In this document: positions 1-64,000 of the stretch, in pieces
How positions within the stretch are numbered: the stretch's first letter is position 1
How the letters are laid out: the number at the start of each line of letters is the position of its first letter
Assembly (NCBI GenBank): GCA_016715645.1
Contig: JADJZR010000008.1
Coordinates: forward strand, 48,241 to 112,240
Reading direction: 5' to 3'
DNA: 64,000 bases
Source: Elusimicrobiota bacterium
GTDB lineage: Bacteria; Elusimicrobiota; Elusimicrobia; FEN-1173
Notes under the pieces: model-generated
Seen by the model: only the letters and a program-made list of their open reading frames with translations
Database searches by the model: none
Told to the model about the DNA's origin: nothing
Made by a program: the position numbers and the translations under genes

Positions 1-1248
1 GCCAGGGGAGGGACCATTTTTCTCGGGGTTAACGATGAAAGTCAAATTATCGGCGAAAAGCTCACCAACCGGATGAAAGCGGAAATTCTGTCCCTGGCGA
101 GAAAGTGTGAACCGCCGGTGCCCCTCTCAAAAATTTCGCAGATCGGCAAGACGGTCGCTATCGAGGTGTCGGAGGGTCCGAAGAAACCTTACAGTTGCTC
201 CTCCGGCTATTTTCGCAGATTGGACGCGGTGACTCAAAAGATGACCCATGAGGAAGTGGGTCTTTTGTTCAGGAACGCCGATGAACTCTCGTTTGAGGAG
301 CGGCCTTGCCGGGACGTCTCCTGGACCGACATTTCAGAGGAAAAAATTAAAATTTTTTTCGAAGAAGCCGGAATCCATGCGGGAGAAAGAACCCCGCGGG
401 ATATTTTGACCAGTCTCAATCTCGCGTCGAAAGAAGGCATCAAAAACGCGGGCGTTCTTTTCTTTGCCCGAGAACCCCGACGTCCTCTGTTGCAATGCGA
501 AGCGATCCTTGTTTCTTTCAAGGGCACGAAGGGCGTGGATATTTTGGACCGAAAAGACATACAAGACGACCTCCGGACCCAGTATCAAGAGGCCATGGTT
601 TTTTTAAAACGGCATTTAAGCGTCAGAACCAATATCCAGGGGTTCGATCGCAAAGATTACTACGAAATCCCTCTGGAAGCGTTGCGCGAGGCGGTGGCCA
701 ACGCCGTCATTCATCGGGACTACGGGGTGCGCGGGACGAGCTTGATGGTGGAAGTTCACGAGGACCGGGTGGTGATCAAAAATCCGGGGGGGTTTCCAGC
801 GGGCATGAGCCGGCAGAAAATCGGAGATCTCTCGGTGCGGCGCAACGAATTGATCGCCGACATGTTTGCCCGCATGCACCGGGTGGAACGCATGGGTTCC
901 GGATTTAAGCGGATTCGCGAAAGCATGGAAAAGGCCGGGTTGCCCTTCCCTAAGATATCCAGCAACGGTTTTTTCATTATTGAATTTGCCAGGCCCCCGC
1001 TGGCTGAGCAGGCCGGGAATCAAAGTTCGGTGAAAAGTTCGGTGAAAAGTTCGGTGAAAATTGTTGATCTCATCCGCCAATACAAGGACATAACAATTCC
1101 TGTGATGGCGGAAAGATTAAATTTGACAACACGCGCTGTTGAAAAACAACTGGAGAAATTGCAGACGACCGGCCGTGTCCGCCGTGTGGGTCCCGACAAG
1201 GGGGGGCATTGGGTAATTACGGAGATTAAAGGTAGTGAAAACACGTGA
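1..1248 (+). CDS. Schlafen/AlbA_2 + HATPase_c_4 + C-terminal wHTH protein (COG2865, often annotated RecG-like transcriptional regulator); 5' end lies outside the window
   Basis: The reading frame is open from base 1 and joins ORF 73..1248. Motifs present: GTIFLGVNDES (AlbA_2), ALREAVANAVIHRDYGVRGTSLMVEV (HATPase_c_4), and a C-terminal HTH-like segment. An in-frame SSVKx3 tandem repeat occurs near the C-terminus. Confidence 0.7.
   Translation, partial: ARGGTIFLGVNDESQIIGEKLTNRMKAEILSLARKCEPPVPLSKISQIGKTVAIEVSEGPKKPYSCSSGYFRRLDAVTQKMTHEEVGLLFRNADELSFEERPCRDVSWTDISEEKIKIFFEEAGIHAGERTPRDILTSLNLASKEGIKNAGVLFFAREPRRPLLQCEAILVSFKGTKGVDILDRKDIQDDLRTQYQEAMVFLKRHLSVRTNIQGFDRKDYYEIPLEALREAVANAVIHRDYGVRGTSLMVEVHEDRVVIKNPGGFPAGMSRQKIGDLSVRRNELIADMFARMHRVERMGSGFKRIRESMEKAGLPFPKISSNGFFIIEFARPPLAEQAGNQSSVKSSVKSSVKIVDLIRQYKDITIPVMAERLNLTTRAVEKQLEKLQTTGRVRRVGPDKGGHWVITEIKGSENT
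1024..1059 (+). repeat. Perfect 12-nt x3 in-frame tandem repeat (agttcggtgaaa) encoding SSVK-SSVK-SSVK
   Basis: Read directly from the sequence; it lies inside the COG2865-like CDS. Confidence 0.9.
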
Positions 1249-1718
1249 ACAGGGCCATGCCACGCAATGGGGTAACGAATAGGGTCATAGCATCTTCCGG
1301 GAGTCCAATGAACCGGCCCATCGGAGAAATCCCGAAGGCGGTGAGTCTCCGCCGAATTCGAACTTCAAGTGACGCGCGCCCGCCGTCCCCCACCGCCCTG
1401 TTCGAATCCCTCTCCGAATCGCGGATCTCTGTTCTTTATCTAGCCCGCCAGGCCAAAGAAGGCAAGAACACTGACCTGGCCAAGCGATTGACCGCCCAAG
1501 GCCAATCCCTGCGCCAGGAAATAACCCGAATTCGCCAAACAGCGACCGCCGTCTGGACCAAAGAAACCCAATCGCTCATCGCCCAGGCCGGGACCGCCCA
1601 ATCCGAACTTGCTAAACTCATCAAAGACGCTGACAAAAGCGCAAAGAAAACGAAGGCCTTTGCCCGCGCCCTCGCCGCCGTATCAAACGTCCTCGCGTTA
1701 GCGAAAAAGGCGATCTAA
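1245..1718 (+). CDS. Hypothetical small alpha-helical protein, paralog A of a duplicated pair (true start may be the internal Met near 1308)
   Basis: ORF 1245..1718. Shares the conserved block STALFESLSESRISVLYLAR...AQSELAK...ALA..S.VLALAKK with ORF 2247..2612. No recognisable family. Confidence 0.45.
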   Translation: MNRAMPRNGVTNRVIASSGSPMNRPIGEIPKAVSLRRIRTSSDARPPSPTALFESLSESRISVLYLARQAKEGKNTDLAKRLTAQGQSLRQEITRIRQTATAVWTKETQSLIAQAGTAQSELAKLIKDADKSAKKTKAFARALAAVSNVLALAKKAI

Positions 1719-1728
1719 TGGAATCCGC

Positions 1729-2250
1729 ATGAAACCCCATTCAGGCTATATTCGATTGCTTAAGGCCATAGAAGGGACCAATGCCCACATGGCTGGTCGC
1801 GTTGCGACTGTGGTCAATCAGGCTCTGACCCTGCGGAATTGGCTGATCGGATCTCATATAGTGGAATATGAACAGCATGGTTTAGATCGGGCGAGATATG
1901 GAGTTCGGTTGCTGGATCGACTCTCCAAAGATCTGAAAAAGAAAGGGGTCCGCGGTCTGGATGTTCGTGCGCTGAGGGACTGTCGGTTGTTCTTTCGTTT
2001 CTATCCTCAAATTCGGGGGTCAGTGACCCCCGAATTGGTGGTCCCGCCACACCTAACGGCATTACTGAACCACTGCAGTGAAAAAGACCAGACCGTTGTT
2101 GAATTCACAACGGCTGGGATGGACAACAAGCTGTTTGTGTCCCGATATCAAACCTCCCTCCCATCGGTTGACCAGTTAAAAAAACTAGTGGAAGCCGATC
2201 GTGCCCAATTGAAATATAGTGGACCCTCTGTGAAGGGGAACCTCCCATGA
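1729..2250 (+). CDS. DUF1016 (YhcG) N-terminal-domain protein; short form that lacks the PDDEXK nuclease half
   Basis: Pattern ...VNQALTLRNWLIGSHIVEYEQHG..RARYGVRLLDRLSKDL...GLDVRALRDCRLFFRFYP resembles the YhcG N-terminal domain. At 173 aa it is about half of a full-length DUF1016 protein. Confidence 0.45.
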   Translation: MKPHSGYIRLLKAIEGTNAHMAGRVATVVNQALTLRNWLIGSHIVEYEQHGLDRARYGVRLLDRLSKDLKKKGVRGLDVRALRDCRLFFRFYPQIRGSVTPELVVPPHLTALLNHCSEKDQTVVEFTTAGMDNKLFVSRYQTSLPSVDQLKKLVEADRAQLKYSGPSVKGNLP

Positions 2251-2612
2251 ATCGGGTTTCAAATTCAACACACCAATCCCCCTCCACCGCCCTGTTCGAA
2301 TCCCTGTCCGAATCGCGGATCTCTGTCCTTTATCTGGCCCGCCGGGCCAAAGAAACCAAGGACATGGCCCTGGCCAAAGAATTAACCGAAAAAGGTCAAT
2401 CGCTCAAAATTGAAATGGCCAGAATTCGCCGAACACTCACTGTCGAATGGACCAAAGAGGCCGCCGCCCTTCTGAAACGCTCAAAAACCGCCCAATCCGA
2501 ACTGGCCAAACATGTGGCGGACGCGGAAAAAAGCGCCCGGAAAACAAAGGCCCTCGCCCGGGCCCTAACCGCTGTGTCAAAGGTCCTTGCGCTCGCGAAA
2601 AAGGTTCTTTGA
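2247..2612 (+). CDS. Hypothetical small alpha-helical protein, paralog B of the duplicated pair
   Basis: About 50% amino-acid identity to ORF 1245..1718, with a near-identical ~70-nt 5' segment. Its stop overlaps the next start (TGATG). Confidence 0.5.
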   Translation: MNRVSNSTHQSPSTALFESLSESRISVLYLARRAKETKDMALAKELTEKGQSLKIEMARIRRTLTVEWTKEAAALLKRSKTAQSELAKHVADAEKSARKTKALARALTAVSKVLALAKKVL

Positions 2613-3838
2613 TGGAATCCACGGACTTTCTCATCGTCGGCGCCGGAATCGTGGGGCTGGCCGTAGCCAATGAGTTACGTCGACGCCACCCCAAAGCCAA
2701 CATCGTCGTTTTGGAAAAGGAAACGGAAGTGGGTTGCCACGCCAGTGGCCGAAACAGCGGGGTGTTGCACTCGGGTATTTACTATTCGCCGGGGACACTC
2801 AAGGCGAAATTTTGCGCGGAAGGCGCCCGCCGAATGTTGGCGTTCGCTAAAGAAAATGGTGTGGCCCATCGCGTGGCGGGGAAAGTGATTCTCGCTGTCG
2901 GACCGGAAGACCTCCCCGGACTGGAGCGGTTGGAACAAAACGCCAAAGCCAACGGGATTCGCGCCGTCCGTTTGTCCGCCCAAACACTCATGGAGATCGA
3001 ACCCCACGCTACGCCAGGAGAAGCGATCCATTGTTTGGACACCGCGGTGGTGGACGCCCCGGCCGTGGTGCAAGCGTTGGCCGAAAAAGTGGAATTAAGC
3101 GGAACTCGTTTTTTCTTTGGCGAAGAGGTGATCGAGGCAGAAGAAACCGCGGTAATAACGCGTTCTGGTCGAAAGTTGAAATTTGAAAAGATGATTAATT
3201 GTGCGGGCGCCCACGCGGATAAAGTGGCCAGGCTGTTCGGCCTGGCCAAGGATCATATTTTGGTTCCCTTCAAAGGGCTCTATTGGAAACTGCGTAATGG
3301 GGCCGACCATTGGGTTCGCGAAAGCATCTACCCTGTTCCGGACCTCAATTTTCCGTTTTTAGGCATTCACCTGACCCGCGGCGTGGGGGGCGACGTCTAC
3401 GTGGGCCCCACCGCCATTCCCGCTTTCGGAAGGGAAAATTATGGACTGCTGGAAGGAATCACCCCTGGCGAAAGCGCTCAAATAATGGGACGATTAACGA
3501 AAATGTATTTCCAAAAAGACCCCACGTTTCGACGACTGGTCAACCGTGAGATGGGTCATTACGTGAAAACCGGTTTTCTCAAAGCGGTTCAACGTTTGGT
3601 GCCCGCTCTTTCGGTGGAAGATCTGGTCCCATCGAACAAAGTCGGCATCCGCCCTCAACTGGTCCGCCGTACCGGTGAACTGGAAATGGATTTCCATATG
3701 GAACAGACCGACAATTCGTTGCATGTGTTGAACGCGATTTCACCGGCGTTCACCTGTTCCCTCGCCTTTGCCGAAAAAATCGTTGACGAGGTGGAGAGAC
3801 AAGGCGGTGAAGTCAAAGAAGAGGTCAAGGTCGCATGA
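2612..3838 (+). CDS. FAD-dependent oxidoreductase, L-2-hydroxyglutarate oxidase (LhgO/YgaF)-like
   Basis: ATG at 2612 (MESTDFLIVGAGIVGLAVANEL, an FAD-binding GxGxxG). CHASGRNSGVLHSGIYYSPGTLKAKFC closely matches the LhgO family. The upstream in-frame extension of ORF 2447 is probably not translated. Confidence 0.65.
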   Translation: MESTDFLIVGAGIVGLAVANELRRRHPKANIVVLEKETEVGCHASGRNSGVLHSGIYYSPGTLKAKFCAEGARRMLAFAKENGVAHRVAGKVILAVGPEDLPGLERLEQNAKANGIRAVRLSAQTLMEIEPHATPGEAIHCLDTAVVDAPAVVQALAEKVELSGTRFFFGEEVIEAEETAVITRSGRKLKFEKMINCAGAHADKVARLFGLAKDHILVPFKGLYWKLRNGADHWVRESIYPVPDLNFPFLGIHLTRGVGGDVYVGPTAIPAFGRENYGLLEGITPGESAQIMGRLTKMYFQKDPTFRRLVNREMGHYVKTGFLKAVQRLVPALSVEDLVPSNKVGIRPQLVRRTGELEMDFHMEQTDNSLHVLNAISPAFTCSLAFAEKIVDEVERQGGEVKEEVKVA

Positions 3839-4467
3839 GAAAAAATAAAAGGCCCGTTTGGAAAAACCCCACCGGTCGTCACGCCATGAGTTTCCTCGTG
3901 AACTTGGAAGAGATTGAAAAAGAGTTCCAGGTGACGAACAAACACAAAAAGCCGCTCTCGCTCGTGGACGGGTTTGCCCAAGCGATGGGCTTGATGGTGG
4001 ACGCCGCGCGCCGGAATAAGAAGCTCATTTTTGTGGGAAACGGGGGAAGCGCCGCGATTGCCAGTCACCAAGCCGTGGATTTTTGGAAGAACGGGGGAAT
4101 TAAAGCCCTGACGTTTAATGACGCAAGTCTTTTAACGTGCCTAGGGAATGACTGCGGTTATGAGAACGTTTTTTCCGAGCCGGTGCGCCGATTCGCCGAG
4201 TCGGGGGATGTGGTGTTGGCCATCAGCAGTTCGGGTCGTTCGCCCAATATTCTCAACGCCGTCACCGCAGCCCGTTCGGTGGGGAGCCGTGTTATTACTT
4301 TCTCAGGATTTACCGGTGACAATCCTCTTCGGAAAATGGGTGACGTGAACTTTTTCGTTCCCGTGCGGGCTTATGGGTTGGTGGAAGTCAGTCATCTCAT
4401 CCTGATCCATGCCATGTTGCGGGAAATCATCTACATCAATCCTCATGTGAAGAAATCGGGATATTGA
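3835..4467 (+). CDS. gmhA: SIS-domain sedoheptulose-7-phosphate isomerase (GmhA-like)
   Basis: Matches the GmhA/DiaA SIS family: KLIFVGNGGSAAIASHQAVDF, VVLAISSSGRSPNILNAV, ITFSGFTG. The ATGA overlaps the upstream stop; an alternative start is the Met at 3886. Confidence 0.65.
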   Translation: MRKNKRPVWKNPTGRHAMSFLVNLEEIEKEFQVTNKHKKPLSLVDGFAQAMGLMVDAARRNKKLIFVGNGGSAAIASHQAVDFWKNGGIKALTFNDASLLTCLGNDCGYENVFSEPVRRFAESGDVVLAISSSGRSPNILNAVTAARSVGSRVITFSGFTGDNPLRKMGDVNFFVPVRAYGLVEVSHLILIHAMLREIIYINPHVKKSGY

Positions 4468-5471
4468 GGAACAATGTGATAAAAAAAGCGGTCGTCACCG
4501 GCGGGTTGGGGTTTATCGGAAGCCACCTTGCGGAAGCTCTATTGGCTCGGGAGATTCAAACGACCATTGTTGACAACGCCTCCACCGGTCGACACGAAAA
4601 CATTCGCACGTTCGCGAACCACCCTCTCCTGACGGTCCTCCAGGCGGACGTGGCTTCTGACGATTTGGCGGGAGGGTTTGGCAACGCCGACGTTGTTTTT
4701 CACTTGGCCGGGTTGGCGGACATCGTTCCTTCGATCCAGCGTCCCATGGATTATTGCCGGACCAACATCACGGGAACGTTGCGTGTTTTGGAAGCGGCCC
4801 GGCAGGCCAAAGTCTCCCGTGTCGTCTATGCCGCCTCCTCGTCCTGCTATGGCCTCCCCGACATTTTTCCAACACCGGAGACCGCCCCCATCCGTCCCCA
4901 ATACCCCTACGCGCTCTCGAAGTGGATGGGCGAAGAGGCCGTGCATCATTGGGGGCGTGTCTACGGTCTAAAAACCACGTCGCTTCGACTTTTTAATGTG
5001 TACGGGCCCCGTTCCCGCACGACCGGAGCCTACGGCGCCGTTTTTGGTGTTTTTCTGGCCCAAAAGCTGGCAGAGAAACCGCTAACCATTGTTGGAGATG
5101 GAACCCAACAGCGAGATTTTATTTATGTCTCAGATGTGGTGGAGGCGTTCCTGGCCGCTGGAGAATCGACTTTGTCAAGGGAAGTTTTTAATGTGGCGGG
5201 GGGAAACCCGGTTGCGGTGAACACGCTGGCCGGTTTGGTGGGAGGTTCTCGGGTGGAAATTCCAAAACGTCCCGGAGAACCGGATGTGACGCACGGGGAC
5301 ATCACAAAAATTAAATCGGCCTTGGGCTGGGCGCCGCGCGTGTCGTTTGAGCAAGGGGTCGCCCGGGTCATGGCGCGTCTGGACGATTGGCGGAATGCCC
5401 CCGTGTGGACCCCCGCGTCGATAGCGGAAGCCACGGCGGATTGGTTTGCCCATTTGGGCAAGGGGAAATAA
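4464..5471 (+). CDS. NAD-dependent sugar epimerase/dehydratase (extended SDR)
   Basis: VVTGGLGFIGSHL Rossmann motif, YxxxK (YPYALSK), typical WcaG-like length. Confidence 0.75.
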   Translation: MRNNVIKKAVVTGGLGFIGSHLAEALLAREIQTTIVDNASTGRHENIRTFANHPLLTVLQADVASDDLAGGFGNADVVFHLAGLADIVPSIQRPMDYCRTNITGTLRVLEAARQAKVSRVVYAASSSCYGLPDIFPTPETAPIRPQYPYALSKWMGEEAVHHWGRVYGLKTTSLRLFNVYGPRSRTTGAYGAVFGVFLAQKLAEKPLTIVGDGTQQRDFIYVSDVVEAFLAAGESTLSREVFNVAGGNPVAVNTLAGLVGGSRVEIPKRPGEPDVTHGDITKIKSALGWAPRVSFEQGVARVMARLDDWRNAPVWTPASIAEATADWFAHLGKGK

Positions 5472-6994
5472 TGGACTCAAAAAAAATTATGGAGTTGGAT
5501 GCGTTGGCACTACAAGTTACGGACTGGAAACGGCAGGGCAAACGGGTGGTGCAGTGCCACGGCGTCTTTGACCTGTTGCACGTGGGGCATATTCGCCATT
5601 TAAATGAGGCCAAACGGTTCGGAGACTATTTAATCGTCACGCTGACCCCCGACCATCTCGTGAACAAAGGCCCCCATCGCCCTGCGTTTCCCCAACATCT
5701 CCGGGCAGAGGTGATGGCGGCTCTGGACGTGGTGGACGGTGTTGCGATCAATCGATGGCCCTCTGCGGTGGAATCCATCGGCCTTCTCAAACCAAACGTC
5801 TACGCCAAGGGGCCGGACTATCGAAAGGCGTCGGACGACGTCACGGGCGGAATTCTCCGGGAAGAAGAGGCCGTCCGCGCGGTGGGGGGCGAAATCCGTT
5901 TTACCGATGACGTGACGTTTAGTTCATCCAGCCTGGTCAATCTCCATTTAGATCTGCTTCCCCCGGAAGTCAAATCGTTCCTGGATGGTTTCCGTAAGAA
6001 ATACACAAAGGACGATATTTTCCGCTACATCGAAAGTCTTAAGGGTTTGCGGGTTGCGGTGGTGGGAGAAACCATTTTGGATGAGTATGTTTATTGTGAA
6101 GCCATGGGGAAATCTTCCAAAGAACCCACTTTGGCTGTACTTCGCCGGTCCCAGGAATTATTCGCGGGGGGGGCTTTGGCCATTGCCAACCATCTGGCGC
6201 AATTCTGCTCGGAAGTAGAGGTGATCACCTATTTGGGCGAACGGGATTCACAGGAAGAATTTGTCCGGAAAAGCCTGAATCCGCGCGTGCGGCTGACGGC
6301 CGTGAAAAAGCCGGGAGCCCCCACCATTGTCAAACGTCGCTACGTGGAGTCGTATCTTTTGTCAAAAATGTTTGAAGTCTATGATATGGACGACGAGGCC
6401 CTGACGGGCATTGCGGAAAATTCACTTTGCCAAGCAATGGAGTCTTCTTTTTCTAAAGTCGATGCGGTTCTTGTGGCCGATTATGGGCACGGTCTCATGA
6501 CGTCTAAGGCGGTGGCCCTGGCCTGTCAAAAGGCGCCTTTTCTGACGGTCAATACCCAGATCAACGCCGCCAACATCGGATTCCATGCCATTTCCCGCTA
6601 TCCCAAAGCGAACCATGTGTGTATCCAGGAATCTGAGCTGCGGTTGGAATACCGAAGTCGCCGGGGCCCCGTCAATGCCATGGTAACCGATCTGGAACGT
6701 CGTCTTGCGTGCGAGCGGATAACGGTGACCCGCGGCAGAGCGGGTATTCTGGTCCATGACCAGAAAGGTGATTTCCATCAATCTCCTGCCTTTGCCGTTA
6801 AGGTTTTGGATCGGATTGGGGCGGGAGACGCGGTTCTTGCGCTCACGTCCCTTTGCGCCGTGGCTGGCGTTCCGCCGGACGTTTCGGCGTTCCTGGGCAA
6901 TCTGGCGGGCGCCCAAGCGGTCACGATCATCGGCAACAAGACTTCCATTGATAAGGCGCTCCTTTTAAAAGCCGCCGAAGCCATGCTGAAATAA
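5471..6994 (+). CDS. hldE: Bifunctional heptose-7-phosphate kinase / heptose-1-phosphate nucleotidyltransferase (HldE/RfaE-like) with reversed domain order
   Basis: The N-terminus is a cytidylyltransferase-fold domain (VVQCHGVFDLLHVGHIRHLNEAKRFGDYLIVTLTPD, the RfaE domain-II signature). The C-terminus is a PfkB/ribokinase-like kinase (DRIGAGDAVLA). ATG at 5471 directly follows the upstream stop. Confidence 0.7.
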   Translation: MDSKKIMELDALALQVTDWKRQGKRVVQCHGVFDLLHVGHIRHLNEAKRFGDYLIVTLTPDHLVNKGPHRPAFPQHLRAEVMAALDVVDGVAINRWPSAVESIGLLKPNVYAKGPDYRKASDDVTGGILREEEAVRAVGGEIRFTDDVTFSSSSLVNLHLDLLPPEVKSFLDGFRKKYTKDDIFRYIESLKGLRVAVVGETILDEYVYCEAMGKSSKEPTLAVLRRSQELFAGGALAIANHLAQFCSEVEVITYLGERDSQEEFVRKSLNPRVRLTAVKKPGAPTIVKRRYVESYLLSKMFEVYDMDDEALTGIAENSLCQAMESSFSKVDAVLVADYGHGLMTSKAVALACQKAPFLTVNTQINAANIGFHAISRYPKANHVCIQESELRLEYRSRRGPVNAMVTDLERRLACERITVTRGRAGILVHDQKGDFHQSPAFAVKVLDRIGAGDAVLALTSLCAVAGVPPDVSAFLGNLAGAQAVTIIGNKTSIDKALLLKAAEAMLK

Positions 6995-7080
6995 GGAGCC
7001 CCTTTTTTTCCTTCCCCTCTTGGGGGAAGGTGCCCCAAAGGGTCGGATGAGGGGAGGAATTTTTTCTTTAAGGAGTTAAA

Positions 7081-8082
7081 ATGGTTCGATTCAAAAAAAT
7101 TTTGGTCACTGGTGGAGCTGGCTATGTTGGTTCGGCCCTTGTGCCGGCCCTGCTGAAAGTCGGCTACACCGTGCGCGCGCTGGACTTGTATTTGTACGGC
7201 GACCCCTTAAAAGACGTCGCAACGAACCCCCAACTCGAACAGGTGAAAGGCGACCTCCGGGACCAGGTTGTTTTAGACAAAGCCGTCCAGGGCTGTGACG
7301 CGGTGATTCACTTAGCGTGTGTTTCCAACGATCCCAGCTTTGAATTGGATCCCGCTCTCGGAAAGTCCATCAACTACGACGCTTTCTTCGGACTCATGAA
7401 GGCCGTGCGAAAAGCCAGGGTTCAGCGGTTGATCTATGCGTCCAGTTCCAGCGTGTATGGTTTGCGGGAAGAACCGGATGTGCGCGAGGAAACCCCCTGC
7501 ACTCCTTTGACAGATTACTCGAAGTACAAGCTGATGTGCGAAGACGCGTTGCGCGCCGACGGCCTGGGCGGAGCGGAATACGTCATTGTTCGACCAGCCA
7601 CGGTCTGCGGCTACGCCCCGCGCATGCGGTTGGACCTTTCCGTCAATATCCTCACCATCCATGCCCTGGTCAAAAAACAGATCACTGTGTTCGGTGGCAG
7701 TCAACTTCGCCCCAACATCAATATTCTGGACATGGTGGACGTCTACAAGCTTTTGTTAGAGGCCCCAAAAGAAAAAATTCAGGGGGACGTTTTTAACGCG
7801 GGGTATGAGAACCTTTCCCTCTCTCGTATCGCTGAGATGGTCAAAAACCAACTCCAAGACCCGACCATCACCATTAAAGTGGAACCCACCAACGATCTGC
7901 GTTCCTATCACGTGAACTCCGACAAAATCGCCCGAATCCTGGGTTTCCGCGCGCGCCATACTGTCGAACAGGCGATTGAAAGCATTCACAAGGCTTTTCA
8001 GGAAGGAAAATTCCAAGACCCTCTGACGAACCCTCTTTATTACAACATCAAAACCATGCAACAGGCGAAGCTCGGGGGCTAA
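7081..8082 (+). CDS. NAD-dependent sugar epimerase/dehydratase (extended SDR)
   Basis: ILVTGGAGYVGSAL, YASSSSVYG, YxxxK (YSKYK). Confidence 0.75.
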   Translation: MVRFKKILVTGGAGYVGSALVPALLKVGYTVRALDLYLYGDPLKDVATNPQLEQVKGDLRDQVVLDKAVQGCDAVIHLACVSNDPSFELDPALGKSINYDAFFGLMKAVRKARVQRLIYASSSSVYGLREEPDVREETPCTPLTDYSKYKLMCEDALRADGLGGAEYVIVRPATVCGYAPRMRLDLSVNILTIHALVKKQITVFGGSQLRPNINILDMVDVYKLLLEAPKEKIQGDVFNAGYENLSLSRIAEMVKNQLQDPTITIKVEPTNDLRSYHVNSDKIARILGFRARHTVEQAIESIHKAFQEGKFQDPLTNPLYYNIKTMQQAKLGG

Positions 8083-8954
8083 TGGCATCTCCGGTTGACA
8101 TCGAAGCGTTGGATCTTAAGGCCTTGGCCCGGACCATCCGAGGCGACGTCATCGATATGTCCCACCGGGCAGAAACAGCCCATCTGGGGGGATCCCTTTC
8201 GGTGGTGGATATTTTGGTGGCGGCGTACTGGGGAGTTCTTTCTTTAGACCCGAAGGACCCCCTCGCCCCCGATCGGGATCTATTTATCTTTAGCAAGGGC
8301 CACGCCATCAGCGCTTTCTATTCTACGCTGGCCCACCGGGGTTTTTTCCCGATCCCCCTGCTGGAAACGTTTGCCGTTTCCGGTGGATCTCTTCCCGAAC
8401 ACCCCAGTCCTTCGTGTGTCCCCGGCCTAGAGTTCGCCACAGGGTCCCTCGGCCATGGGTTACCCGTTGGCCTTGGGATGGCCTGGGCCGCCCGGCGGCA
8501 GGGTCGTCTTTCGCGCGTGTTCGTCGTGATTAGCGACGGAGAAGCCAACGAGGGGTCCGTCTGGGAAGCCGCCCTTCTGGCGCCCGCCCAAAAGCTCGGC
8601 AACCTGGCGGTCATTGTCGATTACAACAAATGGCAAGCCACGGGCCGTAGCCACGAAGTGATGGCCCTTAATCCCCTAAAAGAAAAATGGCAATCCTTCG
8701 GCTGGAACGCGGTGGAGGTGGACGGACACGACATTCCCGCTCTGGTCGACGCTCTGAACAAACATCCCTATCATTCCTCCCAACCGTTGGCGATCGTGGC
8801 CCACACGGTGAAGGGGAAAGGTGTTTCTTTCATGGAAGATGACAACAACTGGCATTACCGCATTCCCACTGCCGATGAGGTCCGCCGGGACCGAGCGTTT
8901 TGTCCAGGAGGCCGAAAATTTGTGGAACTCGGGCCCTGGGCCAACCGGGGGTGA
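8082..8954 (+). CDS. Transketolase, N-terminal (ThDP/pyrophosphate-binding) subunit
   Basis: GHLGGSLSVVDILVAAYW, ISDGEANEGSVWEA and the GDG-like ThDP motif. Split form of about 290 aa. Confidence 0.8.
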   Translation: MASPVDIEALDLKALARTIRGDVIDMSHRAETAHLGGSLSVVDILVAAYWGVLSLDPKDPLAPDRDLFIFSKGHAISAFYSTLAHRGFFPIPLLETFAVSGGSLPEHPSPSCVPGLEFATGSLGHGLPVGLGMAWAARRQGRLSRVFVVISDGEANEGSVWEAALLAPAQKLGNLAVIVDYNKWQATGRSHEVMALNPLKEKWQSFGWNAVEVDGHDIPALVDALNKHPYHSSQPLAIVAHTVKGKGVSFMEDDNNWHYRIPTADEVRRDRAFCPGGRKFVELGPWANRG

Positions 8955-9880
8955 GAAATGCTTTCGCAAGTGAAATAACGGCGCTCGCTAAAAAGGACGA
9001 GCGGGTCGTCCTGGTGTCCGGCGATATCGGGAACCGGTTGTTTGACGAGTTCAAAATCGCAGCGCCCGGCCGGTTCGTCAACGCCGGCGCCGCCGAAGGA
9101 AACATGATCGGTTTGGCGGCCGGGATGGCTTTAAGCGGACTGCGCCCGGTCGTCTACACCATAAACTCATTTCTTACAACGCGCTGCTATGAGCAGATTC
9201 GCGTCGATCTATGCTACCACAACCTACCCGTGGTCCTAGCGGGAGTGGGCGCTGGACTGAGTTACGCGTCCTTGGGGGCCACCCACCATTCTCTGGAAGA
9301 CGTGGCGGCTCTTCGGGTCCTCCCCCGCATGGCGGTGGTTTGTCCAGGCGATCCGTTGGAGGTCCGTCTGGCGTTGCGCGCGGCTCTCCAACAGGAGGGC
9401 CCCGTCTTCATTCGAATGGGCAAAAAAGGGGAACCTCCGGTCCATGTCGAGCCACCCCCTTTTGCCATCGGCCGTGCCATTGTCGTCAAACCGGGAAACA
9501 GAATCTGCTTGCTTGGCAACGGGCACATCCTTTCAATGGTCATGAAAGCGGCCGACATTTTAGAGCAAAAGGGCGTCTCAACCCAAGTTGTCAGTTTTCA
9601 CACCGTAAAACCATTGGACAAAGAATTCCTTCAAGACGCATTCAAGCGGTTTCAGTTGGTGGCGACGGTGGAGGATCACGGCGTCCTGGGGGGCTTGGGG
9701 GGAAGCGTGGCGGAATGGTTGGCGGATCACCCTTCCCCGGCTCGCCTATGCCGGATCGGTACCCCCGACGAATTTTTGATGGAGACCATCGACAACGAAT
9801 CCGCTCGGCATCGGTGTGGCCTCACCCCCGACTCTGTGGCGGCCAAGGCGCTCGCGGCCCTGGCCCCCGAAACGGTTTAA
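8951..9880 (+). CDS. Transketolase, C-terminal (pyrimidine-binding) subunit
   Basis: GTG at 8951 overlaps the upstream stop (GTGA). VRNAFASEITALAKKDERVVLVSGDIG... is a typical split-transketolase C-subunit. Confidence 0.75.
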   Translation: MRNAFASEITALAKKDERVVLVSGDIGNRLFDEFKIAAPGRFVNAGAAEGNMIGLAAGMALSGLRPVVYTINSFLTTRCYEQIRVDLCYHNLPVVLAGVGAGLSYASLGATHHSLEDVAALRVLPRMAVVCPGDPLEVRLALRAALQQEGPVFIRMGKKGEPPVHVEPPPFAIGRAIVVKPGNRICLLGNGHILSMVMKAADILEQKGVSTQVVSFHTVKPLDKEFLQDAFKRFQLVATVEDHGVLGGLGGSVAEWLADHPSPARLCRIGTPDEFLMETIDNESARHRCGLTPDSVAAKALAALAPETV

Positions 9881-10486
9881 ATGCGCGTGGGAATAGATTT
9901 CGACAACACGCTGGTTTGTTGCGCACCCCTCTTTCATCGGGTTGCCCTGGAGCGGGGTCTTGTACCTCCCCATCTGCCCGCCACAAAGGACGCGGTGCGA
10001 AATTACTTGATGGATCTAGGGCGCGAAACAGATTGGACGGAACTACAGGGAACCGTCTACGGTCCACGTCTTTGTGAAGCGCTTCCTTTCCCAGGGGCAA
10101 GGGAGTTTGTGGTTCTGTGTCGCCAAAAAAATATCCCTGTGGGTGTGGTCAGCCATAAGACGCGCCACGCCTTGTGTGGTCCGGCCCACAACCTTCACGA
10201 TGCGGGGTATCGTTGGCTGGAGAGCGCTGGTTTTTTTGACCAGGATGTTATATCACGGGACCAGGTTTTTTTCGAGCCATCGCGAGCGGCCAAATTGAAC
10301 CGAATCCGCGCTTTGGGCTGTTCGCATTTTATTGACGATTTGAGAGAGGTCTTTTCTGAGCCACGCTTTCCCGTTGAAGTAAAAAAGTGGCTATTCGATC
10401 CGGATTCTTCCCAAAAGGGATCGAAGGACACCCGTTCTTTTTCGACCTGGGTCCAGCTTTCTGGGGCTCTCGAAGAAGACTTTTAG
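9881..10486 (+). CDS. HAD-superfamily phosphatase (possible heptose-bisphosphate phosphatase analogue)
   Basis: N-terminal GIDFDNTLV (DxDxT/V HAD motif I). Its start abuts the transketolase stop. Confidence 0.55.
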   Translation: MRVGIDFDNTLVCCAPLFHRVALERGLVPPHLPATKDAVRNYLMDLGRETDWTELQGTVYGPRLCEALPFPGAREFVVLCRQKNIPVGVVSHKTRHALCGPAHNLHDAGYRWLESAGFFDQDVISRDQVFFEPSRAAKLNRIRALGCSHFIDDLREVFSEPRFPVEVKKWLFDPDSSQKGSKDTRSFSTWVQLSGALEEDF

Positions 10487-10487
10487 A

Positions 10488-11534
10488 ATGACGCCCGGTG
10501 AAGTCGCTTCAGCCGTCTCCCGGGCCACGGGCGAGCGTCCCAAAGAGGTCGTTCTTTTAAAAGGCGTCGGGAACAATGTGGTGGCAAAGGTGAACATGGC
10601 CGCTGGTACTCGGGTCGCAAAAATCTATTTTCGTCACCCGGCCGACCCCCGGGATCGTTTGGGAACCGAATATGACATGTTGACGTTTTTGTGGGAGGCC
10701 GGGGTTCGCCGGGTTCCCCAGCCCTATGGGATGTTTCGCGACGACTCTTTGGGGCTTTATGAGTTCATTGATGGAGTTCCGTTGGCTCCCGGCGGCGTCA
10801 CATGGAAAGAGGTAGAACAGCTCATATCGTTTTTGGGGGAAATGTATAATTGCAAGGGTCGTCCAGGAGCGCAGAGACTGCCGACCGCTTCGGAGTATGC
10901 CCCTTCGTTGGCGGATTACCGGGAAAACGTTTCCCGACGATTTCAGCGTTTGCGACAAGGGATCGACCCAAAAATGGAGCCGACAGCAGCCGATTTCGTG
11001 AACGGCCCGCTCTTCCGGGCCCATGAAGACCTGGCCCGTTTTCTGGCGAATTGGTCGAAAGTGGGGATGAATCTTGACGACGTGTTGGATCCAGCCCAGC
11101 GAACGTTAAGTCCGGCTGATCACGGGTTTCAGAACACGCTGGCGCGAAACGGACAGTTGGTGTTTCTGGATTTTGAATACGCGGGGTGGGACGATCCAGC
11201 CCAGGTGATTGCCAACGCCTGCCTGCACCCGGCGGTGCCCATGCCGACGGCTTTTGTTCCTCGATTTGTCGAGGACCTGTCGGAACGGCTGAGGGGAGGG
11301 CTCGCGTTTCGAAGACGTTTACGGTGTCTTTACCCCCTGCTGGCGTTCAAATGGAGTCTCATCATGCTGAACGAGTTTCTTCCCGTAGACCGTGACCGAC
11401 GTGCGTTTACGGGGGCGGATGTGGAGTTGAAAAAAGGAATCCAGTTAAAAAAGTCAATTCTTCAACTGGATAAGGTCAAAGAAGCTCTGGCCGACGATTT
11501 TTTTCTCAAGGAGATGGTTCATGGAACAAATTGA
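10488..11534 (+). CDS. Aminoglycoside-phosphotransferase-fold (APH/ChoK-like) kinase, likely a sugar kinase
   Basis: HGFQNTLARNGQLVFLDFEYAGWDD matches the Brenner HxDhxxxN...D motif of the APH family. Confidence 0.6.
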   Translation: MTPGEVASAVSRATGERPKEVVLLKGVGNNVVAKVNMAAGTRVAKIYFRHPADPRDRLGTEYDMLTFLWEAGVRRVPQPYGMFRDDSLGLYEFIDGVPLAPGGVTWKEVEQLISFLGEMYNCKGRPGAQRLPTASEYAPSLADYRENVSRRFQRLRQGIDPKMEPTAADFVNGPLFRAHEDLARFLANWSKVGMNLDDVLDPAQRTLSPADHGFQNTLARNGQLVFLDFEYAGWDDPAQVIANACLHPAVPMPTAFVPRFVEDLSERLRGGLAFRRRLRCLYPLLAFKWSLIMLNEFLPVDRDRRAFTGADVELKKGIQLKKSILQLDKVKEALADDFFLKEMVHGTN

Positions 11535-12183
11535 TTTTATTCAAGCGCTCAATAAATCGACCAAACGCGACTACGTGGGCCGAGTGACGGAGTTCCCGAA
11601 GCCAGAGGCGGCGAAAATCGCCAAGCAATACGGAAAAGACTATTGGGATGGGGACAGAAAGTTCGGTTATGGGGGATACAAATACGATGGTCGATGGCTC
11701 CCGCTGGCCCAAACCATCGCCAAACACTATGGGATAAAAGCAGGCGACAAAATTCTTGATGTGGGGTGTGGCAAAGGATTTTTGCTTTACGAGTTCACCC
11801 GAGCGGTTCCTGGCGTGCAGGTCGCGGGCATCGATATTTCCACTTACGCCATTGAAAACGCCAAGGAGGAGGTTAAGCCGTTCCTGAAAGTGGGGAACGC
11901 CGTCAAACTCCCCTTCGCAGACAAAACCTTCGATTTTGTCTATTCCAACACGACATTCCACAATCTCCATAACTACGAACTTTTTGATGCGGTAAAGGAA
12001 GTCGAGCGCGTAGGGAAAAAAAACAAATACCTTTGCGTCGAATCCTACCGGAACGACGAAGAAAAAGCCAACTTACTGTATTGGCAACTCACCTGCGCCA
12101 GTTTCTATACCCCCCACGAGTGGGCGTGGTTCTATAAACTGTGCGGATACACAGGGGATTATGGTTTCATATACTTTGAGTAA
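11521..12183 (+). CDS. Class I SAM-dependent methyltransferase
   Basis: ILDVGCGKGFLLYEF (motif I), followed by a Methyltransf_11-like core. Confidence 0.65.
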   Translation: MEQIDFIQALNKSTKRDYVGRVTEFPKPEAAKIAKQYGKDYWDGDRKFGYGGYKYDGRWLPLAQTIAKHYGIKAGDKILDVGCGKGFLLYEFTRAVPGVQVAGIDISTYAIENAKEEVKPFLKVGNAVKLPFADKTFDFVYSNTTFHNLHNYELFDAVKEVERVGKKNKYLCVESYRNDEEKANLLYWQLTCASFYTPHEWAWFYKLCGYTGDYGFIYFE

Positions 12184-12186
12184 CCT

Positions 12187-12261
12187 ATGAAATTCAACGT
12201 CGCCGTCCTTGTCGAGAGCAGGGAGCCTAATGTCATCAAAGATTTTGAGAAACCACGATGA
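12187..12261 (+). pseudogene. 24-codon remnant of an MDR alcohol-dehydrogenase N-terminus (MKFNVAVLVESREPNVIKDFEKPR*)
   Basis: Close match to the N-terminus of the intact dehydrogenase at 13843 (MKFKAAVLVESRNPLVIEELE). It is terminated by TGA, which overlaps the ATG of the next gene. Confidence 0.5.
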
Positions 12262-13712
12262 AGGTCAAACGCGCTCTAAAACGAAATGTTTCCTCCCCTC
12301 CGTCGCTTTTAGAAAATCTGCAGGCTTGGGTGCGTTTAGGGGAGTCTGAAATTTTGGAGTTTAAACGCACGACAAATGAACGGAGAGAGGCTGTTCGCTC
12401 GCTTTGCGCAATGATCAACCATCGAGGGGGACGTGTGTTGTTCGGAGTTTCCTCTGCCGGAGAGATCCTCGGGCAGCAGGTCAGTGATCGCACCATTGAA
12501 GAATTGGCGCAAGAAATCAAGGAGATCGACCCCCCTGTTTTTCCATCCATCGAACGCATTGTCGTTTCCCGGGAGCGGGAAGCAATCGCCGTAACCGTTT
12601 TACCCGGGCCGTCAGGTCCCTACACCTACAAAGGGCGCGCCTATCGGCGCGTGGGGAACGCGAGTCTCGCGATGTCGAAGGATGAATGCAATCGTATTTT
12701 ACTCGAACGATTGCATGGCCAGAGCCGCTGGGAAAATCAGTTGTTGGAAGAATGGTCCGTCAAAGATTTGGACATTGGCGAAATCACGCGGACCATTGAC
12801 GAGTCCGTGCGCCGCGGTCGATCTGAGGATCCAGGCACGCGAGACCCCGAGATTATTCTTCGCGGGCTTGGCCTCATGAAAGGGAAGCGTCTTTTTCGAG
12901 CCGCCGCCGTTTTATTTGGCCGTCGCGACCTCCTCGCAGCGGAGTATCCCCAATGCCTCCTTCGGGTCGCTCGGTTTCGCGGGTCAGACAAGACAGTTTT
13001 CGTTGATAACCGTCAGTTTCAAGGCAACGTGTTTGACTTATTGTCCCATGCGGAGAGATTCCTGCGCGATAATTTGCCCGTCGCGGGGCGCGTGCTCCCA
13101 GGCCTTTTTGAACGAGTGGATGATCCTCTGTACCCTTCTCTTGCCTTGCGTGAATCTCTGGCCAACGCTTTTTGCCATCGGGATTACAGCATGGGGGGCG
13201 GCTCGGTTTCGCTCGCTGTTTATGACGACCGATTGGAGATCACGTCTTCAGGCCCTCTGCATTTTGGGCTCACAGAGGAAATGCTGTTCCTTCCACACGA
13301 ATCCCTTCCCTGGAATCCCCTGATCGCAAGGACCTTCTATCGGCGGGGCATCATTGAATCCTGGGGACGCGGCACTTTGAAAATGGCCGAGTTAATGCAC
13401 GCCGCCGGTCTTCCCCACCCGGAAATTGTTGAGGCCAGTGGATGCGTTATCGTTCGATTCCGACCGAAAGAGAGCCTCCCTCTTCATGCATCGGGGGACT
13501 TAAATGCGCAACAAAAAAATATAATCGCCCTCATCGTGGCCACCCCCATCGGGCTTTCGTTGCGTGACATTCGGAAAGGGATCCCATCCTCTCCGCCTGT
13601 GTGGAAACTGAAAAGGGAACTGGAGACGTTGAAAAATCTAGGCAAACTCGCGACGCGCGGGCGTGGCCTCGGCGCTCGCTGGCTCCTCCGAAAGGAGCCG
13701 AACGCCCCATGA
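12258..13712 (+). CDS. Schlafen/AlbA_2 + HATPase_c_4 + wHTH protein (COG2865), paralog of the gene at 1..1248
   Basis: ESEILEFKR (AlbA_2); ALRESLANAFCHRDYSMGGGSVSLAVYDDRLEITSSGPL (HATPase_c_4); C-terminal wHTH-like region. Confidence 0.7.
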   Translation: MKVKRALKRNVSSPPSLLENLQAWVRLGESEILEFKRTTNERREAVRSLCAMINHRGGRVLFGVSSAGEILGQQVSDRTIEELAQEIKEIDPPVFPSIERIVVSREREAIAVTVLPGPSGPYTYKGRAYRRVGNASLAMSKDECNRILLERLHGQSRWENQLLEEWSVKDLDIGEITRTIDESVRRGRSEDPGTRDPEIILRGLGLMKGKRLFRAAAVLFGRRDLLAAEYPQCLLRVARFRGSDKTVFVDNRQFQGNVFDLLSHAERFLRDNLPVAGRVLPGLFERVDDPLYPSLALRESLANAFCHRDYSMGGGSVSLAVYDDRLEITSSGPLHFGLTEEMLFLPHESLPWNPLIARTFYRRGIIESWGRGTLKMAELMHAAGLPHPEIVEASGCVIVRFRPKESLPLHASGDLNAQQKNIIALIVATPIGLSLRDIRKGIPSSPPVWKLKRELETLKNLGKLATRGRGLGARWLLRKEPNAP

Positions 13713-13715
13713 GCA

Positions 13716-13762
13716 CCAATGGCGCTCCAATGCGCTCCAATGGCGCTCCAATGCGCTCCAAT
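13716..13762 (+). repeat. Tandem repeat, roughly 21-nt unit (ggcgctccaatgcgctccaat) x2, with 10/11-nt sub-periodicity
   Basis: Read directly: ccaatggcgctccaatgcgctccaatggcgctccaatgcgctccaat, immediately 3' of the COG2865 paralog. Confidence 0.85.
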
Positions 13763-13842
13763 AACTTCAGGGGAGCACATCGGACGAAAGTTCCTGACCA
13801 CTTTCAATCCCTCGGTTTTAACTCCAATTATTTCATCCACCC

Positions 13843-14889
13843 ATGAAATTTAAAGCCGCCGTCCTCGTCGAAAGCCGCAACCCCCTCGTCATCGAGGAGC
13901 TCGAAGTCCCGGTCCTAAAATATGGCCAGGTCCTCGTGAAAATTATTTGCAGTGGCATCTGCGGAGCCCAAATCAACGAAATCGATGCCGTGAAAGGTCC
14001 GGACAAATTTCTCCCCCACCTGTTGGGCCATGAAGCGACAGCGGAAGTTGTGGACTGCGGCGAAGGCGTGACCACGGTAAAACCGGGCCAGCGGGTGGTC
14101 TGTCACTGGCGCAAAGGCGCGGGCCTCCAATCCCCCACACCCCAATACAAATCAAAGTTGGGCCTTGTGAATGCCGGTTGGGTGACCACGTTTAGCGAAT
14201 ACTCGGTGGTTTCTGAAAATAGACTAACACCAGTTTCCAGGGATTTGGACCCAGAAATTGGCGCTCTCATGGGGTGCGCCATCACCACAGCCATGGGCGT
14301 CATCAACAACGATGCCCGTTTGGGCATTGGAGAATCGATTGTTGTATTTGGAGCAGGCGGCGTAGGCCTGAGCATAATTCAATTTGCCGCCCTGGTGGGG
14401 GGCTATCCCATCGTTGCGATTGACCTGCATGAAAATAAACTCGAATTGGCAAAGAGTCTCGGCGCAACCCACACGTTCAAAGCCGGGGCCATTGACCTGG
14501 ACGAGGAAATCCGCAATATTGTCGGCACCGCTGGGGCAGACGTGGCCATCGAAAACACTGGGAACGCCGACGTTATTGAGATGGCCTACGCCCTGACAAA
14601 TGGGAAAGGAGGCCGCACGATTTTGGTGGGCGTCCCCCCTGTGACGGCCCGCCGCCCCAGCATCTACACCCTCCCTCTCCATTTCGACAAGGTACTCAAA
14701 GGAAGCGAAGGCGGTCATTGTCGACCCGAATCCGACATCCCGAAACTCCTGAAGCTTTGCCAAGTGGGTCGAGTTCGTTTCAATGGGCTGGTGGGGGTGC
14801 GATATCCGTTGGGTCGAGTCAATGACGCCTTGTTAGATCTTCGTTCTGGGCGTATTCCGGGCCGGTGCCTTCTTATGATGGGGCAGTGA
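13843..14889 (+). CDS. Zinc-dependent medium-chain dehydrogenase/reductase (alcohol/sugar dehydrogenase)
   Basis: GICGAQINE... and GHEATAEVVDCGEGV (Zn ligands); FGAGGVGLS Rossmann motif. Confidence 0.75.
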   Translation: MKFKAAVLVESRNPLVIEELEVPVLKYGQVLVKIICSGICGAQINEIDAVKGPDKFLPHLLGHEATAEVVDCGEGVTTVKPGQRVVCHWRKGAGLQSPTPQYKSKLGLVNAGWVTTFSEYSVVSENRLTPVSRDLDPEIGALMGCAITTAMGVINNDARLGIGESIVVFGAGGVGLSIIQFAALVGGYPIVAIDLHENKLELAKSLGATHTFKAGAIDLDEEIRNIVGTAGADVAIENTGNADVIEMAYALTNGKGGRTILVGVPPVTARRPSIYTLPLHFDKVLKGSEGGHCRPESDIPKLLKLCQVGRVRFNGLVGVRYPLGRVNDALLDLRSGRIPGRCLLMMGQ

Positions 14890-14924
14890 CGTGATTCAAT
14901 TTTTTTAAAAAGCGAATATTACCA

Positions 14925-16154
14925 ATGACCTCTTCCATTTGTCGGAGTTGTGGAACCGATGGGGTGACAGCGTTAATCGATTTTGGACCCCAACCACTCT
15001 GCAATAGGTTCCTCCCTTCTTCTCGCGGAGAGGAATACACTCATCTTCTGAAATTGGGATTTTGCCGACGATGCGGAGTGATTGAGCAAATGGTTCCAGC
15101 GCCGAATGATCAAATCAGACCCCGTTACGATTGGATAACCTACAGCGAACCGGAAGGCCACTTAGATGAATTGGTGGGAGAACTCACTCAACTTGCTGAC
15201 CTCGGTCCAGACTCCATGATCTGTGGGATAACTTTCAAGGACGATTCCACCCTAGCGAGATTTCGAAACAAAGGGTTCTCTCGCACCCGGCGGTTGGACC
15301 TTAAGGAAGACTTAGAGATCACTGACCCGGGGGCCGGTTTAGAGACCATCCAAGATCGATTGACTGTTGAGCGGGCGCGGAAATGGGCCCAACGATGGGG
15401 GAAGTGTCATCTCCTCGTGGTGCGGCATATTCTGGAGCACGCCCATGACCTTCCCCATTTCATGGATGCGCTGAGGGAGCTCGTTTCTCCGAAGGGCTAT
15501 GTCGTGTTTGAAATTCCCGATTGTGCGCGGGCCCTGGAAAAATTCGATTTCAGTTCCATTTGGGAGGAACATGTGTTTTATTTTACAGAGCCAACATATA
15601 AGCGAGCGTTGGCCCACCAGGGATTTTTCGTGGAGCAATTTAAAGTGATCCCCTATTCTTTGGAAAACTCTCTTGTGGCTATCGGTCAGTTCCATGATAG
15701 AAAATCCGTTACGAGTGACGATGTTCTTCCGTACGAAATGGAACAGGCGATGGCATTCGCCGGGGGTTTTGAAATAAAAAAGACCGAATGGCGGAAATTT
15801 CTCGCAGAGGCTCGGCGTCAAACACGCCCGATCGCGATGTTTGGCGCTGGGCACTCAAGTTGCGCTTTCATTAACCTTTTGGGTTTAAGCGATTTAATCG
15901 ATTTTTTTGTTGATGACAATCCCCACAAAAAAGGCCTTCTTATGCCCGGAAGTCGCTTGCCCATTTCTCCCTCCTCCTCGTTGATAGAAAAGGCTGTCAA
16001 ATTCTGTTTACTAAGCGTTAGCCCGGAAAATGAACCAAAGGTCATGGAAAAGAATCAATCGTATTTGAAGGCGGGGGGTCGATTCGTCTCAATTTTTCCG
16101 GACAGTCCCTATTCGTTTCAGAGGACGAAAACCCATGCGAACACGGCCATTTAA
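14925..16154 (+). CDS. NDP-hexose C-methyltransferase (TylC3 family: N-terminal Zn-ribbon + SAM methyltransferase + C-MT C-domain)
   Basis: CRSCGTDGVTALIDFGPQPLCNRF Zn-finger N-terminus, about 410 aa, central class-I methyltransferase core. Confidence 0.6.
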   Translation: MTSSICRSCGTDGVTALIDFGPQPLCNRFLPSSRGEEYTHLLKLGFCRRCGVIEQMVPAPNDQIRPRYDWITYSEPEGHLDELVGELTQLADLGPDSMICGITFKDDSTLARFRNKGFSRTRRLDLKEDLEITDPGAGLETIQDRLTVERARKWAQRWGKCHLLVVRHILEHAHDLPHFMDALRELVSPKGYVVFEIPDCARALEKFDFSSIWEEHVFYFTEPTYKRALAHQGFFVEQFKVIPYSLENSLVAIGQFHDRKSVTSDDVLPYEMEQAMAFAGGFEIKKTEWRKFLAEARRQTRPIAMFGAGHSSCAFINLLGLSDLIDFFVDDNPHKKGLLMPGSRLPISPSSSLIEKAVKFCLLSVSPENEPKVMEKNQSYLKAGGRFVSIFPDSPYSFQRTKTHANTAI

Positions 16155-16680
16155 TCAAGAAGTCTTGTATGCCGAGGACACGGTTGTGCGAGTCTCGACA
16201 GCGGATGTCCGGTCTTTGGCGAAACGGGCCCTGGGGGCTCCGCGCGGTCGAATTCGTTTGTGCGCCCATCCAAAAATAGAAGATCCTTTCCATGAAATGT
16301 TTATTGTCCATACGCGAAACGTTTATGTGCGTCCACACAAACATCTCGGGAAATCAGAATCTCTTCATGTGATTGCGGGAAAGGCTGATGTGGTCTTGTT
16401 CAGCGAATCTGGTTTGGTGGAGGACGTTTTTTCTCTTTCTCCCTATGGGGCTCGTTCAATCTTTTATTATCGAATTCCTGAAAATTTTTATCATGCGTTG
16501 ATCATTCGCTCCCATCGATTTGTTTTTCACGAGGCCACACCGGGACCGTTTGACCGTTCTAAAACGATTTTTGCGCCCTGGGCGCCGGAGCCGGGTAAAT
16601 CGCGCGATGTCTCCGATTGTTTGAAGTGGTTGAAAACCCGATCTGTTTGCCCCACCGGGTTGCGGGGTGGGGTTTTATGA
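16135..16680 (+). CDS. WbuC-family cupin-fold protein
   Basis: RIRLCAHPKIEDPFHEMFIVHTRNVYVRPHKH, typical of WbuC proteins found in O-antigen loci. Confidence 0.6.
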   Translation: MRTRPFNQEVLYAEDTVVRVSTADVRSLAKRALGAPRGRIRLCAHPKIEDPFHEMFIVHTRNVYVRPHKHLGKSESLHVIAGKADVVLFSESGLVEDVFSLSPYGARSIFYYRIPENFYHALIIRSHRFVFHEATPGPFDRSKTIFAPWAPEPGKSRDVSDCLKWLKTRSVCPTGLRGGVL

Positions 16681-17606
16681 AATATATAGTCTTTGGAGCT
16701 TCTGGTTTTCTTGGGCGACATTTTGTTCAACAAGCCCGTCAACACGGGCACGAAGTCCTTGGTACATATCACCTCCAAAAACGAGAAGGCCTGCTTCCCT
16801 TCAACTTAAAAAATAACCGGCTGAGCGAAATCGTGCCGGCGGATTTTTTTTCTTCTGGCCCTGTCTGTGCCGTTCTTTGTTCGTTCATTAGTCAGATCGA
16901 CGATTGTTTTCGCTGGAAAGACGAAGCGCGATTGTCCAATGTGGACGGGATGATCCGCTTGATCAATGATCTTTGCGAAAAAGACGCCTTTCCGGTCTTC
17001 CTCTCCACTTGTGCGGTGTTTGATGGAACTGCCGGTTACTATTCTGAGGAATCCCCGACAGGGCCCATCAACGAATACGGGCGGCAAAAACTCGCGGTCG
17101 AAGAATTTCTACGCGCACACGGGATGGCTTCCTCTATTCTTCGCTGCGACAAATTGATTGGCGACGATGCGGGAGAGTCCCATATGCTGTCCGAATGGTA
17201 TCGGTGGGCCAATGAGGGGCGACCTCTGGTCTGTATACAAGGGCAGATGATTTCGCCAACGCTGGTTACGGACGTGGCCCGGGCCATTGTAGTGGTTTGT
17301 GAAAAACGGCTAACGGGCGTTTTTCACGTCGCAAATCCACAACACTGCCTCAGAGAAGAGCTGGCCTTGGAATTTTTGAAAGCGCTCAATTTGCGGGGAA
17401 CAGTGGTGGGGAAAACTCAACAAGAATTGGGATTCGCGGATTTACGCCCGTTAAAGGCCCATCTGAACCCCTTAAAATTTATCAAGGCCACGGGTTTCCA
17501 ATTTACCCCCGTTCAGCGGATTTTTGAGGTATTCGCTCAATCAGCCAAGTGCCCGCCTAAACAAGTGAGTGGGCACGGCACCGTGAACGTTCTGCCGGGA
17601 AAATGA
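16677..17606 (+). CDS. dTDP-4-dehydrorhamnose reductase (RmlD)-like SDR
   Basis: ATG at 16677 (MKYIVFGASGFLGRHF). RmlD-like length and motifs. Confidence 0.55.
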   Translation: MKYIVFGASGFLGRHFVQQARQHGHEVLGTYHLQKREGLLPFNLKNNRLSEIVPADFFSSGPVCAVLCSFISQIDDCFRWKDEARLSNVDGMIRLINDLCEKDAFPVFLSTCAVFDGTAGYYSEESPTGPINEYGRQKLAVEEFLRAHGMASSILRCDKLIGDDAGESHMLSEWYRWANEGRPLVCIQGQMISPTLVTDVARAIVVVCEKRLTGVFHVANPQHCLREELALEFLKALNLRGTVVGKTQQELGFADLRPLKAHLNPLKFIKATGFQFTPVQRIFEVFAQSAKCPPKQVSGHGTVNVLPGK

Positions 17607-19408
17607 TTTCGATTAACAAACAGGAGACGAATGCTGAAATGAGTGTTTTTCGGTTTTTTTGTGAGATGTTTGAAAAATTTCCGCGGTTGCTTATGTTCAA
17701 TATCTCTCTTCTTTTTATCTCTGGGATCTTGGAAAGTTTAATCCTCATCACGTTGGTTCCTATCGTGGATTGTCTTTCAATGAGAGATCTGAACCTGGCC
17801 AGTCCGTGGACCCGCCATTTTTTTGCAGGGATGAATTTTGTCGGGTTGACCCCTACTTTAAAAAACCTCTTTGTCGTTCTTTTGATGTTCCAAATTGGTG
17901 CAAGCGGGTTTTTTATTATTGCCAACCATTCTGTTCTAAGGACGAAATACCTTATATCGGACAAATTGCTCGTGGAGGCCTTCCGGGATTTTTTTAGCGC
18001 GAGGTTTTGTTTTTTTAGTAACAATTCCCACGGCGCTTTACAAACGACCTTTGCCCGGTTGGTCAGCCAAGTGGGGGACGCTTTTGGAGGGCTGGGTTTG
18101 ATGGTTGTTGTGGTTTCCCGGATAATTTTTTATCTGGCTGTCCCGATGCTGATTTCATGGCAAGTGACTCTCTTGAGTGTCGTTTTATCCACAATTCTTG
18201 TTTGGCCGTTTATGAAAATGGGAAAAAGGTCATATCGTTGGGGTCAGGCGAACGTTACGACGGCCAATGACATGATGTCCCTCATCCAGGAGAGTATTGG
18301 TGGAGCCAGGGTCGTTATGGGGTTCGGAAATGAGCGGAAAAGCGAGGAGTCTCTTCGAGAAACCTATCGGAATCATTACAAAGTGTCTATTAAGTTTCAA
18401 ACGCTCAACAACATCATTCCGGTGGTTTTTAAGCCCCTGGGATTGGGGGTTTTGATCGTTGTGTTGTTCGTTGCTCGTCGCCTGGATATCCCTTTCTCAG
18501 AAATCACCATCATTGTTCTTTCATTTCTCCAGATGATTCCTTTGTTTGGCCAATTGGCAGCGAGTAAAAATGCGATTCAAAACGCCCTCCCATCCTACGA
18601 ACAAATTGAGTCATTGCGTCGGGAAGCTCGGCTCTTGGCGAACTCTTCGGGGACCCGAACGTTTTCGTCTCTAAAAGATGGAATTGAGTTTCATCATGTG
18701 GGTTTTTCCTATCGCGACCGTCCCCCCGTTCTGACGGATGTTTCGCTCAAGATCTCTCGGGGCCAGTTTGTGGCTATTGCAGGGGAGTCCGGCGTGGGAA
18801 AGTCAACTCTGGTTGATTTGATCATGGCCCTACACGATCCGTCCTCCGGCCAAATTACACTTGATGGAATCCCTTTGCGGGAGTTTGACGTAAAATCCTA
18901 TCGTAAACGCATCGGATATGTCCCTCAGGATTCCATGCTTTTCAACCGTAGTGTGAGGGAAAATCTGCTTTGGGCCAATGAAACCGCCTCAGAATCCGAC
19001 ATTCGGTTTGCCTGCCAAAGGGCCCACGCCGCAGAGTTCATTGAACAATTTCCCAAAGGATACGATACAATGATCGGCGATCGGGGCGTTCGTCTTTCGG
19101 GCGGCCAGGCTCAACGCGTGAGTCTGGCGAGGGCGATTTTGCGCGATCCACTTATCCTTATATTGGATGAGGCTACCAGCGCCTTGGACACGCAATCCGA
19201 ACGTTTAATTCAACAGGCGGTGGAAACCATTGCAAAAGGGACCACAGTCATCGCCATTGCCCATCGCCTATCCACGATCATGAATGCCGATCATATTGTT
19301 TTTTTGAGGGAAGGACGTGTGGCGGAGGAAGGGACCTACGCGAATTTGCTCAAACAAGGCGGTTATTTCGCCAAAATGGTTCAACTGCAAACGCTCAATG
19401 CTCAATAG
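17603..19408 (+). CDS. ABC exporter, fused permease + ATPase (MsbA/lipid-linked glycan flippase-like)
   Basis: Six predicted TM helices followed by Walker A GESGVGKST, signature LSGGQAQR and Walker B ILILDE. Confidence 0.85.
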   Translation: MISINKQETNAEMSVFRFFCEMFEKFPRLLMFNISLLFISGILESLILITLVPIVDCLSMRDLNLASPWTRHFFAGMNFVGLTPTLKNLFVVLLMFQIGASGFFIIANHSVLRTKYLISDKLLVEAFRDFFSARFCFFSNNSHGALQTTFARLVSQVGDAFGGLGLMVVVVSRIIFYLAVPMLISWQVTLLSVVLSTILVWPFMKMGKRSYRWGQANVTTANDMMSLIQESIGGARVVMGFGNERKSEESLRETYRNHYKVSIKFQTLNNIIPVVFKPLGLGVLIVVLFVARRLDIPFSEITIIVLSFLQMIPLFGQLAASKNAIQNALPSYEQIESLRREARLLANSSGTRTFSSLKDGIEFHHVGFSYRDRPPVLTDVSLKISRGQFVAIAGESGVGKSTLVDLIMALHDPSSGQITLDGIPLREFDVKSYRKRIGYVPQDSMLFNRSVRENLLWANETASESDIRFACQRAHAAEFIEQFPKGYDTMIGDRGVRLSGGQAQRVSLARAILRDPLILILDEATSALDTQSERLIQQAVETIAKGTTVIAIAHRLSTIMNADHIVFLREGRVAEEGTYANLLKQGGYFAKMVQLQTLNAQ

Positions 19409-19414
19409 GATTAT

Positions 19415-19423
19415 ACAAAGGCC
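19415..19423 (+). repeat. 9-bp target-site duplication (acaaaggcc), left copy
   Basis: An identical 9-mer directly abuts both inverted repeats of the IS element. Confidence 0.7.
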
Positions 19424-20739
19424 CACTACTGTCCGGTTAAGAAGTGATGAGCAGTAACTGTTTTCCGGCGAGGCGACTCTCGGTTTCCGAACGATTTTCC
19501 GAAAGTGACTGATTGATATCGCTTTTCTCGAAAATGGAAATGCTGAGGATCTGCAGGATTTCGTTCAGACTTCGAGAAATGTTCCGCTCTTTTTTGAGGA
19601 GAGCGACCAGGACGTAAACTGTGATGGCGATCCAGATTTGAGTCTTGACCGCATTCTCTGATGTCCCGTAGAACGTCTTGATGCGCAGATTTTGTTTGAT
19701 CCATTTGAAGAAAAGCTCCACCCGCCAGCGGGCCTTGTAAAGTTGCGCGATGGTCAAGGCAGGGAGAGAAAAGTTGTTGGTCAAAAAGACCAAATGCTTC
19801 TTTGTTTCGGGGTCGATGTAGTGAATGCGTCGGAGGACGTCTGGATAATTTTGAGATGGGTAGAACCCTCTCAAGCGGATGGTTTGATCGGAACAGAGTC
19901 CGGTGGTTTTGTCTACTGCCTGCGAAGACACGTGATTGAATTTCATATTTCGTTTGGCTCGGGTCACAAAGAAGGCCGCGCTCTGGGTGATGACATAAAG
20001 CCGGGAAAAATCGATGTAGCCCCGGTCCATCATGTAGAAAGCACCGGCCTCTAAAATAAGATGGTCCAGAGCGTTGACATCGTGGACTTTTCCGTCGGTA
20101 ATGTGAATAAAACAGGGAATGCTTCCCCGCAGATCGATGAGCGTATGGAGCTTGACGGCAGCCTTGTGTTTGCGAAAGCGAGCCCACGGGAACAGCGAGA
20201 GACAGAGATCGGTGGTTGTCGAATCGAATGCGTAGGCGGTCTGATTCAAATCGACACCGAAAGAATCTTTGGCGTATAGAGTTCTGGCTCGCTGAATCAG
20301 GATGTGAGCGAAGTCGGCATAGATGCGCCAATCGCGCGTTTCGTTGGCATCGGCCAAAGTGCTTTTGAACATTTGGCCACGAAAGCCCATGTGATAAAGT
20401 CGGGACTGCATCGGGCGCAAACACGTTTCGATATCTCGAAGGCTTTCCCGGTAAGTCAGCTGGGCAAAAGCCATCGATAAAAACTGGTCCCAGCAGGAGA
20501 ACCGGCGGAGACGACGATCTCCCCGATAGCGATGAACGCACTTTCTGAAATCGTGCAAAGGAACGTGATCCATGATTTGGGCAAACGCAGTCCGTCCGGT
20601 GTTCATAGGCCATCCCCTCCCCTGTGGAATGGCCAAAGAGTAACATGAATTTCAAATCGATTACAGGCATTATTGTTTTCAATCCTTTGTCTTTAATGCA
20701 TTTTCAGCAATTTCTGTTTCGCTTAACCGGACAGCAGTG
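19424..20739 (-). mobile_element. IS4-family (DDE) insertion sequence, about 1.3 kb, with 18-bp imperfect terminal inverted repeats (17/18 match)
   Basis: Left IR cactactgtccggttaag (19424-19441) versus the reverse complement of the right IR cttaaccggacagcagtg (20722-20739). A single transposase ORF lies inside. Confidence 0.75.
19437..20636 (-). CDS. IS4-family DDE transposase
   Basis: N-terminus MAIPQGRGW...FSCWDQFLSMAFAQLTYRESLRDIE is a typical IS4-family leader; 399 aa. The overlapping 418-aa ORF in another frame is taken to be an artefact. Confidence 0.75.
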   Translation of the reverse strand: MAIPQGRGWPMNTGRTAFAQIMDHVPLHDFRKCVHRYRGDRRLRRFSCWDQFLSMAFAQLTYRESLRDIETCLRPMQSRLYHMGFRGQMFKSTLADANETRDWRIYADFAHILIQRARTLYAKDSFGVDLNQTAYAFDSTTTDLCLSLFPWARFRKHKAAVKLHTLIDLRGSIPCFIHITDGKVHDVNALDHLILEAGAFYMMDRGYIDFSRLYVITQSAAFFVTRAKRNMKFNHVSSQAVDKTTGLCSDQTIRLRGFYPSQNYPDVLRRIHYIDPETKKHLVFLTNNFSLPALTIAQLYKARWRVELFFKWIKQNLRIKTFYGTSENAVKTQIWIAITVYVLVALLKKERNISRSLNEILQILSISIFEKSDINQSLSENRSETESRLAGKQLLLITS

Positions 20740-20748
20740 ACAAAGGCC
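20740..20748 (+). repeat. 9-bp target-site duplication (acaaaggcc), right copy
   Basis: See the left copy; it lies 3 nt upstream of the ATG of the downstream aminotransferase. Confidence 0.7.
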
Positions 20749-20751
20749 ATT

Positions 20752-21864
20752 ATGGACATTAAAAAAATAGACTGGTGGAGGACTTCATTCGGTCAAGAAG
20801 AAATCAGTATGTTGACGAAATCAATGTCCGAAGAACATATTAGCCAAGGTCCCGTCACGGCTGAATTTGAAGCGCAATTCGCCAAGGCGATGAATGTCCC
20901 CTACGCTGTTGCGACCACCAGCGGGAGTGTCGCTCTCCTGATGTCTCTTATGGCCATGGGCGTAAAGAGAGGGGATGAGGTGATCGTGTCCAATCGCACG
21001 TTCATTGCGACGGCTCATGCTCCTCTGATGTTGGGGGCAAAAGTCGTCCTTGTTGATGTTCACCGGGACGTCCCTGTTATGGACGTTTCTTTAATTAAGA
21101 AAAAAATCACGGCTCGGACCAAGGCCATTATGCCGGTACATCTGTGTGGTCGTGCGGTTGATCTGGCGGGAATTCATCGCCTTGCCAAGGCCTATGGGCT
21201 TTGTGTCATCGAGGATGCCTGTCAAGCGATGTTTTCAAAAAACGAGAGGGGGTATTTGGGCACACAATCCGATGTGGGTTGTTTTTCGTTGGGTGTCACT
21301 AAACTTATATCATCGGGACAGGGCGGGGTTGTTGTAACCAGCAATCGCCGCACATACGAAGAATTGAAATTAATTCGCAACCATGGAGTTCCTGGAACAT
21401 TCGAAGCCACCTATCCGCGGTTAGGGTTTAATTTCAAATTTACCGATATTCAGGCCGCCATCGGGTTGGCTCAACTCCGTCGAGTAAAGGATCGATTATT
21501 GAAGCTTCATTCCCTTTACCGGAAATACGAAGGTAACTTGAAGGAGCTCGATTTTCCGTTTCTGAGATTAATTCCCGTGAATGTGAACGCTGGCGAAGTC
21601 CCCCTTTATATTGAGGCGCTGTGTCAAAATAGAGATTCCGTTCGGAATTATCTAAACAGTCGAGGAATTGAGGTGCGGCCCTTTCTTCCCAATCTCAATC
21701 AATCCCCACATATCAAAAATGGAGGATCCTTCCCCCATTCGACCGAATTTTCAAAGCACGGGTTCTTTCTCCCCTCAGGCCCGGATCAATCAGACTCTAA
21801 CGTTGATCGGGTTCTAAACGCTATGCAATCTTATGTTAGAAGAAAAAAAATAGGTTTATTCTGA
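20752..21864 (+). CDS. DegT/DnrJ/EryC1/StrS-family PLP-dependent sugar aminotransferase
   Basis: ATG at 20752 (MDIKKIDWW). The ORF-track start at 20737 lies inside the IS inverted repeat. Typical DegT motifs are present, and the catalytic Lys is in ...SLGVTKLISSGQGG. Confidence 0.8.
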   Translation: MDIKKIDWWRTSFGQEEISMLTKSMSEEHISQGPVTAEFEAQFAKAMNVPYAVATTSGSVALLMSLMAMGVKRGDEVIVSNRTFIATAHAPLMLGAKVVLVDVHRDVPVMDVSLIKKKITARTKAIMPVHLCGRAVDLAGIHRLAKAYGLCVIEDACQAMFSKNERGYLGTQSDVGCFSLGVTKLISSGQGGVVVTSNRRTYEELKLIRNHGVPGTFEATYPRLGFNFKFTDIQAAIGLAQLRRVKDRLLKLHSLYRKYEGNLKELDFPFLRLIPVNVNAGEVPLYIEALCQNRDSVRNYLNSRGIEVRPFLPNLNQSPHIKNGGSFPHSTEFSKHGFFLPSGPDQSDSNVDRVLNAMQSYVRRKKIGLF

Positions 21865-22571
21865 TGGTGGATTCAAAAAAAGTCGCTGTTTTGGGATTTC
21901 AAGAAGGAGTTGCCGGTCAGGTGGACTCATGGTTTGAAATGGCCACGGGCCTTCAGATTTCTTGTTTTGTCCTTGAGGCGGATGATTTTCCCCCGATTGA
22001 CGTCGAGGCAGAAAATAGAAAACGTGTTTCCCAGCGAATGGAGTATCCAACAAAAGGCCAGTACAAAGGACGCCCCTTTATTATCGCGCTGGATTGGGCG
22101 AAGCATTTGAAAAGGCTTGGGATATCGAAAGTTCTCCCACTCACTCCGGATAACCGGGTTCGGTTTCATCAATTGGAGGTGTGTCATCAAGAAGGTTTTC
22201 AATTGATTTCCGCTATTCATCCAAGTGTAATCATTCTTCCCGGGGCCACGATCCAACCAGGGGTATGGATTAATGCGGGCAGTATCATCGGATATAAATC
22301 GGAAATTGAGGAAGGCGTCTTTATCAATACGGGCGTGAAGATTGACCACCATAACGTTTTAAAGCGGTGTTGTCAGGTGGACCCCGGCGTGGTAACGGCT
22401 GGGAATGTGACACTTCGGGAGTGTAGCCACGTTCATACCGCCGCCACCCTTATCAATCGTGTTGAAATTGGGGAAGACGCGATCGTGGGGGCGGGGGCGG
22501 TGGTCCTCGATTCAGTTCCGCCAAAAGTGGTCACGGTGGGAGTTCCATCGAAAGTGATTCGCCATGTCTAA
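21864..22571 (+). CDS. Sugar N/O-acetyltransferase, NeuD/PglD family (hexapeptide-repeat left-handed beta-helix)
   Basis: N-terminal Rossmann-like VAVLGFQEG followed by hexapeptide repeats (IGEDAIVGAGAVV). Confidence 0.65.
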   Translation: MVDSKKVAVLGFQEGVAGQVDSWFEMATGLQISCFVLEADDFPPIDVEAENRKRVSQRMEYPTKGQYKGRPFIIALDWAKHLKRLGISKVLPLTPDNRVRFHQLEVCHQEGFQLISAIHPSVIILPGATIQPGVWINAGSIIGYKSEIEEGVFINTGVKIDHHNVLKRCCQVDPGVVTAGNVTLRECSHVHTAATLINRVEIGEDAIVGAGAVVLDSVPPKVVTVGVPSKVIRHV

Positions 22572-24426
22572 GCTAAAAATTGGTTTGAGTTCATTGCTGA
22601 GCAATCATACGACAAAAGACATTTTCCTGCTCATTGGTGTGTATTTCTTAAGCTATGGGTTTATGTTGTTGAATCCGGGTATTTATTGGGACGACTGGTT
22701 TATATCAACACACACTTTGCCAGACCTAATTAGTCATTGGGGAATGTGTGGCGGGAGTTTGTTCATTCGGATTCATCATGGCATTCTCGGTTATGATAAT
22801 GCTGTTTTAATTTTCCGTTTGCTCATCTTCACGGCTTATTTTTTGGGGATGATTTTCTTTTACTTGTTTTTAAAAGAAATAAAAATACTCGGAGGATCAA
22901 AGCCATTTTGGTTATGTCTGCTGATCTCCGTATATCCTGTCAGCCAGGGAAGATTGGCTTTGATTCTAACTTATAATGCTTGGAGTTATTGTTTTTTTGC
23001 CTTAGGTTTGTGGTTGACATTGCTCTGGGTTCGTCGCCCGAACCTTGTATTTCGATGGGGGGCGCTTTTATCCTTTAATCTTTCTTTCTTCACCAATTCA
23101 TTCTTAGTCATTTACGCCGTTGTCCCTCTCCTCTTGCTTGGGGATTCAATTAAAAAATTCCCCAAGAATCTCCGGTCAATATGTATTGATGTATTGAAAC
23201 GGGTTGATTTTTTTGTTCTGCCGTTGTTATTTTGGCTAGCGAGATTGAAGTATTGGTCGCCGGACTCAGGTTCAGGTTACAATGAGATCGTATTCATGCC
23301 ATTACAAGTGCTCTTCATACAATTTACCAAGGCTTTCCATTCTTCATTTTTAGGTGTTTTTGAACTCCTTTTTGGTAGGCTGGACGGGTCACTGTCTCGA
23401 AGTGTGTTGTTCGCAGGCGCTTTCGTGCTATGTTTTAGAGCATTGATGGAAAAAGTGGGGGACACGAAGTGGAAGTTTGTCGCCACTGGATGGGGGCTTC
23501 TCTGTGTCGCCTCCTATTTTTATGTGCTTTACCCGTTTCCATATGTGGATGGATTTCCCGCCTCGGATTTATTTTTAATAATCACATGTCTTTTCGTTTT
23601 CGGGGAAACTTTTGAGACTGAAACCCTTGAGCCTGTTCAAAGGAACGAGGAACTCATGAATTGCGGATTGATACTCTGCGGTGCTTTCCTTTTCCTATTG
23701 GGGGTGTACCCCTACATTGCAGTCTGGAAGGTTCCCCGCCCGGTGGATTTTGATTCGCGTTACGAACTCATCGTTCCGTTCGGCGCTGGTTTTATGGTTT
23801 ATGGAACGGTTTGCCTTGTGGGTTCTCATTTTAAGTTTCGAAAGATTTACAACAAAATCTTATTAAGCACGTTGATCATTTTCTTTGTTGGATTGAATGT
23901 CAGGAGTTTATTTTTGTGGCAGTGTGATTACTACAAACAATGCGCCATTATGGCGCGCCTTCGTGTGATCCCTCCCCCCGTTTTTGATTCAAAGATAGTG
24001 GTGGTTGACGATGAAACAGGTGCAATTAATGCGTGGGGGCGAAAGTATTATCACTATGAATGGGAAGGGTTCATTCGTTTCGCTCTAAATAGTGATGAAC
24101 AGATTGGAACGGACTATAGGAATTTTAAGTGGATGGACTACCGGGGTGTCAGGAGAAAAGGGGGAGAATCAAAATTGATCGTAAGAAACACCTATGGGCG
24201 TCACCATCGACCCTGTCTTATCATCACAGCCCCTCCGCTTTCTCCGTTCGAGGAGCAGGAGAGCTCCCTCTCCTTCCCATCGAGATTTCGAAAGGATTGC
24301 CTGCGCCTCCTGTGGCTCGAACTGTTTTATCCGGAGGATTTCCAGAAAAAAATTGGTCAAATGCTTGATTTGAAATGGATTTGCACGTGTGAAATAAATG
24401 AAAAAAATCGCCATCGTTCAATCTAA
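22564..24426 (+). CDS. Polytopic membrane protein with C-terminal soluble domain; candidate GT-C glycosyltransferase/polymerase
   Basis: At least 11 hydrophobic segments over the first ~450 aa, then a ~170-aa hydrophilic tail. No specific family recognised. Confidence 0.35.
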
Positions 24427-25093
24427 TTATATTCCGTGGAAGGGCTACTTTGATTTGATTGCGGCTGTCGACGAATTTATCTTATATGATGATGTTCAAT
24501 ACACCCGGCGGGATTGGCGAAATCGGAATCAAATAAAGACTCCGCGGGGAGTGGAATGGATGACCGTGCCCGTGAAGGTCAAGGGTCGGTTTGAACAAAT
24601 CGTTCGCAAGACGGAGGTCGATGGGGTGAAATGGGCAAAGGATCACTGGAAATCGCTCGTGCAAAACTACCGATCCGCCCCTTGTTTTGGCGGAATAGCA
24701 TCCTGGCTTGAGCCACTTTACCTCAATGAGGAATATACCCACCTTTCGCAACTGAATCATCGGTTTATGAGCGCCATCTCCTCATTCCTTGGAATTACAA
24801 CACCGATTCGCCATTCGAGGGATTACCCCTTGTCGGAAGGCCGATCGAAACGATTGGCCGAGCTTTGTGTGTCCGTGGGGGCGACCGAATACATATCGGG
24901 TCCTGCAGCCAGAGAGTACATCGACGAAACCGTGTTTGCCGCACGTGGTATCACGCTAAAATGGTTCGATTACGCCGGCTATCCGGAGTATCCTCAACTT
25001 TGGGGGAAATTTGTTCATGGGGTTTCCATCCTGGATTTGTTGTTCAATTGCGGGAAGGACGCTCCACGATACATGAGGTATGTGCGATCATGA
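24398..25093 (+). CDS. WbqC-family protein
   Basis: [48 protein letters not shown] is diagnostic of the WbqC-like family. Confidence 0.7.
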
Positions 25094-26016
25094 AACTATC
25101 CATTGTTTCGACCCTTTATCGATCGGCTTCTCACCTTCCCGAGTTTTACTACCGTTCCAGCCAAGCCGCCCAGAAACTTGTTGGGGACGACTATGAGATT
25201 GTCTTGGTGAACGATGGTTCGCCCGATAACAGTTTGGAGATCGCGGTCAGCCTCGCGCAAAAGGACAAACACATCGTGGTTGTTGATTTGTCGCGCAACT
25301 TCGGTCATCACAAGGCTATGCGAACGGGTTTGGAGTATTCCTTAGGGGAGAGAATGTTTCTCATTGACAGTGATCTTGAAGAACAACCCGAGTGGCTCTT
25401 TACGTTTTCTTCGACCATGATGGAGGAATCGGCCGACGTGGTCTTTGGTGTCCAATTGAATCGTAAAGGCAATTGGTTTGAACGATGGAGTGGTTACATG
25501 TACTACTCTGTTTTCAAATGGTTGTGCAATATCCAGCATCCGCGGGATATCGTCACCGCTCGCCTCATGTCACGTCGTTACGTCAAGGCGTTCCTGCAGT
25601 TCCCTGAAAAGGAAGCCCCCATTTCTTGTCTTTGGTTGCTAACGGGATTTAAACAGTGCCAACAGGTTGTGAAAAAACAGATGCGTAGTCCATCGACCTA
25701 CTCCGTACCAAAAAAAATACAACTTGCGATGGACTCTATTACCTCATTTAGTGAGGTCCCTTTAAAGATCATTTTCTATTTGGGGGCATCGATTTTTATT
25801 TGCGCACTTTTTTACAGCGCTTATCTTGTGTTTATTCGTTTGGCGCATTCCCAAGCCGTTGATGGATGGACGTCTGTCATGGTGTCCGTTTGGCTTCTGG
25901 GGGGGGGGGGCATATCATTTATTGGCTTGTTGGGAATTTACATTTCCAAGATATTCCTGGAAGCAAAACAGCGGCCACACGCCATTGTGAGGGAAATCCA
26001 TGGGCGATCTCACTGA
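25090..26016 (+). CDS. GT2-family glycosyltransferase (polyprenyl-phosphate sugar transferase-like; C-terminal TM helices)
   Basis: ATGA overlap start at 25090. [14 protein letters not shown] and DLSRNFGHH (a DxD region). The C-terminal membrane anchor contains the G12 tract. Confidence 0.75.
25899..25910 (+). repeat. Homopolymeric G12 tract inside the GT2 coding sequence (encodes GGGG in the C-terminal TM region)
   Basis: Read directly: ctgg-gggggggggg-cat. Confidence 0.9.
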
Positions 26017-26695
26017 CAACATCAATTCTCGCTACGAACAATTCTATGGAAAGAGAACCGGCCTTCGTGTGTATCCAACGGAATTCGTCGTTCGAACTTT
26101 TTTGGCAAACTATCCAAATTTGACTTTTCCTAAGCCTAGCCCCGGCAATCGTGTGCTTGATGTGGGATTTGGCGATGGTCGGAATACTATTTTCCTCTGC
26201 GATCAGGGTTTTGCCGTGAGTGGTACTGAAATCACACAGGGGATTGTTGATCAGACGAAGGCCAGGGTTCAGAGGTTGGGTTTTCGAGCGGATTTGAAGG
26301 TTGGCAGAAACAGCCATCTTCCCTTCGGCGATGAATTCTTCGACTACCTTCTCGCCTGCCATTGTTGTTATTATTGTGACGAGGGGGTATCTTTTTCTGA
26401 CAACCTAAACGAGTATGCCCGGGTTTTAAAGAGCGGGGCCTATTTGGTGGCATCGGTGGCCAGCCGTTCGTCTTTCATATTCGACCAGGCGGTTGCGCTC
26501 GATGACGGATCGCTTGTCGTTAAGTTAGATCCATACGGTAATCGCAATGGATATCGTTTGCAAGCATTTGACACGAAGGAACAGATCCGCGATTATTTTT
26601 CTCGTTGGTTCAGTAATTTTTCATTCGGGTATGCGGATAATGACTACTATGGTATTTCAGAGCGTGTTTTCTGGGTTGTTTGCCAAAGGATTTGA
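26000..26695 (+). CDS. Class I SAM-dependent methyltransferase
   Basis: VLDVGFGDGRNTIFL motif I. Confidence 0.6.
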   Translation: MGDLTDNINSRYEQFYGKRTGLRVYPTEFVVRTFLANYPNLTFPKPSPGNRVLDVGFGDGRNTIFLCDQGFAVSGTEITQGIVDQTKARVQRLGFRADLKVGRNSHLPFGDEFFDYLLACHCCYYCDEGVSFSDNLNEYARVLKSGAYLVASVASRSSFIFDQAVALDDGSLVVKLDPYGNRNGYRLQAFDTKEQIRDYFSRWFSNFSFGYADNDYYGISERVFWVVCQRI

Positions 26696-26698
26696 GAT

Positions 26699-27676
26699 AT
26701 GAGCAATAATTCTGTCTATTGTTGCATTGAGCCTGCATGTTTAAAGGGGCGTTTAGCTAAAGGCCAAGAGGGCCTTTCTTGTTGTAACGGACATTTTATT
26801 CCATTTATCCCGTCCACGGATGTCCCCGTTTTTAATTGTGACCCGAAAGATTCAAATGAGTATACGCGTTTAAACGCGGGGGAAATACATGAAAATTCAC
26901 TCCGCTGGCTTTTTTCAACTTTTGGCGACGACGAAGTCAGTTTTAGGGAGCGGCTCATTACTCGGCTGTTTCTAAAAAAAGGGTCTCGGGTGCTGGTCAC
27001 CGGCGCGGGAGCTGGTAACGACTTGCCTTTCTTGATCCGCGCGCTGGAGGGAAAGGGAGAAATCTTTGCACAGGACATCGCGAAGGAAATGATCCTTGTT
27101 GGAATTTCTCGATATAAAAATGATTTCCCTCGTTCTGATGTTAATGTGTATTTTTCAGTTTCCGATGCGACTACTCTTCCTTTTTTAGATGATTTCTTTG
27201 ACTCCGCCTACCATTTCGGCGGCATCAACTTGTTTTCGAATATCAAACGCGGTATCGCCGAGATGAACCGTGTGGTAAAGGCGGAGGGGCGTGTTGTGAT
27301 CGGTGATGAAGGACTCGCCCCCTGGCTTACGCGAACCGAATATGGGGAGATGCTGGTTAAAAATAACCCGCTCTATTCTTGTGCGCCTCCCCTCTCGGCC
27401 ATTCCGGAAACAGCGAGGGCGGTTAATCTTTCTTGGGAATTGGGCAATTGTTATTACATTATTGAATTTCAAGTGTCCAAAACCCCCTTATCGATCAATA
27501 TTGATATTCCACACAAGGGCAAGCGGGGGGGCACCCTTCGGACACGCTACTATGGACAACTGGAAGGGGTTGACCCCAACTTACGCGATAGAATTTATGC
27601 GGAAGCGGAGCGGCAGGGTGTCAGCCGGGTTAATTTCCTTGAATCAATTTTGCGTGCATCCCTTCGGGGGGATTGA
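26699..27676 (+). CDS. Methyltransferase-like protein with N-terminal Cys-rich (Zn-ribbon-like) segment
   Basis: An N-terminal Cys cluster (CCIEPACL...CCNGH) followed by VLVTGAGAGNDLPFL (motif-I-like). The C-terminus is unrecognised. Confidence 0.4.
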   Translation: MSNNSVYCCIEPACLKGRLAKGQEGLSCCNGHFIPFIPSTDVPVFNCDPKDSNEYTRLNAGEIHENSLRWLFSTFGDDEVSFRERLITRLFLKKGSRVLVTGAGAGNDLPFLIRALEGKGEIFAQDIAKEMILVGISRYKNDFPRSDVNVYFSVSDATTLPFLDDFFDSAYHFGGINLFSNIKRGIAEMNRVVKAEGRVVIGDEGLAPWLTRTEYGEMLVKNNPLYSCAPPLSAIPETARAVNLSWELGNCYYIIEFQVSKTPLSINIDIPHKGKRGGTLRTRYYGQLEGVDPNLRDRIYAEAERQGVSRVNFLESILRASLRGD

Positions 27677-28641
27677 TGTTCGAAGGGAATGGGATTAAAC
27701 GTTATCTGTCTCAGTCACACCCATTCCCTTGGCAAAAAAGAGGTTTGATATTTGAGCCCGTTGGCTTGGATTATTCGCACGGTAGCCATCCCTGCGCATT
27801 TCATTTAAAAGAGGATCTTTTCCTTATTGCATTCACCCGTCGGGATGCCCAACAACGATCTCACATCTTTTTGTCCCACGCCACGGTTTCTGAAGGTCGG
27901 GTCGTGTTGCATGGAAATCCAACGCTCGCCTTGCGTCCTGGAAATACCGGTTGCTTTGATTGCGATGGGGTCATCAGTGTCTGTTTTGTGGCCCATCAGG
28001 GGCAAACGTATTTGTATTTTGTAGGTTGGCAAAATCTTCCGGAGGGCATGTGGATATGCGACACGGGTCGGGCACGGCTCGATTTCAATCAGCTCACGTT
28101 AACGAAAGAGTTTCCAGGTCCCGTGCTTGGTCGCGATAAATCAAATCCGCTTTTCGCCGCCGCCACAGCTTTCCACATAACGGAGGATGGTCTTTGGCAG
28201 ACGTGGTATAACTCCGGGATTAAATGGGAAAAGACTTCCCAAGGAATGAAGCCTATTTATGGGATCCATTACGCCCACTCATTAGATGGCATTGAATGGG
28301 TTTGTCACCCTGGTTTATGTTTGCCGTTTGCCGATGAATTTGAATATGCATTTGGGCGGCCAAGTGTGGTTAAAGTTGACGATACTTATTTCATGTGGTA
28401 TGCGCACCGTGCCTCGAGGAACATAGATAGTTATCGGATGGGATTTTCCTCTTCAACGGATGGACGTTATTGGTGTCGAAACGATCTCTTGGCAGGAATT
28501 GATGTTTCTGTATCGGGATGGGATAGTGAAATGATTTGTTATCCCTATGTGTTTAGCCATAAGGGATGGATGTATATGCTCTACAATGGAAACGGGTTTG
28601 GGAAAACGGGTTTTGGTTTAGCGGTGCTGGAGCCATCGTAA
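27673..28641 (+). CDS. Beta-propeller protein, glycoside-hydrolase/sialidase-like (GH43/GH130/BNR-type); function uncertain
   Basis: Repeated W/Y-rich blade-like segments and an Asp-box-like SSSTDGRYW. Assignment is by composition and pattern only. Confidence 0.3.
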   Translation: MMFEGNGIKRYLSQSHPFPWQKRGLIFEPVGLDYSHGSHPCAFHLKEDLFLIAFTRRDAQQRSHIFLSHATVSEGRVVLHGNPTLALRPGNTGCFDCDGVISVCFVAHQGQTYLYFVGWQNLPEGMWICDTGRARLDFNQLTLTKEFPGPVLGRDKSNPLFAAATAFHITEDGLWQTWYNSGIKWEKTSQGMKPIYGIHYAHSLDGIEWVCHPGLCLPFADEFEYAFGRPSVVKVDDTYFMWYAHRASRNIDSYRMGFSSSTDGRYWCRNDLLAGIDVSVSGWDSEMICYPYVFSHKGWMYMLYNGNGFGKTGFGLAVLEPS

Positions 28642-29312
28642 TGAAAAGAATCGTTCTGGCGGGCAATGCCATCACCGCAAGGGTTCTTATTCCCCTCTTA
28701 CGGGGTGACAAAAGGTATGAGGTCGTGGGTTTTGTCGTTGATGATGAGTTTCTTATAAAGGAGAGCCGTGAGGATTTTGCGACTGTGGGAATGTCTCGCG
28801 TTAGAGACGTCTATACTCCCAATCAGTGTCGGGTGGTGATGGCGGTCGGCTACAACGACCTTAACCGTGTGCGTGAATCCTTGTTTGCCCGACTCAAGAG
28901 CATGGGATATGAAATGGAGACCTACGTCCATCCGGACGCGCGGGTCTATACCGCACATCCGCTTGGCGAAGGTTGTGTCGTGTTTCCCGGAGCAGTGATT
29001 GAACCGGAAGCGTATCTCGGCGCCAATACCATGGTCTGGAGCAACGTGACTCTCGCGCACCACAGTCGTGTGGCGGAAAACTGTTGGATCGCCGCAGGGG
29101 CCGTTATTTCAGGACAAGCCAAGGTGTTGCGAAACACGTTTGTTGGTGTGAATGCAACGGTGGTCAACGACGTTACTGTGGGAGAGTACAATATTGTGGG
29201 AGCAAATGCCCTCATTTCCAAAGACACAAAACCTCAATCCGTTCATTTGGCTCGCTCAGCGGAAACTGTGCGGTTTTTGGCGGAAGATTACAAGAAGTTT
29301 TTCAGGATCTGA
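28641..29312 (+). CDS. Sugar acetyltransferase, NeuD/PglB family (hexapeptide repeat)
   Basis: ATG at 28641 (TAATG overlap). MKRIVLAGNAITARVL Rossmann-like N-terminus and hexapeptide repeats (VGVNATVVNDVTVGEYNIVGANALI). Confidence 0.65.
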   Translation: MKRIVLAGNAITARVLIPLLRGDKRYEVVGFVVDDEFLIKESREDFATVGMSRVRDVYTPNQCRVVMAVGYNDLNRVRESLFARLKSMGYEMETYVHPDARVYTAHPLGEGCVVFPGAVIEPEAYLGANTMVWSNVTLAHHSRVAENCWIAAGAVISGQAKVLRNTFVGVNATVVNDVTVGEYNIVGANALISKDTKPQSVHLARSAETVRFLAEDYKKFFRI

Positions 29313-29313
29313 A

Positions 29314-29553
29314 ATGAATAAACGGTTGGCTTCGATCCTTGCCGAAGTGTTTCATATTCGAGAAACTGAAATTCATCCTAAACTTACCAAAGCCGATGTG
29401 GGGGCTTGGGATTCCTTAAAACAAATGGATTTAGTCGTTGTCCTGGAAAGATCCTATGGGATCGAATTAAGCATCCCCGACATTCTTCGAATGGGATCGG
29501 TTTCTGCCATCATGGATGTGTTGAAGGAAAAAGGGGTGAACCTTGGAGATTAG
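29314..29553 (+). CDS. Acyl/peptidyl carrier protein (stand-alone, DltC/ACP-like)
   Basis: 79 aa. The GAWDSLKQMDLVVVLE segment contains the conserved DSL phosphopantetheine-attachment serine in a 4-helix-sized protein. Confidence 0.65.
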   Translation: MNKRLASILAEVFHIRETEIHPKLTKADVGAWDSLKQMDLVVVLERSYGIELSIPDILRMGSVSAIMDVLKEKGVNLGD

Positions 29554-30283
29554 AGGGACCGTCGCATTGGTCACGGGAGGGGCTCAGGGATTGGGATTGG
29601 CCATTGTGAACCATCTGGTCGCACTGGGGGCCACTGTTATTGTCGCTGACCGGGACGACCAGGCAATCAAAAAGCTCCCCAAAAATTTGGAGGCGGTCCA
29701 CATGGACGTCACCCAAGTCGAGTCGGTCAGGACCGGGGTGGCGGGCATTGTCGACCGTCACGGTCGTCTCGACATACTTGTAAATAATGCCGGGGTGATA
29801 TCGAGCGAGCCATTTGTAAACATAATGAATCCCGCAGGAATCATGCATGATTACGGGCGCTTCCGTGAATCCATCACGGTAAATTTGGATTCAGTTTTTA
29901 TCGTTACCTCCGCTGTGGTGGAGTTTATGGTCAAACGCAGGACCAAAGGTGTTATCGTTAATATCAGCTCCATCAGCGCTTGCGGCAATGAAGGACAAAC
30001 GGCCTATTCGGCCGCCAAAGCGGGAGTAGACGCTATGACGGTCACCTGGTCAAAAGAATTGGGCCCCTGGGGAATTCGTTGTAATGCCGTGGCTCCCGGC
30101 TTTATCGGAACAGAATCCACCCGCCGCGCCTTAAAGGAACCCATTCTGAAACATATCCAAACAGACACGCCTCTGGGGCGACTGGGGGATGCTCACGAAG
30201 TGGCTCAAACCGTCGGTTTTGTCATTCAAAATGACTTCATCAACGGCGCCGTCTTGAATGTGAACGGAGGGTTGAGAATATAA
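29543..30283 (+). CDS. Short-chain dehydrogenase/reductase (FabG-like 3-oxoacyl reductase)
   Basis: TGGAQGLGLAIV (TGxxxGxG); NNAG; catalytic YSAAK. Confidence 0.8.
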   Translation: MEIRGTVALVTGGAQGLGLAIVNHLVALGATVIVADRDDQAIKKLPKNLEAVHMDVTQVESVRTGVAGIVDRHGRLDILVNNAGVISSEPFVNIMNPAGIMHDYGRFRESITVNLDSVFIVTSAVVEFMVKRRTKGVIVNISSISACGNEGQTAYSAAKAGVDAMTVTWSKELGPWGIRCNAVAPGFIGTESTRRALKEPILKHIQTDTPLGRLGDAHEVAQTVGFVIQNDFINGAVLNVNGGLRI

Positions 30284-30284
30284 A

Positions 30285-31073
30285 ATGATCAAATTGACAA
30301 GCTCACATTATCCCCAGGCGTACGAGCTTTATTACCAGCATAAAGCGTTCTTCCCAATAATTGCTGGGGTATTGCTTTGTGAGCAAGATGGTGTTGTCTA
30401 CACCGACAATCTTGCTGTGCCCAGTCAATTCTATGTGGAGCATACTTTTGGATTTGCACAGATCTTCGGTTTGCCGGTTTTTCCTTTTGAGGCGGACTTA
30501 CGCGATTATCTGTTCTATCGCCGGGATTTTTTGTCCTCAAAAGTTCGGTTGTATACGCCAAATCATCCAAGCTTTCTGGAATCGCCGGAATGGGAAAGAT
30601 TGTGTTCCAAACGTCAACGATTTACTCTTTCTCCTTTTGGTGACATGAGGGTCGAAAAGTTGGGTGGACTTCACTTCCCACAAACCGTTGAAATTGAAGA
30701 CGTAGATAGCAGCAATGTCGAGTTGATCCAAAAACATTTCGGTGTGGTTAGCCGATTTTGGCGAACGGCCGGAGACTTTATTTCTAAGGGTAAACCTGTT
30801 GTGGCCTTCTTTAAGGGAATTCCAGCCGCCATTTGTTACGCCGCTGCTGTTGCAGATGATCAGGCGGAAATTGATGTGTTCACTGTCCCTGATTACAGGT
30901 GTTTGGGATTAGGGAGGTTGGTTGTTCAACTTTTCCTTAAGCAATGCCAGTCTACAGGGATGATACCGGTTTGGGATTGCTTCATTAACAATGTCGGTTC
31001 GATGGCCCTATGTCAATCGACTGGTTTTGTCCCGGCCGGTGCCCCCTACCCGTTTTTTACAATTGCCAAATAA
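30285..31073 (+). CDS. Hypothetical protein with C-terminal GNAT-like acyltransferase fold
   Basis: RCLGLGRLVVQLF resembles GNAT motif A (R/Q-x-x-G-x-G/A). The N-terminal half is unrecognised. Confidence 0.35.
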   Translation: MIKLTSSHYPQAYELYYQHKAFFPIIAGVLLCEQDGVVYTDNLAVPSQFYVEHTFGFAQIFGLPVFPFEADLRDYLFYRRDFLSSKVRLYTPNHPSFLESPEWERLCSKRQRFTLSPFGDMRVEKLGGLHFPQTVEIEDVDSSNVELIQKHFGVVSRFWRTAGDFISKGKPVVAFFKGIPAAICYAAAVADDQAEIDVFTVPDYRCLGLGRLVVQLFLKQCQSTGMIPVWDCFINNVGSMALCQSTGFVPAGAPYPFFTIAK

Positions 31074-31093
31074 ATTTTTATACTGGACACCTT

Positions 31094-32644
31094 GTGTTTC
31101 CTCATTATTTTAACCTCGGTGTTCCTTTCGCTCAAATCCTGGCAACTTACGCCACGCATACGGCTCTTCACTATTCGGAGAGGGTGTATCGCTACGAGAC
31201 ACTAAGTCAATGGATGGATTCTCTTTGTGCATTGTTGTTAGTCCGTGGGGTGAAAAAGGGAGATGTCATTGCCATCGCCCATACCAAACAGCCCCTGGCC
31301 TACGCATTAATGCTGGCCGGGATTCGGTTAGGGGTGACTTACGTTATCATCGATGTTGCGTCCCCCGCCACACGCCTCCATCGGATTCTTGATATCAGTA
31401 AACCTTCCCATCTTTTTTTCGATGACCCGGGTGACCAAAAGGCGATGTCTGATTTAGCAGAAAAGCAGGGTTGCCCCTTGTGGTTGTTGGAGGAAGCCAC
31501 TTTGCCTGAGGTGACCGATGCTGATCGGACTGAGCAGCATCGTCTTTCTCGGTTGGTGGATGGATCCTGTATCGCTTACATTATGTTTACCTCGGGATCA
31601 ACCGGAGTGCCCAAAGGCGTTGCCATCACCCACCAGAACGTGCTGCACTTTATCGCCTGGGGCCAAGAACGCTTTGGTATTACCGAAAAAGATAATTTTG
31701 CGAATCTGAGTCCGATGTTCTTCGACAATTCCGTTTTTGATTTTTTTGTCGGCCTATTTTCTGGGGCGTCGCTCTCCCCTGTGCGTCGTGAAGTTCTGAC
31801 GAATCCATATGAATTAGTCCCGTATGTGGGCCGGATGGGTTGCACCGTATGGTTTTCGGTTCCCTCGTTGCTCATTTATCTTATGACCATGAAGGCGCTG
31901 ACGCCGGGGTCTCTGCCAGCTTTGAGAACCATCGTGTTTGGTGGGGAAGGGTATCCCAAGGTCGAGTTGAAGAAGCTCTATGATCTCTTTTCAAGGCAGG
32001 CCACACTCGTTAATGTATATGGCCCAACAGAATGCACGTGCATTTGCAGCAGCCACTCACTGGGGGCGGACGATTTTATCGACCTAGAGGGCTTGCCAAC
32101 ACTGGGGTTTCTTAATCCAAACTTCGATTATCGTATCTTTGATGAACAAGGCCGGGATGCCACCCGTGGAGAGCTGTGTCTGATTGGTCCGAACGTGGGG
32201 GCCGGCTATTTCAATGATCCGGAGCTTACCGGTTCAGTTTTTCGCACCCTTATGGACTCCAATCGTTTCATGAAGCGCATGTATTGTACTGGCGATCAAG
32301 TGCGAGAGGTTAATGGAAGACTTGATTTCATTGGAAGGAAAGATAACCAAATCAAACATTTGGGCTATCGCATTGAATTGGAAGAAATTGAGTGTGCGTT
32401 GCTGAAACTGACCCACGTGCATCAGGCCGCGGTGGTCTACCACCGTGTGAATGCCGCTTATGGAAAGCTGGTAGCTTATGTAGCTTCTTCCGAGCCATTA
32501 GACGGTGGTGATTTGCTCAAAGCACTAGCCAGGTCCCTGCCTGATTATATGGTTCCCAGCAAAGTCTTTGTGATGTCGAAATTGCCGATAAACCCAAATG
32601 GAAAAGTTGACCGTTTGACCCTGCGGGAAATGTTAGACAATTAA
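31094..32644 (+). CDS. Stand-alone adenylation (AMP-binding) domain enzyme, NRPS-A/DltA-like carrier-protein ligase
   Basis: GTG start inferred at 31094. YIMFTSGSTGVPKGV (A3 core), YGPTE (A5), YCTGDQV (A7), GRKDNQIKHLGYRIELEEIE (A8), PNGKVDR (A10). Confidence 0.75.
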   Translation: MFPHYFNLGVPFAQILATYATHTALHYSERVYRYETLSQWMDSLCALLLVRGVKKGDVIAIAHTKQPLAYALMLAGIRLGVTYVIIDVASPATRLHRILDISKPSHLFFDDPGDQKAMSDLAEKQGCPLWLLEEATLPEVTDADRTEQHRLSRLVDGSCIAYIMFTSGSTGVPKGVAITHQNVLHFIAWGQERFGITEKDNFANLSPMFFDNSVFDFFVGLFSGASLSPVRREVLTNPYELVPYVGRMGCTVWFSVPSLLIYLMTMKALTPGSLPALRTIVFGGEGYPKVELKKLYDLFSRQATLVNVYGPTECTCICSSHSLGADDFIDLEGLPTLGFLNPNFDYRIFDEQGRDATRGELCLIGPNVGAGYFNDPELTGSVFRTLMDSNRFMKRMYCTGDQVREVNGRLDFIGRKDNQIKHLGYRIELEEIECALLKLTHVHQAAVVYHRVNAAYGKLVAYVASSEPLDGGDLLKALARSLPDYMVPSKVFVMSKLPINPNGKVDRLTLREMLDN

Positions 32645-32671
32645 AGGGGTCGGAGGTATGGCTTTGAGGAA

Positions 32672-33550
32672 GTGTCCGTGATTGTCTGTCCCTCTTGTGG
32701 ATCGACAGAAATAAACCCGCAAGTCGGGTGTGCCTGTTGCGGGTTCAAAACCATGCGTGTGGATGGTTTCCCAGCCTGGGCGACCGATCTGACAAAACGG
32801 GATGAAGGGTTTTCCGCCCAAAATTTTGAAAGGCTAGCACAGGTTGAGGCCGATTCATTTTGGTTTCGGTCCAGAAATGCGCTTATCCTGTGGGTGATTC
32901 ATAAAGATGTTCACCGAATCGGGTCCTTGCTTGAGGTTGGGTGCGGCACGGGTTTTGTTCTGGCCGCTATTGCGAAAAAATTCCCGGGCGTGAGAATCGT
33001 GGGGGCCGATACCCATACAGCTGGACTGTCATTTGCTGCCCATCGTGTGCCCACTGCCGAACTTCTCCAAATGGACGCTCGGCAACAAATTTTCGTGGAC
33101 GAATTTGATGTAATAGCCGCATTCGACGTTATTGAGCACATACAGGAAGACGAAACAGTCCTTCGTAACTTCCACCGAGCGATTAAACCCGGTGGGACAT
33201 GCCTGATCACAGTCCCCCAACACCCCCGGTTGTGGAGCTCAATTGACGAGGAATCGTGCCACAAGAGGCGCTATCGCTCCAAAGAACTTCATGAAAAATT
33301 GGAATCGGCCGGTTTCCGAATTGTTCGAAGCACTTCTTTCGTCACCTTTCTATTGCCTTTTCTTTTTCTCTCAAGGATGACCACAGGAGTCATTGGTAAA
33401 AAGGTGAATGATCGGGCTCTCCATCTGAACCCGTTACTTGATATCGTTCTGGAGGCGGTCATGTTTTTGGAACGCCAACTAATCAAACTTGGGTTTTCAT
33501 TGCCCCTGGGGGGGTCACGGCTCGTGGTGGCTGTGCGAAAAGATGATTAA
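32672..33550 (+). CDS. Class I SAM-dependent methyltransferase with N-terminal Zn-ribbon
   Basis: CPSCGS...CACCGF followed by LLEVGCGTGFVL motif I. GTG start. Confidence 0.6.
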   Translation: MSVIVCPSCGSTEINPQVGCACCGFKTMRVDGFPAWATDLTKRDEGFSAQNFERLAQVEADSFWFRSRNALILWVIHKDVHRIGSLLEVGCGTGFVLAAIAKKFPGVRIVGADTHTAGLSFAAHRVPTAELLQMDARQQIFVDEFDVIAAFDVIEHIQEDETVLRNFHRAIKPGGTCLITVPQHPRLWSSIDEESCHKRRYRSKELHEKLESAGFRIVRSTSFVTFLLPFLFLSRMTTGVIGKKVNDRALHLNPLLDIVLEAVMFLERQLIKLGFSLPLGGSRLVVAVRKDD

Positions 33551-33748
33551 CCTCTCCGAATCAGCCCGATCGCCTAGTGGCTGGACTCTGTCTGCCCGCG
33601 ATGGGGTCATCCTGTTTCGCTGCTTTTCGAAATGGTTAACCAAAAGAATTCAGTTGACGGAGCACTTGCGTCCGGGAGGGTTCATTAATTCTGCTCCAAT
33701 CACTGTCGACGGTAGCCCCGCTCCAACCGGGGAATCCCGGTTAATCAA

Positions 33749-34894
33749 ATGAATTCAGATATTATCCCATTCAATCGTCCATATTTGACGGGAAAGGAAC
33801 TTTCCAATATTTCCCAGGCGTATTCCAATTCACAACTGGCGGGGGATGGGCCCTTTTCTCGGCGTTGCCATCAATGGCTTCAAAAACAAACAGGAAGTAA
33901 GAGCGCTTTGTTAACCCATTCGTGCACGGCAGCGCTCGAGATGGCCGCGTTGTTGCTTGATATTTGTCCTGGTGATGAAATCATAATGCCTTCATACACT
34001 TTTGTTTCAACCGCCAACGCTTTTGTCCTTCGGGGGGGAGTCCCTGTGTTTGTCGATATTCGGTATGATACACTCAATATTAATGAGCAATTAATTGAGG
34101 TGGCCATCACATCACGAACGAAGGCCATAGTCGCCGTGCACTACGCCGGGGTGGCCTGTGAAATGGATTCAATTCTTGCTGTTGCCAAACGACATTCGGT
34201 TAGAGTCGTGGAGGATGCGGCGCAGGGAGTGATGGCGAGATACAAAGGGCGGCCCCTGGGGAGTCTTGGAGATCTTGGCGCTTACAGCTTTCATGAAACC
34301 AAGAACGTGATTTCCGGAGAAGGGGGGTGCCTGCTTGTAAATAATCCGGAATGGGTGACGCGGGCAGAAATTCTCAGACAAAAAGGGACAGACCGGAGTC
34401 GTTTCGATCGTGGAGAAGTTGATCGATATACCTGGAGGGATATGGGGTCTTCATTTCTTCCAGGTGAATTAACGGCGGCTTTCCTATGGGCTCAATTGGA
34501 AGAGGCAGATCAAATCACTCGAGAGAGAGTGAAAATTTGGCGTCGATATCAGGATCTGACATTAACCTGGGAAGAGAAGGGCGTGCTGCGTCGACCCGTT
34601 GTGCCGCAAGATTGTCAGCATAATGGCCACACATTTTTCGTCCTTTTGCCGGATGGCGTAGACAGGAAAATGGTTATCAAGGGGCTCTCAGATGAAAGAA
34701 TCAACGCGATATTCCATTTTGTCCCTCTCCACTCATCCCCTTACGGAAAGGCTCGCGGTCGCACCAGTGGACCCATGACGAACACGGAAAATCTTTCGTT
34801 AAGGATTATTCGACTTCCCCTGTGGATCGGAATGACCAACGATCAACAAACGCGGGTTGTGGAAACTTTAGGAAACATGCTCACGCGGCGATGA
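33749..34894 (+). CDS. wecE: dTDP-4-amino-4,6-dideoxygalactose-type sugar transaminase (WecE/RffA-like DegT family)
   Basis: Very close to the E. coli WecE pattern throughout: IPFNRPYLTGKEL...GDGPFSRRCHQWL...LLTHSCTAALEMAALLLDI.PGDEIIMPSYTFVSTANAFVLRGG.PVFVD...HYAGVACEMD...VVEDAAQGVM..YKGR.LG...FHETKN...GEGG. Confidence 0.8.
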   Translation: MNSDIIPFNRPYLTGKELSNISQAYSNSQLAGDGPFSRRCHQWLQKQTGSKSALLTHSCTAALEMAALLLDICPGDEIIMPSYTFVSTANAFVLRGGVPVFVDIRYDTLNINEQLIEVAITSRTKAIVAVHYAGVACEMDSILAVAKRHSVRVVEDAAQGVMARYKGRPLGSLGDLGAYSFHETKNVISGEGGCLLVNNPEWVTRAEILRQKGTDRSRFDRGEVDRYTWRDMGSSFLPGELTAAFLWAQLEEADQITRERVKIWRRYQDLTLTWEEKGVLRRPVVPQDCQHNGHTFFVLLPDGVDRKMVIKGLSDERINAIFHFVPLHSSPYGKARGRTSGPMTNTENLSLRIIRLPLWIGMTNDQQTRVVETLGNMLTRR

Positions 34895-34907
34895 GGAGGG
34901 ATGAGTC

Positions 34908-35603
34908 ATGAAACAAAAAACAACCAAAGAAGTCCAATACATGGACCATTTATTACTGAAGGAGGCCCAGGGTCTGACGCCATTGGGCCTGCGGGCGAAC
35001 ATGACGTGGCATGAGGACCCTCGCCGGTTCATGATTGTCCTTTCCCGTTATAAATTCGTTGCAAAAATGTTGAGCGGAAAAAAGAGGGTGTTGGAAGTCG
35101 GGTGTGGGGACGCATTTGGTTCCCGCCTTCTTCTTCAGGAGGTTGGTTCTCTCTGCGCCATTGATTTCGATCCGGTCTTTGTGGAGGACGTCAAAAACCG
35201 GATGGATAAGAATTGGGCATTTGATTGCAGGGTCCATGACATTCTTTCAGGGCCTGTGGAGAAAGAGGCTTTTGACGCCGCCTATGCGCTTGACATCATT
35301 GAACATATTCCAAAGACAGAAGAGCAACGCTTCATGACCAATATAACGAGATCATTAAAAAACGACGGAGTTTTAATTCTTGGAACACCCTCTGTGCAGT
35401 CCCAAATCTATGCCTCCAAATGGAGTCGTGAAGGGCACATCAATTGTAAGGATCACAAGGAACTGAAGGAATTAGTTCTGGGTTATTTTGAGAACGTTTT
35501 TCTTTTTTCAATGAACGATGAAGTGGTCCACACGGGTTTTTCCCCCATGGCCCATTATCTCTTTGTCATTGCTTGCGGAAAAAAACCTGAAAGAAATTTC
35601 TAA
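34908..35603 (+). CDS. Class I SAM-dependent methyltransferase
   Basis: VLEVGCGDAFGSRLL motif I; DIIEHIP. Confidence 0.6.
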   Translation: MKQKTTKEVQYMDHLLLKEAQGLTPLGLRANMTWHEDPRRFMIVLSRYKFVAKMLSGKKRVLEVGCGDAFGSRLLLQEVGSLCAIDFDPVFVEDVKNRMDKNWAFDCRVHDILSGPVEKEAFDAAYALDIIEHIPKTEEQRFMTNITRSLKNDGVLILGTPSVQSQIYASKWSREGHINCKDHKELKELVLGYFENVFLFSMNDEVVHTGFSPMAHYLFVIACGKKPERNF

Positions 35604-35627
35604 AAGCCGAAAGGTTTTAAGGGCAAA

Positions 35628-36874
35628 ATGACCCGTGGTATGGATTTTTTTGTTAACCAATTCAACCAAATTCGGAAAGGAGGTCGGCCAGCCTTTTTTC
35701 AAAGGATCTGGAACCTCACCGGCCTGCTACTAGCCGTCGTCCCGGTTGTATTGATTCGACTCCTCCGGCCGTTTGTTTTAATCCGACTGGGAAGGCTGGA
35801 AAGCAGGCGAATAGGACATTTCATCTCGGACCCTGAATTTTATCTTTCCGAGAAAGAGTGTGGAATGCAGCCTCTCCGGACCATTGACATATTTTGTTAC
35901 GCGGCATGGATATGCAATAAACAGATTAAGAAAATGTGTGATCGCGCTCTTCACACGACAAGGGTATTTCGACATATGTACCGAGTCAACCAACTATTGC
36001 CGGGTGGAAAACCCCACACGATTTCCATCATCACGGCGGAGCGGCACAACAGTCGGGATGTTCTTGGTCTTTTGCGTAAAACCCCAGTGCACTTAAAGTT
36101 AACCGCCCAAGAGGAAAAGCGTGGGATGCGTGAACTTCAAGCTTTTGGAGTCCCAGAGGGGGGCCCTTTTGTTTGTTTTCATGCTCGGGATTCGGTCTAC
36201 CTGAACACCGTCATGCCGGGGTTTGATTTTAGTTATCATGATTATCGGGACAGCGAGATATTAAACTACTTACAAGCCGCGGAAGAGCTGACTCGCAGGG
36301 GCTATTTCGTCTTTAGAATGGGGGCCCACATTGGGAAAAAGCTCCCGACTGGAAATCCAATGATTATTGACTATGCCAGTCATTGGCGAACAGACTTTAT
36401 GGATATTTATCTCGCCGCGAAATGTCGTTTCTTCTTGGGCTGTAGCTCGGGAATAGATTTTGTTGCAACTATCTATCGGCGACCAATCGCCTACGTTAAT
36501 GTTCTCCCTTTCGAGTTAGTTCCAAGTTGGGGTCCCGAGGATTTGTTTATCCCTAAAAAGTTGCGGTTGATTCGCGAAAACCGATTCATGAGTTTTCAAG
36601 AAATACTGACATCTGGCGCCGGCAAATTCAGTTCTACGCAGGATTATTCCAGGCGGGGGATCCAAGTGGTTGAAAACTCCCCAAATGAAATTGCCGACTT
36701 GACAACCGAAATGGATGAAAGACTAAAGGGAACATGGAATATTTTGGAAGAGGATAAAGAATTGCAAAAGCGATTTTGGTCTCTTTTTAAATTCAGCAAA
36801 GTTCATGGAGAGATCTTGTCCCCTGTGGGCGCTGTCTTCTTGCGACAAAACCGCCAACTTCTCGAGTCGAACCC

Positions 36875-36878
<4 letters not shown>
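35628..36878 (+). CDS. Hypothetical protein (possible glycosyltransferase of the O-antigen-locus TIGR04372-like type); family not confidently recognised
   Basis: One N-terminal hydrophobic segment, 416 aa, no canonical motifs identified. Confidence 0.25.
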
Positions 36879-39952
<3,074 letters not shown>

Positions 39953-39956
<4 letters not shown>

Positions 39957-40741
39957 TCCTGGGTATCGTTCAGGCGAGGATGGGCTCTTCTCGTTTACCG
40001 GGAAAAACCCTCATGCCAATCGTCGGTCGTCCAATGTTGGAACTTCTTCTTGAACGTGTGAGACGTTCTCGCCTATTAAACCGGATCGTGGTGGCGACAA
40101 CTCAGGAACCGGAAGATCTCGCGATTGCGAACTTGTGTGAAAAGCTAGGGATAGGTTGTCAGAGGGGATCGACCCACGATGTGCTGGACCGATTTTACCA
40201 GGCTGCTCGTTTCTGCCACCCCTTGCATGTAGTCCGAATCACGGGAGATTGTCCCTTGATTGACCCGACTCTTATCGACGAAATGATTGAATTTTATATC
40301 CATGGAGAATTTGATTATGTGAGCAACGCCCTTATCCCATCGTTTCCAGACGGCCTCGACGCGGAAATCTTTCGTTTCGCTGTTCTTGAACGGGTTTGGA
40401 GGGAAGCCACTCTTACATCGGAACGGGAGCATGTGACCCCTTTAATTTACAAACATCCGGAGATCTTTCGCGTGAAAAATTATTCGAGCATTCAAGGTCT
40501 TTCTTCTTTGCGCTGGACGGTTGACGCACACGAAGATTTCCTTTTCGTCTCGCGCATTTTCGAGGCTCTTTATACTTTTAACGCCGCATTTGGTTATACG
40601 GATGTGTTGGATCTCCTCCACCGCCATCCGGAACTTTTGACTTTGAATGCTCGGTTTAGGCGAAACGAGGGTTATGCCCATTCTTTAGAAACAGATCTTC
40701 CCTTCCAAGGACAGGTTAACAAAGGAGGATTCAATGGTTAA
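39953..40741 (+). CDS. pseF: Cytidylyltransferase of the acylneuraminate-CMP-transferase/SpsF family (candidate CMP-pseudaminic acid synthetase)
   Basis: MILGIVQARMGSSRLPGKTL (ATGA overlap start). Co-located with pseB/C/G/H/I. Confidence 0.6.
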
Positions 40742-42026
40742 TCCTCACGAACAGTCACAAAATCTATTGAAACGAGCCCTGAAAGTTATTCCACTAGGGG
40801 CTCAAACCTTTAGCAAAAGCATCACGCAATATCCCCTTGGGATATCGCCCCATTTCGCGACACACGCCCGCGGAAGCAAGATATGGGATGTCGATGGAAA
40901 TGAATATATAGATTTCGTAAACGCCTTGGCCGCCGTTACCTTGGGGTATGGGGATCCTGACGTTATAAGGGCCGTGCAAGATCAGATGGAGAGGGGGAGC
41001 CTCTTTTCCCTTTCTCACCCCCTCGAAATCGATGTCGCGGAGGCTCTTGTTGAAATGGTCCCGTGTGCAGAAATGGTTCGGTTTGGGAAGAATGGGTCTG
41101 ACGTGACCACGGCCGCTGTGCGTTTGTCAAGAGCGTTTACCCAACGGGACCACGTGGCCCTTTGCGGATACCATGGGTGGCAGGACTGGTCCATTGGGAC
41201 GACCGCGCGGCGCAAAGGAGTTCCTGAACCGGTGAGTCGACTAAGTCATCCGTTCAATTACAATGACCTGGATTCGTTACATCATCTTTTTAATTCTTAT
41301 CCGGACCAAATCGCTGCCGTCATTCTTGAACCTATGAGTATCGAATTTCCCCGGGACGGTTTTTTACAGGGGGTAAGGGATCTTTGTAATCGACATAAGT
41401 CCGTTATGATATTTGACGAGGTGGTCACGGGCTTTCGCCTGGCCCGTGGAGGAGCCCAGGAACTGTTTGGGGTCACACCCGACTTGGCGTGTTTTGGGAA
41501 GGGGATGGCAAACGGGTTTCCCCTTTCTGCGATCGTTGGCCGTGAAGAGCTCATGCGGCTTCTCGAAGAAGTATTCTTTTCATTCACGTTTGGGGGCGAT
41601 GTATTGTCTTTGGCGGCCGCCCGAGCGACATTGAAGAAGGTACGGAATGAACCTGTCGTGGAGGAATTGGAGCGTCGCGGTCGGGTGGTAATGGAAGGCG
41701 CCCAGCGGCTATTGCAACAATTTAAAATGGAACAGTATATTTCTCTATCAGGACATCCATCATGGAGTTTTCTCCGGTTTCACAGCATAGAGGCAGTGGA
41801 TGAGTGGGAAATGAAAACGTTATTTTTGCAAGAAGTCTTCGCTCGTGGGGTTTTAACGATCGGCACACACAACATGAGTTACGCCCATACGCAGGGGGAC
41901 CTGGATCGGCTTCTAGCGGTCTATGCAGAGGTGTTTTCGGTGATCGCGGAGGCTGTCCGGTCCAACGGCGTGGCGAAGCGACTCCGCTGTGAGGCGCTGA
42001 AACCACTTTTCAAGTTGAGAGGATAA
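40734..42026 (+). CDS. Class III PLP aminotransferase (glutamate-1-semialdehyde aminomutase-like)
   Basis: Pattern resembling the GSA-aminomutase family: SKIWDVDGNEYIDFV, FDEVVTGFR, FGKGMANGFPLSA (a likely PLP-Lys region). Confidence 0.65.
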   Translation: MVNPHEQSQNLLKRALKVIPLGAQTFSKSITQYPLGISPHFATHARGSKIWDVDGNEYIDFVNALAAVTLGYGDPDVIRAVQDQMERGSLFSLSHPLEIDVAEALVEMVPCAEMVRFGKNGSDVTTAAVRLSRAFTQRDHVALCGYHGWQDWSIGTTARRKGVPEPVSRLSHPFNYNDLDSLHHLFNSYPDQIAAVILEPMSIEFPRDGFLQGVRDLCNRHKSVMIFDEVVTGFRLARGGAQELFGVTPDLACFGKGMANGFPLSAIVGREELMRLLEEVFFSFTFGGDVLSLAAARATLKKVRNEPVVEELERRGRVVMEGAQRLLQQFKMEQYISLSGHPSWSFLRFHSIEAVDEWEMKTLFLQEVFARGVLTIGTHNMSYAHTQGDLDRLLAVYAEVFSVIAEAVRSNGVAKRLRCEALKPLFKLRG

Positions 42027-42030
42027 ATCA

Positions 42031-43101
42031 ATGAAAGTGGTTATTCGTGTGGATGGTTCCCGTGCGATTGGGACGGGACATATCGTTCGTTGTCTGACAT
42101 TAGCAAAGGCCTTACGTTCAAAGGCCGCACAAGTCTCATTTATTGTTAACGATATGGAAAATAGATGGGCGAGATGGATATCAAGCGCTGGATACAAGGT
42201 GCATCGAATCTTAATTAATCCAGTGGCCAACTTTTCTTGGAAGCGTGACGCGGACCAAACACTCTGTTTCCTGGAAAGGCAAGGGTCTCTTTGGGACGTT
42301 TTAATCGTAGATCATTACGGATTGGATCAAAAATGGGAAAGGGCAGTTCGATATTCCACCCGAGTTCTCCTTGTCATTGATGATATTTGTGGGCGGTATC
42401 ATGATTGTGATATTCTCCTAAACACATCCGATTATCGGACAATTTCTCAAAGGTCCTCGCGGCGACGGGGAACAAGCCCCATTCTGTTAAGGGGGGGGGC
42501 GTATGCTCTTTTGGAGACAGATTTTTTGAAAGGACATAATCGGTTGAAAGAGAAGGAGGATCGACCTCCCAACACGGTCCATGTATTTTTTGGTGGGGTT
42601 GATGATCCTAATTACACTGAACGCTTTTCCCGGTGGGTCGCGACCTCTTTCCCCAATTTAAAACTCCAGATTGTGGTGAGTCGGTGGTACCCTCACATCC
42701 GTTCCCTGACAAGGCTTAAGAAGGATTTTAGGGGTTCTGTAAACTGGGCCAGAAATGTAAAGATGGCATTGCCTATGGCGAAATGTGACCTAGCTCTTGG
42801 TACGCCTGGGGCTACCACATGGGAAAGGGCTTGTCTTGGTCTGGCTCCGGCATACGTGTCTGTGGCGGAGAATCAGAAACCCATTCTTCGGCGTCTTCAG
42901 AACGATGGTTTGTGTTCTTATTTGGGTGAAGCCGGAAAATTAACTGAGGATGTTTTTTTGAAGCGTTTTTCTGCATTCCTGTCAGATCAATGCGGTCTCA
43001 CCCGCATGCGCCGGAATGGCATGTCCATGGTCGATGGGGACGGGGTTAGAAGAGTGGTCGAGACGGTATTCGCTAGGTTAAGGGAAGGCGGCCCAAGGTG
43101 A
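42031..43101 (+). CDS. pseG: UDP-2,4-diacetamido-2,4,6-trideoxy-beta-L-altropyranose hydrolase (PseG)
   Basis: MKVVIRVDGSRAIGTGHIVRCLTLAKAL is the PseG N-terminal signature. About 350 aa, GT-B fold. Confidence 0.7.
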   Translation: MKVVIRVDGSRAIGTGHIVRCLTLAKALRSKAAQVSFIVNDMENRWARWISSAGYKVHRILINPVANFSWKRDADQTLCFLERQGSLWDVLIVDHYGLDQKWERAVRYSTRVLLVIDDICGRYHDCDILLNTSDYRTISQRSSRRRGTSPILLRGGAYALLETDFLKGHNRLKEKEDRPPNTVHVFFGGVDDPNYTERFSRWVATSFPNLKLQIVVSRWYPHIRSLTRLKKDFRGSVNWARNVKMALPMAKCDLALGTPGATTWERACLGLAPAYVSVAENQKPILRRLQNDGLCSYLGEAGKLTEDVFLKRFSAFLSDQCGLTRMRRNGMSMVDGDGVRRVVETVFARLREGGPR

Positions 43102-43622
43102 ATCAGGGGATAAGACTTCAAGAATATAATTCGGCGTTTGATCGATCGACCGTGCGCTGGTTGAATTATCCCAGTGTTCGGCGAGGGTTTGGTCTAACTT
43201 ATCGGATATCTTTGTCGTCGCACCGTCAATGGAGGCGGGGGCAGAAAAATCTTCTGTTTTGGGGAATTTTGGATGAAAAGGGACGTCACCAGGGGAATGT
43301 TTTGGTTCATTGCAACCCTCGTCATCGAAGTGGTTATCTGCAGATGTATATTGGCAGCCCACGCAAAAGAGGGAAAGGTCTCGGACAAGGAGCTTTGGTG
43401 GCTGCGTTGGATGACCTATTTTTTCGAAGAGGATTCCATCGCGTTTGGTTGCATACGCTTTGTCGAAATTCCCGCGTTGAAAAATTTTACCGTAGACTGG
43501 GGTTTTCTTCCGAGGGGGTTGAAAGAGGGTCTTTTTTTCGTGCGGGTCGCTTTGAGGATCAACGCCGTTGGTCTATACTTGCCTCAGAATGGAGAAAAAA
43601 CCCAGGTCGCACGATACAATGA
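43098..43622 (+). CDS. pseH: GNAT N-acetyltransferase (PseH-like)
   Basis: 174 aa GNAT with RGKGLGQGAL motif A. It directly follows pseG with a GTGA overlap. Confidence 0.55.
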   Translation: MNQGIRLQEYNSAFDRSTVRWLNYPSVRRGFGLTYRISLSSHRQWRRGQKNLLFWGILDEKGRHQGNVLVHCNPRHRSGYLQMYIGSPRKRGKGLGQGALVAALDDLFFRRGFHRVWLHTLCRNSRVEKFYRRLGFSSEGVERGSFFRAGRFEDQRRWSILASEWRKNPGRTIQ

Positions 43623-44314
43623 TGTGTGTGATTATGCAACCAACATATTTTCCGTGGCCAGGGTATTTTAACCTGATCGCCTCGGCGGATGTGTTCGTTT
43701 TCTTGGATGACGTTGCGTATGAAAAAACCTCTTGGCAAAACAGGAACCGTGTTTTGGTGTCCGGGCGACCGCATTGGATCACCGTTCCTGCCCGACGCAT
43801 GTTTTTGGGACAACAGCTTCGGAACGTTGAAGTATCAGAAAACAATCGGTGGCGGGACAAGCATTTTCGATTGTTAAAAGAATCGTATGCGAGGCACCCA
43901 CACTACACGGACATGATGGACATCGTCTCGATACTGAGGGATGAATCGTTAAAATCCTTGGTGGATCTCAACACCAAAATCATTCGAACAGTGTGCGATC
44001 GATTGGGTCTTTTGGCTTCCTTTCGAAGTTCTGGGCAGATGGGAATTTTGGGGGACCGCTCGGAACGGTTGTCGAAAATTTGTGTGGCTCTCGGATGCGA
44101 CACTTATCTCAGTCCGATTGGAGCTAAAGAATACCTGGAAAATGATCATTTCAGTTCCACTGGATCGGTTCGTCTCCTTTTCCAGGATTATTCTCCTCAA
44201 TCCTATCCACAAATGGGATCGAAGAACTTTTTCGACCATCTCTCAATTTTGGACCTCATTGCCAACGTGGGATTTTCACATGCCGCGGCTTATGTGAAAA
44301 GTGGCGGTTCGTGA
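43619..44314 (+). CDS. WbqC-family protein (second copy)
   Basis: MMCVIMQPTYFPWPGYFNLIASADVFVFLDDVAYEKTSWQNRNRV is paralogous to the gene at 24398. Confidence 0.7.
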   Translation: MMCVIMQPTYFPWPGYFNLIASADVFVFLDDVAYEKTSWQNRNRVLVSGRPHWITVPARRMFLGQQLRNVEVSENNRWRDKHFRLLKESYARHPHYTDMMDIVSILRDESLKSLVDLNTKIIRTVCDRLGLLASFRSSGQMGILGDRSERLSKICVALGCDTYLSPIGAKEYLENDHFSSTGSVRLLFQDYSPQSYPQMGSKNFFDHLSILDLIANVGFSHAAAYVKSGGS

Positions 44315-44335
44315 CTTTAATTTTGGAGGATCATT

Positions 44336-45259
44336 GTGGAACACCAATACAAACTTGAAAAGGATCCGGTTTATGGTTTTTTCCGAGTTGTTCCATGCCC
44401 AAGTTCCAAAGAACTTCAGGAATACTACTCGCGTGAATTTTATTCAGCTCAATACTCAAATTGCAACGACTCCTCTATTGAAATTCAAGAAAAAGACAAA
44501 GAATTCTATCAAGGGCATTTTGAGGACATTTGCTGCGCTATTGAAGAAACCAGTCGAAGACCGTCAACGGGTCTCCGGGTTTTAGATATCGGGTGCGGGT
44601 GGGGCCAGGCTCTGTTGCATTTCAGGAAAAGAGGGATGCAGTGTGTAGGGTTGGACCCTGCCCCAGAGGCGGTTCGCTACGCTCGTGCCCAAGGCCTTGA
44701 GGTGTACGAATCCAATATGGGGGATGTATCTATACTGAATGAGCGGAAATTTGATGTTGTTTGTCTATTAAATGTTCTCGAACACCTTCCAGATCCGGGA
44801 TTGGTCCTTGAGACCATTCACGGAAAGCTCTTAGCAGAGGGCGGTTTACTAATCGTAGAGGTCCCAAATGAGTTTAACGCTTTTCAAGTGTGTGCTGATG
44901 AAGAGTTTCAATTGGCTCAATGGTGGGTGGCTCCGCCCGCCCATCTGAATTACTTTACTGTCGACACGTTGACATCTTTTATGGAGGGACATGGATTTTC
45001 GGTTCGCCTCAAAGAGGCGTCATTTCCAATGGAGATGTTTTTGCTGTTCGGCGAAAATTATGTCAAAAAAAACCGTCGCGGGCGAACGTGCCATAAAAAG
45101 AGGATGAATTTTGAACACCATCTGAGATCAACGGGACGAACGGATGTGCTTCGACGGTTCTATCGATCATTGGCCGAACAAAACTTGGGACGCCAAATCT
45201 TTGTTGTTGCTGAGCGAAGGCCATTGTTTGTCCGGGCACGCCGGCCCCCCATTCAATGA
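44336..45259 (+). CDS. Class I SAM-dependent methyltransferase
   Basis: VLDIGCGWGQALL motif I; LLNVLEHLPDP. Confidence 0.65.
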   Translation: MEHQYKLEKDPVYGFFRVVPCPSSKELQEYYSREFYSAQYSNCNDSSIEIQEKDKEFYQGHFEDICCAIEETSRRPSTGLRVLDIGCGWGQALLHFRKRGMQCVGLDPAPEAVRYARAQGLEVYESNMGDVSILNERKFDVVCLLNVLEHLPDPGLVLETIHGKLLAEGGLLIVEVPNEFNAFQVCADEEFQLAQWWVAPPAHLNYFTVDTLTSFMEGHGFSVRLKEASFPMEMFLLFGENYVKKNRRGRTCHKKRMNFEHHLRSTGRTDVLRRFYRSLAEQNLGRQIFVVAERRPLFVRARRPPIQ

Positions 45260-46551
45260 AAATAGAAAATTTGGGTGGGGCGACAGCTATCGTTACCCAT
45301 AAAGGGAAGCGCATCCTTTTTGACCCTTGGCTCAATGATGGGATATTCCATGGGGCCTGGTACCATTTTCCACCTCTTCAAAAAAAGATCGGAGATCTGG
45401 GACGGGTCGACTGGATCTTTATTTCCCACATCCATGAGGATCATTGTGCGGAAGGAACTCTTCGCTATATTAATAGGGATGCAGAGGTGATTCTGATGGA
45501 TCGTCAGCCCGATTATGTTGGACAATTTTTAAGTAATCGTGGATTTCGGTTCAAAAAAATTCATTGTGTTAAACCGTTTACTTCCAAACGAATAACTTCT
45601 CTTCTCTCAGTCGATATGATCCCGGCGGATCCCTCCCACACCTATAATTATTCCATTGATTCAGCCCTTGTCATGAAGTGGGATGGTTGGGTGATCTATA
45701 ATGCCAATGACTGCCCGCCTTATGACCAAGGGATGGCGTATTTGTCTGGAAGATATGGCCATGTGGACTTGGCTCTTTTGCCCTACACGGGGGGGTCCGG
45801 GTATCCAGCGTGTTACAGCAACCTTTCGGCGAACCAGAAACACAACGAGAAAAAACGTTTGCGTGAAGAAGGTGTGAAAAGTTTTCTCAGAACGGTTACC
45901 CAAATCGCCCCGACATTCGCGATGCCATTTGCGGATCAATATGTTGTCGCAGGTTCCCGTTCAATACTCAACCGTTTTTTGCCGCACCCCCCGTGTCCGG
46001 GCGACCTCCTTGAGCGCTATAATAAGGCCAACCTTGTTTCAAAGCTGCTCTTGTTAAATCCAGGGCAGGCTTTTGATCTAGGAACAGGTCGAAAAAATCC
46101 GCCGGGCGCTTATCGAGTTTACACGGAGAGTGATCGAAAAAAGCATATCTCATCGCTTAAAGGGAAAATCTATGATCATGAAAAAATAAATGTGAGCCGA
46201 TCGGTTCCTATCTCTCGGTTGCTGGCGTTGGCGAGGGAACATCTTTGGAAAAAGCAATTGACATCTAAATATTTTCCAAAATTCTCCTACCTAATTCATA
46301 TTTCGGATTGGGACCGATTATTCCTACTGGATTTACAAAAACCGTCTCCAATGGAGATCACGAACTCGATGAAAAAAGTTCAGATGGAACCCTATCTGCG
46401 TGTGAGTGTCTCAAGCACTCTTTTGCTTTTGCTCTTAGTTGGTCATGTGTCGTGGAACATCGCGGATGCCGCTCTTTTCCTGGACTATGAACGAGTCCCC
46501 AATCACTACGACCCCACTATTCATGAATTTCTTAATCACCTAAAAATATGA
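45256..46551 (+). CDS. MBL-fold metallo-hydrolase
   Basis: IFISHIHEDHC (HxHxDH Zn motif) after an N-terminal beta-lactamase-fold lead-in. Confidence 0.65.
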   Translation: MKIENLGGATAIVTHKGKRILFDPWLNDGIFHGAWYHFPPLQKKIGDLGRVDWIFISHIHEDHCAEGTLRYINRDAEVILMDRQPDYVGQFLSNRGFRFKKIHCVKPFTSKRITSLLSVDMIPADPSHTYNYSIDSALVMKWDGWVIYNANDCPPYDQGMAYLSGRYGHVDLALLPYTGGSGYPACYSNLSANQKHNEKKRLREEGVKSFLRTVTQIAPTFAMPFADQYVVAGSRSILNRFLPHPPCPGDLLERYNKANLVSKLLLLNPGQAFDLGTGRKNPPGAYRVYTESDRKKHISSLKGKIYDHEKINVSRSVPISRLLALAREHLWKKQLTSKYFPKFSYLIHISDWDRLFLLDLQKPSPMEITNSMKKVQMEPYLRVSVSSTLLLLLLVGHVSWNIADAALFLDYERVPNHYDPTIHEFLNHLKI

Positions 46552-47636
46552 TCCTTCGCGATATTCGCATTGGAAATCAATCCATCGGCGAAAACCATAT
46601 CCCCTGGATTGTGGCAGAAATGTCAGCCAACCACGGGCAATCGCTTGAACACGCTCTTAGCATTGTTGACGCAGCCGCAAAAGCCGGCGTTCAGGCTCTC
46701 AAACTCCAAACGTACAAAGCAGAGACGATGACATTGGATCTCTCCACCTCGGATTTTATGATTGAAGATCCTGGTAACATATGGAAAGGTCAATCTTTGT
46801 ATAACCTTTATCAAATGGCGCACTGTCCTTGGGAATGGCATGAGCCTATTTTCCGTCGGTGTCGTGCGCTTGGTCTGGTGGGTTTTAGTACTCCATTTGA
46901 TGTAACCGCCGTCGACTTTTTAGAAGATTTGGGGGTTCCTATGTATAAGGTGGCGTCTTTTGAGAACAACGATCTCCCATTAATACGAAAAATTGGAAAA
47001 ACCGGAAAACCCCTTATGTTGTCAACAGGAATGGCCACCCTGAACGAATTGGAGGAGGCTGTTTCGGCCGCCCGTGAAGCTGGTTGTGAAGACATTGTCC
47101 TCTTGAAATGTACCAGCGCATACCCCGCCCCAGCTGAGGAGGCCAACTTGGCGACCATTCCGGATCTGAAAGAAAGGTTTCAATGCCTCGTGGGGATTTC
47201 GGATCATTCGAATGGGATCGGGATTTCTATGGCCAGCGTGGCGCTCGGTGCTCGGGTCATTGAAAGACATTTCATCGACTCCCGTCTGAGCGGAGGACCG
47301 GACGCATCGTTTTCTCTTGAGCCAATGGAAATGCAACAATTGGTCGAAGAGTCCCAAAAAATTTTTTTGGCGCAGGGGAAAGTTTTTTATGGATCTACCC
47401 ACACCGAAATGAAATCCGCAAGGTATCGACGTTCCCTGTATATCACGGAACCCCTTAAAAAGGGCGATCGCTTGACACCCTATAACCTGAGATCTATACG
47501 TCCAGGCATGGGGCTTGCGCCAAAATATCTTGAAAAAGTTCTCGACCTCCCAGTCGAACGGGATGTGAGTAAGGGCACTCCTCTAACATGGGATATCGTT
47601 GGCGGAAAACCTCCTTCTATGAAAGGGGAGGCTTAA
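46548..47636 (+). CDS. pseI: Pseudaminic acid synthase (NeuB/PseI family, with C-terminal SAF domain)
   Basis: IGENHIPWIVAEMSANHGQSLEHALSIVDAAAKAGVQALKLQTY...GFSTPFD...KVASFENNDLPLI matches the NeuB family. It is assigned to Pse because of the flanking pseBCGH genes. Confidence 0.8.
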   Translation: MILRDIRIGNQSIGENHIPWIVAEMSANHGQSLEHALSIVDAAAKAGVQALKLQTYKAETMTLDLSTSDFMIEDPGNIWKGQSLYNLYQMAHCPWEWHEPIFRRCRALGLVGFSTPFDVTAVDFLEDLGVPMYKVASFENNDLPLIRKIGKTGKPLMLSTGMATLNELEEAVSAAREAGCEDIVLLKCTSAYPAPAEEANLATIPDLKERFQCLVGISDHSNGIGISMASVALGARVIERHFIDSRLSGGPDASFSLEPMEMQQLVEESQKIFLAQGKVFYGSTHTEMKSARYRRSLYITEPLKKGDRLTPYNLRSIRPGMGLAPKYLEKVLDLPVERDVSKGTPLTWDIVGGKPPSMKGEA

Positions 47637-47639
47637 TCC

Positions 47640-48710
47640 ATGGAGTTGATTGACTTGTCCCGTTATGCAACCATTCGTTCACCCGCAATCATTCCACCGT
47701 TTTCTTCTCTTCGGAATTCTGATTCCATCTCATTCACCCCAAATTTGGAGTTAGTGGAGACACCTGAAAATCTACATCGTGTGGACCAACTGATAAAAGC
47801 AGGTTGGCGCGTGGCTCGCGTGCATCGCATTCCGCCCGACACCCCGTTCCCTTTTCGAAAAACATTCCCCCGCCGAATTCTTTTCGAAATGACAAGCAAT
47901 TGCAACTACAGGTGTCGTATGTGTCCTCAAAACAATCTCACTCGTCCCCGAATCCATATGGAGGGGGATCTGTATCGAAGGGGTTTAGATGAAATTGATG
48001 TTCATGGTGTTGAGGGATTGTGGCTCTACCATCTCGGCGAATCTATTTTACATCCCGAATTTCGAGAAATACTCCAATACGTTAGCAGTAAGAAACATTT
48101 AGGCACAGTTTGGATGAGCACCAATGGGCGATATTTTGACGAACAAATGGCACGTTTTGTCATGGAATCTTCGGTCGATTATGTCAACTTCTCTGCCCAT
48201 GGGGTGACTCAATCTGCCTATGAAAGCGTCATCCCCGGTGGGGCTTTTGAGATTGTCCAAAGAAACCTTGAAGCGTTCTATAGGCTCAAAGGATCCCCTC
48301 GAATCAAACGAAAACCATTCATCCATACACAAATGATCGAGCAGGAATCAACCCAGGGCGAAGTGGATTCATTTATCGCACAGCACATCGATCGAGCCGA
48401 CCTAGTGAGCATAAACATGCTGGAATACGTCAATCTTCCCAAAAATCAATTTGGAATCCAACAGAGGGATCGTCCCCCTTTGCGTTCCTGTTTGCGAGTA
48501 GAACGAAACGATTGCTTCATTTGTTCTAACGGCAGCGTTACTCTTTGTGACGCCGCCTACAACGGAGAAATTTTCTTAGGGGACATCCATACTCAGACCA
48601 TTGAAGAGATTTGGAACGGGGAAAAAAGGAAAGAAATCTTGGAACTGAGTCGCTCCGGGCGTATGGGCGAAATCGAATTTTGCCGTCACTGCACCGATTA
48701 CGACATTTGA
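47640..48710 (+). CDS. Radical SAM enzyme with C-terminal SPASM/twitch-like Cys cluster
   Basis: CNYRCRMC (CxxxCxxC) in FEMTSNCNYRCRMCPQN, and a C-terminal CFICSNGS...CDAAY...CRHC. Confidence 0.7.
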   Translation: MELIDLSRYATIRSPAIIPPFSSLRNSDSISFTPNLELVETPENLHRVDQLIKAGWRVARVHRIPPDTPFPFRKTFPRRILFEMTSNCNYRCRMCPQNNLTRPRIHMEGDLYRRGLDEIDVHGVEGLWLYHLGESILHPEFREILQYVSSKKHLGTVWMSTNGRYFDEQMARFVMESSVDYVNFSAHGVTQSAYESVIPGGAFEIVQRNLEAFYRLKGSPRIKRKPFIHTQMIEQESTQGEVDSFIAQHIDRADLVSINMLEYVNLPKNQFGIQQRDRPPLRSCLRVERNDCFICSNGSVTLCDAAYNGEIFLGDIHTQTIEEIWNGEKRKEILELSRSGRMGEIEFCRHCTDYDI

Positions 48711-48816
48711 ATGTTACTTTTTGGTGATGATTCTAGTCCGGGATCCAGAAATAACATTGGGGGAACAAGGGTAAAAGAATAACGGAAGGTGGTTGCCGGA
48801 CGACTGAGATGATCCC

Positions 48817-49689
48817 ATGGAGAAAGAAATTATGACGGATGACATTAAATCATTGTATCTTGGACTTTTGAAAAAATCCCTCACCTTCAATATATGGCCG
48901 GAACCGCTGGTTCCTGTATCCTTTTTTAATTCCGGTCGGTCGTGGTTGATCCGTTGCCTCTTCGCGACTGCAACTAAATTGTTAGGCCCGTGGGGCCTGG
49001 TGCTTGCCCGGCAGTACGGTCATCATTCGGTAGACCTTGCGGAAGGGAAAAGTTTTGCGCTCTTTGCGGACACGATGGTTGGACTTAAACGCCTTGACAA
49101 TCTTCAAACTTGCCTAGAGACTGTGTTGCGGGAAGGGATTCCAGGCGAAATGATAGAAACGGGGGTTTGGAGAGGTGGAGCGTGTATATTTATGCGGGGC
49201 GTTTTAGCCGCGCATGGAGTAACGGATCGGAAGGTTTTTGTAGCCGATTCGTTTGAAGGGCTTCCTAAACCAGACGTCGACCTGTTCCCTGAGGATAAGG
49301 GAGATCGCCATTCCCGATGGCGGTTCTTAGCGGTTTCGCTGGAGGAAGTCAAAAATAATTTTCTACGGTATGGGCTTTTAGATGATCAAGTTGTATTCGT
49401 TAAAGGGTTTTTCCACGACTCCCTTCCTCATGCGCCGATTGGAAGTCTCTCCGTTCTTCGGTTGGACGGAGATATGTACGGATCTACAATGGACGTGCTT
49501 GAAAATCTCTATAAAAAACTTAACCCGGGGGGATTTTGTATCATTGACGATTATGCGCTTCCAGGCTGTCGCAAGGCAGTGAACGATTTTAGGGAAAAAC
49601 ATGGGATTTGTGAACCTATGATAGAAATTGATTGGACCGGTTGTTATTGGCGCAAGGGAGAGGCTGTTTGCAAAGGGCAGCTGACTTGA
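48817..49689 (+). CDS. TylF/MycF-family sugar O-methyltransferase
   Basis: The LRLDGDMYGST...GGFCIIDDY metal-binding motifs are characteristic of macrocin-O-methyltransferase-like enzymes. Confidence 0.7.
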   Translation: MEKEIMTDDIKSLYLGLLKKSLTFNIWPEPLVPVSFFNSGRSWLIRCLFATATKLLGPWGLVLARQYGHHSVDLAEGKSFALFADTMVGLKRLDNLQTCLETVLREGIPGEMIETGVWRGGACIFMRGVLAAHGVTDRKVFVADSFEGLPKPDVDLFPEDKGDRHSRWRFLAVSLEEVKNNFLRYGLLDDQVVFVKGFFHDSLPHAPIGSLSVLRLDGDMYGSTMDVLENLYKKLNPGGFCIIDDYALPGCRKAVNDFREKHGICEPMIEIDWTGCYWRKGEAVCKGQLT

Positions 49690-49805
49690 TGCTGGAACAG
49701 TTTGCGAAGAATGATCGGGTAAGGAAGAGAGGGTTGTTTTTTCCATTAGTTTATAGGCGAGTGCCATCACCTATGACCCGTTGGATTTGCTAGAGGGCGA
49801 CCTCC

Positions 49806-50690
49806 ATGTGGTCAATGAAGGAACTTCTCAAAAGTGGATTTGAAAGGATGGGGTTGTTAGGGGCATTGCGAAAGGTAAAACGTCGGAGCCTTGTCTGGGC
49901 CGACCATTTGATTCATGGCCCCCTCTTTAAGAAAAGGCTAGCGGATGTGGTCGGAGATCGGGCAGCGATCCTCGATATTGGTTTTGGTCATTATGAGACG
50001 ATGGCGAAACCTTATTTGGCAGCCCGGGCTAAATCATATGTGGGGGTCGATTCAAACCCGGAATATGTCGCGAATGCCAAAGCGGCAATCGATTTGGGTT
50101 TCTTACCAGACAAGTGCCAATTCATTAACCGGCCAATCGAGGAATGTGCTTTTCCTGAACAGTCCTTCGATGTCATTTTTTCAAGCTCAGCTCTGGTGCT
50201 TATTCCCACTTACGCAGAGGTTATTCGGAATTGTGCGAATTGGATAAGTCCACAGGGGCGCCTTATCCTTTGTCTTGGAGCGCGCCACCCATCTAAGAAG
50301 AACAATGCCATACTGAGGGCCGCTTTCCGGTGTCTCCACCCATTCGCGAAACCGGCCGAGGTGCTGGAAGGAGTTAATGGCTGGCTGGACTGGAATCGCA
50401 AGGGCGCACGCGATGGTCAGTTTGGACACCTGCCTGGAAAGCGTATGATCCAAGAAGATGCGATCTTGACCGAAGTGGAGAAGTTCTTTTTCCTTTCGGA
50501 TTCATTCGGTTGTCGTCCCTTCATTGATATTATCACTAAAGACCTTAACGAACTGAGGCTCCTAGGCGCTGTCCTCGTGAAACCCATTGATTTTATTTTG
50601 AATATTACCGGGCTAATGGACCCAACCTACTTCACCTATGTGTTTCGACCTAAATTACCTAAGCCTGCCCATACGATTCCCTTTCCATGA
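49806..50690 (+). CDS. Class I SAM-dependent methyltransferase
   Basis: ILDIGFGHYE motif I; DVIFSSSALV. Confidence 0.5.
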   Translation: MWSMKELLKSGFERMGLLGALRKVKRRSLVWADHLIHGPLFKKRLADVVGDRAAILDIGFGHYETMAKPYLAARAKSYVGVDSNPEYVANAKAAIDLGFLPDKCQFINRPIEECAFPEQSFDVIFSSSALVLIPTYAEVIRNCANWISPQGRLILCLGARHPSKKNNAILRAAFRCLHPFAKPAEVLEGVNGWLDWNRKGARDGQFGHLPGKRMIQEDAILTEVEKFFFLSDSFGCRPFIDIITKDLNELRLLGAVLVKPIDFILNITGLMDPTYFTYVFRPKLPKPAHTIPFP

Positions 50691-50831
50691 AATCTGGTGT
50701 AGAGTCGATTTTCTATTGGAAAATTGTCGACATCGTAAATTCCGATATTTTGCTTTGTGTGTAATGGGTTTTCTCGATTGTGCGATTCTCAAATAATGTC
50801 ATGATTATGACCCTGTAATCCAGAGGAGTTC

Positions 50832-52676
50832 TTGGACCTCTATTTTGCATTCGATATTGATGCGCTGAAGAACTTCCGCCATTGTGCCAACCCAACCCGT
50901 GTTCGTTTCTTTGGAGGGCAATGGTCGGTGTTGGATTACCTCCAACAGAGTGGGCTCCCGTTAGTTGATGAGGGCAATCTTCTGGATGTGGACACGGCAT
51001 GCACCCTCAATAAATTTGCCCATGCCTGAGTTAGAGACTGGTACATTGACCTGGAAGGAAATGATTTTACATTGTTCCGCGGAATTTCTCTGGGAAAACT
51101 TTTTGAGACTCTCTTGGGTGTGCACCATTTTGTCCAACTCTACAAATTTGATCTGATCGGCCGCGTCTTAATTACCCGAGAGTGTCCTTCGGTTGTCTGG
51201 ACGGATCGAGGTTGTCCAGAACTTTTAACATTAATTTTGGACCAGATTCAGAGTGAGTCACGACCAAGGTTCATTTTATCTCAGCAGGAGGGGGCGGGCC
51301 CAAGCACAAGGGCCATGCCAGTTAAGGGCCATCGTACGCTCAAAATTTTTACTTCCCATAGAGTTAAGAATGTTGTGGAAAGCATCTTCCACAAGGTCTA
51401 TAACTACGGCGTAGGAATCCTGAAATTTATTCAGCCCCGTATTCAACGACGGGTGATGGTTTCTTATTTCCATACGCTGTCCGGGTTGTTTGAGGCTTTG
51501 TTGTCTCCGCGCTGGCGTAAAGAATTTCACGTGACGCTTATTCAGAGGCCTGGGAAAAAAATAGTAGGTCGGTGTTTTCGAACCGGCTGGCCCATCTTGC
51601 AGTCCGATGTTTCGGGAGAAATAGCCAATTGCCCGCCGGCGCTAACCGTGGTCGATAAGACTCGCCTCCGCGAAATTCGGTCCCGTTGGGAGGAACTCAA
51701 TAAATCGTTAGACTACCGTCAGCGATTTATTTTTCGGGAAAAACCGCCCTGGAAAGCATTGGAAAATGTATTGGAAGAAGAGTTTTTCGAGCGATTGGAT
51801 CACACGGCCAATTGGCTGGCTTTCCTTGAAAATTATTTCACAAGGAATCGGTTGGGCGCGGTCATTCTCGCCGACGATTCCTTGCCAGTCTCTTTGTCAG
51901 TCGTTGTCGTCGCACGACGTTTTGGCGTTCCCAGTTTTGTTGTCCTTCATGGTTTGCTCAGTGACAATCAAAATCAAGGCATGCTCTATGGTGCTGGCGC
52001 AGACCACGTGGCTGTGTCCGGACCTGAAATCCGTTCGCAATTCGACGTTTCATCCAAGGGGGGGGAAAGGGTCTTAGTTAATAGTAGCCCTCTCTTCGAT
52101 CGATATGCGGCTCGGCAACATTCGTTTTCTCCTTCTACGGGTTTGGTTCGGCGTGTTTTGGCGCTGACCCATCCCTTCGACTTTGGCAACACACTCTCTT
52201 GTGTCGGTGATTCAGAGAGACATGTGTTGACGGTTGCGCGTTTATTGTCTGGGTTCCAAGAGGTAACAGGGACGATTAAGCTGCATCCCTCGGAGAATTT
52301 GGACTATTACCTGAAATTGATGAAGGGATTTCCGGGGATCAAGGTGGTTAAAAAAGGGGACATTGATAGATTCATCCTTGCCCACGATTTTGTTCTGGCC
52401 ACAACATCAACGGTATTGTTACAGGCAGCTTTGCTGGGGAGGAGAATTGTCTATGTTAACTTTTCGCGAGCAAATTACGATGATCCATTCAGAGAGGGAT
52501 GGGGGTTCCCTGTCGCTCGGACTCCAAGCGATTTGGAGAAAATTCTTCGGCGGGAGTTCTCTTCGGATCCTGGTCCCGCGCCGGATTACTCCGCTCTCAT
52601 TCAGGGTTTTGCTGGAAGAATCGATGGGGACGGCGCTAGACGATTTCTCGAAAAAGTGCGAAGCACTGTTCAATGA
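50832..52676 (+). CDS. GT-B-like hypothetical protein (putative glycosyl/pseudaminyl transferase) interrupted by one in-frame TGA at 51027-51029; alternatively a shorter gene starting at TTG 51072
   Basis: ORFs 50832..51029 and 51072..52676 share a frame and are separated only by the TGA. The C-terminal region (ILAHDFVLATTSTVLLQAALLGRRIVYVN) resembles a GT-B C-domain. Confidence 0.4.
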
Positions 52677-53716
52677 CTGACTTCAAGCGATTGCGGGTCG
52701 GGTATGTCCCCTACAGTCAATCCTTGGACTCCCCGGGGGACCGTCGCCGGTTCGTTTTCTATGCTGGACGGCGAGGGATTCCGTTTGAAGTAGCGGACCC
52801 ATCGAAGAAATATGATGTTGTCGTGGCGAGCGGGAACGCGGACCTGAGCCTGTGGACCCGTTACCAAGGATCGCCACTATTTTTCGATTACATCGATTCT
52901 TATTTCGCTGTTCCCTGTTTGAGCGTTCGTGGTCTTTTGCGCGGGGTGGCTCATTTTTCAACGGGTCGCAGCCGATGGCTTCAGTTGATCCATCGAAAAT
53001 CCCTGGAACGAATGTTCCAGAGGGCCGATGCGGTCATATGCGCCACCACCGAACAACGTCAACAGGTCCTGCCATATTGCCGAAATGTCCACGCCATTCT
53101 GGATTCCCATGCCCTCTATCATTCCACTAAGACCGATTACTCCGCGGGAGATATTTTCCGTCTTGTATGGGAGGGACAACCTCAGAATGTGGAACATTTT
53201 GGAGTGATCGCCCGCGCCTTGAAATCGGTGGGAAAAGATCAAAAACTGGAATTGAATCTCGTGACAAACCCTCGGTATTTTCGTTTTCTGGGGAAGGTTT
53301 GGCCCCGAGACACCATGAGAGTCGCGCGTTCTTTCTTTAATTCGATCCACTTCCATCATTGGGATGAAATAACTTCTCCGTCCTTCATGACATCCTGCGA
53401 TATGGCTGTGATCCCCCTTCCTCTGGATGACCCCTTTAACGCAGGGAAACCCGAGAACAAACTTCTCATTTTTTGGAAGATGGGAATCCCGGCAATAGTG
53501 TCAGCCACTCCGGCCTATTCCCGAGCGATGAAGGCCGCAGGGTTGTCCATGGACTGTCGGACGACGGAAGAGTGGATTATTGCTTTGGAAAAATTCATTA
53601 AAAATGGAGAGCTTCGCCGTCAAGCAGGTATTCAAGGGAAGGCCTTTGTCGAAACCCATCACAATGATGAAATTCTTGTAACCCAATGGGACGCTCTTTT
53701 CTCCTCAATATTATGA
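52673..53716 (+). CDS. Hypothetical GT-B-like protein, paralog 1 of a tandem pair (candidate glycosyltransferase)
   Basis: About 35-40% identity to the next ORF over the full length. The C-terminal LIFWKMGIPAIVSATPAYSRAM resembles the GT-B donor-binding region. Confidence 0.35.
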   Translation: MTDFKRLRVGYVPYSQSLDSPGDRRRFVFYAGRRGIPFEVADPSKKYDVVVASGNADLSLWTRYQGSPLFFDYIDSYFAVPCLSVRGLLRGVAHFSTGRSRWLQLIHRKSLERMFQRADAVICATTEQRQQVLPYCRNVHAILDSHALYHSTKTDYSAGDIFRLVWEGQPQNVEHFGVIARALKSVGKDQKLELNLVTNPRYFRFLGKVWPRDTMRVARSFFNSIHFHHWDEITSPSFMTSCDMAVIPLPLDDPFNAGKPENKLLIFWKMGIPAIVSATPAYSRAMKAAGLSMDCRTTEEWIIALEKFIKNGELRRQAGIQGKAFVETHHNDEILVTQWDALFSSIL

Positions 53717-54765
53717 AGAATATTTCCCACCCTCTTCTGTTAGGATATGTTCCCTATGATTCCTCCCTGACCCATCCGGCGGATCGTCGTCGCTTTTGTC
53801 GCTATGCCCAACGGAAAGGGCTCACCTTTGAAATCGCTGACCCGAAGAAAGCCTATGATGTGGTGATCGTATCGGAAGGCGGTGACTTAAGTGTTTGGAG
53901 CCGCTATAGGAAAGGGAAAGTTATTTTCGATATGGTGAACGCCTACCTCGACGTTCCTTTAACAGAGATCAAGGGCCTGTTCCGTGGGGTGGCCAAGTAT
54001 GTGACGGGCCAATGCCAGCGTTTGACGGTGAGTTACTGGAAGGCGGTTCAAGAGATGTGTGGTCATGCAGGGGCCGTCGTTTGCGGTTCTCCTGAGCAAG
54101 CCGATCGAATTCGTTCTTTCCAGGCGAACGTCCACCCCATATTGGATTATCATGGGATGTACGATAAAGTGAAAGAAAACTACGAGTCAGGAAGTCCGTT
54201 TCGGTTGGTCTGGGAAGGACTTCCTCATAATGTGGAGTTTTTTAGTGAAATTCGCAAGGCGCTCCTCTCTTTGCATCAAAAATTTCCTCTGTCGTTGCAT
54301 GTCATCACCGCGCCTCAATCGAAGAAATATTTGCGAAAGTTTTGGACCGTCGAAACAAAAGACATCCTCCCATCTTTCCCATTTCCCACCGTCCTTCACC
54401 CCTGGGATGAACGAACCGTTTCCGATATCATTCGTTCCTGCGATCTTGCCCTGATCCCACTCCCTGCGGGGAGCCCGTTCAATACGCTCAAGCCCGAAAA
54501 CAAACTGTTGATATTTTGGCGAATGGGGATGCCCACCGTCACCTCCGCCATTCCGTCTTACGTCCGGGTCATGGGTGAAGCGGGCCTGTCCATGTTTTGC
54601 CGGAGCAGTGAGCAGTGGCAACAGACCCTGGAGAAATTTATCATCAGCACCTCCGCCCGTTCGGCAGCCGGGGAAAAAGGGAAGAGGTATTTGGAAAGTC
54701 ATTGTGGTGAAGCCGGATGGCTGGAAAAATGGGACGCGGTCTTTGAATCCATCGGAAAGGTATAG
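53713..54765 (+). CDS. Hypothetical GT-B-like protein, paralog 2 of the tandem pair
   Basis: ATGA overlap start at 53713 (MKNISHPLLLGYVPYD), collinear with paralog 1 (LLIFWRMGMPTVTSAIPSYVRVM). Confidence 0.35.
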   Translation: MKNISHPLLLGYVPYDSSLTHPADRRRFCRYAQRKGLTFEIADPKKAYDVVIVSEGGDLSVWSRYRKGKVIFDMVNAYLDVPLTEIKGLFRGVAKYVTGQCQRLTVSYWKAVQEMCGHAGAVVCGSPEQADRIRSFQANVHPILDYHGMYDKVKENYESGSPFRLVWEGLPHNVEFFSEIRKALLSLHQKFPLSLHVITAPQSKKYLRKFWTVETKDILPSFPFPTVLHPWDERTVSDIIRSCDLALIPLPAGSPFNTLKPENKLLIFWRMGMPTVTSAIPSYVRVMGEAGLSMFCRSSEQWQQTLEKFIISTSARSAAGEKGKRYLESHCGEAGWLEKWDAVFESIGKV

Positions 54766-54797
54766 CGAATCCTCCCGACCACCGCGTTTCCTCTCGC

Positions 54798-55142
54798 ATG
54801 GGAAAAGGGGAGATTCGTCAAAAGGATAAATGGGAATTGAGCCTGGGAATACCAACAGTGTCCGGACGTCGATGGATTTTCATTTTTCTCGTTGGGTGTG
54901 GGGTTGTCAATGCACAGGCGTACCCCGGGGATTTGGAACACACCCCGCCCCGACAATACGCCGCGGTGGTCGGGAAAGAAATTCAGAAAGTCAAATCGTC
55001 CGTCACGCTCTGCCTCTATCTTTTCAATCTGCAAACACAACGACACGATTCTCCCGTTTTACAATTAGCGGAATCCCTTCGAAAAGCCCATCACTCCGTT
55101 GTTCGCGTTGACGTGATCCTTGATCAAAATATTCCGGTTTAG
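54798..55142 (+). CDS. Hypothetical small protein with a predicted signal peptide; possibly a fragment of a gene disrupted by the downstream IS
   Basis: RRWIFIFLVGCGVVNAQA looks like a signal sequence. There is no family match. It sits in the 640-bp gap before the IS1634 remnant. Confidence 0.2.
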   Translation: MGKGEIRQKDKWELSLGIPTVSGRRWIFIFLVGCGVVNAQAYPGDLEHTPPRQYAAVVGKEIQKVKSSVTLCLYLFNLQTQRHDSPVLQLAESLRKAHHSVVRVDVILDQNIPV

Positions 55143-55405
55143 AGATTCAATTCGGCAACCCCGGATGGACGCTGCGCTGAAACTCATTGCCCAGAAAAAC
55201 CCCGACAATCCCCTGCGTTCCATCGCCTCCCTCATCGCGACAGTGAAGAATATGGAATGACGGACCCGACTTTGACAGATAAATTCAACTTTTGAGGGTC
55301 CCATCGTCGAAGGCGGGTTTTCAAAACCGAAAATGTAGTTACACGATTTTTATTTTTCTGTGATTTTCTATTGACGATATCGGTAAAAGTTAATGTAATG
55401 TTGCC

Positions 55406-56395
55406 ATGTTCGTCAGACTCAATCGCAACTCTCAGGGCAAAGCCTACCTCCAATTCGTCCGCAGTTATCGAGAGGGGGGCAAGGTCCGTCAACAGATTCT
55501 CTTGACGTTGGGTCGGTTGGATGTTCTTCAATCGACGGGGCAAATTGACAACCTCGTGGCGGCGTTGGGACGATACGCCACGAGGGAAAAGCTGGTGGAC
55601 CTGAGCAAAGACATCTCCGTTGATCAGGTCTATTTTCTGGGTGCGGCGCACGTGGTGAGCCGGATGATGGAACGGCTGAAACTGACGGCGATGTTTACCC
55701 GATTGAGGGCGAAGCATCCGAAGATGAAGTTGCCCTGGGTAGGGATTATCACCGGGATGATTGTGAGTCGATTTATCGCGCCGTGCTCGAAACGGCGGCT
55801 GAACATGGAACAGTGGGGGCGAATCTATCCCGGGATTTTGGAAATGGAGGCGCCGCCCCTGAAAAGTTTTTACCGAGCGATGGACGTGTTGTGGAAACAT
55901 CGGGAGGACGTTGAGGGAGCCCTGTTTGACCGCGGGGGCCAGCGGGATCTTTTCAACCGCGGGTTGGACGTCGTTTTTTACGATTTAACGACACTGCGTT
56001 TTGAAAGCACCAACGCGACGGACGGGGAACTTCGACGGTTCGGGTATTCAAAAGAACACTGGAGCGATTGCACACAAGTGATCCTGGGCTTGTTGGTGGA
56101 CCGGGACGGGGTGCCGGTGGGCTACGAACTTTTCCCGGGCAACACGTATGAACCTCACAGCTTGCCGAAGATTCTGGAGAAGATGAAAACGAAGTATCAC
56201 ATCGAACGCGTGATCGTGGTGGCAGATCGGGGGTTGGTGACGCAGGAGAACGTCGGGGAACTGAGCAAGAACGGGATGGATTTCATTCTGGGGATGAAAT
56301 TGTGGTCGATGTCGGAGGCCGATCAGGACCAAGAAAATCCGATAAAACCGTTCCTTAGAGGGAAAAGGAGACCCGCTGCTTCACCAAATTGGTGA
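55406..56395 (+). CDS. IS1634-family transposase, N-terminal ~60% only (truncated/disrupted)
   Basis: MFVRLNRNSQGKAYLQFVRSYREGGKVRQQILLTLGRL is the hallmark IS1634 N-terminus. The ORF ends prematurely where the IS1380-like element begins. Confidence 0.65.
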   Translation: MFVRLNRNSQGKAYLQFVRSYREGGKVRQQILLTLGRLDVLQSTGQIDNLVAALGRYATREKLVDLSKDISVDQVYFLGAAHVVSRMMERLKLTAMFTRLRAKHPKMKLPWVGIITGMIVSRFIAPCSKRRLNMEQWGRIYPGILEMEAPPLKSFYRAMDVLWKHREDVEGALFDRGGQRDLFNRGLDVVFYDLTTLRFESTNATDGELRRFGYSKEHWSDCTQVILGLLVDRDGVPVGYELFPGNTYEPHSLPKILEKMKTKYHIERVIVVADRGLVTQENVGELSKNGMDFILGMKLWSMSEADQDQENPIKPFLRGKRRPAASPNW

Positions 56396-56619
56396 AAAAT
56401 GAAGGGCTCTTTATAGGGGGCCCTGAAAGCGGGAATTCGTGTGGTTTTTTGGGGACCCCGGTAAAAGGTAAAGAGGTGGGGGCTCTCCCATGTGTGGGAG
56501 GGTGGGGTCTGAAGGGCCGCAAGAGGAGGAGGGGTGGGGGCACCTTGGCCAGCGGGAGAGGTCAAAATCAAATAAAATGCCTCGTCGAAAGACGGACATC
56601 TTCACGACGAGGCGAAACC

Positions 56620-57924
56620 ATGATAACACGTGTGCTTGAAAAATACAAAGTATCGATGACGAATCTAGCGGTGACGTCGTATGCGGGGTTGCCGCTGTTG
56701 TTGGGAATGGCGAAGAGCTTGGGTTTGGAAGAGAGGCTGAACGGTTTACCCGTGAAGGAAAGGGCGCGAGGCTATCGACCGGCGGAAACGATCTTCAGCT
56801 TAATGGGGTTGTTGCAATCGGGTGGAGTGGCGTTGGACGACATGGATCTGTTAAATGGCGACGAGGGATTGAGGGCGCTTCTAGGGAAATTCCCGGCGGC
56901 GAATACGGTGGGCGAATTGCTGAGACGGTTCGGGAATTCGGCGATACACCGGTTGGGTCAAATCCAATTGGAAACGGCGGTGAAGGTGATTCGATCGGCG
57001 GGGTTGAAATCGGTGGTTGTGGACGTGGACTCGTTTTTTGTTGAGTCACAGAAGTCGGATGCGGTGATGAACTATGAAGGGAAAACGGGATACAATCCCG
57101 TGGCGGTGACGTGCGCAGAGCTGAAGATGCCGATGGCGGGTTTGTTTCGTCCCGGGAACGCATCGGCGATGGCGAACGTGGCGGGCCTGTTGGAGCGAGT
57201 GTTGGAGGCGGTGAAAGGGATCGGCGTGCGAGTGCGAAGCGACAGTGCGGGTTTTCAGGCGGATGTGGTGCGGGTGTTGAGGGCGAAGGGGGCGCGGTTC
57301 ACGATTACGGCGCGCAAAGACGCGGCGGTTCTCGAGACGATCCGGGGGATAAAGCCAGAGTGTTGGCGTAAGTATGAGGGTGGGGCGTGGGAGAACCGGG
57401 AAACGGAGATTGCGCAGACGGTTCATGCGTTCGGGGCGGAGGATCTTGCGGCGCATCGAATGATTGTGATCCGATGGAAAAAAACGAATCCGGAATTGTT
57501 TGACAAAGAGCCCTATGAATATCATGCGGTGATCACGAACATGGATGACTGGTCGGGGGAAATGGTTCTTCAATTTCATCGAACACGCCAGGATGGATCG
57601 GAAAACGTGAACAAGGAATTGAAGGGTGGGATTGGTTTATCCAAGTTACCCTGTCGGGCGATGAAAGCGAACGCGGCGTATTTTCAGGTGGCTCTTCTGG
57701 CGTATACGGTGTTTGCGGCGACAAAACATTTGGCGTTGCCCAAGAGCTGGGGATCCTTGACGATCGAGACGGTGAGATCACGGCTGATTCGACTGGCGGG
57801 GGTCGTGGCGAAGAGGGCCCGGTATGTCTGGTTGAAGATCGGGAAGGGGTATCCGTATATGAAGTGTTTTGAGGACGCACGGTGGCGGATTATAGGGCTA
57901 TCGGTTGAAATAGCGACGGGATAG
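56620..57924 (+). CDS. IS1380-family DDE transposase
   Basis: ATG at 56620 (MITRVLEKYKV). YNPVAVTCAELKMPMAGLFRPGNASAMANVAGLLERVLEAVKGIGVRVRSDSAGFQADVV is an IS1380-like catalytic region. Confidence 0.65.
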   Translation: MITRVLEKYKVSMTNLAVTSYAGLPLLLGMAKSLGLEERLNGLPVKERARGYRPAETIFSLMGLLQSGGVALDDMDLLNGDEGLRALLGKFPAANTVGELLRRFGNSAIHRLGQIQLETAVKVIRSAGLKSVVVDVDSFFVESQKSDAVMNYEGKTGYNPVAVTCAELKMPMAGLFRPGNASAMANVAGLLERVLEAVKGIGVRVRSDSAGFQADVVRVLRAKGARFTITARKDAAVLETIRGIKPECWRKYEGGAWENRETEIAQTVHAFGAEDLAAHRMIVIRWKKTNPELFDKEPYEYHAVITNMDDWSGEMVLQFHRTRQDGSENVNKELKGGIGLSKLPCRAMKANAAYFQVALLAYTVFAATKHLALPKSWGSLTIETVRSRLIRLAGVVAKRARYVWLKIGKGYPYMKCFEDARWRIIGLSVEIATG

Positions 57925-58213
57925 ATTTTCGAAGGAATCGCATCGAATCGGTCGGTGATTGAGAGATCAGGCTCGTTTAAAACGACGGGAGGGAGGGGCA
58001 CGCAAAAAGGGTTGTGGATAACCCGCGGACAGCGAACCAAGACCATGTCTGACGGGCGCAAAGCGCCCCGGAGAGATGAGAACGTCGCGTGGGAGGTCAC
58101 AAAACCGCTCACAAGACAGGATGGACCGGAGGATTTTTGAATTTCGGGGATCTTCCACGCCCCCAGGTCGGTCAGAAAAAAGTTACGTGATTTTTTGGGG
58201 AAAACCGTGTCCC

Positions 58214-58242
58214 TTGACAGCCTCTGGGTCGGGCTGTATAAT
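58214..58242 (+). promoter_or_regulatory. Consensus sigma70 promoter: TTGACA, 17-bp spacer, TATAAT, upstream of vapBC
   Basis: Read directly: cccTTGACAgcctctgggtcgggctgTATAATtaactgg, about 30 nt before the antitoxin start. Confidence 0.6.
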
Positions 58243-58275
58243 TAACTGGTCAGACTAGTTTGTGGAGGGTGTGTT

Positions 58276-58563
58276 ATGTCTCTCAAATATCGAAGCCGGT
58301 TTGGACGCGGGTGTTGGCAGGTTCAGGAGGCCAAGGCCCGGTTCAGCGAATTGTTTCGAAAAGCTCGGACCGAAGGTGTTCAGCGGGTGGCGCATCACGG
58401 GAAAGAGGCGGTGGTGGTGTTGTCGCAGGAAGAGTTTGATCGGCTTTGCCATCGAACAGCACGCAAAGAGGGGCTCGTTGAATTTATGGAGCGTTCGCCC
58501 TGGGCTGGACTGAAAACGGATCTCCATCGAACCAAAGACGATTTCCGGTCGGTGGACATATGA
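58276..58563 (+). CDS. vapB: Type II antitoxin (Phd/YefM-like), VapB partner
   Basis: WQVQEAKARFSELFRKA...GKEAVVVLSQEEFDRL is a Phd/YefM-type N-terminus. Its stop overlaps the vapC start (ATGA). Confidence 0.6.
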   Translation: MSLKYRSRFGRGCWQVQEAKARFSELFRKARTEGVQRVAHHGKEAVVVLSQEEFDRLCHRTARKEGLVEFMERSPWAGLKTDLHRTKDDFRSVDI

Positions 58564-58982
58564 GTGGATTTCTTTTGGACACGAATGTCCTTTCCGAGCT
58601 TGTGAAACCGAAACCCCACCCCCCTGTTGTTCGGTGGATTAACGATGCGGACGAAGACTCCCTCTATTTGAGCGTTCTGACGTTGGGTGAAATTCGAAAG
58701 GGTATTGCGGGTTTGCCCCAGGGACCCCGGAAATCTCATTTGGAAACATGGCTTCAACAGGACCTTCCGGATCGATTCCTGGGTCGCATTCTGCCGGTCA
58801 CGGAACGAATTGCAACCCGATGGGGGTTGATCACCGCTCCGTCACTGATGCACGGTAAGACGTTGCATGTAATTGATGGGCTCCTGGCGGCAACGGCCCT
58901 CGACCACAATCTTGTGTTCGTTACCAGAAACGTGAACGACGTGGCCCCCACCGGTGTCCCCTATCAAAACCCCTGGGGATAA
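58560..58982 (+). CDS. vapC: VapC PIN-domain ribonuclease toxin
   Basis: MSGFLLDTNVLSELVKPKP... contains the canonical PIN acidic residues (DTN, E, D...D). 140 aa. Confidence 0.85.
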   Translation: MSGFLLDTNVLSELVKPKPHPPVVRWINDADEDSLYLSVLTLGEIRKGIAGLPQGPRKSHLETWLQQDLPDRFLGRILPVTERIATRWGLITAPSLMHGKTLHVIDGLLAATALDHNLVFVTRNVNDVAPTGVPYQNPWG

Positions 58983-59057
58983 TGCCGGGGGATTCCAGAT
59001 AAAACCAATCCGAAATATGGGCAATACGCTTTCTTCCGTTGGGGGGGGATTGGTCAT

Positions 59058-60191
59058 TTGAACGTGTTGATCGCGCCAAACGCGTTTAAGGGGTCCCTGA
59101 CCGCCACACAGGCGGCACGGGCCATGGCCGTCGGCGTTCGCCGGGCGGGCGGTGCGGCCGTTTTGTTGCCGTTGGCCGACGGAGGGGATGGGACGTTGGA
59201 TGTCCTTCAAAATCCGCTTGGATTAAAAATGAGACGATCCAGGGTGATGGATCCTGTGGGTCGGCCGGTGACGGCGCGGTGGGGATATAATCCAAAAACC
59301 CTATGGGCGGTGGTTGAAATGGCCCGGGCTTCCGGTCTGGCCCTGTTAAAACATCACGAACGGAATCCTCTGAAAACAACCAGTTTCGGCACGGGGCAAC
59401 TGATCCGCGCGGCGGTTCGGGCTGGGGCCAGGAAAATATTTCTGGGGCTCGGAGGAAGCGCGACCGTGGATGGGGGGCTTGGCCTTCTCCAGGCGTTGGG
59501 GGCCACGGTCACAATTAGAAAAAACGGACAGACGGTGTATCTCGACCGGCCCGTCACCGGGGAGGATTTAGAGACGCTCGAAGAAGTTAATCCTTCTCCT
59601 GTGATGCGATTCATGAAAGGTGTTCAACTTCGCGTTCTCTGCGATGTGCGTAACTCACTTCTGGGCCCCCGGGGGGCCGCGCGGGCGTTCGGGCCTCAAA
59701 AAGGAGCGACGCTAAAAGGGGTGGTTCGGCTGGAGCGAGGGCTCAAACGAATGGCGGCGTTGGCTCGGGCGGAGGGGAAAGATATTTCAAAAATCCCTGG
59801 AACCGGTGCGGCGGGGGGAGCGGCGGGGGGGCTCCTGGGATTTACGAACGCGCGGCTTGAAAGGGGGACGGACACCCTTTTTCGCCTCAAGGGTTTGGAA
59901 AAGCAGATTCAGCGGGCGGATGTCGTGATGACCGGGGAAGGCCGGGTGGACCGAACGTCCTGGGAAGGCAAGGCGTTGGGAGAACTCGTTCGCCTCTGCC
60001 GCCGACACAAAAAACCTTTGATTGTCCTGGCGGGGGAAATCGGTCCCGGCGGCCCTCGCCGGGGGGTGGACGTCGTAGGAGTGGGAACTCCCCGAATGAG
60101 CCGGAAAGAGAAAATGCACAAAGCCAAACAGCTTATCGCGAAAGCCGCGGCGGGTTGTTGGAAGATCCAACTGAAAACAACGAATTTATAG
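59058..60191 (+). CDS. Glycerate kinase (GlxK/GarK family)
   Basis: MNVLIAPNAFKGSLTA...LPLADGGDGTLDVL... matches the glycerate kinase I family end to end. Confidence 0.8.
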   Translation: MNVLIAPNAFKGSLTATQAARAMAVGVRRAGGAAVLLPLADGGDGTLDVLQNPLGLKMRRSRVMDPVGRPVTARWGYNPKTLWAVVEMARASGLALLKHHERNPLKTTSFGTGQLIRAAVRAGARKIFLGLGGSATVDGGLGLLQALGATVTIRKNGQTVYLDRPVTGEDLETLEEVNPSPVMRFMKGVQLRVLCDVRNSLLGPRGAARAFGPQKGATLKGVVRLERGLKRMAALARAEGKDISKIPGTGAAGGAAGGLLGFTNARLERGTDTLFRLKGLEKQIQRADVVMTGEGRVDRTSWEGKALGELVRLCRRHKKPLIVLAGEIGPGGPRRGVDVVGVGTPRMSRKEKMHKAKQLIAKAAAGCWKIQLKTTNL

Positions 60192-61370
60192 TTCAGCCAG
60201 TATGTCTTTTGTTTGGTGCCAGGGGAGAGCGACGCCGTGGCGGAACGTCTGTGGGCGTGGAACGCGACAGATCAAATATCCCCCCTTTGCTTTTTCCTGG
60301 GTTTGGAAAGCCGCAAGACCGTCGAAATCGGATTCCCGAGGGGTTTCGGTCCATTTAATCTCGATGGGAACCCGGCGGTTTTCTTTCTCAATAACAAGGT
60401 CAACTTCTTCTCCCCGTTTCGTGCGCCAATAAGTGAGCCGGGCACCCGGCTGAACTGTTGCGATGAGTTCGAGGATAACGGCGTGTTCAAACAGAGTTCC
60501 CTTTTGAAGAGGGAGAATTCCTGGAGAGTGTTCAAGGCCGGCGGCGGCGTTTCGGACCCCCATATCGAAAAAGTAGTAACGTGGTTTTCGTAGAGTGGAG
60601 GCCCGGTGAGCGCCAAAGGCGGGAATTCGATGAAGGATGAGGCTATCTTCCAAAACGGTGTAATACTGGGCCAGGGTCGTATGGGACACTCCCACGTCCG
60701 TTGCGATTTTTGAGAAGTTGGGGCTTTGCCCCGATTCCAAGGCGGCAAGGCGTAGAAAAGCGGCGAACGGCGGGAGCCGCCGCACGGCGGCTTCCTGGCG
60801 AATTTCTTCCTCTAAGTACAGGGCCGTGTAAGACGTCAAATAATCGCGCCGGACGGCAACGTCCGGTTCGCGCAGGATGCCAGGCAATCCTCCGTAAAGC
60901 ATTCGCTCTTCCAGGAGCGGCTGTCGGTCTTCTTTGGAGGCGAGCATCCCCCGCTCTTCCCAGGTCAACGGATGAAGATGTCGCAGATGGATCCTTCCCG
61001 GAAGCCAGTTCTTCGCGCCGTGACGCATTTTCCGCGCCGAAGACCCCGATGCCACCAACACAATCCGTTTTTCATCCAATAGATATTGCAGAACATCCAT
61101 CAAAGCGGGATTTTTTTGGATCTCGTCTATAAAGACGACCTGCGGGGGGCCTCTCTTCCCCGCTTCCCGGACCAACACTTCGGGGTCCTGTTCCAGCCGT
61201 GTTCGGACGGAAGGGAGTTGCAACGGATACTCCAGCGCTCCCGGGAACGCGGAAAGAACCTCCTTGATGAGCGTGGATTTCCCCGTCTGGCGGGGGCCGA
61301 GCAGGAGAGTCGACCGTCCGTGTCGAAGGTCTTCGGCCAAAGGGGCCGTGAGTAACCGTTTGAAACTCAT
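60186..61370 (-). CDS. AAA+ ATPase with C-terminal DUF4143 domain
   Basis: Start taken at MSFKRLL (61370). Walker A GPRQTGKST and Walker B VFIDEIQ. The C-terminal half is typical of the DUF4143 family. Confidence 0.65.
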   Translation of the reverse strand: MSFKRLLTAPLAEDLRHGRSTLLLGPRQTGKSTLIKEVLSAFPGALEYPLQLPSVRTRLEQDPEVLVREAGKRGPPQVVFIDEIQKNPALMDVLQYLLDEKRIVLVASGSSARKMRHGAKNWLPGRIHLRHLHPLTWEERGMLASKEDRQPLLEERMLYGGLPGILREPDVAVRRDYLTSYTALYLEEEIRQEAAVRRLPPFAAFLRLAALESGQSPNFSKIATDVGVSHTTLAQYYTVLEDSLILHRIPAFGAHRASTLRKPRYYFFDMGVRNAAAGLEHSPGILPLQKGTLFEHAVILELIATVQPGARLTYWRTKRGEEVDLVIEKENRRVPIEIKWTETPRESDFDGLAAFQTQEKAKGGYLICRVPRPQTFRHGVALPWHQTKDILAEL

Positions 61371-61483
61371 GATTTCAAAAAGTATACAATTTTGCAATAA
61401 CAACTTGCAAATGGTTCCATCGTTTGGTCGACCGGGAGGAAAATGGTAAATTGGGTGTCCAATGATCCTCCGAGGCAATTTTC

Positions 61484-63028
61484 GTGATTAAGGCCGAAGA
61501 AATTCCGAAACCGACGGATGCGGCCGGGCTGTTGCGGCGGGAACCCCGGGAAGGGTTTCGACGGGGAGCTCACCTTCGGTTGGCGGACCTGGCCGACGGG
61601 GGGGTGACGCGGTTTTTGTCCGCGGAGGCCGCGCCGGTCTATTTGACGATTCTTTACGCCCTGCTCTTGTTTCGCCGTCGGCACGAACTGGATCCCCTGC
61701 ACACCGTCCTTTACGACGACATTCGGCCCGTGGTGGAAAGCCAGACCGCCGCGCCCTATTCCCTGGACGCGTTCGCGTCCGACGTGAACCAGCTGGTGGA
61801 GTGGGGCTGTTTAAAACGGGAAGTGGAAGCCGCCCGCATTCGCGGCTACCGCGACCGAAGCCGGGACCATTTTCGATACACTCTCACCTCCGACACAGTT
61901 TCTTTTCTGGAATGGCTGGAAGGCCGGTTGGATCACCGTGTTCACGGCACGCTCCAGGACGGCCGCGATCTCCTGCTGGATCTAACCCAACGGTTGAACG
62001 AAGCGGCCAAAATTGTCCGTCGGTTGCGGGAGGGCGGTGACGAGGAAGACGCGCGCCGGTTGATTTATTTGCTGGAATCGGCCGACAACGAAATGGACGC
62101 GATCGGGCGGGACCTCACCGTGTTGCGAGCCGAGATGCACGCCTACGCCCGGGGGTTGGCCACCGCGGACGATTTGCGCCGGGTGGTGGACGGGCTGGAA
62201 CGATACGTGGCCCGTTACGTGCGCCGGTTGCGGGAGTTGGGCGGGCGGGCTTACATGGCGGCGCGGCGGCTGACGCGTAAAACGGCGCTGGACGTTCTTC
62301 GCCGGGCCCAGGAAAAAATCGCCGCTGACAGTCTGGGGGGCCGCTCCACCCGACGGGACACGGCGGAACTCCTTCAAAACGCCATTGTGCCGTTTTTGCG
62401 TCCCAACGGACGGCTGTTGGACACCTGTTCGCGGGTGGAAGAAATGGCGGCCCAGGTGGTTCAGCGCATCCACCGACGGTTGCGGGACCTGGAACTGCGC
62501 AATTTCCGGCTGGAAGAAATTGGCGCGCGGCTTAAAGAGATGGCCGCGATGGAGGAAACCGATCGTCGGCCGGGCCTTTTCCTGCGACGGCTGACGGCGC
62601 TTGTTCATGTCCCGTTGGATCCCAACTTACAGTCCGAAGGGAAATCCCGGTTGCCCCTGGTGCGGGCTTTCCGGGAATGGACCGACCGGGGCGCGCCCGA
62701 ACCCCTGCGCCGGCCGACGGCCCGGCCCGAGGACGCGTTGACACAAGACGATGACCGTCGGGCGCGTCTGCGGGCGTATGTGCACAACACTCTGTTGCGG
62801 GGCGCGTGGTCGGGCCGGTTGTCCAACGCCCGGCTGGAGAGCGGGGAAAATCCGTTCGAGTGGTTGGCCGTGGCCAAGGCGGGATTTTTAAGCCAGGGCC
62901 GCGACCTGGACCGGGCCGGTGTCCATATCCAAGACGAGGCGGGTTCGGCCCATCTGTCGGCCGACGGCCGCCATGTGGCCACCGTCGATCACACCCTGGT
63001 GGTGATGGAAAAATCCCATGGAACCTGA
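61484..63028 (+). CDS. jetA: Wadjet/condensin-like subunit A (JetA/MksF-like; DUF3375-type) - tentative
   Basis: 514-aa Arg/Leu-rich helical protein (GTG start). It is the first gene of an operon whose third gene has an SMC/JetC-type Walker-A N-terminus. Assignment is by size, order and composition. Confidence 0.4.
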   Translation: MIKAEEIPKPTDAAGLLRREPREGFRRGAHLRLADLADGGVTRFLSAEAAPVYLTILYALLLFRRRHELDPLHTVLYDDIRPVVESQTAAPYSLDAFASDVNQLVEWGCLKREVEAARIRGYRDRSRDHFRYTLTSDTVSFLEWLEGRLDHRVHGTLQDGRDLLLDLTQRLNEAAKIVRRLREGGDEEDARRLIYLLESADNEMDAIGRDLTVLRAEMHAYARGLATADDLRRVVDGLERYVARYVRRLRELGGRAYMAARRLTRKTALDVLRRAQEKIAADSLGGRSTRRDTAELLQNAIVPFLRPNGRLLDTCSRVEEMAAQVVQRIHRRLRDLELRNFRLEEIGARLKEMAAMEETDRRPGLFLRRLTALVHVPLDPNLQSEGKSRLPLVRAFREWTDRGAPEPLRRPTARPEDALTQDDDRRARLRAYVHNTLLRGAWSGRLSNARLESGENPFEWLAVAKAGFLSQGRDLDRAGVHIQDEAGSAHLSADGRHVATVDHTLVVMEKSHGT

Positions 63029-63710
63029 ATCCGCCGAACTCCCCGAATCCGCCTCGCTTCAGCGGCTCAACCAGGATCTTGTGCGCCGCGTGATGAACGT
63101 GTTGACCGAAGCCCCGTTTTTTTATCTGGAAGACGATCGGGCCCTGTTTCAATACGCCCGGCGCCATCGCGCCGCGTTTCGGGATTTCGCGAAATATTAT
63201 TTCGGCTGGGACCTGGTGATCGACGCGCGGTGCGCCCGCCTGGTCAAACGGGGGGACCGGGAAAATCCCGAACTCAAAAGCGCTCACGTGGACACGTTTC
63301 ATCTTCCGCGCCGAAACCTGTCCTTGGTGTTTTTAATTCTGCTGGAACTGTTTGAAATCGAACAACGTCGAGTCAATTGGCAATACGAGCGGGACGCGTA
63401 TTTGCGTTTTTTCCACAACGACTTTTTTGAATACGCCAAAACGCGGTTTCGGGCCCTGCTGGGGGACCGCGCGCCGGACGACAGCGCTCTGCGTCGGGAC
63501 ATCCAGGAGACATGGACAATTTTGATCAAATACCGGTTCATCCGGCCCATTCCCCCCACGCCGGCGGAACTGTTGGTGATGGACCGCAAACAAGGCGAGC
63601 TGTATGAGTTTTTGCCCGGTGTGACCTGTTACGACTCCAACGTGTTGCGGGACGCCGATTGGGTAGCGCGGCTAAAAGTTCAACCGGAAGAGGAGCCCCC
63701 TTCGTCATGA
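63018..63710 (+). CDS. jetB: Wadjet/condensin-like subunit B (JetB/MksE-like; DUF4194-type) - tentative
   Basis: 230-aa acidic protein overlapping both neighbours. Matches JetB in size and position. Confidence 0.4.
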   Translation: MEPESAELPESASLQRLNQDLVRRVMNVLTEAPFFYLEDDRALFQYARRHRAAFRDFAKYYFGWDLVIDARCARLVKRGDRENPELKSAHVDTFHLPRRNLSLVFLILLELFEIEQRRVNWQYERDAYLRFFHNDFFEYAKTRFRALLGDRAPDDSALRRDIQETWTILIKYRFIRPIPPTPAELLVMDRKQGELYEFLPGVTCYDSNVLRDADWVARLKVQPEEEPPSS

Positions 63711-64000
63711 CCACTTACCGAATCCGCTCGGTGCGGCTCATCAACTTCCACAATTTCATCGACGTGGAGATCCCGGTCCAAGGCCACCTCTTTTTGGTGG
63801 GCGACAACGCCTCGGGTAAAACCACCGTTTTGGACGCGGTCCAATGGGCCTTGTCGGGGGGACAAGATTTGGAGTTCAACGCCGCGGCCCAACTGTGGGG
63901 CGTGAAACAGGATGGCCGGACCCTGCGCGGCGCGGTTTTGCGCACGGACTTGGAAAAAGGCGACCAACGCACCGGCCGAACCATCACCTATGCCGCCGTC
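63707..64000 (+). CDS. jetC: SMC-like ATPase N-terminus (JetC/MksB-like); 3' end lies outside the window
   Basis: MTTYRIRSVRLINFHNFIDVEIPVQGHLFLVGDNASGKTTVLDAVQWAL is an SMC/Rad50-type Walker A head. Confidence 0.55.
   Translation, partial: MTTYRIRSVRLINFHNFIDVEIPVQGHLFLVGDNASGKTTVLDAVQWALSGGQDLEFNAAAQLWGVKQDGRTLRGAVLRTDLEKGDQRTGRTITYAAV

Follow-up and report, generated by a model that had tools for sequence, protein, structure and literature searches.

An inverted-order gene in a glycan locus

The gene studied here lies in a cassette of glycan-modification genes in the window, i.e. the whole 64-kb stretch of DNA that was analysed. The wider locus is a glycan locus, in which Pfam identified aminotransferases, acetyltransferases, GT2, an ABC exporter and WbqC, and the related loci are similar. 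Counts of cassette genes refer to their presence among 86 related loci. The relevant features are the following, where positions are nucleotides of the window or amino acids (aa) of the protein.

2447..3838 (+): FAD oxidase, L-2-hydroxyglutarate oxidase equivalog (NF008726, 379.5 bits, cut-off 299)
3835..4467 (+): GmhA-like SIS isomerase, predicted first step, from ketose-phosphate to aldose-phosphate (gmhA TIGR00441, 93 bits, cut-off 209)
4464..5471 (+): SDR1, GalE-like NDP-sugar epimerase/reductase (74 of 86 loci)
5471..6994 (+), stop codon included: inverted-order HldE-like protein, 507 aa (nucleotidyltransferase, then kinase)
5516..5932 (+): N-terminal cytidylyltransferase-fold domain of this protein, aa 16-154 (rfaE_dom_II match, invariant residues, E. 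coli HldE domain II)
5579-5590 (+): HxGH motif, aa 37-40
aa 66-71 of the HldE-like protein (+): KGPxRP motif
aa 149-153 of the HldE-like protein (+): TFSSS loop
6029..6943 (+): C-terminal PfkB kinase domain, aa 187-491 (rfaE_dom_I match, Foldseek match to HldA, invariant residues)
aa 386-389 of the HldE-like protein (+): (Q/H)ExE, replacing NxxE
6818-6829 (+): catalytic GAGD, aa 450-453
7081..8082 (+): SDR2, homologue of Cj1427, an NDP-heptose C4-dehydrogenase (71 of 86 loci)
8082..8954 (+): split transketolase-like enzyme, N-terminal (thiamine diphosphate-binding) subunit
8900..9880 (+): C-terminal subunit of the split transketolase-like enzyme; translation probably begins downstream of 8900
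9881..10486 (+): HAD hydrolase, DxDxT motif, not GmhB-type (32 of 86 loci)
10488..11534 (+): APH-family kinase, cassette member
11521..12183 (+): SAM-dependent methyltransferase, cassette member
13843..14889 (+): Zn-dependent alcohol dehydrogenase, cassette member

The open reading frame at 5471..6994 gives a stop-free translation of 507 aa, and NCBI holds an identical protein. Its ATG overlaps by one base the TAA of SDR1, such that the two genes are translationally coupled, and it is preceded by an AGGGG stretch resembling a Shine-Dalgarno sequence. A longer form starting with the TTG at 5387 was rejected, since homologues give it no support. The domain of the FAD oxidase begins at aa 60 of its own reading frame, and the true start of that gene is probably near nt 2620.

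The original prediction described an HldE-like enzyme with reversed domains, and our searches bear this out. The transferase comes first, with the HxGH motif inside the segment VVQCHGVFDLLHVGHIRHL (aa 26-44), and the PfkB kinase comes second, with GAGD inside DRIGAGDAVLA (aa 447-457). The same order was retrieved by Pfam (CTP_transf_like at aa 30-117, E 1.3e-9, then PfkB at aa 194-494, E 4.7e-15) and by NCBIfam (rfaE_dom_II at aa 16-154, rfaE_dom_I at aa 187-491). Alignments with E. coli HldE are crossed: residues 322-453 of HldE match aa 6-142 of our protein with 34% identity, and residues 13-302 match aa 195-491 with 26% identity. The whole-protein equivalog model of HldE (NF008454), where the kinase is N-terminal and the adenylyltransferase C-terminal, also matches the 507-aa protein in two crossed stretches, i.e. 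in the other order. The inverted domain order is real.

This order is kept across a large family, and is thus not the result of chance or of an assembly artefact. At 50% identity, over 1000 clusters reach E ≤ 1e-30, and nearly all of the best 150 clusters are full-length and collinear. Relatives of the inverted protein were found in 476 species, mostly of uncultured phyla. The family is also present in Chloroflexota/Dehalococcoidia, Actinomycetota and Patescibacteria, groups that to our knowledge lack LPS. Cultured carriers include Azospirillum oryzae and Solidesulfovibrio carbinolicus, in which members of the gene family lie on plasmids (strains KACC 14407 and DSM 3852, respectively; proteins WP_149200362.1 and WP_129356083.1) and for which the RefSeq name is only "PfkB family carbohydrate kinase". 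Complete genomes with the gene include OY969579.1 and OZ252023.1. Our literature search retrieved no experimental paper on the inverted-order family. The inverted order is common and is already recorded in databases under generic names, but it is unstudied.

Relationship of the two halves to HldE

The two halves proved to be the closest relatives of domains II and I of RfaE, as had been proposed, and not an unrelated cytidylyltransferase joined to a generic sugar kinase. The transferase half obtains 98.6 bits with rfaE_dom_II (TIGR02199), versus 42 with the generic cyt_tran_rel domain model and 40 with the next specific family of NCBIfam; g3p_cytidyltrns scores 40.4 bits. In the single-domain scores of the family profile against the PDB, HldC obtained 73.8 bits and ethanolamine-phosphate cytidylyltransferase 50.6. 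Two motifs of TIGR02199, HxGH and the sugar-phosphate motif KGxxRP, are present, and their residues H37, G39, H40, K66, G67, R70 and P71 do not vary among 16 sequences drawn from several phyla. The nucleotide motif (F/L)xxGxSTT is not kept: MAFFT aligns it with DDVTFSSS, and the hhalign alignment stops short of it. We considered whether the domain belongs with the alditol and amino-alcohol phosphate cytidylyltransferases (TagD, ECT, CCT). This was rejected because rfaE_dom_II and HldC are better matches, and because the RTxGxST(T/S) motif of those enzymes is absent from the HldE-like protein in the 16-sequence alignment.

The kinase half has rfaE_dom_I (TIGR02198) as its best NCBIfam match, with 125.5 bits versus 31 for the next model. 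Its GAGD and its TRG ATP-binding loop are intact, and G450, G452, D453, T420 and G422 are invariant across phyla. A Foldseek comparison of the AlphaFold model with the PDB placed HldA at the top (4e8w and 4e84, E around 1e-22, TM 0.77-0.85 on the target, 23-24% identity), ahead of other PfkB kinases (around 6e-15). The sugar-binding region departs from that of HldE, with NTQxNAANxG in place of IDPKG and DYGHG in place of DYAKG. All scores are far under the respective curated cut-offs: 155.5 bits versus 521 with NF008454, 125.5 versus 345 with the equivalog domain rfaE_dom_I, and 98.6 versus 181.5 with rfaE_dom_II. Hence, a specificity identical to that of HldE cannot be assumed.

An independent fusion had also been suggested. 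The part of this claim that stands is the separate lineage: in a small tree, the kinases of the inverted family form their own clade relative to six canonical sequences (100/100 bootstraps), to which their mean identity is 20%, and the scores are below the cut-offs. The split of the transferases from the canonical domains was recovered in only 36/100 bootstraps. The kinase clade and the low scores would fit an old and separate architectural event, but a fusion and a circular permutation are indistinguishable here.

The cassette and its predicted pathway

The GmhA-like gene is found two genes upstream of the HldE-like gene, and in 48 of the 86 loci. The phosphate-binding serines and the metal/catalytic residues of its product are kept. 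The substitutions E65D and Q172E occur in all 37 of the 37 orthologues, and the aldose made may thus not be D-glycero-D-manno-heptose. On the other side of the HldE-like gene, SDR2 has 6vo6 as its best PDB match (E 3e-35, 34% identity, full length). We identified 6vo6 as Cj1427 because the reverse complement of a published primer encodes its C-terminus. Cj1427 is a heptose C4-dehydrogenase whose substrate is GDP-alpha-heptose. The FAD oxidase is a possible partner of SDR2, and DAO genes are present in about 10 related loci.

Other functions considered for cassette members were set aside. SDR1 is not a 4,6-dehydratase, since SSSCYG and YxxxK are present and the TDE motif is absent. The HAD hydrolase, usually paired with the APH kinase, is not a GmhB: it has no HAD-IIIA/GmhB match, and loci like L042 hold both a GmhB-type gene and the cassette HAD. 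A weak PDB match to the transferase domain of Fom1 raised the prospect of a phosphonate pathway, which we rejected because the cassette has no PEP mutase.

Natural fusions and cassette variants extend this context. One relative (P0137) consists of a GmhB-type HAD-IIIA domain followed by the transferase and the kinase, and another (P0180) of the transferase, the kinase and a GmhA-like SIS domain. Several loci have GmhB-type genes within about 9 kb of the HldE-like gene, in or beside the cassette, and these directly adjoin it in L038, L042 and L067. The variant L091 encodes a free-standing kinase of the same clade, a GmhB-type phosphatase, an NTP_transferase-fold enzyme and a SIS protein. By homology, it would cover the four activities of the pathway, with a transferase of another type.

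The GmhA-like genes nearby, the fusions with GmhB-type and GmhA-like domains, and the L091 variant point to a pathway of the NDP-heptose type. We think that the protein is probably a bifunctional sugar activator, which would carry out both HldE reactions with its domains reversed and supply NDP-heptose to a glycan-modification cassette. The GmhA-like isomerase would convert sedoheptulose 7-phosphate to heptose 7-phosphate, whose anomeric hydroxyl would be phosphorylated by the C-terminal PfkB domain. A phosphatase would then strip the 7-phosphate. This would be the GmhB-type enzyme in related loci, and here either the non-GmhB HAD or the product of an unlinked gene; the 64-kb window has no GmhB-type phosphatase. 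The N-terminal cytidylyltransferase-fold domain would finally join heptose 1-phosphate and an NTP into NDP-heptose. This would be destined not for an LPS core but for the modification cassette of a large surface-glycan locus, with its GalE-like SDR, Cj1427-like C4-dehydrogenase, thiamine-dependent enzyme, methyltransferase, kinase and dehydrogenase. The data directly show the homology of the domains, the integrity of their catalytic motifs, the size of the family, the gene context and the natural fusions, and from these we infer the identity of the substrate, the order of the reactions and, above all, the nucleotide and the anomeric configuration used by the HldE-like enzyme.

The original prediction raised GDP-D-alpha-heptose as a potential product, which the folds do not favour. 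The alpha-heptose pathway employs a GHMP kinase (HddA) and an NTP_transferase-fold enzyme (HddC), whereas the beta pathway employs a PfkB kinase and a cytidylyltransferase fold. Pfam shows only PfkB and CTP_transf_like in our protein, i.e. the enzyme types of the beta pathway. It is nonetheless possible that the nucleotide or the anomer differs from that of HldE, given the replacement by DDVTFSSS, the sister cassette with an NTP_transferase-fold enzyme, and the likeness of SDR2 to Cj1427, which acts on GDP-alpha-heptose.

The same chemistry could be applied to another sugar. The transketolase-like enzyme and the variant isomerase would make a non-standard ketose or aldose phosphate, such as an octose or a heptose epimer, which would then be activated; the octose pathway of lincomycin provides an analogy. 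This would fit the nearly constant presence of a thiamine-dependent enzyme in the cassette (67 of 86 loci), the fixed substitutions of the isomerase, the sugar-binding segments of the kinase that are unlike those of HldE, and family scores that are all under the equivalog cut-offs. However, the C-terminal transketolase-like subunit lacks His461 and Asp469, which bind the acceptor sugar phosphate in canonical enzymes, and this loss speaks against a usual role with sugar phosphates. Subunits resembling pyruvate dehydrogenase E1, which do not yield ketose phosphates, take the place of the transketolase-like enzyme in many loci, and some loci have the core genes but not this enzyme. It always comes after the Cj1427-like SDR, which suggests that it acts later, on an NDP-keto-sugar. 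We regard activation of another sugar as unlikely.

It is very unlikely, in our view, that the protein is simply an equivalent of HldE whose domain order is functionally meaningless, making ADP-D,D-heptose that SDR1 would turn into ADP-L,D-heptose for the LPS inner core. Both domains are homologous to those of HldE, Elusimicrobia possess an outer membrane, and SDR1 scores weakly with the model of the HldD epimerase (108.6 bits). However, SDR1 resembles GalE-type epimerases more than HldD, no GT9 heptosyltransferase is encoded in the 64-kb window, and the locus is of the O-antigen/capsule type. Moreover, canonical HldE genes form a separate clade, and members of the inverted family are linked to a cassette of modification genes, among them that of a Cj1427-like dehydrogenase, and occur in the phyla mentioned above as lacking LPS.

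We consider it highly improbable that the two domains catalyse consecutive steps without a phosphatase, i.e. a non-anomeric phosphorylation followed by formation of a CDP-sugar or CDP-alditol (as in CDP-glycerol, CDP-ribitol or CDP-6-glucitol) for a teichoic-acid-like polymer: a Zn-dependent alcohol dehydrogenase is present, most cassettes have no GmhB-type gene nearby, and ethanolamine-phosphate cytidylyltransferase equals HldC in the whole-chain PDB profile comparison (74.2 versus 74.1 bits), but HldC is ahead per domain, rfaE_dom_II far outscores the glycerol-3-phosphate cytidylyltransferase model, the P0137 fusion and the variants with a GmhB-type gene point to a bisphosphate intermediate, L091 replaces the transferase by an NTP_transferase-fold enzyme, of the class that uses sugar 1-phosphates, and both flanking SDRs are of the NDP-sugar type.

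If the protein is an activator producing NDP-heptose, as we favour, it may provide the entry to an undescribed pathway present in multiple phyla. We propose this pathway only tentatively. The NDP-heptose, perhaps with a nucleotide or anomer unlike that of ADP-beta-heptose, would be oxidised at C4 by a ping-pong reaction of the Cj1427 type, with 2-oxoglutarate regenerated here by the L-2-hydroxyglutarate oxidase. The transketolase- or E1-like thiamine enzyme might then add a two-carbon unit to the 4-keto sugar, and the resulting nine-carbon sugar, either C-branched or extended in its chain, would be further methylated, phosphorylated or aminated.

Implications and comparison with known systems

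Bacteria build surface glycans from heptose nucleotides, which also strongly activate ALPK1, an innate immune sensor of vertebrates. The spread of the inverted family over hundreds of species and more than 1000 clusters, including groups that as far as we know have no LPS, suggests that NDP-heptoses and their derivatives may be produced far more broadly than present models allow for, and perhaps in other chemical forms. Since cultured bacteria carry the gene, both the enzyme and the sugar finally made are open to direct tests. Genome annotation gives the family only generic names at present, and it merits a model of its own.

The inverted protein and canonical HldE share their two folds and catalytic motifs, and each is associated with a GmhA-type isomerase. 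They differ by the order of the domains, by low identity (26% for the kinase, 34% for the transferase), by the separate clade of the kinase and by the replacement of FEDGCSTT with DDVTFSSS. The inverted gene is also found in a glycan-modification cassette and not among LPS-core genes. The kinase half is structurally most similar to HldA of Burkholderia (4e84), and HldC (5x9q) gives the transferase half its highest single-domain sequence score, but in Burkholderia the kinase and the adenylyltransferase are separate proteins.

Summaries of the work of Tang et al. 2024 (PMC11573728, PMC11461863) list three types of heptose nucleotidyltransferases: monodomain, kinase/transferase and isomerase/kinase/transferase. 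The inverted family has the same predicted overall reaction and also includes tri-domain relatives. The transferase-then-kinase order, as well as the GmhB-transferase-kinase and transferase-kinase-isomerase fusions, are absent from the types named in these summaries, relative to which ours would be a fourth, domain-swapped architecture. The position of the STTR5 arginine, a mark of NTP promiscuity, is an invariant Phe/Tyr in the inverted family.

A close parallel for the cassette is the Cj1427 system of C. jejuni. There too, an NDP-heptose is made and then oxidised at C4 by a Cj1427-type SDR, and a methyltransferase is present (an O-methyltransferase). Heptose activation in C. jejuni relies on a GHMP kinase and a guanylyltransferase of the NTP_transferase fold, whereas the cassette in the window uses the PfkB and cytidylyltransferase folds, and adds a thiamine-dependent enzyme and an L-2-hydroxyglutarate oxidase.

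Domain order and kinship of the two halves

The 507-aa protein encoded at 5471–6994 (+), here called inverted HldE, carries its transferase domain before its PfkB kinase domain, as the original prediction stated. The gene is an ORF of 507 codons without interruption and contains both sequence strings on which that prediction was based. Its ATG, preceded by an AGGGG stretch, overlaps by one base the TAA that ends the upstream gene. NCBI has a 507-aa protein of the same sequence from a metagenome-assembled Elusimicrobia genome. In the Pfam matches, the cytidylyltransferase-like domain spans aa 30–117 and the PfkB kinase domain aa 194–494. The two halves of HldE from E. coli K-12 align crosswise to them: C-terminal residues 322–453 with residues 6–142 of the query (34% identity), and N-terminal residues 13–302 with residues 195–491 (26% identity).

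The possibility that the two halves are unrelated to the RfaE domains does not apply. Among NCBIfam families, the N-terminal half scored best with rfaE_dom_II (98.6 bits), followed by the generic cyt_tran_rel (42) and the next specific family, glycerol-3-phosphate cytidylyltransferase (40); the C-terminal half scored best with rfaE_dom_I (125.5 bits, next family 31). Both scores miss the curated cut-offs (181.5 and 345, respectively), as does that of the whole-protein HldE model (155.5 bits versus 521). By sequence, the RfaE domains are thus the nearest relatives of both halves, and the curated families exclude this protein. The AlphaFold2 model (16-sequence alignment, mean pLDDT 84.6) has Burkholderia HldA as its top PDB matches (E from 3e-22 to 5e-21), with other PfkB kinases from 6e-15, and by sequence HldC is the transferase half's best single-domain match in the PDB. 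The catalytic HxGH (H37, G39, H40), KGxxRP (K66, G67, R70, P71) and GAGD (G450, G452, D453) motifs and the TRG loop are invariant across sequences of several phyla.

Spread and phylogeny of the inverted family

An exhaustive search of 1.84 billion representatives returned 17,959 matches at E ≤ 1e-3, of which 1,190 reach E ≤ 1e-30. Almost all of the top 150 are full-length, align collinearly with the query and therefore have the same domain order, at identities down to 34%; the few exceptions are truncated or align in two separate segments. All 120 top matches of a word-indexed search have the Pfam order PF01467–PF00294. These relatives are named 'rfaE bifunctional protein ...' (JGI) or 'Bifunctional protein HldE' in some resources, and 'adenylyltransferase/cytidyltransferase family protein' or 'PfkB family carbohydrate kinase' at NCBI. 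When one genome per GTDB species was scanned, 476 species had a relative. The best 80 of these are metagenomic or other uncultured-organism assemblies from Elusimicrobiota, Nitrospirota, Chloroflexota, Acidobacteriota, Verrucomicrobiota, Planctomycetota, Omnitrophota, Eremiobacterota, Desulfobacterota, Cyanobacteria, Bacteroidota and others. Two cultured strains, Solidesulfovibrio carbinolicus DSM 3852 (44% identity) and Azospirillum oryzae KACC 14407 (42%), have full-length plasmid-borne members, both annotated 'PfkB family carbohydrate kinase'.

We built neighbour-joining trees with 24 inverted-order proteins, five bifunctional HldE (E. coli, Azospirillum brasilense, Streptomyces, Paludisphaera and Arthrobacter), Burkholderia HldA/HldC and two outgroup fragments. 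In 100/100 bootstraps the inverted kinase domains form a group apart from every canonical one, with mean identities of 20% between groups, 36% within the canonical and 40% within the inverted group. The short transferase domains also split, with only 36/100 support and 33% mean identity between groups. Of the independent fusion originally proposed, the separate lineage therefore stands; with few canonical sequences, this old, distinct lineage fits independent fusion and circular permutation alike.

Our literature searches found no experimental paper on the inverted-order family, and in two commentaries discussing Tang et al. 2024 (PMC11573728, PMC11461863) the only types given are monodomain, kinase/transferase and isomerase/kinase/transferase. 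Inverted HldE belongs to a large sister family of HldE with swapped domains, catalogued but uncharacterised, whose moderate interest comes mainly from its wide spread, the lack of study and its testability in the two cultured strains.

The conserved cassette and its surroundings

The neighbours of inverted HldE were compared with every ORF in 86 related loci.

Table. Window genes and their occurrence in related loci (counts include five near-duplicate loci).
3835–4467 (+), GmhA-like isomerase (SIS): 48/86
4464–5471 (+), SDR1, directly upstream of inverted HldE and overlapping it: 74/86
5471–6994 (+), inverted HldE
7081–8082 (+), SDR2, downstream of inverted HldE: 71/86
8082–8954, transketolase-N-like subunit: 49/86
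8900–9880, transketolase-C-like subunit: 67/86
9881–10486, HAD: 32/86
10488–11534, APH kinase: 39/86
Methyltransferase: 49/86
Zn-ADH: 36/86

The commonest gene order is SIS-SDR1-[transferase-kinase]-(SIS)-SDR2-(HAD-APH)-TK-TK-MT-ADH, and precomputed gene calls of three phyla place the same cassette within glycan loci. A cassette of 8–11 genes is conserved in more than 12 phyla (window 2447–14889; related loci L001–L087, L091 and L093–L095). Its parts are SIS, a GalE-like SDR, inverted HldE, a Cj1427-like SDR, HAD, APH kinase, a split transketolase or E1 alpha/beta, methyltransferase, Zn-ADH and sometimes DAO, and at least two variants occur, one of the transketolase type and the other of the E1 type, which has two DegT aminotransferases. 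HAD and APH kinase (9881–11534) are adjacent in most cassettes, apparently form one 525-aa fusion in L001 (15321–16898), and have no match by sequence to any NCBIfam family or solved structure.

The ORFs at 73–1248, 1729–2250 and 12258–13712 include two genes with a HATPase_c_4 'RecG C-terminal' domain, the second of which (12258–13712) also has an AlbA_2/Schlafen domain, and a truncated DUF1016/YhcG nuclease-like ORF. Since 12258–13712 separates the methyltransferase from the Zn-ADH, which adjoin in other loci, it is an apparent insertion into the cassette. The window is also a dense glycan locus from 16 to 37 kb (16135–36878), with two DegT aminotransferases, two hexapeptide acetyltransferases, at least five SAM methyltransferases, a C-methyltransferase, WbqC, GT2, an RmlD-like reductase, a fused ABC exporter, an AMP-binding enzyme and a GNAT; the ORFs at 22564–24426, 27673–28641 and 35628–36878 have no Pfam match. 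On the S. carbinolicus plasmid pDCAR1 (L094, 11076–19582), the gene adjoins a NeuB-family synthase, pseudaminic-acid genes and three radical SAM genes, and both of the usual SDRs are missing, a hint that the activated sugar is put to another use.

Predicted pathway and sugar specificity

The SIS protein resembles GmhA (93 bits versus a cut-off of 209) and keeps Ser55, His61, Asp94, Ser119, Ser121, Ser124 and His180 of E. coli GmhA, residues whose functional roles are known from GmhA structures. All 37 cassette orthologues examined have E65D and Q172E (E. coli numbering), a systematic active-site change that could alter the heptose epimer produced. Two relatives have a third domain: P0137 (Patescibacteria, 699 aa; L093 8001–10100) has a GmhB-type HAD-IIIA domain before transferase and kinase, and P0180 (metagenomic, 764 aa) a GmhA-like SIS after them. 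Through these naturally occurring fusions the family is linked to the two remaining activities of the pathway. In several loci GmhB-type genes lie within ~9 kb of the inverted HldE gene, in or beside the cassette, and in L038, L042 and L067 they directly adjoin it. The same cassette in L091 (5009–12148) has SIS, a free-standing kinase that groups within the inverted clade (at 47% identity), a GmhB-type phosphatase (133.5 bits versus a cut-off of 149.6) and then an NTP_transferase-fold (ManC/HddC-like) enzyme, which apparently takes the place of the cytidylyltransferase-fold domain as a non-orthologous substitute. The SIS likeness, the fusions, the nearby GmhB-type genes and L091 together support a four-step order in which an isomerase would be followed by an anomeric kinase, a 7-phosphatase and a nucleotidyltransferase. 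The 64-kb window has no GmhB-type gene, GT9 heptosyltransferase or second HldE; its HAD has the DxDxT motif and lacks the GmhB signature. Inverted HldE most likely makes NDP-heptose for a conserved glycan-modification cassette.

The best PDB match of SDR2 is 6vo6 (E 3e-35, 34% identity over 298 columns, full length), which is Cj1427, since the published primer Cj1427cF918, read in reverse complement, encodes its C-terminal RAFKMMK. Cj1427 is a ping-pong dehydrogenase that couples C4 oxidation of GDP-heptose to reduction of 2-oxoglutarate to L-2-hydroxyglutarate (PMC10680097). Because the same cluster encodes at 2447–3838 a product passing the L-2-hydroxyglutarate oxidase equivalog cut-off (379.5 versus 299), SDR2 and this oxidase may form a built-in pair recycling the co-substrate; DAO genes of this kind occur in only ~10 related loci. 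SDR1 is GalE-like, without the dehydratase TDE motif. The split transketolase (8082–9880) retains the residues for thiamine and Mg as well as the catalytic histidine residues, and in many loci E1 alpha/beta-like subunits stand in for it. Its acceptor is probably other than an ordinary sugar phosphate, because H461G, D469L/N and R520K occur in 41/41 orthologues examined. These features of the downstream enzymes suggest a possible two-carbon transfer onto the 4-keto sugar.

The PfkB kinase and cytidylyltransferase folds are those of the beta-pathway, and NTP_transferase-fold enzymes generally use alpha-sugar 1-phosphates. The arginine position that marks NTP promiscuity in a published motif is an invariant Phe/Tyr in the inverted family. 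MAFFT aligned E. coli FEDGCSTT to DDVTFSSS (aa 146–153), a region short of which hhalign ends, and aa 149–161 are of low confidence in the AlphaFold2 model. Given the domain replacement in L091 and the likeness of SDR2 to Cj1427, a GDP-alpha-heptose enzyme, the altered nucleotide or anomer specificity raised by the original prediction is a legitimate question.

Follow-up and report, generated by a model that had tools for sequence, protein, structure and literature searches.

The window analysed here, 64,000 nucleotides of an Elusimicrobiota metagenome-assembled genome, raises the question of why a split transketolase (TK)-like enzyme, a HAD phosphatase and an APH-fold kinase are encoded together beside genes resembling those for nucleotide-heptose synthesis. 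Domain calls and gene order confirmed the four genes listed in the preliminary description as one operon on the + strand (8082-11534). They encode the TK-like alpha subunit with the PP domain (TK-N, 8082-8954; PF00456, 116 bits; NF004559, 243 bits), the beta subunit with the Pyr and C-terminal domains (TK-C, 8951-9880; PF02779, 115 bits; PF02780, 73 bits), a C1-cap HAD phosphatase (9881-10486; weak Pfam matches, 24 bits) and a small-molecule kinase of the APH/choline-kinase fold (10488-11534; PF01636, 35.3 bits, cut-off 23.2). TK-C starts at the GTG at 8951, overlapping the TK-N stop; this start agrees with the relatives and is confirmed by the NCBI protein MBK8870682.1 (309 aa). The C-terminal tail of TK-N is approximately 14 aa longer than in its relatives. 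A literature search found no paper on the TK-like/HAD/APH cassette.

The genes upstream, also on the + strand, include some of heptose-activation type. A GmhA-like SIS-domain isomerase (3835-4467; PF13580, 52 bits) had phosphoheptose isomerase models as its best NCBIfam matches (93-99 bits), yet below their cut-offs. It is followed by an epimerase-type extended SDR (SDR1, 4464-5471; PF01370, 196 bits; ASSSCYG and YxxxK motifs), which matched GalE, LegB and TviC models at 137-148 bits, all below cut-off, and has no TDE dehydratase motif. The next gene encodes an HldE-like nucleotidyltransferase (NTase)-PfkB kinase (5468-6994; PF01467 and PF00294); its ORF opens at TTG 5387, and ATG 5468 was taken as the start. 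The best NCBIfam matches of this protein, by a wide margin, were rfaE_dom_I (125 bits, cut-off 345) and rfaE_dom_II (99 bits, cut-off 181), and its domain order is reversed, NTase then PfkB, compared to HldE, where the kinase is N-terminal. The second extended SDR (SDR2, 7081-8082; PF01370, 140 bits; SSSSVYG and YSKYK motifs), of epimerase/oxidoreductase type, had been called a heptose epimerase; its best matches were HpnA-like (103 bits) and GalE (94 bits) models, all below cut-off. SDR2 homologues are 50-61% identical across phyla and adjoin the HldE-like gene and the cassette.

Tailoring and export genes follow downstream on the same strand. The class I SAM methyltransferase MT1 (11521-12183; PF08241, 68 bits) is the most conserved member of the cassette, with homologues 60-72% identical across phyla. 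A Zn-dependent medium-chain dehydrogenase (Zn-ADH, 13843-14889; PF00107 and PF08240) best matched class III ADH-like NCBIfam models, below cut-off; in many loci its gene lies between TK-C and HAD, and one protein (P0246) joins TK-C and Zn-ADH in a natural fusion. Pfam and NCBIfam matches identified three accessory tailoring genes, for a C-methyltransferase (14925-16154), a WbuC-family cupin (16135-16680) and an RmlD-like reductase (16617-17606). A fused TMD-NBD ABC exporter of HepA/MsbA/PglK-like type (17603-19408; PF00664 and PF00005; HepA-family model 428 bits, below cut-off) is syntenic in two related loci (L001 and L002) and is likely to be the export or flipping step.

Next, we analysed synteny in 45 species-representative loci with enough flank, from many phyla. 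Homologues found near APH were HAD (98% of the loci), TK-C (84%), MT1 (82%), the HldE-like gene (71%), SDR2 (71%) and Zn-ADH (62%); less common were the cupin (22%), the C-methyltransferase (18%) and SDR1 (16%). The TK pair thus accompanies APH in 84% of the loci versus 71% for the heptose-activation genes, and of 38 loci with the TK pair, 35 also have MT1. A frequent operon arrangement runs HldE-like, SIS, SDR2, HAD, APH, TK, MT1, Zn-ADH. The TK pair, HAD and APH belong to an uncharacterised gene set spread over many bacterial phyla, and comparative genomics upheld their treatment as a single unit within a heptose-type module. A SIS homologue was present within 10 kb of APH in only 33% of the well-flanked loci; its presence in just a third of the loci counts against the explanation favoured below.

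The residues of the TK-like enzyme were audited in 60 cassette-linked pairs, with E. coli TktA and the split, active TK of Carboxydothermus hydrogenoformans (6YAK/6YAJ; PMC7661550) as references. The C. hydrogenoformans enzyme, the only TK encoded in its genome (PMC7661550), likewise has adjacent genes for the PP and the Pyr plus C-terminal domains, and its chains are the closest solved structures (6YAK, N subunit, 232 bits for TK-N; 6YAJ, 183 bits for TK-C), with the same ThDP/Mg and donor-binding residues. TK-N keeps H26, H66, H100, G114, D155, E160, N185 and H261, and R91 is lost; in TK-C, R358, E411 and H473 are kept, while S385 is replaced by R, H461 by G, E468-D469 by S-L and R520 by K. 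The ThDP/Mg site (D155, G156, E160, D183, N185) is conserved in 60/60 sequences, and the cofactor-activating Glu411 is present in every aligned TK-C sequence. All of the donor histidines of canonical TK (H26, H66, H100, H261, H473) are present in the window enzyme, and no variation was seen among family members other than at H100, with Q in 9/60 sequences; H66, H100, G114 and H473 have been named as donor-binding in TK (PMC7661550). By its residues, the enzyme thus retains all that ThDP chemistry and the binding of a hydroxymethyl-ketone (ketol) donor require.

The phospho-sugar acceptor side is different. Among the ligands R358, S385, H461, R520 and D469 and the partner R91, only R358 is retained. 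The other five are replaced in 60/60 cassette-linked pairs (S385 by R or G, H461 by G, D469 by L or N, R520 by K, R91 by C, A, G or N), whereas the C. hydrogenoformans enzyme keeps H461, E468-D469 and R520 and the window enzyme lies in a glycan operon. S385 is a phosphate ligand of TK, and S385, D469 and R520 are positions that shift TK away from phospho-sugars (PMC5073344). With these substitutions, the distal half of the substrate channel is rebuilt; a phosphorylated substrate is still likely, given the retained R358 and the basic K520. In Solidesulfovibrio carbinolicus, plasmid pDCAR1 has G461/L469/K520 only in the TK pair adjoining HAD-APH-MT1, and a second TK pair elsewhere on this plasmid has H461/D469/R520. 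The signature lacking H461 and D469 also extends beyond the cassette (of the 150 nearest cluster representatives at 50% identity, 136 have G461 and only 4 have D469). Both this breadth and the possibility that the TK-like enzyme has a subtly altered yet ordinary sugar-phosphate specificity count against the explanation favoured below.

The phosphatase and the kinase form an obligate pair, at times as one fused protein. HAD lies directly upstream of APH in 74 of 80 species-representative loci, and 28 of the best 120 APH homologue clusters have proteins of 549-609 aa, the length that a HAD~APH fusion would have; reading of 3 of these 28 confirmed the fusion. HAD-APH was also found without TK, together with DegT aminotransferases or C-methyltransferase/cupin modules, so its role cannot depend on TK; several loci have DegT immediately upstream of HAD~APH. 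HAD is 100% identical to MBK8870683.1, and its motifs (I DFDNT, II SHKT, III K138, IV DD) are invariant in the family, with D6, D8, T10, S91, K138, D152 and D153 all conserved as expected for the HAD superfamily. Its structural model (pLDDT 94) has an inserted helical cap. The fold search returned HAD phosphatases, the nearest being deoxyribonucleotidase-like proteins and phosphoglycolate phosphatase, with HDHD4, which we take to be the human N-acetylneuraminate-9-phosphate phosphatase, at rank 34. The GmhB type (HAD-IIIA, C0 cap, Cys-rich loop) was considered for HAD and rejected on the inserted helical cap and on the NCBIfam models, none of which matched. A separate GmhB-type HAD adjoins the HldE-like gene in Microcoleus loci (NF006506, 155 bits, as for the GmhB-type protein of locus L017), and therefore the C1-cap HAD has another job there. 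No GmhB-type HAD was found in the window.

The catalytic residues of APH (K45, D211, N216, D228: the catalytic Lys, the DxxxxN loop and the Mg-binding Asp) are invariant, and its model (pLDDT 93) has the APH/choline-kinase fold. It had been proposed that APH stands in place of a GHMP or PfkB kinase. However, a PfkB domain is present in the HldE-like gene 3.5 kb upstream (5468-6994), so APH is not a substitute for a PfkB kinase. A resistance kinase caught in the cluster by chance has a negligible probability. APH does belong to PF01636, and corramycin, spectinomycin and macrolide kinases are among its top fold matches, but its generic fold neighbours, including the solved resistance kinases, are only 11-18% identical in the fold alignments. 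No NCBIfam model, resistance models included, and no PDB sequence matched APH, which is kept in strict synteny or fusion with HAD inside sugar operons of many phyla.

Several known systems resemble parts of the cassette. The window resembles the ADP-heptose pathway (GmhA, HldE, GmhB, HldD) in its SIS isomerase and its fused kinase/nucleotidyltransferase, for which GmhA and HldE are the best NCBIfam matches, and a GmhB-type HAD occurs in some related loci. By contrast, none of the window scores reaches its curated cut-off, the HldE-like protein has its domains in reverse order, HAD has a C1 cap and is not GmhB-type, and the canonical pathway is without TK, APH, MT1 and Zn-ADH. In the sialic acid (ManNAc kinase/NANS/NANP) and Kdo (KdsD/KdsA/KdsC) routes, a distal phosphate is put on before and taken off after a C-C bond-forming step on an open-chain sugar. 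In the cassette, by analogy, the bond-forming enzyme would be ThDP-dependent and add C2, rather than a PEP-dependent synthase adding C3. Rif15a/Rif15b of rifamycin biosynthesis, likened to the window pair at the family level and by description, are also encoded by an overlapping gene pair within a biosynthetic cluster, but this is a polyketide cluster and the acceptor is a naphthoquinone oxygen (C-O bond) (PMC6002545). The kanosamine module (RifL, RifK, the RifM phosphatase, the RifN kinase and TK; PMC8788734) combines, like the cassette, an oxidoreductase, an optional aminotransferase, a phosphatase, a kinase and a two-subunit TK acting on a nucleotide-sugar-derived intermediate. This likeness is one of function by analogy, as the cassette kinase is APH-fold and the starting sugar is apparently a heptose. 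Despite the phosphatase, kinase and two-subunit TK, no AHBA/aminoDAHP genes were found among the window ORFs scanned.

These comparisons leave several explanations to be weighed. That the split TK is an ordinary housekeeping enzyme topping up sedoheptulose-7-phosphate for a GmhA/HldE pathway, as the preliminary description had suggested, is very improbable. The TK pair does adjoin GmhA-like and HldE-like genes, its catalytic core is intact and, among solved structures, an active canonical split TK is the nearest to it. However, simple supply is unlikely because the acceptor and phosphate ligands of canonical TK (S385, H461, D469, R520 and R91) are lost throughout the 60 cassette-linked pairs; TK also shows a closer linkage to HAD-APH-MT1 than to the heptose genes. 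The second S. carbinolicus pair keeps the canonical residues, and the cassette is also found in Microcoleus cyanobacteria, which should have an ordinary TK to run the Calvin cycle. HAD-APH may instead act separately from TK, through WaaP-like phosphate decoration of a finished sugar, Kennedy-type activation of a phospho-substituent (kinase, methyltransferase, cytidylyltransferase) or a protein kinase/phosphatase switch. This would accommodate the loci without TK, the choline and ethanolamine kinases among the APH fold neighbours and the membership of the NTase domain in PF01467, the family of TagD and CCT. We consider it improbable: TK is present in 84% of the loci, usually abutting HAD-APH, HldE domains are a far better match than TagD for the NTase-PfkB protein, and the work of a decorating kinase would be undone by its fused phosphatase.

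Two further explanations keep TK and HAD-APH in one pathway. In a kanosamine-like relay with cleavage, SDR2 (with DegT in some loci) would modify a nucleotide-heptose, HAD would release the sugar, APH would re-phosphorylate its far end, SIS would give the ketose and TK would remove C1-C2, leaving a modified pentose phosphate for reduction by Zn-ADH and methylation by MT1. The same enzyme classes act in this way in the AHBA pathway (RifL/K/M/N and TK; PMC8788734, PMC4551226). HAD and APH would be consecutive, making their fusion natural, and the common operon order, the DegT genes upstream of HAD~APH and the loss of D469, which fits a C4-altered donor, are all consistent with this relay. Nevertheless, we regard it as unlikely, as the route is circuitous and no pentose-phosphate consumer was found in the window or related loci. 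It calls on HAD for a putative nucleotide-sugar hydrolysis, although the nearest folds of HAD are only weakly nucleotidase-like, and the APH kinase fold differs from that of RifN, a glucokinase-type enzyme. Quite unlikely, in our judgement, is a build-up following the logic of the lincomycin octose route, which uses a transaldolase instead of TK. Here APH would phosphorylate a free modified aldose, TK would extend it by C2 to a ketose phosphate, and SIS, PfkB, HAD and NTase would convert this to a nucleotide-activated higher-carbon sugar, with HAD as the GmhB/LmbK equivalent. This gives a role to every window enzyme and suits a window without a GmhB-type HAD, and TKs are described as forming octulose-8-phosphate from hexose phosphates (PMC4892735). 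On the other hand, Microcoleus loci have both the GmhB-type and the C1-cap HAD, SIS is infrequent and HAD-APH is kept in TK-less variants.

The explanation we favour, tentatively and at slightly below an even chance, is a dedicated sugar-tailoring cassette (the TK pair, HAD, APH, MT1 and Zn-ADH) that carries out C2 transfer on a non-canonical sugar and is joined here to the GmhA-like and HldE-like nucleotide-heptose genes. The cassette probably remodels a heptose-type sugar rather than supplying ordinary sugar phosphates. The TK-like enzyme would transfer glycolaldehyde, as a two-carbon unit, onto or off a non-canonical phosphorylated sugar; this intermediate is probably an aldose or ketose derived from a heptose, with no plain hydroxyl next to the reacting carbon. 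APH would add a phosphate handle to this intermediate and HAD would take one off, in an order like that of the sialic acid and Kdo routes (kinase, C-C bond formation, phosphatase) or like the kanosamine relay, where the phosphatase comes before the kinase. Zn-ADH may make or reduce the carbonyl for TK and MT1 may O-methylate the product; the outcome would be a methylated sugar, either lengthened in its chain, branched or trimmed, that goes into the glycan made by the surrounding island. There are precedents in Rif15, a two-subunit TK that takes a C2 keto fragment from ketose phosphates and passes it to an acceptor other than a sugar (PMC6002545), and in the kanosamine/AHBA route, where phosphatase, kinase and TK work together (PMC8788734). 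From the preliminary description, then, the grouping of the genes stood, as did two-carbon ketol transfer onto an unusual sugar, which fits the TK residue pattern better than its alternative, local sedoheptulose-7-phosphate supply; the supply role and APH as a replacement for a GHMP or PfkB kinase did not.

A broader possibility, which we regard as doubtful but real, is that the cassette represents a widespread unrecognised route in which a TK-family ThDP enzyme adds C2 to a heptose-derived intermediate, APH and HAD handle the phosphate, and the product is a higher-carbon (e.g. C9) or C2-branched O-methylated sugar. If true, many uncultured phyla would carry the sugars made by such a C2-adding route in their surface glycans.

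A single operon-like gene array occupies 2609-19408 on the plus strand. It opens with an L-2-hydroxyglutarate-oxidase-like FAD oxidase (2609-3838), a GmhA-like SIS isomerase (3835-4467), the epimerase-type SDR1 (4464-5471), a nucleotidyltransferase-PfkB fusion (5468-6994), which best matches both HldE domains but carries them in the reverse order, and a second extended SDR, SDR2 (7081-8082). The transketolase-like subunits TK-N (8082-8954) and TK-C (8951-9880), the C1-cap HAD phosphatase (9881-10486, MBK8870683.1), the APH-fold kinase (10488-11534, MBK8870684.1) and the SAM methyltransferase MT1 (11521-12183) follow. After an inserted AlbA_2/HATPase_c_4 gene (12258-13712), the array continues with Zn-ADH (13843-14889), a C-methyltransferase (14925-16154), a WbuC cupin (16135-16680), an RmlD-like reductase (16617-17606) and an ABC exporter (17603-19408). 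The TK pair, HAD, APH, MT1 and Zn-ADH are referred to as the cassette.

The preliminary description had placed a split transketolase, a HAD phosphatase and an APH-fold kinase at 8082-11534. These four genes were confirmed, with coordinates, starts and NCBI proteins (MBK8870682.1, MBK8870683.1 and MBK8870684.1) in agreement. TK-C starts at the GTG at 8951, overlapping the TK-N stop, as in relatives and in MBK8870682.1. The C-terminal tail of TK-N (8895-8954) is approximately 14 residues longer than, and unlike, that of relatives; a small indel is likely at the 3' end, and the catalytic part is unaffected. The SDR described upstream is present, but its identity as a heptose epimerase was not demonstrable. 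APH had been described as replacing a PfkB kinase; however, a PfkB kinase is also encoded in the window, indicating that APH adds to that kinase instead of replacing it. The AlbA_2 (Schlafen-like) and HATPase_c_4 gene (12258-13712, +), which separates MT1 from Zn-ADH, is an apparent operon insertion, because it is missing from the close relatives L001 and L002, whose synteny with the window is otherwise complete. Upstream of the array, there is a second HATPase_c_4/HTH protein and an adjoining DUF1016/YhcG fragment (73-1248 and 1729-2250, +); at 173 aa, compared to 387 aa in the L001 homologue, the fragment is probably a truncated remnant.

APH homologues form 743 clusters, and a scan using one genome per species revealed at least 591 stretches encoding an APH homologue. 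Carriers among these stretches include Planctomycetota (with an anammox Kuenenia MAG), Verrucomicrobiota, Microcoleus cyanobacteria, Acidobacteriota, Dehalococcoidia, Nitrospirota, Armatimonadota, Elusimicrobia, Thermodesulfobacteriota and others. Homologues of each window protein were scored in the best 80 of these loci, and percentages were taken from the 45 in which APH has 7 kb or more of flank on both sides. HAD was near APH in 98% of the 45 loci, TK-C in 84%, TK-N and MT1 in 82% each, the HldE-like gene and SDR2 in 71% each, Zn-ADH in 62% and SIS in 33%. HAD lies immediately 5' of APH in 74 of the best 80 loci, and MT1 and the TK pair were found together in 35 of 38. Two gene orders predominate: the TK pair is 5' of HAD-APH in 22 loci (TK-C approximately 59% identical to the window) and 3' of it in 15 loci (approximately 39%). 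Between the HldE-like gene and SIS, an unannotated protein of approximately 320-340 aa is found repeatedly (L054, L071, L072, L075, L083, L088 and L090, 21510-22475 in the latter); its sole Pfam traces are faint deoxyhypusine-synthase-like matches.

Proteins of 549-609 aa occur in 28 of the best 120 (of 743) APH homologue clusters, and all three that were read among these 28 are HAD~APH fusions with an N-terminal DFDGT motif. Moreover, the 658-aa protein P0246 is a natural fusion of TK-C (56% identical) with Zn-ADH (41% identical), a Zn-ADH of the type that normally sits between TK-C and HAD. Together, these fusions argue for two functional couples, phosphatase/kinase and TK/dehydrogenase: the kinase and the phosphatase are an obligate couple, and the dehydrogenase is coupled to TK. 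HAD-APH also occurs without TK, partnered by DegT aminotransferases (L003, L005, L086) or by a 4,6-dehydratase-like SDR, a C-methyltransferase and a cupin (L025, L027, L063, L073, L078); each of these other partners works at a sugar carbonyl or next to one.

Next, 60 cassette-linked TK pairs were aligned with E. coli TktA and with ChTK, the active split TK of C. hydrogenoformans. H26, H66, H100 (Q in 9 of the 60), G114, D155, E160, N185, H261, R358, E411 and H473 are kept. H66, H100, G114 and H473 bind the donor in TK, and DXP synthase has Phe at the H100 position (PMC7661550); a hydroxylated ketol donor is therefore likely, rather than pyruvate. By contrast, S385 is replaced throughout by R or G, H461 by G, R520 by K and E468-D469 by S-L, G-N or P-L, and all pairs lack R91, with which D469 forms a salt bridge. 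S385 is a phosphate ligand, and changes at S385, D469 and R520 shift TK away from phospho-sugar acceptors (PMC5073344). By these residues, the cassette TK is a ThDP enzyme predicted to be competent in catalysis, in which the donor site is of the TK type and the acceptor channel has been rebuilt.

The S. carbinolicus plasmid pDCAR1 served as an internal control: the TK pair adjoining HAD-APH-MT1 is G461/Y466/L469/K520, while a second split pair on the same plasmid (L089, 4863-6631) is canonical H461/D469/R520. This second pair adjoins fabG, a methyltransferase and an ATP-grasp gene in the glycan island that it shares with the cassette, and may have a different C2 or acyl function. There were 1,994 TK-C representatives (50%-identity clusters) at E <= 1e-30. 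Among the 150 nearest, G461 is present in 136 and D469 in just 4, while H473 and E411 are essentially invariant. Consequently, the G461/no-D469/K520 signature is not unique to the cassette, as it marks a much larger clade; this very large split TK-C-like clade lacks H461 and D469, yet its annotation says simply transketolase.

HAD carries all four catalytic motifs and a helical C1 cap, and matched no curated family; the fold search gave deoxyribonucleotidase-like and phosphoglycolate phosphatases as neighbours at low identity. A role as GmhB was rejected on the lack of a curated-family match and because, in the Microcoleus loci, a separate GmhB-type HAD (NF006506, 155 bits) adjoins the HldE-like gene, so that the C1-cap HAD does not serve the GmhB step there. 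No GmhB-type gene was found in the window. The APH kinase core is intact and five arginines are invariant, with likeness to solved antibiotic, choline, hexosamine and methylthioribose kinases at the fold level only. Fold searches with APH and HAD returned generic family neighbours and no substrate clue; PDB sequence searches gave no informative match for either, and only generic methyltransferases for MT1.

The nearest characterised enzymes to the cassette TK are ChTK, a canonical split TK that shares its architecture but differs in the channel, and Rif15a/b. The latter, a TK of two subunits, moves a C2 keto fragment onto rifamycin S (PMC6002545), and AniP is another tailoring TK (PMC11387542). 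A few antibiotic pathways have dedicated transketolase-family enzymes. Our literature search found none described in bacterial glycan biosynthesis, and no paper on this cassette or on a glycan cluster that combines TK with this gene set. In the Kuenenia S-layer and SugarBase papers, only plain heptose and NDP-heptose are described. In Microcoleus (L017, 8042-9308), a 2OG-Fe(II) oxygenase (TIGR04324) and a LIC12192-family protein (TIGR04323) replace Zn-ADH, as they do in L018, L019, L022, L026, L038 and L049. These two neighbouring proteins match NCBIfam 'sporadic carbohydrate cluster' families, indicating that curators have partly noticed the neighbourhood, which is still uncharacterised; judging by their names, a related cluster may exist in Leptospira.

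The cassette is a real, conserved, uncharacterised tailoring set. The preliminary description had offered local supply of sedoheptulose-7-phosphate as one plausible role; taken together, the replacements at S385, H461, D469, R520 and R91 across the 60 pairs make simple supply unlikely. We consider dedicated tailoring, not supply, to be the probable role, with good confidence. The general model, a phosphate handle combined with C2 transfer, is put forward more tentatively. A C2 ketol unit would pass onto or off a phosphorylated intermediate, probably derived from a heptose, in which the carbon beside the reacting centre would bear something other than the normal hydroxyl. APH and HAD would install and remove the phosphate, Zn-ADH would make or reduce a carbonyl and MT1 would methylate the product. 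Extension might come after release of the sugar, by the same logic as in sialic acid/Kdo synthesis. Alternatively, the sugar might be built up ahead of activation, as in the lincomycin octose route, where build-up precedes activation. The tailoring could also be a kanosamine-like relay with cleavage at the end (PMC8788734).

The cassette lies in an island bounded by transposases. An IS4-type transposase (DUF4372 + DDE_Tnp_1, 19437-20636, -) directly follows the ABC exporter, and two DDE transposase genes (55406-57924, +) form the far end, where GC skew peaks (0.33 at 56-58 kb). The G+C content drops near 16000, from 0.53-0.59 at 1-16 kb to approximately 0.48 at 16-54 kb, suggesting a mosaic island. 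Several aminotransferases, methyltransferases, WbqC genes and an acyl-activation set are located 3' of the cassette. A FabG-like SDR, a GNAT acetyltransferase and an AMP-binding (acyl-activating) enzyme cluster at 29543-32644 (+) and may provide an N-acyl decoration route for an amino sugar. A complete pseudaminic acid set (PseC, PseB, PseF-like, PseG, GNAT and NeuB) is found at 35628-47636 (+), accompanied by a TIGR04372-family glycosyltransferase; the same stretch harbours an aldo/keto reductase, a class III aminotransferase, a metallo-beta-lactamase-fold protein and a second WbqC gene. On pDCAR1 the cassette is likewise paired with pse genes and a TIGR04372 glycosyltransferase. A general link to nonulosonic acid genes was rejected, as outside the window PseB/NeuB/PseF homologues lie close to the cassette in just L068 and the S. 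carbinolicus plasmid. At 47640-49689 (+), a gene for a radical SAM/SPASM protein precedes one for a TylF-type O-methyltransferase; L061, L088 and pDCAR1 likewise have radical SAM genes flanking the cassette. DUF2397 and DUF2398 genes lie side by side at 61484-63710 (+), after a minus-strand DUF4143 AAA ATPase, and seem to come from a conserved system of several genes with no relation to the glycan island.

The G461/no-D469/K520 signature tells cassette-type TKs from metabolic transketolases, which annotation labels identically. The cassette can be tested directly in cultured carriers. If it makes a new sugar class, this would explain unknown sugar masses in environmental glycoproteomics and would give nucleotide-sugar chemistry a further, new way of forming carbon-carbon bonds.

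Follow-up and report, generated by a model that had tools for sequence, protein, structure and literature searches.

A complete IS4-family insertion sequence with an exact 9-bp target-site duplication between an ABC exporter gene and a DegT aminotransferase gene of an Elusimicrobiota glycan cluster

Does the transposase-bearing element that separates an ABC exporter gene from a DegT-family aminotransferase gene in the 64-kb window (the whole stretch of Elusimicrobiota DNA analyzed here) control the glycan genes that follow it, or is it an ordinary insertion? Insertion sequences (ISs) are well known to be active in surface-polysaccharide loci, and the initial annotation described an IS4-family element recently inserted at the ribosome-binding site (RBS) between the two genes, where it might polarize or reprogramme the expression of the downstream genes and act as an on/off or variation mechanism. 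What we found is a textbook IS insertion, and nothing pointed to a special role in regulation.

The element was bounded by two 18-nt terminal inverted repeats, complementary at 17 of 18 positions (94%) with 1280 nt between the arms according to a repeat finder, and the 9-mer ACAAAGGCC abutted both ends exactly (Table 1). The single mismatch lay at position 5 of the right repeat, which has G in place of A as judged against the other end and the closest relatives, and the transposase stop codon (19437-19439) fell inside the left repeat. With up to 3 mismatches allowed, the repeat motif occurred in the 64-kb window just at the two IS ends, compared with 0.04 occurrences expected by chance, and the chance probability of an exact 9/9 match of ACAAAGGCC at two fixed positions was ~4e-6. 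Both the imperfect 18-bp inverted repeats and the 9-bp duplication first reported for this locus are therefore real, and the interval given for them, 19415-20748, corresponds correctly to the element plus both duplications. Along the plus strand, the order was the ABC exporter stop codon TAG (19406-19408), GATTAT, ACAAAGGCC, the IS, ACAAAGGCC, ATT, and the DegT ATG (20752), placing the TAG 6 nt ahead of the left duplication. The distance of 3 nt from the aminotransferase start reported earlier holds for the duplicated 9-mer, but not for the IS DNA, which ends 12 nt before the ATG. In the window as a whole, ACAAAGGCC occurred five times versus 0.8 expected; apart from the two duplication copies (19415 and 20740), the occurrences at 2544, 5664 and 53641 (minus strand) lay inside ORFs, and the excess is probably due to chance.

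Table 1 Features of the IS and its two neighbour genes (positions in the window)
Feature	Position	Strand	Sequence	Description
ABC exporter gene	17603-19408	plus		fused permease/ATPase, 601 aa, intact; Pfam ABC_membrane and ABC_tran
Left copy of 9-bp target-site duplication	19415-19423		ACAAAGGCC	
Insertion sequence	19424-20739	minus (transposase)		1316 bp, complete, IS4 family
Left terminal inverted repeat	19424-19441		CACTACTGTCCGGTTAAG	transposase 3' end
Transposase gene	19437-20606	minus		389 aa, ATG start, intact IS4-family DDE transposase
Transposase leader	20607-20721	minus	GGGGAGGGG (Shine-Dalgarno)	weak promoter-like matches only
Right terminal inverted repeat	20722-20739		CTTAACCGGACAGCAGTG (plus strand), CACTGCTGTCCGGTTAAG (minus strand)	transposase 5' end
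Right copy of 9-bp target-site duplication	20740-20748		ACAAAGGCC	carries Shine-Dalgarno-like AAAGG
DegT aminotransferase gene	20752-21864	plus		DegT/DnrJ/EryC1-family sugar aminotransferase, 370 aa, intact; Pfam match over 4-360 of 360 profile positions

Assemblers break contigs at the edges of repeats, and three unrelated contigs with related elements marked the boundary independently: one from a different sample with 94% nucleotide identity (L029) ended exactly at the left IS terminus (...CTTAACCGGACAGTAGTG), and two carrying a 72% relative (L032 and L033) stopped exactly at their own IS terminus. In more than 60 relatives, similarity stopped precisely at CACT.../...AGTG.

The transposase gene was set at 389 codons on the basis of its homologues, which number in the thousands and have 388-389 aa, and of the strong Shine-Dalgarno sequence GGGGAGGGG (20614-20622, minus strand) located 7-9 nt ahead of the ATG at 20606. 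Given the length of these homologues, a 399-aa TTG-start ORF and an overlapping 418-aa ORF in another frame were rejected as mechanical ORFs. The protein matched the Pfam families DUF4372 (1e-32) and DDE_Tnp_1 (6e-31) and scored 271.9 bits (cutoff 115) with the NCBIfam equivalog model NF033592 (transpos_IS4_1). The next-best NCBIfam model was that of IS1634 (52.9 bits, cutoff 100), and the scores for IS5, IS701 and IS982 were likewise far under their cutoffs, ruling out membership in any of these four families. In an alignment with 8-9 relatives, the residues D128, D194 and E297 were invariant, as was the intact YREK signature Y290-x2-R293-x3-E297-x6-K304. The signature Y-(2)-R-(3)-E-(6)-K in region C1 defines the IS4 family (De Palmenaer et al. 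2008, PMC2266710), whose members contain one ORF, the YREK signature and, in most subgroups, 5'-CA ends, and whose duplications, listed in Table 1 of that study as ~10 bp, span ~8-13 bp, in contrast to the 4-6 bp of the split-off IS701, ISH3 and IS1634 families (PMC2266710). The window IS contained a single transposase ORF with no frameshift, as expected of the IS4 family; both of its termini started with 5'-CA (CACTACTG... and CACTGCTG...), a feature also kept in relatives, and its 9-bp duplication fell within the IS4-family range and outside that of the split-off families. Taken together, the NCBIfam score, the two Pfam domains, the YREK signature, the CA ends and the duplication uphold the original family assignment, and the element is a bona fide, structurally intact IS4-family IS of a clade with N-terminal DUF4372 transposases. 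The transposase is identical to GenBank MBK8870692.1, already annotated "IS4 family transposase" in the source metagenome-assembled genome (MAG), and an exact-sequence look-up found this sequence on record from only one contig.

Within the family, the IS4Sa subgroup is listed in Table 1 of the defining study with CA------T ends, a length of 1150-1750 bp and direct repeats of 8-10 bp (PMC2266710), and the window IS fitted this row on all three (CACTACTGT ends, 1316 bp and a 9-bp repeat) in addition to sharing the YREK signature. IS4Sa itself differs, with ~24% identity in tblastn between the window transposase and that of IS4Sa of Synechocystis over 68% of the protein, compared with 29% for ISRm16. 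Because the similarity to IS4Sa itself was so low, we keep this putative subgroup assignment provisional. Among named elements, the closest are ISPosp4 and ISGme2, which resemble the window IS in their length of ~1.32-1.33 kb, their single 389-aa DUF4372 and DDE_Tnp_1 transposase, their CA[CG]TA[CG]TGTCCGG... termini and their exact 9-bp duplications. Their amino acid identities to the window transposase were only 60% and 56%, respectively, by tblastn (59% and 54% in the alignment), which makes the window IS a distinct IS. What is new is an IS of a well-known kind, less than 95% identical to any of the matches listed and ~60% identical to the nearest named IS.

A search for transposase homologues returned at least 8000 matches. 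The closest sequences among the matches listed were metagenome copies with 94-95% amino acid and 94% nucleotide identity, and proteins at the 94-95% level were encoded by more than 50 metagenome contigs, drawn from many samples. The termini common to related elements read CA[CG]T[AG][CG]TGTCC. On finished plasmids, all five intact relatives had CA[CG]TA[CG]TGTCC termini and exact 9-bp duplications, namely ISPosp4 on plasmid 2 of Polaromonas sp. JS666 (AGATTCGAT), ISGme2 on a Geobacter metallireducens plasmid (AGTGGAATA), and relatives on Thiodictyon (ACGACGAGC), Magnetococcus (AATTAAACT) and Rhodoferax (AGTTGGGAT) plasmids; a 9-bp duplication was also present at one metagenome locus, L031 (ACTGATTGT). 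Scanning metagenomes with the transposase yielded 80 loci with 62-72% identity, 54 of which retained both ends and enough flank for comparison. Of the 54, 11 bore an exact 9-bp duplication and 43 bore none; all other lengths between 4 and 13 bp were absent from these loci. Thus, the duplication was 9 bp throughout the 17 related copies that had one (five on plasmids, L031 and 11 from the metagenome scan), with no other length. Of 18 pooled duplications, 15 had A as their first base (position 1) and 11 had T as their last (position 9), with T directly before the duplication in 10 of 11 cases, amounting to a weak target preference for T|A at one border. We take the absence of a duplication at 43 loci as the probable result of short-read assembly, in which a multicopy repeat acquires chimeric flanks, or of recombination between IS copies. 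The flanks did not match in these 43 of 54 short-read metagenome or MAG copies, whereas the duplications were perfect in 5/5 finished-plasmid copies, hinting that the flanks of this abundant IS clade are often mis-joined in short-read metagenome and MAG assemblies.

The element lies in the spacer between two intact genes. For the ABC exporter, the best NCBIfam matches were HepA/MsbA-like, all under their cutoffs; the DegT aminotransferase is identical to GenBank MBK8870693.1, and the transposase, DegT, an acetyltransferase and the next gene correspond to MBK8870692.1 to MBK8870695.1 (locus tags IPN19_). Removing the IS and one 9-mer gave TAG-GATTATACAAAGGCCATT-ATG, an 18-nt spacer that is reconstructed and not observed, and an uninterrupted junction reading ...GATTATACAAAGGCCATTATGGAC..., which agrees with the view that removal restores an RBS-ATG junction. 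The AAAGG of the right 9-mer lay 5 nt before the DegT ATG. Since AAAGG or AAGGAG-like motifs also stood ahead of other cluster genes, and a 79%-identical DegT relative had GGAAGGCC-nnn-TTG at the aligned position, the right-hand 9-mer represents the native RBS. The insertion is thus at the RBS within the ABC-DegT spacer, as initially described, except that the RBS was duplicated rather than destroyed; neither neighbour gene is broken, and DegT keeps its own RBS copy. The original target read ATTAT-ACAAAGGCC-ATTAT, with a 5-bp direct repeat on each side of the 9-bp staggered cut. An in-frame GTG from the IS end (20737) would add five residues (MTKAI) to DegT; GenBank uses the ATG start, giving 370 aa.

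An empty site was found neither in genome contigs, nor in metagenome contigs, nor among 5.8 billion proteins, because the searched collections contained no close relative of the locus. A scan with the DegT protein of genome contigs, which do not include the source species, gave a best match of 61% identity, and the exact 24-nt pattern joining the right duplication to the DegT start had no match in metagenome contigs. Among the 5.8 billion proteins, the sole DegT relative above 65% identity besides the source (P0122, 79%) had a methyltransferase-like gene, not an ABC exporter, upstream of it on its contig (L037), and no ABC homologue was located directly upstream of DegT among the fetched loci. 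Even with no empty site, the statistics of the duplication and the 9-bp rule that applies across the family are, in our view, sufficient to accept it.

Downstream of the IS, ~34 kb of co-directional glycan genes extended on the plus strand to ~54.8 kb, beginning with DegT and continuing with a hexapeptide acetyltransferase, a 620-aa membrane protein with no Pfam match, WbqC, a GT2 glycosyltransferase and several methyltransferases. Further downstream were SDR, GNAT and AMP-ligase genes, two more DegT genes, a PseB-like dehydratase, a CMP-sugar synthetase-like gene, NeuB, a radical-SAM enzyme and TylF, making this a nonulosonic-acid-type glycan cluster. The ~35 kb of downstream co-directional genes envisaged at the outset are therefore present, at ~34 kb, but intergenic gaps of 100-380 bp after 29312, 33550, 48710, 49689 and 50690 make a single transcription unit of that length unlikely. 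Given the gap after 29312, the first unit that the insertion could directly affect spans ~20.75-29.3 kb.

Taking these observations together, it is very probable that an intact IS4-family IS transposed into the 18-nt ABC-DegT spacer, with polarity or a neutral outcome, and not promoter-driven activation, as its most likely consequence. The window IS resembles IS10/Tn10 and IS50/Tn5 in its DDE/YREK transposase, short terminal inverted repeats, 9-bp duplication and single ORF running to the element end, while IS10 and IS50 differ in having 5'-CT ends and belonging to other IS4 subgroups (PMC2266710). By analogy with these two systems, the DDE transposase would have bound both 18-bp ends and excised the element by cut-and-paste, for which hairpin chemistry is assumed. 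The excised element would then have been joined to a target cut with a 9-bp stagger, the repair of which would leave two ACAAAGGCC copies. As a result, 1325 bp of untranslated DNA, antisense to the transposase gene, would separate the upstream promoter from DegT and from the genes that share its transcript, probably to ~29.3 kb; the transposase gene is convergent with the glycan operon. As far as the sequence can tell, the most likely effect on the downstream genes would be transcriptional polarity or none, with transcription most likely lowered, or unchanged if read-through is efficient; an IS-borne promoter would not switch them on.

A contrasting reading, in which an outward or hybrid promoter lets the IS activate or reprogramme the glycan genes that follow it and serve as an on/off or variation switch of the surface glycan, appears very unlikely. 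IS10 carries its outward promoter pOUT at the transposase-proximal end, which in the window is the end adjoining DegT, and the RBS kept by the duplication would make any transcript leaving the IS translatable. However, a crude consensus scan, from which the host consensus may differ, predicted no sigma-70-like promoter directed at DegT within the final 360 bp of the element, and neither a pOUT-like outward promoter nor an antisense system was detected in the element, in contrast to IS10 and IS50. A relaxed scan retrieved TTAACC-19 nt-CATTAT at 20723-20753 as the sole match facing DegT; in addition to its over-long spacer, its -10 element overlaps the ATG, so that transcription would start inside the coding region, past both RBS and ATG, and could not express DegT. 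At the other end, the same scan retrieved the mirror-image match TTAACC-19 nt-TATAAT at 19440-19410, also with an over-long spacer and directed antisense into the ABC gene, and a hybrid promoter was rejected for both junctions on these grounds. The paired sites reflect the ATTAT repeats, which together with the TTAACC of each inverted repeat create mirror-image promoter-like sites with 19-nt spacers at the two junctions. Cut-and-paste IS4-family elements such as Tn10 and Tn5 excise imprecisely, precise loss being rare and host-mediated, which makes the IS a poor reversible switch, and on/off switching is accordingly not expected. A precedent for activation is IS1301, an 844-bp element in the siaA-ctrA intergenic region of the capsule locus of Neisseria meningitidis, which raised capsule transcripts two- to threefold (PMC2413038). 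Like the window IS, it separates export from biosynthesis genes of a surface-polysaccharide locus and occupies a short intergenic region, but it belongs to another IS family, lies between divergent promoters and had its transcriptional gain shown by experiment, whereas the window IS lies between co-directional genes with no promoter predicted. A regulatory switch of the IS1301 type would involve an IS-borne or hybrid promoter for the adjacent gene, or an insertion that comes and goes reversibly in the population, and no usable promoter-like site faced DegT. With no outward promoter predicted, the RBS kept and excision imprecise, the proposed on/off role is unsupported.

Could the junctions instead reflect an assembly artefact, in which a multicopy IS was threaded between two non-adjacent contig ends? 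The source is a MAG, and the non-matching flanks of 43 of 54 related metagenome copies suggest that chimeras are common, but an artefact is hardly credible at a locus with an exact 9-bp duplication at both ends (~4e-6 by chance), with flanks that join as a coherent 18-nt stop-RBS-start spacer between co-directional genes of one low-GC glycan island, and with a transposase whose exact sequence is on record from one contig only. Set against the 43 relatives with no duplication, the perfect one here is good evidence that the window copy was correctly assembled. It is possible, if on balance unlikely, that the insertion is old, fixed and neutral, the downstream genes having their own promoter or being served by read-through, with no phenotype. 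Neutrality would be in keeping with the downstream ORFs, all of them intact and with domain matches over the full length, with the kept RBS, and with the terminator-like hairpins on the plus strand of the IS, which were all weak and had stems of 5-6 pairs; against it, the original 18-nt spacer left no room for a DegT promoter outside the ABC coding sequence. As for age, the perfect duplication, intact transposase ORF and near-perfect inverted repeats, which are more typical of a young insertion, together with the intact downstream genes, make a recent insertion a reasonable inference, though they give no date. We consider it rather improbable that the insertion is polymorphic in the population and uncouples late sugar-modification genes from the exporter operon, creating a surface-glycan variant selected, for example, by phages or grazers; if so, the uncoupled genes would be DegT, the acetyltransferase, WbqC, the glycosyltransferase and the methyltransferases (20.7-29.3 kb), and the kept RBS would permit their residual expression.

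Beyond the existing annotation, the significance of an intact IS4-family IS in this spacer is slight, and nothing about it would surprise a specialist. Its exact ends, 9-bp duplication and weak target preference are now defined for a very abundant, mostly unnamed IS4 clade in environmental metagenomes, for which the window copy provides a clean, correctly assembled reference.

For the host, the locus represents a glycan gene cluster undergoing remodelling by mobile elements, with three IS families within 64 kb. Where the glycan island ends on its 3' side, a truncated IS1634-family ORF (55406-56395) matched positions 1-250 of a 483-position model and was abutted by an IS1380-family transposase gene (56389-57924; 255 bits, cutoff 180). 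This region, 55406-57924, had an unusually high GC skew of 0.30-0.37 and probably represents one IS inserted into another. The GC content of the glycan cluster (~15000-55000) was 0.44-0.50, compared with 0.53-0.60 upstream and 0.54-0.66 downstream, which suggests that the low-GC glycan island was acquired horizontally; the IS4-family element had a GC content of ~0.49. Elsewhere in the window, two Schlafen-AlbA_2/HATPase_c_4 proteins, putative ATP-dependent DNA-binding proteins, were encoded at 12258-13712 and 73-1248 among sugar-biosynthesis genes, and adjoining DUF2397 and DUF2398 genes (61484-63710) occupied the high-GC end of the window.

What the first reader, a model, noticed from the sequence alone, without database searches (positions are those of the whole stretch)
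25899..25910. G12 homopolymer inside the GT2 glycosyltransferase gene - candidate slipped-strand phase-variation switch
Twelve consecutive G residues lie in the coding sequence, giving GGGG in the C-terminal membrane region of the polyprenyl-phosphate glycosyltransferase-like gene. Tracts of this length undergo +/-1 slippage at high frequency, and in other bacteria they toggle glycan biosynthesis genes. Any length change here would frameshift the last ~40 codons.
Basis: seen in the sequence. Interest (0 to 1): 0.55.

Follow-up and report, generated by a model that had tools for sequence, protein, structure and literature searches.

The report
Unique G12 run in glycan gene
A run of twelve G's really does sit inside a sugar-carrier-loading enzyme gene of an uncultured Elusimicrobia bacterium, and it arose only in this lineage by overwriting two conserved residues. 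It could work as a slippage on/off switch for a surface-sugar decoration, but there are no data to show that it switches.

Summary
G12 lies at 25899-25910 inside a 308-aa GT2 gene (25090..26016, +). The protein aligns end to end with the polyprenyl-phosphate glycosyltransferases GtrB and ArnC. The tract encodes G271-G274 in the middle of the second transmembrane helix (TM2), and 34 codons follow it.

An independent Logan assembly of SRR11674015 reproduces the tract exactly, so an assembly artefact is unlikely.

The tract is a derived state found only here. Among 145 other DNA homologues and 117 other protein homologues the site reads GG[M/L][I/V/T], Gly never occurs at 273 or 274, and the longest G run is 7. 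There is no indel, so the run grew by in-register substitutions.

A ±1 slip removes the second half of TM2, invariant residues including K287, and the C-terminal beta-strand. In GtrB and ArnC that C-terminal element bridges the tetramer. Loss of function is therefore the expected result.

Points against an evolved switch:
- The tract sits 88% of the way into the gene.
- It is the only run of 10 or more in a roughly 50-kb sugar island.
- GGG is the preferred Gly codon.
- No sibling genome or length variant exists in any collection searched.

Verdict: a real and very probably hypermutable tract. Phase variation is plausible but unproven. It is at most a new member of a known kind, and interest is modest.

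The parts
25899..25910 (+). G12 homopolymer. It covers the last base of the L270 codon, three GGG codons (G271-G273) and the first two bases of GGC (G274).
   Evidence: reproduced in the independent Logan contig L001
25090..26016 (+). GT2 gene, 308 aa, a GtrB/ArnC-type polyprenyl-phosphate glycosyltransferase. Its ATG overlaps the upstream stop (ATGA).
   Evidence: Pfam PF00535, E 2.3e-23. NCBIfam PgfS and ArnC match over full length but below their cut-offs. End-to-end match to GtrB 5EKP (E 2.6e-45) and ArnC 9HWJ (E 8.9e-33). AlphaFold2 model: GT-A domain, TM1 222-253, TM2 259-292, strand 300-304.
25912..26013 (+). The 34 codons after the tract: the second half of TM2, the invariant block G279..G282-I283-Y284..K287..E291..K293-Q294-R295-P296, and the C-terminal beta-strand. 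All are lost after a ±1 slip.
   Evidence: Invariant columns. Versus the 82% homologue: 26 identical, 6 synonymous and 2 non-synonymous codons, i.e. purifying selection in the G12 frame. K287 aligns with GtrB R290 (PMC4728340).
25988..25990 (+). Stop codon reached in the G11 (or G14) frame, giving a 299-aa product. It lies 10 nt before the next gene's ATG.
   Evidence: slippage simulation
26121..26123 (+). Stop codon reached in the G13 (or G10) frame, giving a 344-aa product. Ribosomes would read across the next gene's start at 26000.
   Evidence: slippage simulation
24398..25093 (+). WbqC-family gene, the conserved upstream partner of the GT2 gene.
   Evidence: Pfam PF08889, E 1.4e-80. Found with the GT2 homologue in 75 of 80 loci from other genomes, immediately upstream in those inspected.
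22564..24426 (+). 620-aa polytopic membrane protein with no known family. It is a candidate periplasmic transferase that would use the lipid-linked sugar; this role is inferred only.
   Evidence: No Pfam, NCBIfam or PDB hit. Only 3 homologues, including its own database entry. About 11-12 hydrophobic segments, and an invariant YWDDW motif after the first. The AlphaFold2 model is unusable.
26000..26695 (+). Downstream methyltransferase gene. It overlaps the GT2 3' end by 17 nt, so its translation may be affected by the G13 frame.
   Evidence: Pfam Methyltransf_11/25; junction sequence
20737..22571 (+). DegT-type sugar aminotransferase (20737..21864) and hexapeptide acyltransferase (21864..22571). 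They are the likely makers of the N-acylated amino-sugar donor.
   Evidence: Pfam PF01041, E 3e-82, and PF00132
25890..25918 (+). Weak sigma-70-like match, TTGGCT-17 nt-TATCAT, whose spacer contains the G tract.
   Evidence: 9 of 12 matches. The hexamers come from conserved W-L and I-S-F codons. Homologous positions in 146 loci score mostly 5-7 of 12, and two (this window and L157) reach 9. Probably chance.

Best explanation
The G12 run is real and arose only in this lineage, in the middle of TM2 of a GtrB/ArnC-type enzyme. That enzyme loads an (amino-)sugar onto undecaprenyl phosphate, and the loaded lipid then donates the sugar for decoration of a surface glycan on the outer face of the membrane.

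The consensus length of 12 keeps the gene in frame, so the consensus state is ON. During replication the run should gain or lose one G by slipped-strand mispairing far more often than ordinary mutation occurs.
- G11 gives a 299-aa protein and G13 a 344-aa protein.
- Both lack the second half of TM2, the invariant K287/E291/K293-Q-R-P block and the C-terminal beta-strand.
- In the solved homologues that C-terminal element ties the tetramer together.
- These variants should therefore be inactive (OFF), and the lipid-linked sugar and its decoration would disappear. A second slip restores the frame.

The gene sits inside a long, translationally coupled operon. A coding-sequence tract is one of the few ways to toggle this one step alone.

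Shown here: the tract, its frame, its uniqueness, the family assignment, the outcomes of a frameshift, and purifying selection on the in-frame tail.

Inferred: high slippage rate, loss of function, the identity of the decorated glycan, and any adaptive benefit such as escape from phages or grazers.
For: - Tract and frame.
- Independent assembly agrees.
- Family: full-length alignment to GtrB and ArnC structures, GT2 domain, and two TM helices plus a C-terminal strand in the model.
- Derived state: all 145 other DNA homologues and 117 other protein homologues have GG[M/L][I/V/T]. None has Gly at 273 or 274, and the longest G run at the site is 7. The nearest relative (82% aa) reads GGA GGA ATG ATT.
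- Given the peptide, G12 or longer has only P = 0.026 under this window's codon usage. This points to a DNA-level process or selection rather than a protein-level choice.
- The tail is functional: 6 synonymous versus 2 non-synonymous changes in the 34 post-tract codons, with many invariant residues there.
- Structural role of what is lost: the TM helices form an eight-helix bundle and the C-terminal hairpin bridges protomers in GtrB (PMC4728340) and ArnC (PMC12690121). GtrB R290, a proposed UndP docking site, aligns with K287.
- Tract length and rate: in C. jejuni, lengthening G8 to G11 raised mutability 10-fold, and the modal phase-variable tract is G9 (PMC3401435).
- Precedent for homopolymers switching O-antigen genes under phage pressure: V. 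cholerae wbeL and manA (PMC3441752).
Against: - No length variant or OFF allele was found. The organism appears only as this NCBI MAG contig and one 1.4-kb Logan contig. The next relative is 82% identical, and JGI and GTDB hold nothing above 71%. There is no population evidence either way.
- The tract lies 88% of the way into the gene. Homopolymers used for gene inactivation are preferentially at 5' ends (shown for poly(A)/poly(T); PMC2831843).
- It is the only run of 10 or more among about 45 sugar-pathway genes in the window.
- This window does not avoid G runs. Coding G runs of 7 or more number 15 against 7.4 expected (P = 0.008), and GGG is the commonest Gly codon at 33%. A long run may simply be the tail of a mutational bias.
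- The frameshifted tails remain moderately hydrophobic, so complete loss of membrane insertion is not certain.
- The mismatch-repair status of the organism is unknown.
Confidence: 0.45

Rival explanations
1. The tract is an incidental mutational by-product, not a switch. A GGG GGG seed grew at its 3' end by successive substitutions next to the run: ATG to GTG to GGG, then ATC to GTC to GGC. This is the outcome expected from transient-misalignment (dislocation) mutagenesis, and each step passes through a conservative Val intermediate. The resulting GGGG is tolerated in TM2. Frameshift variants then arise as a mutational burden and are simply purged, so no function is served and the tract is evolutionarily short-lived.
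For: - The substitutions needed are exactly those that extend the run base by base with no indel.
- Val occurs at these positions in homologues: GGVI, GGMV, GGLV.
- The window shows a general excess of coding-strand G runs and uses GGG as its top Gly codon.
- There is only one long tract in the island.
- The 3'-proximal position is atypical for inactivation tracts (PMC2831843).
- Runs of 10 or more occur at about 1 per 1.4 Mb in comparable loci anyway.
- Dislocation mutagenesis itself is cited from general knowledge and was not tested here.
Against: - Two radical Val-to-Gly steps had to be fixed at positions where none of about 260 homologues has Gly.
- The rest of the gene is under clear purifying selection.
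- Poly(G) and poly(C) runs are generally under-represented in prokaryotic genes (PMC2831843). That suggests such tracts are normally removed unless they are useful.
Confidence: 0.42
2. The tract, or its exact length, is a sequencing or assembly artefact. Examples would be a long-read homopolymer error surviving polishing, or a two-colour poly-G artefact.
For: - The source is a MAG whose locus tag is IPN19_06515. From memory, tags of this style belong to the Danish activated-sludge MAGs of BioProject PRJNA629478. I did not verify that link.
- Those MAGs were built from Nanopore and Illumina data and are population bins rather than strains (PMC9765116).
- Long homopolymers are error-prone on all platforms.
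Against: - An independent k-mer assembly of run SRR11674015 gives the identical 1418 bp, including G12.
- The difference from relatives is an in-register substitution of six bases, not an indel.
- The downstream frame is intact and conserved.
- Indel-type homopolymer errors or read-end poly-G artefacts would not produce this pattern.
Confidence: 0.06
3. The tract acts as the spacer of an internal promoter (TTGGCT-17 nt-TATCAT, 25890-25918) that drives the downstream methyltransferase genes. Length changes would then tune transcription, as with poly-C or poly-G spacers in Bordetella fim or Neisseria porA and opc promoters (those examples are recalled, not checked here).
For: - The scan finds a 9-of-12 match with the G run inside an optimal 17-nt spacer.
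- My rough estimate is that a given 12-nt tract falls wholly inside such a spacer by chance about 0.4-0.8% of the time.
Against: - The region holds fewer promoter-like sites than its shuffles do: 12 against 16.8.
- Both hexamers are dictated by conserved codons (W268-L269 and I275-S276-F277), and the spacing is fixed by the protein register in all homologues. Another homologue also reaches 9 of 12.
- Promoter consensus in Elusimicrobia is unknown.
- The match was noticed after the fact.
Confidence: 0.03

Closest known systems
Poly-G/C contingency loci in glycan genes of Campylobacter jejuni (capsule, LOS and flagellin-glycosylation genes) and Neisseria (lgtA/C/D/G, pgl genes)
   Same: A G/C homopolymer lies inside the reading frame of a surface-glycan biosynthesis or modification gene. 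A ±1 slip gives a frameshift OFF state. The tract length is within or above the known active range: the C. jejuni mode is G9, and G11 is 10-fold more mutable than G8 (PMC3401435).
   Different: - Those species carry many such tracts per genome (29 loci with polyG/C of 7 or more in NCTC11168; PMC4965091 abstract), and switching has been measured. Here there is one tract in 64 kb and no measurement.
- The host here is an uncultured environmental Elusimicrobia bacterium.
- The tract is 3'-proximal and lies in a TM helix.
- The Neisseria examples are recalled from general knowledge.
Vibrio cholerae O1 wbeL (A8) and manA (A9) homopolymer phase variation of O antigen
   Same: A single homonucleotide tract in the coding sequence of an O-antigen pathway gene. 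The organism is not known for genome-wide repeat-mediated switching. Frameshift variants alter the glycan and are selected by phage (PMC3441752).
   Different: - Those are poly-A tracts, located near the 5' end or mid-gene.
- They are conserved in all 37 O1 strains examined, with frameshifted alleles seen in isolates.
- No such comparative or experimental evidence exists here.
Salmonella and Shigella gtrABC O-antigen glucosylation modules (GtrB = UndP-glucose synthase)
   Same: The enzyme is of the same type and has the same logical role: a cytoplasmic-face GT2 loads a sugar on undecaprenyl phosphate for a periplasmic decoration step. In Salmonella, gtr operon expression is phase variable (recalled: Broadbent et al. 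2010, Dam/OxyR-dependent).
   Different: - The Salmonella switch is epigenetic and acts at the promoter, not through a coding repeat.
- This protein is only a distant relative of GtrB (E 2.6e-45, below the NCBIfam equivalog cut-offs).
- It has Thr where GtrB has D157, and it is paired with WbqC rather than with GtrA and GtrC.
Arn pathway (ArnB aminotransferase, ArnA formyltransferase, ArnC, ArnT)
   Same: The neighbourhood logic matches: a DegT-type aminotransferase, an N-acyltransferase, an ArnC-like GT2 and a large polytopic membrane protein. In the Thiobacillus locus L044 a formyltransferase directly follows the GT2 homologue.
   Different: - The score is below the ArnC equivalog cut-off (122 against 529 bits).
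- The membrane protein has no detectable similarity to ArnT or to anything else solved.
- The sugar and the acceptor are unknown.
- To my knowledge Arn is regulated by two-component systems, not by repeats.

Membership tests
Polyprenyl-phosphate glycosyltransferase (PI-GT; GT2 of the GtrB/ArnC/DPMS type) | N-terminal GT-A (GT2) catalytic domain | tested here: met
   Pfam PF00535, E 2.3e-23, 83 bits against a cut-off of 23.3. The model shows alternating strands and helices over residues 3-193.
Polyprenyl-phosphate glycosyltransferase (PI-GT; GT2 of the GtrB/ArnC/DPMS type) | DxD metal/nucleotide-binding motif | tested here: met
   D93-S-D95 is invariant in the subfamily. It aligns with GtrB D94-x-D96 (motif named in PMC4728340).
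Polyprenyl-phosphate glycosyltransferase (PI-GT; GT2 of the GtrB/ArnC/DPMS type) | Two C-terminal TM helices followed by a short C-terminal beta element | tested here: met
   The AlphaFold2 model has helices 222-253 and 259-292 and a strand at 300-304. Hydropathy peaks agree. The architecture is described for GtrB and ArnC in PMC4728340 and PMC12690121.
Polyprenyl-phosphate glycosyltransferase (PI-GT; GT2 of the GtrB/ArnC/DPMS type) | End-to-end sequence similarity to solved members | tested here: met
   Residues 2-305 align with GtrB 5EKP (E 2.6e-45). Residues 2-303 align with ArnC 9HWJ, 9BHC and 8VXH (E 9e-33 to 1e-28).
GtrB orthologue (UndP-glucose synthase) | Putative catalytic acid D157 (the D157N mutant is inactive in GtrB) | tested here: not met
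   The aligned residue is T156, invariant in this subfamily (PMC4728340). ArnC also lacks Asp at this position. The residue therefore defines GtrB proper, not the wider family, and this protein is not filed as GtrB.
GtrB / ArnC / PgfS equivalogs (NCBIfam) | Score above the curated equivalog cut-off | tested here: not met
   PgfS 167 bits against 500; ArnC 122 bits against 529. This is a distinct subfamily whose sugar is unknown.
Simple-sequence-repeat contingency locus (phase-variable gene) | Repeat tract of mutable length in the reading frame or promoter | tested here: met
   G12 in frame. This is longer than the C. jejuni modal G9 (PMC3401435).
Simple-sequence-repeat contingency locus (phase-variable gene) | Tract-length polymorphism within or between populations, with ON and OFF alleles | tested here: inconclusive
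   No second genome or contig of this organism exists in the collections searched, and no frameshifted variant appears among the listed protein homologues.
Simple-sequence-repeat contingency locus (phase-variable gene) | Frameshift abolishes function, reversibly | not testable with these tools
   Only inferred, from the loss of 34 conserved C-terminal residues and the structural role of that region in GtrB and ArnC.
Simple-sequence-repeat contingency locus (phase-variable gene) | Measured switching rate well above the background mutation rate | not testable with these tools
   Needs a reporter fusion or deep read analysis.
Simple-sequence-repeat contingency locus (phase-variable gene) | Tract maintained by selection: conserved among relatives, or several such tracts in surface genes | tested here: not met
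   The tract is absent from all homologues. No other run of 10 or more occurs in this window's roughly 45 sugar genes. The rest of the genome was not available.

The most novel reading that the evidence does not exclude
This is a newly born contingency locus in an environmental, uncultured phylum (Elusimicrobia) where repeat-mediated phase variation has not been described. On this reading, selection for switchability drove stepwise extension of a conserved GG motif into G12, at the cost of two otherwise invariant hydrophobic TM2 residues. That created a gene-specific ON/OFF toggle for one step of a widely transferred WbqC-GT2 glycan-decoration cassette inside a tightly coupled operon. A second G12 tract, together with an A9, lies at the 5' end of the formyltransferase next to the homologous GT2 gene in a Thiobacillus MAG (L044). 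This hints that the cassette may be a recurrent target for such switches.
Probability: 0.25. Interest if true: 0.5.

Novelty: new member of a known kind. Interest (0 to 1): 0.3.

Why it matters
If the tract switches, stochastic surface-glycan variation would extend beyond host-associated pathogens, where it is a hallmark, to free-living wastewater and environmental bacteria of a barely studied phylum. Phage or protist pressure would presumably be the driver. It would also give a clean example of how a contingency repeat is born from a conserved Gly-Gly motif.

In practice, the tract marks a position where MAG consensus sequences may hide population heterogeneity, and it is easy to test by counting tract lengths in reads. 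If it does not switch, it is simply a rare homopolymer that annotators should watch for frameshift artefacts.

Tried and rejected
1. Sibling alleles.
- An exact-flank DNA pattern with a variable gap found nothing in the JGI metagenomes.
- Protein-guided scans of GTDB genomes and JGI metagenomes found only relatives of 71% identity or less.
- Exact-protein look-ups of the two neighbouring genes found no record.
- There is therefore no population comparison.

2. Frameshifted OFF variants in the 5.8-billion-protein collection. None is listed, and the next hit after the MAG's own protein is 82% identical.

3. Local divergence as evidence. The tract window differs from the nearest homologue at 7 of 12 bases, but 46 of 916 windows of 12 nt have 6 or more differences. 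Divergence alone is therefore not exceptional. The direction of change and the conservation of the residues are what stand out.

4. GGG-GGG codon-pair preference. It is not significant: 14 of 106 against 11.7 expected, P = 0.28.

5. Identity of the 620-aa membrane protein as a GT-C partner.
- No Pfam, NCBIfam or PDB match.
- No similarity to the protein in the same position in L044.
- Only three homologues, including its own entry.
- The AlphaFold2 model has pLDDT 42.8, too poor for a fold search.

6. Literature.
- No paper mentions SRR11674015.
- None links a phase-variable poly-G tract to an undecaprenyl-phosphate glycosyltransferase.
- None among the four search hits has phase variation in Elusimicrobia as its subject, judging by titles and abstracts.
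- None describes a WbqC function.

7. Ideas considered and dropped without a test.
- G-quadruplex: a single G12 cannot form a stable three-tier quadruplex.
- Programmed frameshift fusing the gene to the next one: the alternative frames end at 25988 or 26121 and never join the methyltransferase frame.

Full report
OBSERVATION

Window 25899-25910 is twelve consecutive G. The enclosing gene runs from 25090 to 26016 on the + strand and encodes 308 aa. Its ATG overlaps the stop of the upstream gene (ATGA), and its last 17 nt overlap the start of the next gene. The tract reads CTG GGG GGG GGG GGC, giving L270 and G271-G274.

It is the only homopolymer longer than 9 in the window. G-run counts fall about 3-fold per extra base, from 85 at length 5 to 1 at length 9, and then jump to the single run of 12. 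I estimated rarity in three ways.
- Extrapolating that decay gives roughly 0.05 expected runs of 12 or more in 64 kb.
- Reshuffling synonymous codons while keeping the proteins gives 0.13 expected runs of 10 or more in all window genes. It gives P = 0.026 for 12 or more at this site, given the peptide LGGGGI.
- In 1.38 Mb of homologous loci from other organisms there is exactly one G/C run of 10 or more.

The tract is therefore uncommon but not impossible by composition alone.

IS IT REAL?

The window belongs to a 180-kb contig of a MAG that NCBI labels 'Elusimicrobia bacterium' (locus tag IPN19_06515 for the neighbouring gene). An independent Logan assembly of sequencing run SRR11674015 contains a 1418-bp contig identical to window 24820-26237, including G12.

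The difference from relatives is an in-register replacement of bases, not an indel, and the reading frame downstream is intact and conserved. Homopolymer indel errors or read-end poly-G artefacts would not give this pattern. I put an artefact at about 6%.

From memory, IPN-type locus tags belong to the Danish activated-sludge MAG set, BioProject PRJNA629478. PMC9765116 describes that set as Nanopore plus Illumina data and as 'population bins'. I did not verify the link. If it holds, G12 is a population consensus.

WHAT THE GENE IS

- Pfam finds a GT2 domain.
- NCBIfam matches PgfS and ArnC over their full length, but far below the equivalog cut-offs.
- The protein aligns end to end with the solved polyprenyl-phosphate glycosyltransferases GtrB (5EKP, E 2.6e-45) and ArnC (E about 1e-32).
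- The DxD motif is present: D93/D95 align with GtrB D94/D96.
- An AlphaFold2 model (mean pLDDT 72) shows the family architecture: a GT-A domain, TM1 at 222-253, TM2 at 259-292 and a C-terminal strand at 300-304.

The tract is therefore in the middle of TM2.

GtrB's putative catalytic D157 aligns with T156, which is invariant in this subfamily. ArnC also lacks Asp at that position (PMC4728340). This is a distinct PI-GT subfamily, not GtrB or ArnC proper.

CONTEXT

The gene lies in a co-directional sugar island of about 50 kb with lower GC than its flanks. The island contains:
- three DegT aminotransferases;
- several acyltransferases and many methyltransferases;
- a PseB-like dehydratase, NeuB and a CMP-sugar cytidylyltransferase, which together look like a nonulosonic-acid pathway;
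- an ABC exporter and a radical-SAM enzyme;
- a second WbqC gene;
- transposases at the right edge.

A WbqC-family gene accompanies the GT2 homologue in 75 of 80 loci from other genomes and lies immediately upstream in those inspected. The nine genes from 24398 to 32644 are syntenic at 60-78% amino-acid identity with loci in Rhodoferax, Variovorax and Desulfarculales. This is a horizontally shared cassette of unknown product.

The gene order is DegT, acyltransferase, a 620-aa polytopic membrane protein, WbqC, then GT2. That order resembles the logic of the Arn pathway. The membrane protein is an orphan with no detectable family, and I could not establish its role.

THE KEY COMPARATIVE RESULT

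In the alignment of close homologues there is no gap at the tract. The first two glycines are invariant and are shared even with GtrB. Positions 273 and 274 are M or L, then I, V or T.
- Across 145 other DNA homologues from GTDB genomes and JGI metagenomes, none has Gly at either position. The longest G run at the site is 7.
- The same holds for the 117 other closest proteins from the 5.8-billion-sequence collection.
- The nearest relative (82% aa, 80% nt) reads GGA GGA ATG ATT.

G12 is therefore a unique, derived state. It was made by two synonymous changes plus M273G and I274G.

The needed changes are exactly those that extend a G run at its 3' border one base at a time: ATG to GTG to GGG, then ATC to GTC to GGC. 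Each passes through Val, which some homologues carry at these positions.

The rest of the gene is under purifying selection. The pre-tract region shows 83 synonymous and 50 non-synonymous codon differences. The 34 post-tract codons show 6 synonymous and 2 non-synonymous. The G12 frame is thus the functional one.

CONSEQUENCES OF SLIPPAGE

- G11 (or G14) gives a 299-aa protein that ends at 25988-25990.
- G13 (or G10) gives a 344-aa protein that ends at 26121-26123, reading across the next gene's start at 26000.
- Both lose the invariant residues G279, G282, I283, Y284, K287, E291, K293, Q294, R295, P296, I299, R301 and G305, and the C-terminal strand.

In GtrB and ArnC the two TM helices of each protomer build an eight-helix bundle, and the C-terminal beta-hairpin bridges subunits (PMC4728340; PMC12690121). 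K287 aligns with GtrB R290, a proposed first docking site for the undecaprenyl-phosphate head group.

Loss of function is therefore the expected outcome, but it is an inference. The frameshifted tails stay moderately hydrophobic.

MECHANISM AND RIVALS

Best explanation (0.45): a genuinely hypermutable tract makes this one step of glycan decoration stochastically switchable, and the consensus state is ON. Supporting literature:
- In C. jejuni the modal phase-variable tract is G9, and lengthening G8 to G11 raised mutability 10-fold (PMC3401435).
- In V. cholerae, single homonucleotide tracts in the O-antigen genes wbeL and manA generate phage-resistant variants (PMC3441752).

Main rival (0.42): an incidental product of run-extension mutagenesis with no adaptive role.
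- For it: the 3'-proximal position, since inactivation tracts favour 5' ends (PMC2831843).
- For it: no other run of 10 or more in the island.
- For it: a general excess of coding-strand G runs in this window, 15 against 7.4 expected (P = 0.008), with GGG the top Gly codon.
- Against it: two radical Val-to-Gly replacements were fixed at positions where no homologue has Gly.
- Against it: poly-G and poly-C runs are generally under-represented in prokaryotic genes (PMC2831843).

Minor rivals:
- Artefact (0.06), discussed above.
- A promoter-spacer reading (0.03). A 9-of-12 sigma-70-like match, TTGGCT-17 nt-TATCAT, brackets the tract. Both hexamers derive from conserved codons, and the same positions in another homologue also reach 9 of 12.

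WHAT COULD NOT BE DONE

No second genome or metagenome contig of this organism exists in any collection searched. Tract-length polymorphism is the decisive evidence, and it could not be examined. Raw reads are outside these tools.

VERDICT

If true, it is a new member of a known kind, namely a repeat-mediated contingency locus in a new phylum and a new enzyme subfamily. Interest is 0.3.

Noticed in passing
L044 6923-6931 and 6953-6964 (Thiobacillus MAG contig NODE_12_length_532640): A second G12 run, encoding S-G-G-G-G-N, and an A9 run both lie within the first 18 codons of a formyltransferase gene (6911..7624). That gene directly follows the GT2 homologue. This is the only G/C run of 10 or more in 1.38 Mb of control loci, and its 5' position is typical of a contingency tract.
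   Followed up: partly
window 42491-42499: A G9 run (CGG GGG GGG G) lies at codon 154 of a 356-aa ORF (42031..43101). The ORF has no family assignment beyond a very weak GT28 N-terminal hit (E 0.08), and it sits in the nonulosonic-acid part of the island. It is the second longest tract in the window.
   Followed up: partly
window 25555-25557 (codon T156 of the GT2 gene): The residue aligned with GtrB's putative catalytic acid D157 is Thr, and it is invariant across this WbqC-linked subfamily. The D157N mutant of GtrB is inactive. ArnC also lacks Asp at this position, so this Asp is not universal among polyprenyl-phosphate glycosyltransferases.
   Followed up: partly
window 24398-32644: A nine-gene cassette is syntenic at 60-78% amino-acid identity with loci in Rhodoferax, Variovorax and Desulfarculales. 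It comprises WbqC, GT2, two methyltransferases, a GH43-like protein, a hexapeptide acyltransferase, an SDR, a GNAT and an AMP-dependent ligase. WbqC accompanies the GT2 gene in 75 of 80 genomes. This looks like a widely transferred glycan-decoration cassette whose product is unknown.
   Followed up: partly
window 1-64000, coding strand: There is a strong strand asymmetry in homopolymers: 16 G runs of 7 or more and no C run of 7 or more. Against synonymous-codon reshuffles, coding G runs of 7 or more are doubled (15 against 7.4, P = 0.008) and C runs are absent (0 against 2.3 expected). Nearly all genes are on the + strand and GC skew is positive throughout.
   Followed up: partly
window 22564-24426: A 620-aa polytopic membrane protein with about 11-12 hydrophobic segments and an invariant YWDDW motif after the first one. 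It has only two distant homologues in 5.8 billion proteins and no Pfam, NCBIfam or PDB match. A protein of similar size but with no detectable sequence similarity occupies the same position in L044.
   Followed up: partly
window 36875-48710: An apparent nonulosonic-acid (pseudaminic/legionaminic-type) pathway: DegT, a PseB-like Polysacc_synt_2 dehydratase, a cytidylyltransferase and NeuB. It is accompanied by a second WbqC (43568..44314), a GNAT, a radical-SAM/SPASM enzyme and several methyltransferases.
   Followed up: no
window 55406-57924: Two adjacent, overlapping DDE transposase ORFs mark the right edge of the low-GC sugar island. GC rises from about 0.48 to 0.55-0.62 beyond them.
   Followed up: no
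window 73-1248 and 12258-13712: Two proteins carry the HATPase_c_4 domain ('RecG C-terminal'), one of them with a Schlafen/AlbA_2 domain. They lie at the left end of the window and about 12 kb further in, within the left part of the sugar-gene region.
   Followed up: no
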